Assembly: GCA_030167865.1 (NCBI GenBank)
Contig: JALAGF010003375.1
Location: 1 to 39,495 of the forward strand
Length of the DNA stretch: 39,495 bases
Direction of reading: 5' to 3'
Source of the DNA: Craspedostauros australis
Lineage: Eukaryota
Part shown: positions 1 through 39,495 of the stretch, piece after piece
Layout of the letters: each line of letters begins with the position of its first letter
Numbering within the stretch: position 1 is the first letter of the stretch
The notes under the pieces: model-generated
The model's input: the letters and a program-made list of their open reading frames with translations, nothing else
What the model was told of the DNA's origin: nothing
Databases searched by the model: none
Position numbers and translations under genes: made by a program

Positions 1-3000
1 CCTTGGCGAATGATTGCCACAACTCGTAGTATGCGCATGCCTTGGGATAGTATTCCCGTGCTACTTCAGAACGTCCGACCCGCACACAGAAGTCGCCGAG
101 CAACTCACATGCAAGACCTGCGTCCTGATGATGCATCGCCTGCGCACTGAGCTTGATGGCGATATCATACGCCCGGATGGCTTTCTCGATCTTGACATTG
201 TTGCTGTCGCTGATGCTGCTCGTCTTTCGAGTCCCTCCCTTTGTTGCTGCCCGTACTATTGCTTCTGTCTTCAGCCCCAGTAGCTCTGCTTCCAGACACA
301 AGAATCGATGAATGCCATTGAGCCCGCGGGACATGCTCTTGCGTTTCATTATTTGGATGCGTTCCTTCAATTCCTTCTTGTACTTGCTCTCCTTGGTCAT
401 GCGGTACATCCCTGCGCAGGCGATGCCCGCAAAGTAACCACGTGCGCAAACCATCAAGTACGATTGATCCAATGGCGTGATTTCGATGGCCTTCTTGATG
501 AGCAGGTATGCACTGTGGTAGCTTCGAAAGTACATGCAGAGCTGCGCATTCGTGTCGAGCTCGAACATGATTTGGTGGTTTTCTGACGTATTCATATCCT
601 TGATGCTGGCCGGCATGCGCGCAACGACCTCCTCAACCTCCCCCCAATCCAGCGGCTTTTCACCGACAAGGGTCTTGTAGAAGTCAATGCATGCCATTGA
701 TGTTGCCGTGACGAATTCCATGTTGTACATCTGCGCGCTATCACGGATGTTCTCGAAGGAGACGATCAGCGGCTTCAATGGAAAACCGGAGAAGTACGAG
801 TATATGATCCCCAGCTCCCAATTCATGAATCCCGATTCGAAGTCACCGACCTCCATTGCGCCGCGACACCCACGCTGAAAGACGTCGATCATCTTGTCAT
901 AATCAGCTGAGAATGGATGTATCCTATGAGCCGCTGTGAGGTTTAGCCATCCACGGAGAGACTTCCCATCGGTGCATCTCAATATCTGTGCACCCAGATC
1001 CAAGTACCGTTCTGCAGCGAGCTGGTCGGAAAATACATCACCGAAGATGCATCCCAAGTTCAAGAGAGGCAGCGATGAGTACTTGCTCAGACCGTGCTTG
1101 ATAGTCATCCTCAACGACTTGAGTATGAATAGGATTGCCTCCAATGACTGTCTGCAGTACGCAGCTCTCAACGTTCCTTGGTGGAGAAATTTCATGGCCA
1201 TGATCTTCTTTGGGTTGGTCATCAATGGTAGCTGCATGAATTCACTGTTGGATGTCCTCTCGAAGTACCGTCTGATGTATAGGAGGTCCGTCATCGCTGT
1301 GGCAACCCAGAATCGCTTGGGCAGCGCTTTGGAAGATTGGAGGATGTCCACGATCATAGTCAGGGATTGCTTGTGGAGGTTCTGACGGCCCAGCGCATCT
1401 GCCAGATTGTATTGTGTTGAGAGCTTGTCATCCGTTGTCTTGGCCTTGTCAAGGACGACGTTTGCCAGCGAGGTCCCGACAGAGTAGTTCCCCAAGGCAA
1501 GCTCAATCTCGGCCCGTTGCACGTGCAGGCACAGGGTGAGATCGTAGTCCTCATGCCATGGACTTTGGGCGGATTCGATCCTCTCCAGCTCATCGAAGGC
1601 AATTTGGAAGTACTTGGAAGCCGTTGGCAGCGCCGAGATTTGCTGCGCTCGTGAACCAACGGTATGGTTCAGCTTGGCCATGTACCATCGATCCTTCTTC
1701 ATCTGGACGGAATTGAGATGATCAGCTGCGCAGAAATAGAACCAGTCTGGTATGCCATTTTGCTCGGAGAAGGGTTGCTGCGCTGCGCTGATCTCGTCCG
1801 TGTTATCCTTGCCAGTATCGTCCTCCGATTCACCGCCTCGCTCGTGTGCAAGGATGATATCGTACAGAATCGTCCCAATGCGATAGCGCAGCATGGTCCT
1901 TTGCTGACCTTCGGGAACGATAGACTGTGCGCCCTGCTGGATGCGATCGTGCACGAATCGGTACGTCTGCTCTCCGATGGAGTTGGCCAACAGGCCTTCC
2001 AGGACTGCGTCCTCCAGCAACTCCGTCAATGCTTGCAGAGTGAAATTGGAAGGGGTGAGCTGCGCATCATCGTTGCTATCGCTGCCACCGCTGTCCTTGC
2101 CGAACATGATGTCGGCGTTGCGGTTTTCTGCAAGCTTCTGGAGTAGCATGTGCAGCACATCGATATCGAACATCGTCTGCGTGTAGGATGCGACACAGAG
2201 GACGTATCTGAATCGATGGCTTGGGTATGACTCGATCTTTGCCTGCACAGCCTCCACTGCGGTGTTGGAAAGAGACTGGGCGATGGTCGTTGTGGTCGCG
2301 TCGTTCCATTCCCAGTATCCTCCGTGTTGGGAGTATTGGAGCACTTGTTTGCGTTCCAGTTCCTCCAGCGCCTGGCGCAGGAAGAAGATGTTTCCGTTCG
2401 TCTTCTGGTGCAGGATGGATGCAAAGTGACGGCAATCGTCATCCTTTTCATCATTTCGCTTTTCGCGTGGGGACATGGAGGGCGATGGAGCAGATGCGGG
2501 TGGATGTTGGCAGCGGTCACGCTTGAGTGTTCGCGATACCCATTGGTAGGTTTGCTCCTCTGTGAAGTTGTCAAGCTCGATGCGCGTGACTTGCCTCGTT
2601 TGTGCCATGTTTTGCAACACTGTGGATAGATGCGTCTGTTGGGACTTGGACGACGCCAGGCCCTCTGATCTGATCGTCCCAACGAACATGCAGGAATGAA
2701 TCATCGGATCCAAAGCGAGGCTTGCGAAGAGGTTCAAGCAGACTTCCGATCCCCACTGCAGATCATCGAAGAAGAGGATGAGCGGACGGTTGACGTCACA
2801 GATGACCTGGAAGAATGTGTGGATGAGGTATCTTGATCGATTCCACATGTTGCCCTGATCGCCGTTGCTGCCGTCACCTTCCTGATCGTTGCGACCATTG
2901 ACGACTGTGGATTTGTTGGTGTTGCCATGTCTCGAGGTCGTCGTACCATCGATATCAACGCCAATGCCAACGCCGCCATCAGTGCTGGCAGTGGTGTTTC

Positions 3001-3604
3001 CAAGAGTGCGGGATTTCCGGCTGGACGCAAGACTCATGAAGTCTCTGGACTCATCGTCTCTATCCAGCAACAACTGCTTGAGGCAGGGCAAGACCTTGCA
3101 GAGCTCTCTCCGTTCTGCCTTCGCGATGTGCTGCTGGATTCTTTGGCGCACGGCATCGCCTTCAATCTGCAGTATGTAGTTCTGAATGACCTGGTAGAGC
3201 GCGCCGAACGGGCTGTCTCCATGTGATTGGGATTGGAACTTGCCCTGGCAGAAGCAAATGTTGTGGTTGTAGTTCTTGGACCTCGAGTTCAATTTCGACT
3301 TCGACTTTGACTTTTCGTTGGACTTGGTCTTTGGGCCATGTAGCTGCAGCTCGTGGATGAACTGAAGCACGAGCGCCGACTTCCCCGTTCCGGAGGAGCC
3401 GGAGATCACGACGGCCGGGACTTGCGGCTTGGCAGCTTCCGCCGAGTTGCTCTGCCGTTCTTGCCGATAGCTTTGCTTCATCGCGTTGTAGACATCGTGC
3501 AGCTTCCGCAGCTCGGCCTCGCGGCCCATCCAAGCAGTGGTATCGATGCTCATCCTGTCATCACCCGGCTTCTCTGCATCTGTGGGAGACGTAGACGAAG
3601 ACAT
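1..3604 (-). CDS. STAND-class / AAA_16 P-loop ATPase with C-terminal helical (TPR-like) region, COG3899-like; 3'-partial (runs off window start)
   Basis: Not in the ORF track because no stop occurs inside the window (about 1201 open codons from ATG 3604). Manual translation gives WMGREAELRKL, Walker A VVISGSSGTGKS (GSSGTGKS at 3377-3400), CFCQGKF, Walker B PLILFFDDLQW (2753-2785), KTNGNIFFLRQAL, YRFVHDRIQQ (~1934-1963) and C-terminal AYDIAIKLSAQAMHHQDAGLACELLGDF...YYELWQSFAK. A short upstream exon (ATG 3982, GTATGT donor near 3930) is possible. Confidence 0.9.
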   Translation of the reverse strand, partial: MSSSTSPTDAEKPGDDRMSIDTTAWMGREAELRKLHDVYNAMKQSYRQERQSNSAEAAKPQVPAVVISGSSGTGKSALVLQFIHELQLHGPKTKSNEKSKSKSKLNSRSKNYNHNICFCQGKFQSQSHGDSPFGALYQVIQNYILQIEGDAVRQRIQQHIAKAERRELCKVLPCLKQLLLDRDDESRDFMSLASSRKSRTLGNTTASTDGGVGIGVDIDGTTTSRHGNTNKSTVVNGRNDQEGDGSNGDQGNMWNRSRYLIHTFFQVICDVNRPLILFFDDLQWGSEVCLNLFASLALDPMIHSCMFVGTIRSEGLASSKSQQTHLSTVLQNMAQTRQVTRIELDNFTEEQTYQWVSRTLKRDRCQHPPASAPSPSMSPREKRNDEKDDDCRHFASILHQKTNGNIFFLRQALEELERKQVLQYSQHGGYWEWNDATTTTIAQSLSNTAVEAVQAKIESYPSHRFRYVLCVASYTQTMFDIDVLHMLLQKLAENRNADIMFGKDSGGSDSNDDAQLTPSNFTLQALTELLEDAVLEGLLANSIGEQTYRFVHDRIQQGAQSIVPEGQQRTMLRYRIGTILYDIILAHERGGESEDDTGKDNTDEISAAQQPFSEQNGIPDWFYFCAADHLNSVQMKKDRWYMAKLNHTVGSRAQQISALPTASKYFQIAFDELERIESAQSPWHEDYDLTLCLHVQRAEIELALGNYSVGTSLANVVLDKAKTTDDKLSTQYNLADALGRQNLHKQSLTMIVDILQSSKALPKRFWVATAMTDLLYIRRYFERTSNSEFMQLPLMTNPKKIMAMKFLHQGTLRAAYCRQSLEAILFILKSLRMTIKHGLSKYSSLPLLNLGCIFGDVFSDQLAAERYLDLGAQILRCTDGKSLRGWLNLTAAHRIHPFSADYDKMIDVFQRGCRGAMEVGDFESGFMNWELGIIYSYFSGFPLKPLIVSFENIRDSAQMYNMEFVTATSMACIDFYKTLVGEKPLDWGEVEEVVARMPASIKDMNTSENHQIMFELDTNAQLCMYFRSYHSAYLLIKKAIEITPLDQSYLMVCARGYFAGIACAGMYRMTKESKYKKELKERIQIMKRKSMSRGLNGIHRFLCLEAELLGLKTEAIVRAATKGGTRKTSSISDSNNVKIEKAIRAYDIAIKLSAQAMHHQDAGLACELLGDFCVRVGRSEVAREYYPKACAYYELWQSFAK

Positions 3605-4838
3605 AGATGGAGAGATAGGGATAGGAGGCGAGCAACTGTGGTCGTGAGTGGCGGCTGCACTCCTCGTGGCAGGAGAATTGACGCCCGGAAGGTTTCCCTG
3701 GATCGTTGGGACGGATAGTGGGGGCGGTTTGGTTCCGCGGCAGTTCGCTGTCGTCAATAGATGCCGTGGAAGTTGTTTTTATGAATGAAAAGGAGAACGA
3801 ATCAGCAAATGAGTGAGCACATGCATGTACGGCGCGAACATCCTCTTTGGGTGACGTTTCTCTTTATGCTCCATGACAAGCGTTCGCAAACGATACTGGT
3901 GCATCAACAACCGCGACTGCTCGTACATACATAGTATCGCGCCCTGAATCTCGGCGGCGGCCAAGGGTACCGAAAGCATCATGCCTGGGCTCCTCTCTCA
4001 GCTGCTCTTGCGCCTCCACCCATCAACCTCCATTTGTTCCGGTGCACGACCTCCCAATACTGTTACTTTGGTCCATTCGACGAGAACGAGCTATTCATGT
4101 GGTTTTTGGAACCCGTTGTTCCGATGAAGTAACCATACTCAACAAGTCGACGCCCTTCGCCTCGCGCTATGAGTACTCACTCGTTTGTATTCCTATTCAG
4201 TTTGTGAGAAACGTGGTGGCGTTTGGATAGATTCGGCCGAGCGGTACCTGCGGCGCAAAAAGCGGAATTGCAACCGCGAAAGATTCGCTGCGATTCGATC
4301 GGTTAGGGGAGAGATGAGACAGGAACCAAACAGCCCAAGGAGGAATGGATGTGATCAAGAGACCGCCCCATGCGCTGAGTGGTGATAACCTGCGGATCAA
4401 CAATTGTGAACAGTGATGTTCCATGTTCTGTGAGTCTGTTACCATTTTTAGTCCCTGGAAGAGCCAAATCATCTCCCAACGTGGTGGTCGTGTTTCGGGT
4501 TCCGGTAATGGGATCAAACGGCGAACAATGACCCTTGTGTCGTGATTGTTCTGTTTGGACACGTTCGCAATTGGTCCCGCACAAAAAGTACTCCTGCGAT
4601 TTCACGATACCTTTCAAGACAGTAGTACCACGTGATTGAAACTAGCTTTAAACGCTGACTACAAACGAATTATTCACGATTGATCGTGACTGTTTCCACA
4701 CTCTCGTTGAATCGTGCTTTCGACAGTTTGCAACAAAGCAACACAAAGAAGAGTTCTGGGTGAAATCGACACGATCAGCACACAAAACGCAACAGCACAC
4801 CAAAGCAAACGAAAACAAAGAGAGCAAACGAAAGCACC

Positions 4839-5345
4839 ATGTCCAACCCAACCAACTTGGAGGCGACCTACGTCATCAACGCCGAGGACGACGCGTCGCT
4901 GCCCGTGGCCCAGGTGGTGTCCGTGGAGGCCGTGGGATACGCACCGACCTTGCCGACCACGGCATCGCAATTCTCGGAAGATGCCGAACGCCGTCGCGTT
5001 GCGGAGGCTCAGATGGAGGGATTGATCGCCGCGCAGCGTCAGCGCGCCGCAGTCCAGACGGGGTTGCGCCGTGCGCAGCAGCATCAAGATCGGGAAATGT
5101 TGGATACGCGCAGGGCCAACGAGGTGGCGCGGCGACGCGATCGGGAAGGGTTGCAGATCCGCAACGAGGGGCGCATGCAAGAGCAGGCCCAGAAGTTGAG
5201 CAGCGCGGCGACGGTCAGCAGCAGCACGAGCGCGGCTGCACCTGCGACAAGCACGAGCAGTGGCTATCAATGCAAGGAGTACCAGCCTGTGGAGTACTCG
5301 ACTTCTTCGTATGAAGTATCGGAGTACAAGAGCGTGTACGACTAG
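4839..5345 (+). CDS. Hypothetical protein (168 aa) with a central Arg/Gln-rich helical region and a Tyr-periodic C-terminus
   Basis: ATG follows a CA/A-rich leader, the ORF has coding-like composition, and an AT-rich 3' region follows. It ends GYQCKEYQPVEYSTSSYEVSEYKSVYD. Confidence 0.8.
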   Translation: MSNPTNLEATYVINAEDDASLPVAQVVSVEAVGYAPTLPTTASQFSEDAERRRVAEAQMEGLIAAQRQRAAVQTGLRRAQQHQDREMLDTRRANEVARRRDREGLQIRNEGRMQEQAQKLSSAATVSSSTSAAAPATSTSSGYQCKEYQPVEYSTSSYEVSEYKSVYD

Positions 5346-5460
5346 GTCATCGATGAATCGATCAATCATTCCACTGCATTCTAGTATTACATTCCACAAT
5401 TTCTAATATTTGTGTAGAGCACGTCACAATTCATGTCAAACCACATCACACTTACTGCAT

Positions 5461-7323
5461 TTATCGCCAACTAACGCGCAGTCGTTGCAAGAGCTGCTGC
5501 CATGTCGGTTTATCGTCGAGGAGGCGGTGCCAATCCAGGCCACAGAACTCCAACCGATCCCACAGCTTGACATCGAGCGTGCGCCGTCCTTCGTGCCAAC
5601 CGGGCACGAAGCGGTGCTCCTTCTTCTTCGTCATGTCCAGCAGCTGCATGAGTTGATCCGTGGTGGGACAGAGCAGCGGGAGATCGCGCTTCGTCATGCC
5701 GAGTTCCTTCTGATGATAGTGCATGAGATCTTGCGTGACGTTGTGTCGGGACATTGTGGTGTCCGGACCCAAGGATGGATCACGTTCTGCGAGTGCCTGC
5801 TTGGCGGCCTCAAAGACCAAGGTGCTGTAGATGGACAGATCTCCATTGGCCTTGTTTTCCTTCGCATGCAGAGACAGCTTGCCTTGCTTGACATGCCGGC
5901 ATGTGTGCGGCGCATTCCTGATGATCTTGCAAACGAACTGCGCCATGAGATTTGGATTGTGGGTTGCTGCATGTAGTTCCATCGGTGATTGCTGCTGTTG
6001 CTTCGCACCATGATCAGTACCGTCAGCATTTCCACGATCAGCATCTCCACGATCGTGGAGATTGAGAACCGATGGCACAAAGCCGCCCTGCTTCCACGTG
6101 CGGACGCTGGCATCGAGATACTTGTACGTTCCGGCCTGATCCCGTTTGGCCATCCACGGTCCGATGAGCGACCATGGTGCGCGCGGTGCCTTGCCACCTT
6201 CGTGCGGCCATCCATCAAACGACAGGTCCTTGCCTTCCATCATCTTGACGTTGTTCTCCTTGGCAGCGCTGAGTAACCATTCCGCATATCGCCGGTAGCC
6301 GACGACGACAATCACGTTCCAATCCTTGAGCAATGTCTGCAGGGTTTGGAAGTACTGGGGTTGGAGGTAGGGGCCGTTGTCTCCCCACATGGTCCTGTAG
6401 CTGTAGGATTCGTCGGAGAAGATGATGCTGGTTTGGTTGCGGCGCAGCTTCTCCAGAGACCGCACCAAGTCCCTCCAGCACGTGACGTTGGAATGGAAGA
6501 CGTGCGATGCATCTGCGACGAACTCCGTTTGGTTGTTTGTTAAGACTGTTGCGGTTGCGGATTGCGCGGATGCCATGTTGAGAGCATTCTGGAAGTACTG
6601 TTTGTAACAGCGGCCCTGCAGGAGAGGCTTGAGCTCTGGCTTGACGATGCCAACGTACCTGCCAACGTAGAGGTAGCTGTCCTTCTGCAGCTGATCCTTG
6701 AGGTGGACGAACTGCTTCTGGATGGTGGTGGTCGCCGTCTTGGATGGGCCGATGTGGATGACAATGCTGGGCTTGCGCGGATCGTAGGGCTGAGGTCGGT
6801 GGTAGCTGCGTTGATCCTGGTTGCGCTGAAATCGTCCGAGCGCTGCGGATGCCTCGTCAACGCTCCCATTCTGTTGGTTGGTTGCGATTGCAGACAAGCC
6901 ATGCTGATCAATATGCTGATCAATACCATGCTGATCAATACCATGCTGATCAATACCATGCTGATCAATACCATGCTGATCAATACCGCCATATATGCCA
7001 CCGCCACGAACTCCGGCAGACGCCAATCCCAACACGGAGTTGGCCGTAGTTGTGCTTGCGAAGGAATCCAGAGCTGTGCGAACAGGAACGAACGACGCTG
7101 CTGCATCGTCACGACCAAGCGAGGATTCGTGCCAATGATGAAGCCAGGTGAAGTGGAGAGCATGCAAGATGAGTCCCAACCACACGATGGCCCCAAGACA
7201 AGATCGTAGCAGTCTGGATCGTCTGCGTCTCTGCTGGTGTTCTTGCTGCTGCGTTGCTTGTGTGCTGAGTGAGGTTCCCCGCCTCATGCTTCGCCCATTG
7301 TGCCCCAGTTGCCCCCTGACCAT
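5461..7323 (-). CDS. Sulfotransferase-like P-loop protein, type II membrane topology (probably Golgi)
   Basis: Basic N-terminus (RRRRSR) then a hydrophobic segment LGAIVWLGLILHALHFTWL and a low-complexity stem. Contains a 5'-PSB-like motif IVIHIGPSKTATTTIQ (HIGPSKTATTTIQ at 6718-6756), IIFSDE and a 3'-PB-like IVVVGYRRYAEWLLS. First ATG is 7323; the track start at 7338 is TTG. Confidence 0.8.
   Translation of the reverse strand: MVRGQLGHNGRSMRRGTSLSTQATQQQEHQQRRRRSRLLRSCLGAIVWLGLILHALHFTWLHHWHESSLGRDDAAASFVPVRTALDSFASTTTANSVLGLASAGVRGGGIYGGIDQHGIDQHGIDQHGIDQHGIDQHIDQHGLSAIATNQQNGSVDEASAALGRFQRNQDQRSYHRPQPYDPRKPSIVIHIGPSKTATTTIQKQFVHLKDQLQKDSYLYVGRYVGIVKPELKPLLQGRCYKQYFQNALNMASAQSATATVLTNNQTEFVADASHVFHSNVTCWRDLVRSLEKLRRNQTSIIFSDESYSYRTMWGDNGPYLQPQYFQTLQTLLKDWNVIVVVGYRRYAEWLLSAAKENNVKMMEGKDLSFDGWPHEGGKAPRAPWSLIGPWMAKRDQAGTYKYLDASVRTWKQGGFVPSVLNLHDRGDADRGNADGTDHGAKQQQQSPMELHAATHNPNLMAQFVCKIIRNAPHTCRHVKQGKLSLHAKENKANGDLSIYSTLVFEAAKQALAERDPSLGPDTTMSRHNVTQDLMHYHQKELGMTKRDLPLLCPTTDQLMQLLDMTKKKEHRFVPGWHEGRRTLDVKLWDRLEFCGLDWHRLLDDKPTWQQLLQRLRVSWR
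6901..6987. repeat. In-frame 15-bp tandem repeat ATGCTGATCAATACC x5 plus one 12-bp truncated unit, encoding (GIDQH)5-IDQH
   Basis: Perfect units start at 6913, 6928, 6943, 6958 and 6973; a partial unit lies at 6901-6912. Confidence 0.97.
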
Positions 7324-8085
7324 CGCATCGTGCACCAAGAGTTATAGAGTATAGTAATGCGCGTCCGGGTGCAGCCCCAAACCAGAGCATGAGCATCCAT
7401 CACCATTGTCGACAACTTCTTGATGTCGTTCTTGGTGTTCTTGTCAACTCGGACACTGGGAATAGGGAGTTGCGGCATTATCAAATTACCTCATTATTCC
7501 TCGAATACCGTTTTGGTTGAAGAACTTTCTCTCGCGCTGTTTCGTCGATTTGAACCAGATCGCCGTTAATTCATCATAGTGGAGCATGTCCTTCGAGACA
7601 GCCAACTTTGTCAAATCGTCAAGGATCGGAGGGAAAGTCCAGCGAAAGCAGGCACAACGCGTTGGCATTTCTGCAACCAAAGCGCTGACAACAACGCGAA
7701 TCGACGATCGAGGATCCACCACAAATCTGGCGACGCCAGAGTTCTTGGCATCGCCCCTCCACGAACCAAACACTCCAGCAAGACATCCGCGCTGATCTCT
7801 TTGCTCTCTCTTCTTGGGTGACTTGGCACGAAGCGATTGGATCCAGAACGCCCAGGCGGCACTGTTTGACAATCATCGTCCGCACCCCTGACTCGTGCAG
7901 CACAAATAACTTGGATTGTTTCAGACGAGCACGATTGCGAACAGCGGAAGATTGATCAGGTCGTGCCGATCGAGTGCCACAGCATCACAAGGCATCACAG
8001 GCCATCACAAGGCATCACAAACTCACAACACCCCACACACACACCTCACAGCTGCTCGTCCGTACCTGCAGATCAGAATCACAGC

Positions 8086-11058
8086 ATGGGATCCCTGAAC
8101 ATGATCTCCGCAACCACCATGGCGCTGATGTCATGGATGATGCTGACGATGAGCAGCACCTTCGTCAATGCGCAGCCGCCGCTGGAATATCTGGACCAGC
8201 CGGAAGACCTTTGGGAGCGACTCATCGACGGCACGCCATCCAACGGCAACCAGATCGTCATGGCCCCGGACAACGAGGCTCTCTACGTCACCACCGCCTC
8301 TGGCATCATCACAGCGCTGCTGCCGGACAACGGGTCTCCCATCGGCAAATTCGCGGTGCCCAGCAACGCCGCCGGTTGGGAGGTCTCCTGCCAGTCAGGC
8401 ATTGAGTTCCACTACGATCCAATGTCGGGCGAGGATCCTTACTTCGTCTTCACCGTCATCGACAGTCCGCCATTCGGAAGCGCCGCCTCCGACAGAAAAC
8501 AAAGGTCAGTGCTGTCATCTGTTGCGATGCGTGTGCTGCGGAGTGCGATCGGTGCGGTGTTGTCCTTTATGCTCGCTCCGATGGGACCCGCAAGCGTGGA
8601 GCATTGCAAAGTAGTGTGTTATAATATATTATACGAGTCTACCTCCCAGTGCTGCCAAAAGTGCCCACCAAACCAATACAGCAGCAATACATCATGCCAA
8701 ACCAAACTAGCGCTCACAAATTCAATCACTCACTTGTTCACTCTGTCCTTCATTCAATTTCAAATCCCCCGCACCGCGCCACACCACGCCACACTCCACT
8801 TTCGCTATCACCAATGTCATTCCCACCATCTCAATCACAATCATGAACGACGATGGTACAACATTCACGACATATCATATCATACCATACCATATCATGC
8901 CGCATCATATGTATTCGTACCATACACAGCCGTGTTTTCGCCTTCAACCACTTAATTGTGGATGGGAAAGCATCGCTGGACACCCCGCGATGGACCTCGC
9001 CCGCACTAGAGGGCGTCGCGGCCGGAACCCCCATCATCTCCACAAATGGTCTCTACGTTTACATCACCACCACTTCGCAGGCCTTCGAAACGGCGGCGCC
9101 AACGTCCACTCCCAGCGACATGCCATCTACCGTGCCTTCTTCCATACCTTCCGCTCAGCCATCCTCCACCCCAAGCAAATCCCCCTCCCAATCTCCCACC
9201 ATCGCCACCCAATCCCCAACGCAATCATCCGGCGGCGGCGCGCGCCGTCATCTCCAGGGCGGTCCCGCCGTTGACGAGATTATCGGTTTCTTCACAATGC
9301 TCGTCGACGCCAACAATGGCACAGGCGGCACCATCGGCTTTCAGAGTGCATCCAACGAAGGCGGTGTCGTGCCCAATCACAACTATGGCCCGCTCGCCAT
9401 TGCCAGAAACGTCACCGAAGGAAATTACCTGGGCGGCGCTGGCAACACCAACGACGTGCTCGTGTGGCACTCATTGTCCGATCCGTTCAAGGCACCAACG
9501 GACCCGTTCACAAGTGAGACGCGGCTCTTTCAGCTTCCAGTGGAATTCGATGGCACCAACACTGATATTCTTGAGGTCATCGTCCTCAACCAACGCCCAT
9601 GGGTCACGGCAGCGGCACCGGCCATCACCTCCGACGGACAGAGGCTCTTCATCGGAGCCACGGAATCCATCATCCACGGTTGGGTCAACGGCCGTTCCCT
9701 CGATCTCCTGCCCAACTTCGAGGTGGAACTCTCTGACGATGGATCGGAAGCTGCACCTCCCAACAGGCCGGTGCTCTCCGTGGACGAACAACTTATCTTC
9801 ATTGCACCGCAGTTTAGACATTTCCAGGCTATCAACATCTCGACGCAGCAAATCGCTTGGAGCACCATCGGCCTCCTGCCAGAAACGGTGCAGACTGATG
9901 CCGTCATCAGCCCCGACGGACTCCATGTTTACTTTTGCAGCGGTAACAGGGTCTACGCCGTGGAAGCTACCACCGGTGATGATGTCTGGACCACTCCCTC
10001 CTACGCCCTCACCCTCGCTCCCGGCAGAATCCTCAGCGCGGACTTCACCCTCAGCGTGGATGGTCGCATCATGTACATCGCAGGAATCAGAACCAACACG
10101 GTCATCGCGATGCGTCTTGCCAGCATGCCGTTGGTGACTGAAATGCCGTCGGCAATGCCAACCACCAGCTCGCCAACCATCACCGCATCACCAACCGGTT
10201 CCGCTGCTCCAACATCCAGCTCTGCGCCCTCCTGGATCCCATCCGACATGCCGTCCATGGTGCCAACAGAGACGGTAGTGACGGCCTCGCCATCGGCCAA
10301 TCCAGCAGCCGCAACGACTGCACCGACATCCGCACCAACACGTGCCCCCGTCGTCCCCACATCCCCACCAACAGGAGAACCCGGATCAAGTGACGACGAT
10401 GGTCCTAACATTGGCATCATCATCGGAGCCGTCGTGGGAGGAGTGGTCCTCATCGGTGTCTGTGTCTTTGCTTTCTTCGCATTGTCGGGTCGAACTGGAG
10501 GCGGCGGCGGTGGTGGCCGTCGCAACTCCGATCACGAGAATGCCTATGCGCAAGACGACGCAGGCAACTACGGCGCCAGCGCGTACGTCACTGGCGGAGA
10601 CAGCGGAGGCCAGGCCAGCCAGCGAATGCCATACCCACCGGCCGGTGGCGGTGACGACGACGATGGCGACGACGCCGCAGCTCGCGAACGTGCCAGCAAC
10701 AACGGAGGAACGGCGGGACAGGGCGGTGCGTCCAGCCAACGCCGTCCATACCCAGTCGGTCAACAGGCAACAAGTCGCCCGGCAGCTCCCCCAAGGGCCG
10801 AGCCGCCCATACAGCAATCCGCACCGGCCCAATCCTACGAACAGCTGCAGCAGCAACAACAGGAGTACTACCAACAGCGGCAGATGCAGCAGGGACATCC
10901 TGGACAGGGCCAGGCCGGAGTACCGCCCGTGAGTTCCTGTGCTTTGTGTGAAGTGAATCGTCATGACTGTATCCGCCAAGTGATCTCACTCTTCTCAATT
11001 TCTTTTTCCTCTTTCATTATGCACGCATGAATTGCACTCGCAGTGGACCCAGCAATAG
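8086..11058 (+). CDS. Type I membrane/cell-surface protein: signal peptide, PQQ/WD-like beta-propeller, PTS-rich stalk, TM helix, Gly/Gln-rich cytosolic tail (~810 aa, 3 exons)
   Basis: Exons 8086-8504, 8930-10928 and 11044-11058. Introns GTCAGT..CAG (8505-8929, phase 2) and GTGAGT..CAG (10929-11043, phase 0) join in frame to 2433 nt. Signal peptide ends TFVNA-Q. Blade-like repeats: MAPDNEALYV, ISTNGLYVYI, ITSDGQRLFI, LSVDEQLIFI, ISPDGLHVYF, LSVDGRIMYI. TM segment IGIIIGAVVGGVVLIGVCVFAFFAL. Confidence 0.85.
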
Positions 11059-11187
11059 GCATCCTTCGTCGTACACGAAGATCCATCAATCAAGTCTATT
11101 CTACTTTCCTTTACTTCATTCCGTACGTTTTGGTACGCAACATAGCAATTAACATCAACAGTAACGCCGTTGTCTACTATATTAGTT

Positions 11188-12984
11188 TTACTCGCATGTC
11201 CCCTCTTGCTGCTGCAGTCTTCGCCTCCGCCCACGGCGCGATACGGCAACCGTCTTCTGCGAGTCCTTGTCGCCATGCGACCAATGCGCCAGCTCCAAGC
11301 TGGCAGCCACGAAATGAATGAGTTTGCGTTTTCGACCGCCCATCCTTGTGGGGAACACAAAGACCGAGTCCGATTCTGGCGGGTTCTCAATCTTGAAGTC
11401 TTCCAAGCGCTTGCGGATCTCCCCTTCTTCCTGCGCTGTCCAGTCGATGCTGTTGAGATCAACAGTGCCTCCACTGGATGCCGCCGGACGCAACAGATGA
11501 TCGACAGTCAGCTGGATGTCCGCCTGACACTCATCATCTGACGGAAGGTGGTGCGAGACCTGCCCATCTTCGTCTCGCCACGCCAGTAGAATGTCATTCT
11601 TTGGAGTTGCCTCCCAAGGTTCCATCCTCGTCAACGCGGTCCTGTATCCATACTGCTCCTCCAAGAACAACCGCCGATCCGTCTCCAGCAACGCCTTGGC
11701 CGTGCGACGGGCTGCATTGCGACTCGTACGGCATTCCTCCAGCTGGCTGTAGTCGGCGGCTTTGGCCAATGCTGCCCAATCCTGCTCCCACGGCGTGTCC
11801 GTGATGGCATCGTCCTGAATGGACGCTTTGGCGGATTGTTGGTCGTTGTTCTTTTTGTCCACAGCATCTTGTTTCTGCACAGCTCCCGTGTCCTGCTTCG
11901 CCAACAGCTGGCAAAAAAGCTGCGATTGCGGATATGTGATGCTGGGAATATTCGATCCGGTGGCCTGCCACACGTACGGATTCTTTGCGAAGACGGACGT
12001 CTTGCCCACGCAGCACGGCGCAAAGACCAGCGCGGATGTCTTCTGCTCACCCGCCAGACGGAATGCGGCATCTGTCGCCTCACCACAGAGATGCAAAGCG
12101 ATTCCCATGTCGAAGTGAATATTCGCGAAGGATTGAAGCGGCCCGAAGTAGGTGAATAGATTGGAAATGCCTTCGCAAGGCTGCAATGTTTCCTTCTCCA
12201 ACGTGATGTCCACTTTGGTTTTGCGCAATGGCGGTGCGTGGCGATGGTTTGATTCACTTGCAACGTCTAAATTGACGTCTCGATTGCAGTGCGATGCTTT
12301 GACGTGACAGAGCTTCAGCGAATGTTCTCCTAAGTCCACGACTATGATTCGGGCAGTGGGAAGCAACAGGGCGAGAGGTATTCCCAGACTTCCGGAGCCG
12401 CCACCGAAGTCCACGATGGTGTAGCCTGGCGAGGCATGTGGATGCGTTGGTTGTTTGCTCGATGTATGGTCATCGAGGTTGGTGGTGTTCGGGCGCGTAG
12501 TTGCTTCGTCCGCTTGGCTTAGTGGAGACTGTCTCTGCACTCCTCCTATTGCTCGCACATGTGCTCCACCTTGCTTGTTGTTGACATGATCCGGCAGCAA
12601 CGAAAAGATGCATCGCATCATGGAGTGCAGTTGCTGTTCCTTCTTCCGTGCCCTCTTCCAGCTCTTGAGCTGTCCCGGCAGATTGCCATACACCCGCGCA
12701 GTTGCCTGCAGCTCGTTGAATGGCCAGCATGGCGAATCTGCACCATCCACATCGTCATTTCTCTCGAGGTTGCTTGTTTCGACTTGGTGCATCGGCATCT
12801 TGGAATACGCGGGTTGGACCCTGGTGAGGAGGTTCGCAACAACCCGCTCGAACTGCTTCAGTCGGATGCCCTTGGCCTTGGCAATCCCCACAAGATCATT
12901 GATCCGCTGGTCTTTGCTCTCGCAGTCCAATTCACTCGCATCACGGCCACCCAAGGCGACGTGGGCATCTTCGAAAGCCGGCAT
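11188..12984 (-). CDS. GSTCD-like class I SAM-dependent methyltransferase (Methyltransf_32-type) with a C-terminal R3H-like domain
   Basis: Motif I IVDFGGGSG (12391-12417), ALHLCGEATD, APCCVGK, AKALLETDR and TPKNDIL. C-terminus FVFPTRMGGRKRKLIHFVAASLELAHWSHGDKDSQKTVAVSR. First in-frame ATG is 12984; the frame is open to 13068 and an upstream exon is possible. Confidence 0.82.
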   Translation of the reverse strand: MPAFEDAHVALGGRDASELDCESKDQRINDLVGIAKAKGIRLKQFERVVANLLTRVQPAYSKMPMHQVETSNLERNDDVDGADSPCWPFNELQATARVYGNLPGQLKSWKRARKKEQQLHSMMRCIFSLLPDHVNNKQGGAHVRAIGGVQRQSPLSQADEATTRPNTTNLDDHTSSKQPTHPHASPGYTIVDFGGGSGSLGIPLALLLPTARIIVVDLGEHSLKLCHVKASHCNRDVNLDVASESNHRHAPPLRKTKVDITLEKETLQPCEGISNLFTYFGPLQSFANIHFDMGIALHLCGEATDAAFRLAGEQKTSALVFAPCCVGKTSVFAKNPYVWQATGSNIPSITYPQSQLFCQLLAKQDTGAVQKQDAVDKKNNDQQSAKASIQDDAITDTPWEQDWAALAKAADYSQLEECRTSRNAARRTAKALLETDRRLFLEEQYGYRTALTRMEPWEATPKNDILLAWRDEDGQVSHHLPSDDECQADIQLTVDHLLRPAASSGGTVDLNSIDWTAQEEGEIRKRLEDFKIENPPESDSVFVFPTRMGGRKRKLIHFVAASLELAHWSHGDKDSQKTVAVSRRGRRRRLQQQEGTCE

Positions 12985-15819
12985 TCCGCACTGTGTCAAA
13001 CGGTTTCTGTAATGGAACGCGGTGGTCTCTTTGTCTTCAGATGAAGTACTATACACCGTGGAGCAACTTCATGAACGACAGGGTCCTCTACTCCTCAGGG
13101 CGAATAGGTGCGTTGACGCATTGGTCAGCGGATGATACCAACAATGATGATGATGATGATGCGTGACATGATCGCCTCGGCACATCAATGATTTGTTCTT
13201 CCGCATCATTTGGTGGTTGGGACTGGATCGTGGAAGAGACCTTCAATCGTGAACGATCGAAAACGAGTCCCAATGCAGTCACATGGGTCATCTGAGTACG
13301 GCATGAGTGACAAGAATGCGCGTCGACCATGATGCGGAATCGCGGCAGCCACGACACAAACCGAAGAGAGCACCACAAGTTCGCTTGGCCATCCCGCCAC
13401 AGCTCTTGTGAAGAAAGACATCGAATTTCGGTCCAGGGTCTGGGTTCGTGGCTGCTCTCTGGTCGCATGTCTCGCTTGCTGGTGTCGCCACAGGTGTGTA
13501 CCGTGCAACTATTATACTTCCAAATACTCGACAAGGATTGCAGCTCGCATGGTACTCCACTCCACGAGCATAATTGTGCGGATCGTACGAGCACGATACA
13601 AGCCACACTTACTCTGCAAGTGCCATTTCACGGTGGGTGAACTTTTTGGAACTTTTGCACTTTGAAGCTGGGGTTGCACTTCAGCAATCATGCGGCAATC
13701 CAGGAGGGAAGCGCTACAATGGAGAACCATGGCTGCAAGAAGTACACGACACTTGCTCATGTCAAAGCAGCGTCACAGGTGTGTCACAGGATCAGCCCAG
13801 GCAACCAGCGGCACCGCCGAGAGAGCTGCGCGAAGAATGAGGTCAGCAACGATGAAGGAAGAGGCAACCTTCACAGACACAGAACTCCGGGCATCAAACT
13901 GCAACCTGCAACCTGCGAAAGTTGCAGTTGGACAGAACATTACGCACGCACGAGTCACGGAATACTCCCAGGCATGTGATGAACATCGACATGGTTCAAG
14001 TTCAATTTGTCTGTGTAGTTCCAGAAACAACTTGCTGGTTCGTCTTCGCAAGCAACAGGAAACGATCGTTGGCGCAATCGAATACTGTACAGTAGGTCAG
14101 CAGCTTTTGCCAACCGTTGTTACGGAACTTGTTGAAGCAACGCCGAAGGCCCTCCCCCACGGCGCCAAACGCAACTTACATCCGCAGAACAGAACGACGG
14201 CAAGAAGGCAGCAATGAAGTACGAGGTATGCATGGTGCGCACGGCACCGGATTCAAGGGCATGTCATAGTTGCTACATGCATATGCTGACACATGTTCGT
14301 AGCTTGTGTCCATGCCGCGTGAGTCCATGCGCTTGCGACCACTCGCGTCGTCACCGTTCACTACCGCTGCCACGCAACCTTCGACATGGCCAGAATGCTT
14401 GACAGAAGACGAAGAATGCGAAGTAGGAAACAGAATGCGAAGAACCACCCGAACACGAAACAGGATATTCGCAATCCAGAGAGGGATGGCGAAGTTCTCA
14501 TCAACTCACCTTGAGCACCCAACATCCCGGGCCCCAAAGCGCAATGGACGTTTCCCATCCAGACACGAAGAGGAAGAGAGAAACTTCATCCACTTCCATT
14601 GTTCCGTATCTTGGGAGACACAAGAGTGGGGGATCCTATTCGAGAGCACCACACGTACATGCTCTACACCCTCTCTTGGGTCTTCTGCTCGTCTTCACGT
14701 GATATTCGATCCCTCCGAGGCCAACGCTGCTCTAGATTCGGATAGTAATCTCGCAATTCTAACTTTTCCATTGCTTTGCCATACGAATATTCATTGAATA
14801 ATACAATACGTGCCTATCGCACGCATTGGCAGAGTATACAATTGCATCACCAGTACAAAGCACCAACAAATTACACCAGCACGTGGAGACATGGGGCATG
14901 TACCATAGGGGCTTCACCGTCCGCAGAGATCTGTCATGACATGCACGATACATACCATACCATACTATACCATGGCAACACCTGCAGAACTATCCTGTAC
15001 TACTATGAGCGCAAACCGCACAAGGGGGTGCATGATAACAGCCCCTCCAGTAACGCTGTTGATGTCTACACTTGCCTGGACATCATGGCCTCGTCGTTTT
15101 ACAGACCTTGTGGTGGCGGCGCAGGTCACAAGGCCCCTTGGGTTGGGCCATTAGTCACTTCAATCACCACTGCTTCCGCTGCCAACTCTTCACATGGCCA
15201 TGGCGTGCCCAGACTTCTCTCTCCTTCTCTTCTTGCTCTCGCGTTGTTGGCTGCTCATGGCTCTTGCACGGAAATAGCACACAAAGGCACAACACGGTTC
15301 GTCACCTCTTGGCTGCATTGGAGAACCTCTCCTGGGCGTTCTGTCTTCTTGATCCCGGATTTGCGTGGTACGTCATCAATCACAGGTTTTCGAACAGGAC
15401 AAATTGCACCTTTAGGAGCAGAAGACGCTTCATGTCAAAACGTGTGACAAAGAGGTCATCTCTTGGATGGGGCCTCCTCTTGTGGAGTTCCGTACAGCCC
15501 AACACGAACCCCATCCAATCGCCACGATGCAAACAGGACAGCACTCCCACCCAGACGCGAAGGATGAGGGGAGGGACTCGTGACGACCTTGCTGAGCAAA
15601 ATCGACACTCCTCGGAAGCAGATACCCACTCACAAAAAGCAGCCTCGCCCAAACCAAAACCGCCCAAAGACCCACATTAATTCAACCTAACAGCATTCCA
15701 AACACATTGAACGCACCCACCACCGCAACAGAGAGATAGAAGCAGGGAAGCAGCGAACATACGCTTTGAACATACATACCAAACACACTTGCCAGGTCAT
15801 ACTCGCACACGCACACAAG

Positions 15820-16239
15820 ATGGGAGATTCCAATCTCAACGGGCCCGCCTCTGGAAGCAGCAGTAGCTGCCAGCCGGGCAACATCCCGCTCAACGACTCG
15901 TCAGCCGTATCCCAGACCCAGCCAATCCACACGCATGTACACATGGGATCGCAATCGTTGCTACGGTACTGGGGATCGTCCAGTGTCCACAGTTTCCCAC
16001 ACTTGGGTGAAAGCGGCGCAAGCACGAGCCAATCGGAGATGCCATCCAGGCACCCTGTATGCTGTCCTTCGAAGGGTGGGGGCGTGCCATGGACAGCGAT
16101 GGGCAACGCACAAGCAGCCTCAAGCGACCGGACGACCCAGATCATCGACATTCTGGATTCTGTTCTGGATATCCTGAACGATGAAGACGATGGCTGTGAC
16201 GATGGTATTGACGATGAGTTGCTTCACTTCCTGGGATGA
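15820..16239 (+). CDS. Small disordered protein (139 aa) with C-terminal acidic amphipathic helix motif IIDILDSVLDIL (family member A)
   Basis: ATG 15820 follows a CA-rich leader. Ser/Gly/Pro/Gln-rich body. The terminal motif is shared with the ORFs at 18711 and 31150. Confidence 0.65.
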   Translation: MGDSNLNGPASGSSSSCQPGNIPLNDSSAVSQTQPIHTHVHMGSQSLLRYWGSSSVHSFPHLGESGASTSQSEMPSRHPVCCPSKGGGVPWTAMGNAQAASSDRTTQIIDILDSVLDILNDEDDGCDDGIDDELLHFLG

Positions 16240-18710
16240 TCTGATTCGCTTGATCGATATCTGTACGCAACCCACCAGCTGTATCATGCGTACGGATACG
16301 AGTGCAATACTTACATCGACACCCCTCGAGCAACGTGGCAGCACCCAAGAGCAATCCCATGCAATCTGTGGGAGCTTTCCGTCGATTTTGCCAGATCCAT
16401 CTTCCGGATACCATGGGACCAGATGGAGCGAGATGACGGTATCGACACGAACGCTACCAACACCGCCGCTGGTACAATGCACAGATTGTGGGCACTTTGC
16501 CCAAGAAGGAAATCCCTCAGACTGGGACACAGAACGAGAGTGATAGCGACAGCAAAGACGAAGACCAGGAAGTCATGGCATGTACAGTATACATACCCTA
16601 CACAATCTGTCTGTTAAATAATGCATAGTCAAACACGACGTACAATAATAGAATACGATGTATTATAATAGAATAGAATATAACCGCATAGTGTCATTTT
16701 TCGCAATAGCATAGCACGCGCAATAGGCATGGGAGTAGTAACATTGTACGCACTGTGCCATGCTCGTTGATATCGGAATGGTTCGAATCCGTACTCTGGA
16801 AAAATGCCATACCAACATGAACGAGGAATGGCATTGGTGAACCGACGCGCGATCTTGTCGTGGCCACTCGAGCCCTCCCACCAGGCCTCATGCGTCGAGG
16901 ATAAGGAGACCATACATGTACTCTCCTATGAGCTATTATACATACCATACTCCACGCACCGTACAAATACTGTACGAATGCTATACGAATGCCCAACGCT
17001 GGATGCTATCAATGCCGGTATCACTGCAACATGATCAATCCTTCTGCTGGAGTCTACTCATTGACTGCACTTCACTGGCTCGTACTGTGGCACTCCGCCC
17101 CAAGGGCGCGGACTGCTCTGGGCGCAAATAGCAACACGCATGCAGAGGCTTCGTGGTAGGCTCCATGCGGAAGGCAGAACGTCATCCTTGTCTGTGATTG
17201 ATGTTGAAGCTTGCGGCCAGGGGGTGTACGTATGGGCTTCGATGCTGGGCGCGGAATGGTACCTCGTTTGAATCCAGCATCGCACACGCAGCAGAGGAGA
17301 CTTGTTTGTGCCTTCCTCTCTCTCTCTCTCTCTGCGAAGAAAGCAAGAGAGCTCTCTGTGCTGTGCGATTAGCTGGTGCGATGGCTTGTGCACCATCGAC
17401 CAATACTCCACCGTCGGTCGCGCGCCGCTCTTGACCGTCAGCACATCGCAGCCGCGGATACGCACACCATGCTGATGACGACACGAGAGTGGCCACCCGC
17501 CCCTCCCTAGCTCGCAGTAGTTGGTCGTACCGTGACCCTGCAATCACGAAATCTCTGCCGCCATCTCTCTGATCCGCACTGCTGACGGACTGATCCAAGT
17601 TGAAGATGTGCAGAACACTGGACAAATTGAGACAAATGTGGGAAGAATCGGTCTTGGGGGAGCCTTTTTCTTCGGACCTCGCGTCCAAAGTGTTTGTTCA
17701 CACGGCGCAGATAATTTCGGGAGATAAGAGGACCTCGCAAGAGAAGTGACGAATGGTGCGCAACTTCTGTCCCACTCTCACTCTTTCTATTTCTCTTCAC
17801 TCGGGTTTCTGTGGCAAGCGACATTGTTCGGGTTGTGCGTTTCTCCATGTTCTCCGCGTCGCGTGGGCTCTCCCTCATGCCATACTTGTTGAATTGTTCG
17901 CGACTGCCACAGCGTTCTGGTTCCCTGGGACGTGGTTGTGACTTCTCTCTGGGAGACACACTAGCCTAGTTGTTGCTTTGGAGCAGTACCGAATGGAAAT
18001 TTGGCCCCACCACCAGCGTTCCTTCCGCGAACATTCGTGACCACGAAGTGTCACTTAGGCTATAATTCGTCCCAGAAAAGAACATGGAGGCTTTGTTCGA
18101 AGCAGATGGCCGAAAAGGCAGTTGGTGGATGCTCATGAGAACCGGAAAAGACACGCACTGCCCACTTCGCGCCTTGCCGATTCTGACGATGGAGGGAGAG
18201 AGACGGGCACAACCACACTTTCTCCACGCTGGACCGCAGCACGACCGCAGCACGCGAGCCACAGGTCGGAGATCGTAGGCAGCTCGTGCCTGCTGGTATC
18301 ATGTGTACAACAAGAACAGCCACTGGCGCCCGTTGGTGCCTTGCGAGAGAGAAGCAAGACATGTCAACGCGCCCTTTGACTCGTTCTGTGCACACCATCG
18401 TGCCATGGCCCGTACTCTGCACATGTGCCTTCTTCAGACACTCGACAGATGCGACAAATCAAAGCAGAGACGAAAAAGGGAGCAGAAATGCGAACTGACA
18501 ACCACAGGGCAGAGACGCGACATGGGAGGCTGGCCATTTGAGGCATTCTGGCGCCACCTCTCCTTGGAGCCATAATTTCAGAACAGACAGAAAGGACAAC
18601 AACAACATCAAGCACATTGGGCATCCATCACGCATCGCGAAACACCAACCAAACCCAACACCAGCACTCGACGCAACACAGCACTTATTGACATCATACA
18701 ACATCACACC

Positions 18711-19115
18711 ATGACATACCACAAGCAAGCGCAGCAGCAGACCAACATCGTGGCTCTCATGGCCTCGGCATCTCAGAACCGCCACATGCTCCCATCTCGG
18801 TCGTTGCCACCATCGTCACAGTCTCCGTCCTCTCCGCAATCAGCGCATCGAGGGGAGTACAGAAGGAGCATGCAGATCCCCGCCTCCTTGGCATCTGGAT
18901 TGTACCCTTCAAGAGGAGCACCAGCGCACTCGTTGTTCTCATCTCCAACGCCAATGTCACCTCTGTTCTTGGCATCGGGCGACTCCCAAGCAGCCACCGT
19001 GAGCTCGCAGCGAGCTCTGCTCATCGACACCATCGATGATGTTCTGCACTTGATCCAGGAGGACCAGGACTCGCTGTGCTCCCCCACCGACGCGATCGAT
19101 CAGCTGCTGCAATAA
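18711..19115 (+). CDS. Small disordered protein (134 aa) with C-terminal motif LIDTIDDVLHLI (family member B)
   Basis: ATG follows a CA-rich leader. Ser/Pro-rich body with the shared terminal motif. The stop overlaps AATAAA. Confidence 0.68.
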   Translation: MTYHKQAQQQTNIVALMASASQNRHMLPSRSLPPSSQSPSSPQSAHRGEYRRSMQIPASLASGLYPSRGAPAHSLFSSPTPMSPLFLASGDSQAATVSSQRALLIDTIDDVLHLIQEDQDSLCSPTDAIDQLLQ

Positions 19116-20190
19116 AGTGGCCGTCGATGCCTGCGCTCTACGTTTCGAGGGCAGCAACCACAACGGCGCACTGCGTCAACACAATCACAAGCGCAACGCC
19201 GTGTGCATGCACACACACACGTCCGCGCCTCCAGACTTTAGATGCGTGTACGATGCGCCACAATCGACCTGGTGCTCCAGGTCTTCTCACCAATGTACGA
19301 ATAACAAAAGACCAACCTACCGGCCGGCCGGCTGACTCATGGACGAGTCCACCACCAGCAACAAACTGGAGCCGAGACAGAGCCAAACGAAGCCAGACGG
19401 ATGTATTCTGTACCATACGATAAGGAGGATTTGATGAACTCCATCGAACCAGACCACAAGAGAGAGCGCAACTTGCAAAGGTGCCTCATCCAATAACTTG
19501 CATAGACCACCAATAGATACACCCCATGAATACACTACTTTTCAATGCTGGCACTCTACTCGTACGTACACAATACGCAGCTCAGTACAACACGGCACCA
19601 CACGCACACCATGCGCTGCACTACTTCGCCTTTTCCTACGTTCGACATCCATCGCATTCATCCATCGCATTGGACCGCCGCTCCAGGTCGTTCCTCTTCT
19701 GCTGATAAAGTCGCGACACGCATGGTTTCGGGCGAAATCACAAGGGTCACGGGAACGTGGAACAGCAAATACGAACCAAGAGGGAGAGGTGAGATTCACT
19801 TCCTTTCCTTTCCGTTCATTTGGGCTTGTTTATACGAAACCCACGACCGCCAACGGCATCACAACCAAGCCTTTCGCCCTGCCTGGTCACTCCAGATATC
19901 CCTCTTCCGTGAGGTTTCTGCGTGTTGGCGGAGCGTAACTCGTACACGTAGACGACTTGTTCGCATTGGTGCTGCACTGGCGTCATGGGTACAAGCATGC
20001 GTGAAGAGAATGGCGCAGCGGATGCGCAGCGCGTCGCCGCGGAGTGGATGGGTCTTCCAATGACTCCCTTTCCCGCGGACACTTCAGGTAGAATCGTGGG
20101 AGAGCGTGGGTGATGGTTCTGGAGGTCCAACGTCCACGGCAGAAAGAGGCCAATGAAGTTCGCTTTGACGGTGGCGTCCAACGCGGAGGT

Positions 20191-20230
20191 GTTTGTGAGC
20201 CCATGTTGAATTCAACATTCGCTCACGAAT
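20191..20230. repeat. 40-bp imperfect palindrome with a perfect 16-bp core ATGTTGAATTCAACAT
   Basis: Core 20203-20218 is self-complementary; flanking GTGAGC (20195-20200) pairs with GCTCAC (20221-20226). Confidence 0.85.
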
Positions 20231-21777
20231 GGTGGCGTGGATCGAGGATCTCCGAACCAAGTGACGTGTGCAAGAGTACGCGCTCAAAGGCAGCACCAGA
20301 CACATTGTTGCCCTGGGTTCAGAGTGCCTCCATTTGGTGCTGCCTGTTCTGGTTGTTTCTTGTTGGTGTCTGCCCTGTGCCACGTCGTGCGTCAACTCGG
20401 GTATGAGTTCACTATGGACGTATACTCGGTAGACGCTGCCACAGCATCTTCACTTCCTGCGTCGACGCCTGTGTTATTGCGTCACCTGTGCGAATATTCA
20501 CGCAACTATTGTGCTCTCTCTGCCACACGACTATCGCACGCGCTCCTTGTATTTCCCGAGCAACCGCCTTCGTCACCACCACCATGACCGTCATCGCTAC
20601 TGCAAACAGCAGACGAGCATCCAAGGGAGCTCTTTCGCGGACTGTACCGCGCCGCTGCCTGACCACTCGTACGAATGCGATTGCGGTTCGAAAGGATCTC
20701 TCGCTTCGTGCGGAGCTGTGCCCTTTCAAAGTGCGCACTTGAAGAGGGCAGAACGGCATCACAACAGCGGATGAACCTGGCGCGCCTCATCATCGTCCAC
20801 GGAAAGAGCGTGCGCTAAACCGTGTTGTTGTGATAGTGCATCTCCAAAGGGAGCTCTCTCGGAAGGCAACGCCAATGACGCAGCCAACAACTTCCCTGAC
20901 CTCTGTTGTCGGCGGATTGGATCATTGTCGAACGATCCGCTCCACGCAATTCTACATACGGGTATGTCCCTTGTGGCAAAGTTCTGGGCTTGAAGAAAAT
21001 TAGTTTCTGTGGGTCTCCATCGCGACCACTCGGCACTGGAAGTGCAGCTGAATCTTGGTTGGTCCACTTGAACCTCTCAACTCGTGGCTTCTCTTTCGGA
21101 ATTCATCACCTGCGCCTCCGCTGTGCTGGGCTCCACCCTCTTCTTGATTCGCCCCTCTCCTTGTCATCGCACCCTTCTGGCATCGGACGGGCCGCACCTG
21201 GCATGCTGGTACGGGCGTCCACTTCTCTCTGCATTTGGTGCCGATGGAGCGGCGAGAGCTGTTTCCGAGGGTGGAGCTGGTATTCGTATTACACATGGGA
21301 GGCCATGCCCGCATGGAATGCGCTCTCGATGGGTTGGGTTGCTTGGCTTGGGTGCGTGGTATGCCCACCAGAATGTACTCGGACAAGGGCGAAGGGTGCA
21401 TGAATCTTCTGCCCTCTCGTGACGCCAGTTGAAGATGACCACCCCCACGTGCGGCGCCCACCCTCTCGCTTGCCTCGTGCACCCCATGACCAACTCCGAC
21501 CTGTTTACGCGTATGATGGCCGACCGCAAGAGTCGAAATTCGGCGATTGCTGGACAGCGAACCATCGTCGCGTCGTCAGGCGTAGATAGCCGTAGACGTG
21601 TCGAGTATGGTACCGTATATGGGCAGGAAGCACAGATTACCTTAGATGTGTAGGCGGACCCTTGCGAAGAAGCACATTTGTTGAGGCGTGGAAACGACTG
21701 GTCTTACTCTCCTTTCTCTCTCTCTGTGTCTTTCTCTCCCTGGGGAGAGACAGAGCACCATACATTATTGATCAACT

Positions 21778-24700
21778 TCAAGGAATGCCGTAAACGGCGG
21801 CTTCGCGGATAGCCCGGACGAACGTCGAGTCCCAGAACTTGCGCGAAAGCAAGCCCTCCACATCTTCGCCTTCCAGATCGGTATCGGTACCGCCAAGCCC
21901 AGTGCCATCTCTGTCGTCAGTTGGCGATCTCTGCTGTGTCTTCAACCTCTGCTGATGCTTGAGATACTTCACTTGATCGGACACGGGGCCTGCCCCAAAC
22001 ACCTTGCGGATGACGTCGCCCTTCACCCCCTTCCCGAGCTCGTTGTGGAACCACGCGATGCGACTATCCAGTCTGAATTTACCGGATTGCTCGCGCTCGA
22101 GGGCCTCCTGCTTCGTGATTGCTGCTGCTTGCATCAGGCGGAGTGTGGCAGCCTCCCACGTAAAGGCATGTCGCAGCTCATCCGTCAACGGTGCGGGGTC
22201 ATGTGACAGGGCCCACCAGAGATTCGCAACGAACTCCATCTTGTTGTTGTAGGCAAGGCAGTTGGGGAACTGCAGGAAGAATGTGTTGGATGGGTGCACC
22301 GGGATGATCACGAACTTGCCCATGGCAAGGGCTTCGAAGGTTGTCGTGCAAAGCACCTCGGAAATGGACGGGTTGACGAAGATGCTGTAATCGGTGTCCC
22401 TGAGCGCAGCATGGTCCACCCGACCAGGGAACGTGGCTGGAATCGCCTGGCGGCGAAATTCGTGCCATGATCGAGGGACCTTGTCAGTGAGCTTGACGAT
22501 CTTTGTTTTCGTCATGTCCAACTTTTCCTTGATTGCCGCCTGGATGGCCTCCAAGGTCGTTGCATTGAATTCGATGGTCTCGTTGCGCAGACTGTCGAGA
22601 GACCTGGGGACCTCTTGGATGATCTGGTCCAACGAATCCACAGCAATGGTTGGCAGTTGCTCCACAGCCACAATGGCCTTCTCAGCGATGACTTCCAATG
22701 CCTCCGATAGGTCTCCGTACGCTTCCTTGGCCTTGAATGGGATCTTCCGCAGCTCCGCCTTGGCTTGCGACGTCCACTTCTCCACCGAGTCCACGAATTT
22801 GCTGTACAGCGCATCGATCGAAGAACTTGCGCTGTCACTGTGATCGTCACTGGAGTCATCACTGCGGTCGTCACTGTCATTGCCACTGCCATGACGATCA
22901 GCAGGCGGGTCCTCGGAGACATCGTTATCACCGTTGATAGTATCATCTTGGCTTTCCCTTGCACTGCCCTTGTGGCTGGTGCGACTGTATCCATAGGGGT
23001 ATGGAAGGTCGCTGCGATTGCGACGATTGATCCATGTGAAGGCTTTCACCATGATCTTTGGCAGCTTCGAGGTGTCCTTCGAGGGCATGAATTTGGAGCT
23101 CTTGGAACTAGAAAAGGCAACCACTGACTGGGAAGAATGCCCTGCTTTCTGCTGCTTCCCTCGTTCGGTGGTGGATGAGTCAGATGCCATGCCATCAACG
23201 CCGCTGCTGGGAATACCACTGCCACCTCCGTTCGAACTCAATCGTTTGCGACCGATGAAAGCGCGCTCGATTTCGGCAGAGTCTGGGCCGGATCCAAAAA
23301 TGTCGATGGGGAAGTACTCGCCAGTGACCTCTTTGCCATACTCTTGGTAATCCAGCAGCAGGTCAAAGCCTTTGGCCCAGACGAGTTTGCCAATGAAGTA
23401 TACCTTCTTTGGTTGCTCTCCGTTGCCGCTCTTGCCATCGCCGCTGCCATCATCGCGGTTCGATGCGGCGTGTGGGAGAGGTTCCCGTTGGATGAAGTCA
23501 GATCTGACCCCATGGACGTTCTCCGTGACCTCCTTCTCTGCGGCGTAGGACTGCAGCACATCCGAGAGCTTCAAGATCTTGTGTGTGTAGGCCCGTATCA
23601 TCGCCGATGAAATCAGCTCCAACGCCGGTGCCGTCCACAGTCCACCGAATTCATTCGCCGCATACTCCTTGTAGTTGGTGTGGATGATGCCAACGACGTA
23701 GTTGTATTTCTTCGTCCAGCCATCACCTGGGGCTCGGAACCAATTGCAATGCTGTTGTTGCATTATGGTATCACGGCATCACGGCATCACGGCGCAATGT
23801 ACGCAATGTCCACGAATGAAAGTACGGAGAGAGGAAGGAGCAAGTAGAAAATGCCCTCGGGAGAGATGAGCGACGATGAAAGCGTTCTGCATGGAAGGGA
23901 TACGGCAGCATTCGGCAAGACACGCTGACAGGCAAAGCACGCGCTGAGAGTGCATCGGACAGTGCGTCGCTCTGCTTACCTCCGGCTCTTCCAGGATGCA
24001 GACATCTCGTTCCGATTCAGGCATCTTGGCTTCGTCGATGATGTCGCCCATGGCGAAGACGCTGCCCATGCCGGCGTGGTATCGTGCTGGATACCAGACA
24101 ATTTGCATGGAATCTGCCGCATCGGCCAATCCCACGCCATCCTTGCGCAGCCAGTTCCGGATGTACTCCTCCTGCTCTTGCGGCGTCTCGAATAGCTCTT
24201 TGCCGTACACCTGGCGCTGATCCTCGTGCAGTTCCAGCCACGGGATGACCAGCGTCACCCATGACGAATGGGAAGCGGGGATGGAAGAGTTGGTGGATGC
24301 AATCTCTTCATTCTGTTGCCCATCCGTGGTTGGTCGCGCCGGACCACCGCCATTGATTATATTTAATTGTCTGTGCAAGTATGCCGCCCGCAGCAGGGGA
24401 TTGACGGCCGTGCCAGTCATCCATGGCAAGGCTGCGGTGGTGACGACGTGGATGTACCGGCCTGGTCGTGTCAAGTCGGATTGCTCTGTAATTTGTGAGT
24501 CTTCATCTTCGTCATCGGTATCTTCGCCGTCGCTGTGCTGTTCCTTCTCTTGCCCAATGACGCCAATGACGCCTTGGCGATGCGTGGAGATGTCATGGTC
24601 GTCGTCGTCCTTATCATTGGACTGCTCTTCTGTTGCGCCGACTGCCTGATCATGGAAGCCAGCGAGGCTGTCGTCCTGGCCCGATGGCTCGTTGGCGATC

Positions 24701-25521
24701 GAATCTTCGTGCGGCGCCTGGAAGAGAGCGCTGATCCGCTGCCGCCCACCTTTGCTACCATGGGAATCCAGCACCGCATCACTCTCACGACGCAAGAGCG
24801 TGGAGCTGATATTTGCGATCTTGTCCAGGAATAGTTTCTGTTGCTGGTCACGCGGATATGGTGGCTCGTACACACTTGCCTGACTGTCTCCATCTGTACC
24901 CATGGTCCCATTCTGCGCCGGCGAATGCGTCGCGTTCATCGACTCCGGACCAGCGCTCGGTGAGCGTGCACTCGTGTCTGCATCGATGCCATCATCCGTC
25001 GGAGTGGCGCCTCCTTGTGGGATTTGCATGACCTGTCGCAGCGAGCCAGAGCACTGTGCGTTGAGAGAAGCCTGCGCATGGCGACAGGGGGCTTGCATGC
25101 TGCGAACTGGTCGCCGTTTCTCCGGATGCTTGGCAATCACCGTCTCGTCGCTCGACAGATGATCGTGTTCGCAACCATCGCCAGCATCGGTGAGGCCTGC
25201 GGGCATGTCAATGGCGTCCGGCAACCCGCGCGCGGCTTCGACGGTGAGCTCGCCATGCTGGGTTCTGGATGCACCGGCTGCTGCCGTACTGGATGCGCCA
25301 GTGTTTGCCACGTTGAATTGCGTCGATGAGGTGTTTGCCGCAAAGAGACAGACGATCCCAACGCAGATCATCGTCCGCGAGACGAACCATCGCAAGGACG
25401 TGGGACGCGTCCCAATGACAGCTGTCTTCGCCATGGCCTTCGACGTCGCCATTGTTGCTGTTGCTGTTGGCGCGAACGGCGAGTCTGCTTCGGCAATTTC
25501 TGCAGTTCTCATCGCTGGCAT
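21778..25521 (-). CDS. DGD: Digalactosyldiacylglycerol synthase (GT4 family), 2 exons, ~1171 aa
   Basis: Exon 1 is 25521-23980 and exon 2 is 23751-21778. The GTAAGC..CAG intron (23979-23752, phase 0) restores ILEEPE/HCNWFR. Conserved DGD motifs: VTTAALPWMTGTAVNPLLRAAYL, VTLVIPWL, VVGIIHTNY, VHGVRSDF, YFIGKLVWAKGF, FVNPSISEVLCTTTFEALAMGKFVIIPVHPSNTFF, TWEAATLR. Confidence 0.95.
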
Positions 25522-25537
25522 GAAGTGTACCACTGAT

Positions 25538-25592
25538 CTTGACTTGGCTTGGCTGAACTTGGGTCGACTTGACTGGACTTGACTCCGCTTGA
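25538..25592. repeat. Degenerate pentamer array (CTTGA/CTTGG-like, about 11 units) in the DGD 5' leader
   Basis: cttga cttgg cttgg ctgaa cttgg gtcga cttga ctgga cttga ctccg cttga. Confidence 0.7.
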
Positions 25593-26278
25593 CCGGGGCT
25601 GTTGCGAAGAGTCTCCAATGATGCCGGAGTGTGATGGTCTCCTGCGATGATCCTCTTGCAACAATGCTCTCCTCTTCGTCGTTGTCGTATCTCTCTCTCT
25701 CCCTCTCTCTTCGTGTGTGTGCGTCTTGGGGTATGATTGTGCCAGGATTACTGTGCTAATACTCGTATGATGGTAGGAGGAGTGAGCAGATCATGGTCTG
25801 GATGGAAATGAGCAGTCCAACCCAGCGACAATGGAAAGCGTTCGCCTCGCTGTTGCATCAACCAGACAACGTTGTGTCTGGCTTGTTACGTTGTTGTTCA
25901 ACATGTTTGCTCATCCATCTTCTTCGGATAAACTGGTTTTCAAACGCGAATAATTGTACCTAAAGGAGTAATTTACCGCACCTTTCTATTTCATCTGTTC
26001 AACGGACACGTTGCAGTTTTCATCCAATCATGAGAGACTGCTTCATGTACTTCAATCCCGAATATCTGAATGATCGTTGGAGTCGAACACAGAGTCATCG
26101 TGAATGGAATAGTCCAAAACAAGGACGCACTAAGATTCAGAAAAGAAATGGCTGCGATGTTGGCGACGATCTTTGCGACGATCGGCGGCATCAACCCCCT
26201 CCACTGATCCAAGACCAGAGGATACGCAGAGCTGCACATACGAGCTGCTCCACTCCTTCCAGTATATCGTACTCGTAC

Positions 26279-26863
26279 ATGACCAGCCAGCCTCGCATGA
26301 TGATCTGCATCCAACGCACAACACCGGCGACAAAGGGCCTGTCGTGGCAGCCGTCTTTGGCGTTTCTGGCGCTCCTGCTCCTCTCGGTCGCGCAGCCAGC
26401 TTCTGGCTTCGGCACAAGCGCATCGCCATTGCCATCAACGACATTCTCGCAAGATGATTGCGCGTTCCGCCAGACCGCGTCCTGCATGTTGCAACCACGA
26501 CAGCGGCAACTTCCGGCAACCCGTTGCTCCATGAACAAGAACGGAGGTTCGGAGGAGGACTCGACAGCAGCAGCGACCCGACCAAGGAAGTCAAGCAGCG
26601 TCGACGGCACGGGGCCACGAGGACTCATCCTGCAGGGGTTGGCGCTGTCCGTCTGTCTGTGGTTCTTCACCATCCCGGCGGAACTGCGACGCGTCCATTT
26701 TTGCACTGCTGAACGTTGCGTGCAGAATCGGGCTGCGTGCTACGACTGCGTCACCTTCGGAGAGTGGAAGTCAGACATCGTGCAGTACTATCAGAACGGA
26801 GGCGGCATCGAGTGGGATTTCAGCATCAGCCAAGAGTCCAGGGATATGTTTGCGGATAAGTAA
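26279..26863 (+). CDS. Small predicted plastid-targeted membrane protein with a 4-Cys C-terminal domain
   Basis: Signal peptide LAFLALLLLSVAQPASG|F (ASAFAP-like cleavage site), then a Ser/Thr/Arg-rich transit-like segment and a hydrophobic segment GLILQGLALSVCLWFFTIP. C-terminal domain FCTAERCVQNRAACYDCVTFGEW...YYQNGGGIEWDFSI. The start could be 26279, 26297 or 26300. Confidence 0.8.
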   Translation: MTSQPRMMICIQRTTPATKGLSWQPSLAFLALLLLSVAQPASGFGTSASPLPSTTFSQDDCAFRQTASCMLQPRQRQLPATRCSMNKNGGSEEDSTAAATRPRKSSSVDGTGPRGLILQGLALSVCLWFFTIPAELRRVHFCTAERCVQNRAACYDCVTFGEWKSDIVQYYQNGGGIEWDFSISQESRDMFADK

Positions 26864-28593
26864 GGTGGTATTCTTCTATTATATAATAGTATAATACAAT
26901 CTATTGTCCCCTTCCCTAGTCTAGTCTTATTCTCTATTGGATGTTTGTTCTGTAGTTGTGGTGCAGTTGCCTTTCGGCTGTTGCGTGCTGCCTTTCTAGC
27001 GATGACCAAATTGATGGCGTCCCATGTGCTCCGTTCGACTCTATTTGTGGTTGACATCCACTGTTTCTCGATCTCTCTTCTGTGCCTGTGCAGCAGGCGT
27101 CGTGGTTGTGCGCAGTCTCACTGCCAGCAGCGTTTGCTGCATCTCGTTCGACGGAAGGATGCAAGCGTGGCAAGTTGCCTGGATGGATGGATGGGCGAAG
27201 CCACGATAGAGAAAGAAAGCATCGTGCATGGTACATTGACAAGAACCGCAGCAAAATGGTGTGAGATGAAGGAGTCATGACAAAGGCCTAGTACGGATAC
27301 TGCAAAACATGGGTTCAAAGTCCCGCTCGTCTCTTTCTTCCAGAGGGCAGCAGCAGTGTGAGCAGCCGGGCAACCGAATCATTCTATATAGTAGCTGTAA
27401 GATTTGATCGTTTTGTCAACACATTCTGATTCAGTCAGCAATTGGACGTAATCGGGTGTATAATCATCTTCGGTTGTTTTGCGCGTGCGTCGCCTTTGCG
27501 TCGTTTTGAGCTTTGTACATCGAGTTGCGTTGCATTGTATTGGATTGCGTGGCAGCGCAGCATGCTGCCATCGAGCTTTGGCAAATCAGCATCGACTCCA
27601 AAAAGATGGAGATTGCACAACACACAGTTCGTAGTTGCGCTTACCTGGCAAGACAGATCTGGTCCAAGACGATCGGTTCGGGACCACGTGAAATCCTCAC
27701 TTCCATTTCTTCATGCCGCTCTGGAGAGCCTGCATGGTCACAGTTGCTGCAACTCGATGCAGAGAGGCGCGCATTCCTATCTCCCTGGCCACCAAACACT
27801 CATGTCCATCCTCGCACAGAGAAACGAACAATCGTACTCCTCGTGCCGTGATAGGCAATAGTGCGATGAAGTCAGAGTCGGATGCAATAGAACGAAGAAA
27901 GCGCCAGGAGCGTCCGCCTGTGAAGTTGATGTGATTGTGTTTGTGATGGTGAAAGAGAGTGGATCGGAATAAGTCCATACAAGTACGCAGAAAATTGTAT
28001 TACCATGCAGCAGCGTGAGACAAACGACCATTGGGAACCATGCGTTCATCCCAAAAGAACAAGCACTTCCTCCACCTTGCTGTCTGCGTCATCTCTGTTT
28101 TCATCTCCATTCCTAATTGCGCACATGGAATTGATCGTCATGAAGAGGCTCTTGGGAGCCCCTCAGAAACCGTAGTAATATGAGCTTCCATTTCTATAAT
28201 CATCGGAATGGAGATGTGCAGTTTGTGCTCGGATGTGCACGTATGCAGATGACGCATTGCGTTCAGGTGGGCCGTTTGCTTTCCAATTTGATTACTCTCC
28301 ACAACAACGCGTGTTATCTTTTGTGTCATCTGTGCGTACCTGACGATCGTGGTGAAGGATAGCGCAGTGAGGCGGGCCTTGCCGGATCTTCTCGCACATC
28401 TGCCTTTCTTGATTGCTGGTTTACGCGGCTTCAGCCGCCACCGTGCCAATCATTCATCTGATGGTCTCGGTGGTGAACTTCATCATACAGCTCGTGTTGA
28501 GTGCTTCTTGTTTGTCGACTTCATCGCCAAGCTGCTGGAGCCTTGCAAAGACCAGTCCGCGTGGATTTGTGAGTACGCATCACACAGATGAGA

Positions 28594-28638
28594 TCCACAA
28601 CGTCCACAACGTCCACAACGTCCACAACATCCACAACC
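28594..28638. repeat. 9-bp tandem repeat TCCACAAC(G/A/C) x5
   Basis: Units start at 28594, 28603, 28612, 28621 and 28630. Confidence 0.95.
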
Positions 28639-30047
28639 CCACGCAAACGCTCAAACAGACACCTCTGAATTGCTCCATCGCACAAGATTGCAAAGATCTT
28701 TGATGTCATCACTTGTGTGATTTCTGAAGTGCCACCATTTTCGTGGTTGTGAGAGGACGCTTCATCGTACAGACAGCAAGGCGGAAGAAGAGACGAATTG
28801 TTCCTCCACCAGTCTATTCTCTCAAATGCAGCCAAGCTGGCAAAACGAACCTGATCTAGTCCAGAGGTGGTCATATTCTGTCGGAATACAAGGACTCTCC
28901 TCGGGTCGTTTGTACGTGAGTCGAAGGGCCCCAACCGCTGCTATTTTGCCCATACTCGCACAAGCATGTTTGTACTAATGCTCTATCATGCGCCCATGTG
29001 TTATCCCTCCGCCTTCAAAGCCATGAACAACAATGCAGCACTAATACTGCCATCCACAGCGATGGAGGGTGGAAGCGCGAAGCTTGTGGACCATGGCAGA
29101 ACCCAACAAAAGCGACAGCCATTCAAGATTCGGCTACTACCGCTTTTCCGAAGACCGTGCAAAGGCGGTGGTGGTACAGTTCGTGGAAAATTAAGCAAGC
29201 AGAGGGGAACCAACCTTGGCTCTTGATGCTGTTTCTGCAGCGATTGCCGATGCCCTTCTTGTGCCGATAGTCGGGGCAGTGCAGCTGCTGCTTGTTCCCC
29301 TTCTCTACTTTGCGCTCTTCCGACTGACACTTGCGACCTTTCACGTCGCTGATCGGTGCGCTTTGGTTGTGGATGCTGCCAGTGGTTCTTGTGACGGGAG
29401 GTGTTCGCTGTGCGTGGTCCTCCCCTCCGACTGTCTCCGTTTGTGGAAGCAGGCGTCGTGATTGCCCATCTTCCTTGTTCGTCGAACGGGCCTTTTTCTA
29501 TTTTGGGAGTTGAAGAACACGCGGCTGATACAACAGCATCTGCAAACGGAGATTGAGGCACGTTCATCACTTGTACTCTTTGCCACTCTTCTCTATACTC
29601 CACTTCTCTGCTCAGCCTTGTTACGCGGATACGAGCAACGAGAGAGCGCCGACTCTTACCACGGTGGGATGGCACCACATGACACCACAGATGCACCATA
29701 GTACATGCTCACAGCTCGCACCACACTGGCCGCAACAACGAATTTTGCAGCATTACAAGTCTACGGTGGTAGCATGGTGAGTCGCGATGACAAAACAACA
29801 AGAACAGAGGGCATTCGGTCTGCCATTTGACATTTTGACCATTCGCTCCAATCCTCGCTACGGTTGCTACCGACGTACGCTCCACACTCATATCCCATGA
29901 ACCATGCCGCCGTATTGTGCTCCGCCTCTCTGTCTCTGTCTCTTGTGCCTCTTGCACTCGCAGAACACGATGCCAAGTATGCTGTGCAGACCGGAAACTT
30001 GCTCGACGCCCATGATTGGCAGCCGCGATAACACAAACCAAGATGTC

Positions 30048-30078
30048 AACGAACGAACGAACGAACAAACGAACGAAC
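30048..30078. repeat. (AACG)n tetranucleotide microsatellite
   Basis: aacgaacgaacgaacgaacaaacgaacgaac. Confidence 0.85.
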
Positions 30079-30372
30079 CCACAAGGTCCGCTCTTCCACC
30101 AGAACATCGCATGTGTGTTCAAGTTTGCGAGACGTGCGCTCGACACTCTTCTGCAGAGCTGATGGCGCAGAATCCTCAACCTCGGCTGTCCTTGGACACT
30201 TTGTGGACGCCGAGTGACATCAAATGCATCTGCTGGACTGTACCCGCATACATTCATCACGGGATTGTATCCTCTCTCGCTATCTTGCTCGCTGTCTTTC
30301 TCTCTTCCCGCGATTCGAGTGGCGCATCGTGGGATTGCGTGCCGACGTGTCTTGGCGAGTAACATGCATGTC

Positions 30373-30428
30373 GCTCTTGCTGCTCTTGCTGCTGCTGCTG
30401 CTGCTGTTGTTGTGGTTGCTACTGCTGC
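30373..30428. repeat. (GCT)n-type trinucleotide microsatellite, imperfect
   Basis: gctcttgctgctcttgctgctgctgctgctgctgttgttgtggttgctactgctgc. Confidence 0.8.
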
Positions 30429-31149
30429 CGTCCAAAGGCCCAGTTGAAGGGCGTTTGTAGTCTACGGGACGTGAAATGGCTCACAGGTGATATCCCTACC
30501 TGGTCTACGCGAACAGGCCACACTGAGGAGCCCACGATCACACTCGACCTTTTGCCATGCATGGCATGTGCGTGTCAGTACAGTGAAGAGACTTCAGTGG
30601 AGTTGTCAGGTACTCTACAGGAAGATCTGGCGCAGGGCGAGGAAGGACGGAGGGAGGTACGGAAGGGCACAACGCCAAAGATCCCACCCAACATCTGTTT
30701 GCAGAGGAATGTACGTAGCCTCGGTAGGGACCCTTGGTGGGAAGCTCACACGTGATGTCAGATTCTGTTTGGCAGAGAGAGTATGGTGTGGTTGAGAACG
30801 GGTGCAAAAGCCCAGGCCTGACGCATAAATCCACACAAACAAGCACCATGCTAGCCACCAGGGCAGAGTGTGGGAGGAATACCAGAAGCGAGAGGGGCTC
30901 AGATGATTGCCATAAATTAAGAACACAGCACAAATACTCACAAGCCAAAGCGCAAGAACCCAAATCCACATACCACGCCCTTCACCCTTCACTCTTCGCC
31001 CTGCAAACCGCAACACAGCGCCAAACGCACAACCACACAACCATACAATCTGCAACCAACGACACCCTGCGCAAAGAACACAGCACGCACAAGGGCGCAA
31101 AAGAAGCGCAAGTCCACATCCCAAGATCAACTCCGATTCACTCACAATC

Positions 31150-31653
31150 ATGCCATTCACCAAACCAACAGACTCGATTGAGAAGGCCAACACCAGCATC
31201 AGCGACAGCAACCATGATGGAACCTCAGTCGCATCTACGTCCACACCTGCATCTGGATCCGTCACCGCAGCTCAGACTCAGGCGCATTCTCTGACTTCGT
31301 ATCAAGATCAAGCTTCGGCCCGTTTCCAAGCAAATTCCTCGTTTCACTCATCAGGATCCGCAGCATATCCATCTTCTGGCATGCAGCAAGGACAACCACA
31401 AGACCGTGCTATCCCAAGCTCGTTCAATGGCATCATGCTTCACAGACTCGGATCTCCGGCTCTTGCAAGGGAGATTTGCTTCCCATCGCCATCTCAGCCA
31501 GCGCTGATGTCGATAATGGACGATGGCACCGACTTCAGCCAAGATGATGAGATGGAGATGTGGCAACCCGTCGATGGATCTCGCAAGTCCGTCCTGGATA
31601 TCTTGGACGAGGCACTCGATATCGTGAATGGCACGATGGACGGCTTCGATTAA
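31150..31653 (+). CDS. Small disordered protein (167 aa) with C-terminal motif VLDILDEALDIV (family member C)
   Basis: ATG follows a long CA-rich leader. Ser/Thr/Ala/Gln-rich body with the shared terminal motif just before the stop. Confidence 0.7.
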   Translation: MPFTKPTDSIEKANTSISDSNHDGTSVASTSTPASGSVTAAQTQAHSLTSYQDQASARFQANSSFHSSGSAAYPSSGMQQGQPQDRAIPSSFNGIMLHRLGSPALAREICFPSPSQPALMSIMDDGTDFSQDDEMEMWQPVDGSRKSVLDILDEALDIVNGTMDGFD

Positions 31654-32162
31654 GAGCCATGCAAGCGATCAAACTGCCCAGATCATGATGCATCGATGGC
31701 ACCCGCAAAGGTGGGGACCATTGGTACTGGGAGATCGTGAGAGACGCAGATCGCGCACAAAGCATAGAATGCCGGAATGGTGGAGGTATCAGTACTTACT
31801 CGTACCTCTGTCGCGAGTTTTTTTTTGGGGAATAGACACGAAGTTGTGGAGATACATACGCCAGCAGTGAACGGTGCCGATACCGATACGAGTACAAAAC
31901 ATAAATTGGCAAGAAGTCAGTGTTACAATGCATCTCCTATGGCCTGATCCTTCTCGCTGATGAATACCTGAAGAGAGATGTCAATCTGCGTTGTACCAGA
32001 GAGATTCTGCGCACATGCATTCTGACTGCGGCAAGTGTTCAAACAAGTCAAGTCCAAACGGCGCAAATGGAGACATGGTGGACAAGATCACAATCGTTGA
32101 GACGCATTGATACCAGCGGCCAGGAGTCTCTTGCCTCGTATTGGTCGAAAATGCACAAACAT

Positions 32163-32197
32163 ATTCGTACTCATACTCATACTCGTACTCATACTCG
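32163..32197. repeat. (TACTCR)n hexanucleotide microsatellite
   Basis: attcgtactcatactcatactcgtactcatactcg. Confidence 0.85.
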
Positions 32198-33717
32198 ACC
32201 CTACACACGATTACGCAAGGTTAGAGTACATGTAATACACGCAATACATAGTTTTCACGACTAAGATCTGACTACCGTTGTCTTCCAGGGTTGTCTTTCC
32301 ATCGTCTTGGGGTGGCTTGAGCTGTGGGTACCGTGCTTCGCTTGTACGAGTAGTCGTACATGAAGGAAACCCAACGTGGAGTATCCGGAGGCAAATGTGT
32401 GGAGAATGCGCCGCCAACTCTCTCAACTCCAAGGAATGAAGTTCATTCGTACTGCCACCAACACCCTTGGAGAACGGTGAGTGTATTTTGTGACAATGGC
32501 AGGATCGATAGTCGTACGCTTGTTGACTGGCAACGGCGTAGACCGCATTGCGTTTGGAGCCCATGGGACAGAATCTGTTGCACCCTCCATGAACTATCTT
32601 GCACCATCGCAGGGGATCCGAAGTCCACGAAAGTATTCCCACTGACAACCCCCCTCCCCCCTTGAGTCTTCCGATGCAAAGTGAGACGTCATTGCCGCCC
32701 CGGACCGTTCTTGTCATCTATGACATGGACGCATCATGCCCTCCATTTCCTTCGTTGAAGCTGTGGCGGATGAGATCCACCAATAGTCGTTCCTGACCCG
32801 GGCATCTGATCCGATGGTCTTCACGGAAACGTACTTTCTGCACTTCTTGCCGCGGAAGCTTTCATCCTCTCTTGACCACCCCGCCGCCATCATCGTCGTC
32901 ATCGATGTCGATGTCGATGTCGATGCGGGTGGTGGGTGGTGAGGGGTGGTGGTATCAGTCCTCTGCCTTGCTACCAGCGCTGTTATCATTGGTGCTGTGG
33001 TTGCCGTCCGCATGAAGACGATGATGAAGTCGCCACGGAGGCACGCAGCTGTGCCACCATCGCCTAGGAGAGGAACATACACGTACAACAGATGCAAGTA
33101 GAAGAGGAGTGAACGACGACAAAGCATCTACGGCGCCATAGTAGTACTTGTTTGCCAACTGTACCCTGCTCAGGTACTTGAAAGGCCTGACGCTTGTCGT
33201 CCGCGTGGATCTCGCGTCGGATGAGAACTGTACCTATTCGTACGTGTCATCACGTACATGCCCATGTGCACACAACCAAGTATGTCAGGTCTTTTTGTCA
33301 TGGGACGACAAAAACTCACCATCTCTATTTTGGTCACAGAGTGCGAGTGTCATCTGGTGACAATGGCAGGGCTGCGGTGCCTCCAAAAGAACAGCCCATG
33401 CCCATGGAACGACGTGAGGACGGAATGGTCCACAGAACGACAAACATCATGAGTTCGCGTGCAAGGCACAAAAGCATGCCGAAATGTCCCTTGGTTCTCA
33501 TCAAACAGGAGCAACGCGCAAGCGCTGCTGTGAGGGAGCAAAATGCCCGGGTTCGAAGGACCATGTATGCTACATTAGTTTTCATTGAGGATCGACAGAT
33601 GCCTCAGAGGGGATCATCTCGCTGATTGTGCAAAGATCGTCCCGTATCAGACCGGTCCCAAGCACCTTGGTCAACTTTGCTGCAGCTTCCGTACTTCTTC
33701 TGCGGCTGTGTCTTCTT

Positions 33718-36700
33718 CTATGGCGACGATGACGCTTGCTGCTGCTGCGGTGTCGTTCTCTCCTGGTTGTCACGGAACCACAACACTTCTTCGTAGGTCT
33801 TTTGCTTGAGCGTCTTCAGATCCATCTTGGAGGCATTCAAGAATTCGGGCGTTTGCATTACCTCCAGCGCTCCCCGCTCCATCTGTTCCCTCTGCACATT
33901 TTTCAAGAATGGATGCTGCAGTGCCTGCTGGGCTGTCAGGCGCTTGTTGGGATTGAACTGCAGCATCTTGTCCAGCAGATCCAAGGCTACGGGATCGGCG
34001 GCGGGGAAGAGCTTCTGGATTGGTTTGGAATGCTTGATGCTGCCAAGCAGAGTCTTGATGTATTCGGTCGCCTTCAACCCGAATGCATCCATGTCTTCCT
34101 GGCTGGGAGCCCCGATCACGGAGAAGATCACGCTGAGCTGATCCATCCGTTCGTCTGATGACACGTTACCGCCTTCACCTGACAATGGATAAGATGTGCC
34201 GCCAGGGAAGAGTGGAGATCGATCTTGATAGCTCGGTATGCTATCTTGCTGCATCGACAAAAGCTCTGCCAAGATGCAACCCAAACTCCAAATGTCAACA
34301 GCTGAAGAATACGGCTGAATCAAGATCAATTCGGGGGCTCTGTACCAGCGCGTCACGACATGCTTTGTCAGCTGCCTCGTCAGGGGAGCTTGCTACAAAA
34401 ATGGGACGGGCACAGGTGGTGTGATGGAAATTCATGTCAACCGTTGGATATCAAAGGTGAGAAATGGGATCATGTGCATGGTGGAACAAAGAAATAGAGT
34501 AGAGCACAAGTGTTAGACGCATTGCATTGTATTGCATTGCATAATGACGTGCAAGTATTCGAATTGTCATCCTCGAAAGACTTCGACCAAGAATCTGCGT
34601 CTGGCAAGCGCAGAAAGGCATAATCCAACCGACCAATCCATCCAATCTGGACAATCGCTACACAAGTCGTACAATGGCTATGCTGAAGACGCAGCGCAGG
34701 CCATTGACAGATACGGAATGATGCATGCAGCACGAAGCATGATGCTCAACTCACCTTCATGGAAGCAAAATTGGGAGGTGCCCGCACGTCCTTGCCAGGC
34801 GTCTTGCTCTTGTCCTTCTGTTCGTCTTGAGCAGTCGACGACATCATCGTTGATGGATCGACCGTCCTTGCAAGTCCAAAGTCGCAAATCTGTCATGCCG
34901 TCATTCGATCGCACACATTTGAGTTTCATCGAGTCGGAAACATGTCATACAATGGGATGAAAGGGAATAATTGGCGAAGAAAAGTGGTGGTTGTGAGATA
35001 AGAGTCGTGGCTGTCATGAGATTGCAACAGGTGCCTGCAAGGGGATCGAGACAGAGGCTTTGCCCCTCCCATGCACATACAATAGCACTAGCAGCAGCAA
35101 CAGCCAAATATCATACCGGAGGAAACTGTGTGCGCAGTCTCCGCATTCATATCTATCTTCTTGCCATGCCATTTGCACGTGCTCCACGCTGGTCAAGCAG
35201 TCGCCGCGCATCCGCACACGGCACCGCCAGATACACTCACTTTAAGAGAACAGTCTTCATTGAGAAGGATATTGGCCGGCTTCAGATCACGATGGATCAC
35301 TGACGCGGAATGCAGGAATCGCAAACCAGCCAGCATCTGGTACAGGAATGTTTGGATGTGCTCCGTCGTGAGGTATTGCGGCGACATGATGAGTTTGTAC
35401 AGATCCGTGTCGACGTCTGTGATGACATGGATTAAATATGCATTCGTTCATGGGGCGCGCGCATGTACACGAACATGGCATGATAGAGTAGAGTAGAACG
35501 ACGTACAGAGTGGAATCAGCGAATGTTGTGTTGTGTTTTGTTGCGTATCATCGGAACAGCTGTGGTGAGTATGCGTGCAACATGCGATAATGGATTTGGG
35601 ATTGACATAATCATGCAAGATGCAATGCAATGTAACGTCACGTGATGGCATGGCTTGAACCGTTGGCATGGAAGAACAGGCCAACGCGACGATCGGGCTT
35701 GTACGTGACTTTCATTGCAGCCCGCGCACATCGAAGACAACGCACATGCCGCAAGGAAGAGATGCGACTTACATTCAAAGACAAGGTAGAGATCGTGGAA
35801 GTCATCCAGATCATCAGTCGGTGGCTGGACAACATCCACCAGCTGTATGATGCACTCGTGGCCACGCAGACGTCGCAGGATGTAGATTTCACGGAAGAGA
35901 CGGACCGCATCGACTTCTTGATCGAACGGCGACGTGATGCGCTTGATGGCCACGAAGGTGTCGGGCGGATGGTGCAAGTCGCGCGCTTGCGCCACCTCGC
36001 CGTAGCTGCCCCTACCCAGCATGCGTATCAACTCGTACCGATCCCCGACCGCCCATTCTGAGAAGTCTTCGGATAGCATGGGCTGGCGGAGTGGAGGAGC
36101 GTCGGCAGGTGCATTTTGCTGCTGCTGCTCTGTTTGTTGTTGCGGTGGCTGTGCCGTGGCGTGCGGCGCAGACGAAGCCGCCTTTCGAGAGGGTTTGGGA
36201 GCGGGTGTGACTGCGCCATCGCTGAAGAGCTGATGCTGCCGTTCCAGCTCCTTCGCGTTCTGGATTTCTCGGTTGGTGACGACGGGCACAAGCGGCAGCG
36301 AAGGTGTGGCAATGCCCGTGGGCGTTGGCATGGCGTGCAATGGCATGCCTCTGGGCGTGCGGGCTGTTTGGAAGTGATGCTGATGATGCCATATCTTGGC
36401 TTCCGACGATGCCGGAGTCGACGGTGGCGCTGGTGGGACGTCAGGGATGTAAAGCGAGTTGCCCGAGGGCGTCATCAAGCTTCGGAATGAGTCGGATCGA
36501 GCCAGGGGTGTTGTGGCGGTCGCTGCTGCTGCTGCGCCGGATGTAGCACCAGTGCCGACCGGCGCTGTCGCGACGGACGTGTACGAGGCCGCAGATGCTG
36601 CTGCGACAGCCATGGCGGAAGCGGAGTGTGAGGAGAGGTCGGACATGGATGATGAGTCGCCCAGGCTGGACCGCCTTCTCTGAGACACGGTACTGGGAAG

Positions 36701-37411
36701 TGGGGTGCGGGGGGTTTCGGGATAGGCTATGGCTGCGGTGATGGCGTGGTCTGGGTCCTGCTGGGTCATTTTGGATGGCGTGGAGGGCCCGTACGGTTCT
36801 CCCTGATCGTTGCAGGAGAGGTCGTCGGAGGATGCGTGCCTGATCCTGGACGACAGCGGTTCCTGCGAGGGTCTTGGAGTTTCGGCCAGCGCGGCCGCCG
36901 TCGACGTGACCATCATGGAGCGAGCTGGCGGGGTGGTCTCCCCAGGCTCCGGCTGTTGTTGTTGCTGCCGCTGACGATGCTGCAGCGATGAATCAGACAG
37001 CACCGGCATTTCGTCGCCTGATGGTTGGGTTGGACGTGGGGTACATGCTTCGTCTGGTCGGAGCCTCTTTTGAGGTCGACTCTGGAGGTCGATAGAGGGT
37101 TGGTTGCTGTCCTGCGGCGGATCACTGTTGGATTCCAGAGCGGCCGGAGCCAGAGCAGCAGCAGAAGAAGCATCGGTCACCTGGGTATGGAGACCTCCGG
37201 TGGCTGGTCGCTTCATGCGAGTATCCTGCGTCGAAAGTCCTATCTGTGCTTGACTGTCGCTGTCGCTGTCGTTGTCGTTGTCTCTGTCTGTGGATGGAAC
37301 CTGCGGTTGTGACGGATGGTGTGCTGGAAGGGGAGGGGTTGACGGCATTGTGGCCTCCACCTGCAGCGCCGGAGCATTCCCGGCCATGGTATCTGTGTTG
37401 CTGGTTGACAT
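33718..37411 (-). CDS. Atypical mitogen-activated protein kinase (TKH activation motif) with ~455-aa disordered N-terminal extension; 4 exons, ~874 aa
   Basis: Exons 37411-35773, 35416-35241, 34889-34755 and 34392-33718; all introns are GT..AG and the total is 2625 nt in frame. Motifs: [123 protein letters not shown]. Confidence 0.95.
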
Positions 37412-38168
37412 CTCCTATGATTCATATCACTCTGTTTCGAAAAGATTCCCAAGTTTCTATTGACACGGTGACGGTGGTTGGGTGGAAGATCGTATCTAAT
37501 GTGTTGGATGTGAGCAAACAGGGATACACATGAAACGGTTAAAACAGGGTTACCATGCGAACACGGGCATCGCCCAACCATGAGAGACTAGAGCGTTCCA
37601 TGACGACTCTATACGATCCGAGAACCCTTATAATTTTGAATCTTCTGGGTTTACCACCCTCAATACCAATGCATGCGTGTGTCAACTTGGTTTATCATGC
37701 ACATTCGCTCACGCGAGCCAAGAGCAAGTACGCGGGGACCGCCTGAAGAGGCGATGATAATACTGGGACCCCGCTCCGAGGGTGGACCGCCGTGAGCCGA
37801 CACAGCTTGGAATCGTGTTGCATCCCCTTTGACCATGGTGTTCTGGTGCATCGTGGCCGGTGCCAGAGGGATGTACTCCCACCGTTTGCTTTTGCGTGGT
37901 GTGGATGGCAAGACAAGGTGGACGCACCGACCGTAGACCATGCGGAACCCCTACTGAGACACGAGCCCATACTGAGTAACAGATCGTGTGCCTCGTTGCC
38001 ACATCCGTGCTTCTCACTGTGGGCCAAAACATCGACACACACACGCTGCACTCTCACACACGACGAAACACGCTTTGTCCCAGCGGTGATTTCTGTCACA
38101 ATCCTGTATCTTGGTTCCTTTTTCTGACTTCACACGCAACACACACTCTGATCAAGACAAGCACCATC

Positions 38169-39173
38169 ATGTTGACCAACAGCGATGAAATCCGTAATTC
38201 CCTCACCAACACCATGGGGTTCAACAAAGCCGACATCGGAAATGCTCTTAGCGAACAAGGTCTGAATACGTTTGATGATCTCCTCATGTTCACCAATGAC
38301 GACTTGGAGAAACTCTGCGACCGCATCCGAAAGGGAAGCGGCCTCATCCCCAACCCAGCACACACATCAGGCACTCGTTCGACCGCGCCGTCGCACACCA
38401 AGGACCCGGGTGTTACCATTGGATGGGTGCACGAGCTGAAGCTCCGAAAGCTCCGCTATGCACGTTTCCATTTTGACCGTATCCAATGTTCTTTCTTGGC
38501 TGCAGAGGCACTGATGGAACGTCTCAACAGCCTGTGGTCTCTCTTTGAAGAGGAGGTCCGTATCAAGGATTCACCGTTGGTGGACTTGCCTGACCCCCTT
38601 ACCCGAGTGGAAAACGTCTGTGAGACCCTCGAAGACATTGCCAACTACCCCGAAAGCACACTCAGGGCCACCGACATGCCGCTCTCGTACATCATCCGTT
38701 CGAACCCACTCAAGCTGGAAGACAGGGTGCCAGCCATCAACACGCCATTTGGCGTACCCTCCATGAAAGGCAAGCTCGTCAACAGAGCCGCATTTACAGG
38801 CCTCAAGCATAAGGCAGACAATGCTACCATGTGGCATGTCATCCGCCATGTCACTCATGGTGGACTGGCATGGAACTGAGTACAGAGCAGCAAGCAAACC
38901 AGAGATGGACGTTATATTTATCTCATCCTGCTTGAGCACTATCGTGGTGACTCATATCAGGTCAGAACCAAGGCAGCAGCAACTAGCATCATCAACAACA
39001 CCTTTTATGACGGCAAGTCACGCAACTTCGCCTTTGAGACGTGCACCCAATGTCTGAACTCTGCCTTCGAAGATATGGCAGAATGCGGTGAACCACTCGT
39101 CGAGGACGCAAAGGTCCGCCATCTCATGCATGGCATTCGTGTGCCACACTTGCATGTCGAGATGTACATGTGA
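38169..39173 (+). mobile_element. Decayed Ty1/copia (CoDi-like) LTR-retrotransposon gag fragment, with premature stop and 3' truncation
   Basis: QGLNTFDDL, LCDRIRKGSGLIPNP, DPGVTIG, MPLSYIIR, HKADNATMW, AWN* (TGA at 38877 where Trp is expected). The same frame continues QTRDGR..LLEHYRG..FYDGKSRNFAFE..GEPLVEDAKVRHLMHGI to a stop at 39171-39173. These resemble diatom copia gag motifs as I recall them. No pol or LTR pair is visible. Confidence 0.8.
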
Positions 39174-39495
39174 GTATATGTCGAGATGTACGTGTATATG
39201 TGCATCGTTCACCCGTTATTCTCTCATACGCACTTGGACGGTATAACTATACTCGTTTCGATAGTATGCTGTGATTCGTCAGAATTACAGTGGAAATGGA
39301 ACACACGAAAATGAGCAGAATTTCTGGAGGAAATTTGCAATCGACGATTTCTGAGAGAATTAGAAGATCGTCCGTCCATCCATCAATGGTACCAAGATAA
39401 TCTCAAGGTATTTCCCAACTAAACCTCAGATGACGATATCATCTGACAGGCTGCTGCATCACCAATGGAACATGACATCTGGAGAGCAGAAGGAC

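Follow-up and report, generated by a model that had tools for sequence, protein, structure and literature searches.

The stretch of DNA analysed here, referred to as the window (39,495 nt in full), carries three small open reading frames, A, B and C, that share a short acidic motif near their C-termini. The initial annotation had reported three same-strand ORFs of 134-167 aa and quoted a motif peptide for each; the ORFs lie where it placed them, on the plus strand, and the three peptides were quoted correctly. The features that matter for the following discussion are, in order of position:

15565..15819, + strand: ATG-free leader of gene A, 256 nt from the previous ATG
15595..16642, no strand assigned: contig of run X1 over gene A, colinear, 1048 nt, 0 differences and 0 gaps
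15820-16239, + strand: gene A, ORF of 139 aa, Ser/Gly/Asp-rich, disordered; annotated as singleton protein P0001
16141-16176, + strand: motif copy A, IIDILDSVLDIL, pattern match, within predicted helix 101-122; muH 0.62, highest value in the protein
16207..16233, + strand: second short helix of A, residues 130-138, AlphaFold2 prediction
18523..18710, + strand: ATG-free leader of gene B, 189 nt from the previous ATG
18603..19482, no strand assigned: contig of run X1 over gene B, colinear with the genome, 880 nt
18711-19115, + strand: gene B, ORF of 134 aa, Ser/Pro/Gln-rich, disordered; annotated as singleton protein P0002
19020-19055, + strand: motif copy B, LIDTIDDVLHLI, pattern match; muH 0.60, highest value in the protein
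30904..31149, + strand: ATG-free leader of gene C, 247 nt from the previous ATG
31150-31653, + strand: gene C, ORF of 167 aa, Ser/Ala/Asp-rich, disordered; colinear with A
31591-31626, + strand: motif copy C, VLDILDEALDIV, pattern match, within the sole predicted helix of C; muH 0.62

By codon usage, A, B and C rank 18th, 12th and 11th among 131 ORFs, and each of them scores above every frame that overlaps it. Their leaders are uncommonly long, as gaps of at least 189 nt between ATGs make up 34 of the 1768 ATG-to-ATG gaps in the window. The contigs of run X1, which is RNA by guess and may be DNA, extend beyond gene A by 225 nt upstream and 403 nt downstream, and beyond gene B by 108 and 367 nt, respectively. 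In both cases the ATG of the ORF is the first plus-strand ATG of the contig, and neither A nor B contains an intron as covered by these contigs. Gene C has no X1 contig, which has no bearing on its expression. The exact sequence of A is present in UniRef, mmetsp and eukprot, and that of B in eukprot; the mmetsp listing is that of MMETSP, a transcriptome project. The exact ORF C is absent from the public protein collection searched. All these observations (ATG-free leaders, coding-like codon usage, X1 contigs and public predictions), to which the third-position changes discussed below can be added, make A, B and C look like genuine protein-coding genes, and the codon usage and the contigs over A and B agree with the earlier view of the ORFs as protein-coding.

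The shared motif comprises 12 residues, ΦΦDxΦDx[AV]LxΦΦ, and occurs once in each protein. When written as [ILVMF]2-D-x-[ILVMF]-D-x-[AV]-L-x-[ILVMF]2, it has exactly three matches in the six frames of the window, all of them in A, B and C. The same pattern had no match in any of 400 dinucleotide shuffles and a single match in 400 residue shuffles, counts that overstate its significance because the pattern was fitted after the fact. A fairer test is provided by leave-one-out profiles of the C-terminal region, built from two segments at a time. In each of the three trials the omitted ORF came first among 650 non-training stop-to-stop ORFs, with E values of 0.005, 0.012 and 0.028. This result upholds the original argument that three such motifs are unlikely to arise by chance and that A, B and C belong to one genuine family. 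The motif was also said to lie at the very end of the ORFs, which is not the case, as 20 (A), 19 (B) and 8 (C) residues separate it from the stop codon.

Full-length leave-one-out profiles ranked the omitted ORF first for A, fifth for B and sixteenth for C. In alignments of the tails, the observed score was reached by none of 1000 composition-preserving shuffles for A-B or A-C and by 11 for B-C. The similarity between A and C extends beyond the motif: their bodies, aligned without it, score 62 against 33.2 +/- 6.0 for shuffled sequences, a value reached by 1 of 1000 shuffles, and BLASTP aligns the two proteins over 158 columns (E 5e-6), compared with E 0.003 for A-B. Within the window, the best non-self tblastn matches of A are C and B, and the best match of C is A. 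The body scores of A-B and B-C are not significant, being reached by 924 and 141 of 1000 shuffles, respectively. The earlier statement that the bodies lack obvious similarity thus stands for A-B and B-C and fails for A-C. It follows from the BLASTP and body shuffle results that A and C, which share a weak colinear similarity, are paralogues that have diverged, contrary to the proposal that the helix alone unites them. We found no DNA repeat linking the three loci and nothing convincing in the way of shared promoter or UTR words (one 8-mer common to the upstream regions, none downstream), and neither hmmsearch of 652 ORFs nor tblastn revealed further family members in the window. Flanking genes are a methyltransferase/R3H gene (11188-12984) and a glycosyltransferase gene (21778-25521).

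Codon comparisons indicate how the motif has been conserved. Across 17 aligned motif codons, the first, second and third positions are identical in 10, 11 and 5 cases between A and C, and in 8, 12 and 2 cases between B and C. Six of the eight identical A-C motif residues are encoded by differing codons. For this pair, pN is 0.25 and pS 0.81 in the motif, against a pN of 0.59 in the body. The A-B pair gives no clear purifying signal (motif pS 0.30, pN 0.41), with identical codons at all five identical residues. Overall, the motif shows a protein-level pattern of conservation, whereas the bodies have diverged to a nearly random state. As there are no orthologues, the estimate of constraint draws on only 14 codons in three old paralogues.

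In the AlphaFold2 model of A, most of residues 1-98 have a pLDDT below 50 and are modelled as disordered, and a helix at residues 101-122 (16120-16185; block pLDDT 69-77) covers the motif. The second short helix of A has its aligned counterpart in the D-x-I-D-x-L-L tail of B and none in C, where the only helix predicted spans residues 148-161 (31591-31632; block pLDDT about 59-64). The motif segment is the sole stretch that the models of A and C show as a confident helix, in line with the helix originally proposed, with moderate confidence in A and low confidence in C. Its amphipathic character, also part of that proposal, is well borne out: in all three proteins the hydrophobic moment is highest at the motif (muH 0.60-0.62, reached by 12-25 of 2000 segment shuffles), with hydrophobic residues spanning about half of the helical wheel and Asp/Glu filling the other half. 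The last 45 residues carry net charges of -12 (A), -8 (B) and -12 (C), compared with -1, +6 and -1 for the respective bodies. A predicted complex between residues 92-139 of A and residues 87-134 of B, the two tails, modelled without controls, scored 0.02 against a mark of 0.34, which weighs neither for nor against an interaction.

We did not detect relatives of these proteins beyond the window in any of the collections searched. Against Pfam-A at E <= 10, hmmscan returned no family for A or C, and for B only DUF1079 at E 1, which we regard as noise. Homologue searches, whose reach is limited to fairly close relatives, returned nothing for C among 60 candidates and only the query itself for A (25 candidates) and B (55 candidates). 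No relatives were present among 298 pattern matches in a metagenome scan or 109 in a viral scan; a relative sharing the motif alone would be undetectable in such libraries, as its expected score is about 10-12 bits. The ESM Atlas gave no usable feature match for A or its tail, with generic helices as structural neighbours, and Rfam had no match in the window. A sequence search of the PDB with the three-sequence profile and with the tails of B and C produced only unrelated rows (E at least 0.7). A possible link between the tail of A and tubulin (E 0.44, seen with A only) was judged to be due to chance. The three motif peptides occur in no paper searched, and keyword searches turned up nothing relevant and no account of an A/B/C family in the portions of the literature that they covered. 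The wider family envisaged by the initial annotation was not recovered: among 1,835,955,588 representative proteins, the three-sequence profile found only A and B themselves at E <= 0.001. On the evidence of these sequence searches, A, B and C are a three-member orphan family.

Several known systems resemble this family in design. CITED proteins are CBP/p300-interacting transactivators with a Glu/Asp-rich tail, which are small, largely disordered and devoid of DNA-binding or enzymatic domains, and which, to our knowledge, are restricted to animals. Like them, A, B and C are small and mostly disordered, with an acidic C-terminal region that contains a helix, the one in CITED folding on a hub domain. 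Unlike CITED, they show no sequence relationship (the Pfam profile, which includes the CR2 region, is not matched), their motif is shorter, and a counterpart of the second anchoring motif of CITED2 could not be shown in them. Acidic activation domains are defined by function and do not constitute a homologous family. The A/B/C tails resemble them in that acidic residues are interspersed with Leu/Ile/Val and the flanks are disordered and rich in Ser/Pro/Gln. The sequence features expected of such domains are present, namely net acidity, interspersed hydrophobic residues and, according to the models of A and C, a disordered context. Unlike the proteins that carry these domains, A, B and C have no DNA-binding domain, and activity cannot be judged from sequence.

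Paxillin combines several LD motifs, which serve as docking modules and have the consensus LDxLLxxL (strict core L-[DE]-x-[LM]-[LM]-x-x-L), with LIM domains. The A/B/C motif is likewise a short Leu/Asp-rich amphipathic helix in a disordered region, and its core, L/I-D-x-[VA]-L-x-Phi-Phi, resembles that consensus; it differs from paxillin in that each protein has a single motif and no domain, and in having Val/Ala at the fourth position, where LD motifs need Leu/Met. Likeness to LD motifs or to CRM1 nuclear export signals (NES), invoked when the motif was first described, is not a shared feature of the family, since none of the three proteins fits the strict LD pattern and one of three fits the NES pattern. 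In algal pyrenoids, disordered proteins that are unrelated or fast-evolving are joined by a short helical Rubisco-binding motif for a single partner. The concept of one short helix uniting disordered algal proteins is the same here; however, the sequence and charge of the motif differ, A, B and C have no targeting peptide and show no sign of a plastid location, and they are only three paralogues rather than a set of unrelated proteins.

The data show the genes themselves, their family relationship, the amphipathic helix and the protein-level constraint on the motif. The helix is probably a docking handle for a shared partner; the identity of this partner, the binding and a regulatory role belong to the conjectural part of the proposal. 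We favour, with a probability of roughly 0.45, a reading in which A, B and C are intron-less orphan nuclear genes and old paralogues whose acidic helix would dock on a common partner. The sole constrained element of each disordered protein would be the acidic amphipathic helix of about 14 residues near the C-terminus. On docking, this helix would fold into a groove, hydrophobic and basic in character, on a single folded partner shared by all three proteins, and the paralogues would either compete for that partner or bring different disordered bodies to it. Such a mode of action would be comparable to that of CITED-type co-regulators and of acidic activation domains on co-activator hub domains; CITED2 is reported to compete with other disordered ligands at the TAZ1 domain (PMC8784115).

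Alternatively, the helix could be a self-association module that builds homo- or hetero-oligomers (helical bundles or coiled coils), for instance a scaffold or a condensate formed from the disordered bodies. Its hydrophobic face of about 180 degrees (positions 1, 2, 4, 5, 8, 9, 11 and 12) is wider than in many docking motifs, and together with the second short helix it could give a helix-loop-helix unit in A and B. Yet C has no second helix, no heptad-repeat extension is present, and the segment is just 14-22 residues long or so and strongly acidic (tails -8 to -12), so that like copies would repel each other unless cations or a basic partner were available; we consider self-association unlikely. 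Less likely again is that the motif is a leucine-rich nuclear export signal, or another localisation signal, read by a CRM1-type receptor, with the family consisting of small shuttling proteins. The spacing Phi-xx-Phi-xxx-Phi-xx-Phi is present in all three motifs and A fits an ELM-style CRM1 NES pattern, but B and C do not, the loose spacing would fit any amphipathic helix, and we know of no NES class that requires conserved Asp at positions inside the motif.

It could also be argued that the ORFs are non-functional, either young or decaying orphans lying in DNA that may or may not be transcribed, and that the shared motif is a leftover of common ancestry that is not under selection. The lack of relatives outside this genome in the searches made, the lack of a Pfam domain, the low-complexity composition and the missing annotation of C would fit this view, as would the codons of A and B, identical at the five identical motif residues as simple ancestry would give. 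However, A and C have reached saturation at synonymous sites (pS about 0.8), and still the motif pN is less than half that of the body (0.25 vs 0.59). Long ATG-free leaders precede all three ORFs although such gaps are scarce in the window, codon usage is coding-like, and the motif coincides with the one predicted helix, which together leave a non-functional origin about as improbable as self-association. Finally, the best PDB match of the last 44 residues of A is beta-tubulin 107-140 (14.3 bits), in an ungapped alignment of 34 residues that reaches the last residue of A, and one Atlas cluster of structural neighbours is 56% Tubulin, which is below the bar for naming a family. An origin of the A C-terminus in helix H3 of beta-tubulin, or mimicry of that helix, is nevertheless very improbable, as an E value of 0.44 is not significant and neither the three-sequence profile nor the tails of B and C returned a single tubulin row.

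A bolder version of the docking reading, doubtful in our view, would make A, B and C the part so far seen of a lineage-specific class of hub-binding co-regulators, belonging to a stramenopile-type alga and evolved independently as a counterpart of the animal CITED switch. Such a class would consist of small disordered proteins, born and diversified in one lineage, whose acidic helix competes for one folded hub. Candidates for the hub include a co-activator and other signalling domains, and further members of the class, recognisable only at the level of the motif, might be encoded elsewhere in the genome.

As it stands, our work describes a small species-restricted gene family in a marine microbial eukaryote. 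Families of this kind are common in protist genomes, and the main use of the present one lies in annotation, as gene C seems to be missing from public protein sets. If the helix does dock on a common partner, A, B and C would illustrate in compact form how an orphan gene can acquire a function, with one short constrained helix carrying the activity while the remaining protein drifts freely, and they would provide an entry point to a regulatory hub in a marine alga.

Three plus-strand ORFs of the window, here called A, B and C, each carry a single copy of a 12-residue motif (ΦΦDxΦDx[AV]LxΦΦ), as the initial annotation had proposed:

15820-16239, + strand: ORF A, 139 aa
16141-16176, + strand: motif copy in ORF A
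18711-19115, + strand: ORF B, 134 aa
19020-19055, + strand: motif copy in ORF B
31150-31653, + strand: ORF C, 167 aa
31591-31626, + strand: motif copy in ORF C

A six-frame search of the window returned these three matches only, even under much looser patterns. The motif had been described as terminal; it does lie close to the C-terminus, but not at it, since 20, 19 and 8 residues still follow it in A, B and C, respectively.

The fitted pattern was absent from all 400 dinucleotide shuffles and turned up once in 400 residue shuffles. As it had been fitted after the data were seen, pattern-independent tests were added. When leave-one-out profiles of the C-terminal segments were scored on the 652 stop-to-stop ORFs of at least 40 aa, the omitted ORF ranked first of 650 in all three trials (E 0.005-0.028); with full-length profiles it ranked first (A), fifth (B) and sixteenth (C). 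Shuffles and tail profiles thus bear out the earlier claim that three such motifs exceed chance. In tail-only local alignments, the score was matched by 0 of 1000 shuffles for A-B and for A-C, and by 11 of 1000 for B-C. BLASTP aligned A with B over the last 49 residues (E 0.003), A with C over 158 columns at 25% identity (E 5e-6) and B with C at E 0.29. In tblastn searches of the window, the top non-self matches of A were C and then B, that of C was A, and B found A second (E 0.26) after an unrelated match (E 0.14). The alignment of C to locus A begins at 15775, within the stop-to-stop frame 15691-16239, which is open at that point, and 15 codons upstream of the first ATG of A; this may be noise or the sign of an ancestral start further upstream. 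Neither a profile search of the ORFs nor tblastn revealed further copies in the window. No DNA-level repeat connecting the three loci was found, so that a dispersed repeat or transposon fragment can be ruled out.

The bodies of the proteins had been reported to lack obvious similarity. This holds for A-B and B-C, which do not exceed shuffles, but not for A-C: with motif and tail removed, these bodies align colinearly with a score of 62 (shuffles 33.2 +/- 6.0), equalled by 1 of 1000 shuffles. A small D-x-I-D-x-(x)-L-L element located C-terminal to the motif, a short helix in the model of A, is common to A and B and absent from C. The simplest reading is that A, B and C belong to a single old gene family, in which divergence approaches saturation everywhere but in the helix.

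Scored by codon usage, with seven long ORFs from the window as the training set, C, B and A rank 11th, 12th and 18th among the 131 ORFs of at least 80 aa, and all three score above every ORF overlapping them. Their start codons are preceded by ATG-free stretches of 256 (A), 189 (B) and 247 nt (C); of the 1768 gaps between successive ATGs on the two strands of the window, only 34 reach 189 nt, and several of those not belonging to A, B or C sit before the long ORFs. Over 17 codons around the motif, identities at codon positions 1, 2 and 3 number 10, 11 and 5 for A-C and 8, 12 and 2 for B-C, and identical residues use different codons in 6 of 8 (A-C) and 4 of 4 cases (B-C). Nei-Gojobori proportions for the A-C motif, of only 14 codons, are pS 0.81 and pN 0.25, as compared with a body pN of 0.59; the effect is absent from the A-B motif (pS 0.30, pN 0.41). 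The B-C global alignment was set aside because it misplaces the motif. Six contigs of the sequencing run X1, RNA by guess and possibly DNA, cover 3,587 of 18,001 bases of an 18-kb stretch in separate blocks; this patchiness looks like a transcript assembly, which does not by itself prove transcription. As X1 had been picked out by means of this same stretch, its read depths carry no weight here. The contigs at 15595-16642 (A) and 18603-19482 (B) match the genome without differences and run colinearly with it; on the plus strand the ATG of each ORF is the first of its contig, and on the minus strand the first ATG falls at position 17 or 39. The exact sequence of A occurs in UniRef, mmetsp and eukprot, and that of B in eukprot, so that A and B already figure among predicted proteins; MMETSP is a transcriptome project. 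An exact match to ORF C was not found in the public protein collection, and C appears to be unannotated or annotated otherwise. Codon usage, leaders, codon-level conservation and X1 contigs, four independent features, agree in pointing to genes, which are very probably real; that A, B and C are non-functional orphan ORFs seems improbable.

The window as a whole (G+C about 50-63%) looks like ordinary eukaryotic nuclear DNA, without matches to Rfam families anywhere in it. Its ORFs are long and mostly intron-poor, and include:

ORF: AAA_16 ATPase-like protein
ORF: methyltransferase/R3H protein
ORF: group-1 glycosyltransferase
ORFs: protein-kinase fragments

On the minus strand, ORF 23779-25521 (580 aa) is followed head to tail, after a gap of 15 nt, by ORF 21778-23763 (661 aa). 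The latter shows weak matches to group-1 glycosyltransferases, and the pair looks like a single large glycosyltransferase gene broken by a short intron or stop. X1 contigs (RNA or DNA) overlie 21681-22259. The C-terminal part of a protein-kinase domain in 33718-34254 (-) and its N-terminal part in 35516-37411 (-) probably belong to one intron-split gene with a long N-terminal extension. ORF 26030-26863 (+; 277 aa), overlain by an X1 contig at 26225-26839, has no Pfam family and is a possible further lineage-specific gene. A tandem repeat at 28594-28638, with the 9-nt unit TCCACAACG spaced at 9 nt, falls within the overlapping ORFs 28461-28703 (+) and 28521-28874 (-).

AlphaFold2 models of A and C, built with the three-sequence alignment, agree with the proposed small disordered proteins bearing a helix at the motif. 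In A, pLDDT is below 50 for most of residues 1-98, and helices are predicted at 101-122 (block means 69 and 77) and 130-138; C is modelled as disordered apart from a helix at 148-161 (block pLDDT about 59-64). The helical hydrophobic moment (14-residue window) peaks at the motif in all three proteins, at 0.60-0.62, a value equalled by only 12-25 of 2000 segment shuffles. Hydrophobic residues occupy about 280-100 degrees of the helical wheel and Asp/Glu 140-240 degrees, in line with the amphipathic acidic helix originally described. Charges over the final 45 residues are -12 (A), -8 (B) and -12 (C), as against -1, +6 and -1 over the bodies.

In Pfam, A and C matched no family, and B had just a noise match. 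Among 5.77 billion proteins, word-seeded searches with A and B recovered the queries alone, and the search with C recovered none. In a full HMMER search with the three-sequence profile, A and B were the sole sequences at E <= 0.001 among 1,835,955,588 representatives, mmetsp and eukprot sources included. Back-translated motif scans gave 298 metagenome and 109 viral pattern matches, none a relative by tblastn, and the Atlas offered no usable feature neighbour. These searches are blind to proteins having the motif alone, which would escape them because it scores about 10-12 bits.

A disordered chain with one constrained acidic amphipathic helix, paralogues that keep just this helix, and the absence of a catalytic or nucleic-acid-binding domain together characterise a molecular recognition element. 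On this ground we tentatively favour (probability roughly 0.45) a model in which a single groove of one folded partner accommodates A, B and C alike. The helix would fold upon the partner, where the different bodies would act differently; alternatively, the three proteins may compete mutually or with other ligands for the groove. Among known systems, CITED proteins come closest in how they work: their disordered acidic tail reportedly drives a second disordered ligand off the TAZ1 hub domain (PMC8784115); acidic activation domains form the broader class around it. Both are analogies and not memberships, and Pfam gives no CITED match for A, B or C. The boldest reading, though a rather unlikely one, is that the alga has independently evolved a CITED-like competitive hub-binding system, of which other parts of the genome may encode further members.

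Other roles for the helix seem less plausible. Self-association through its broad hydrophobic face is improbable, and a transport signal more so. The suggested likenesses to paxillin LD motifs and CRM1 export signals fail as common features: the strict LD pattern fits none of the three proteins and a CRM1 NES pattern one of three. The last 34 residues of A (16138-16236, +) align ungapped, up to its last residue, with beta-tubulin 107-140, which comprises helix H3 and the first part of the next loop (14.3 bits, E 0.44 against the PDB). Neither the family profile nor the tail of B or of C returns this match. A tail derived from tubulin H3 is scarcely credible and was rejected because only A matches, at E 0.44; the alignment is probably due to chance.

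The family comprises no more than three species-restricted paralogues; it is new insofar as it lacks detectable relatives and a description in the literature searched. That a short helix is conserved while the disordered chain around it drifts is a well-known principle, and small orphan families of this kind are common in protist genomes.
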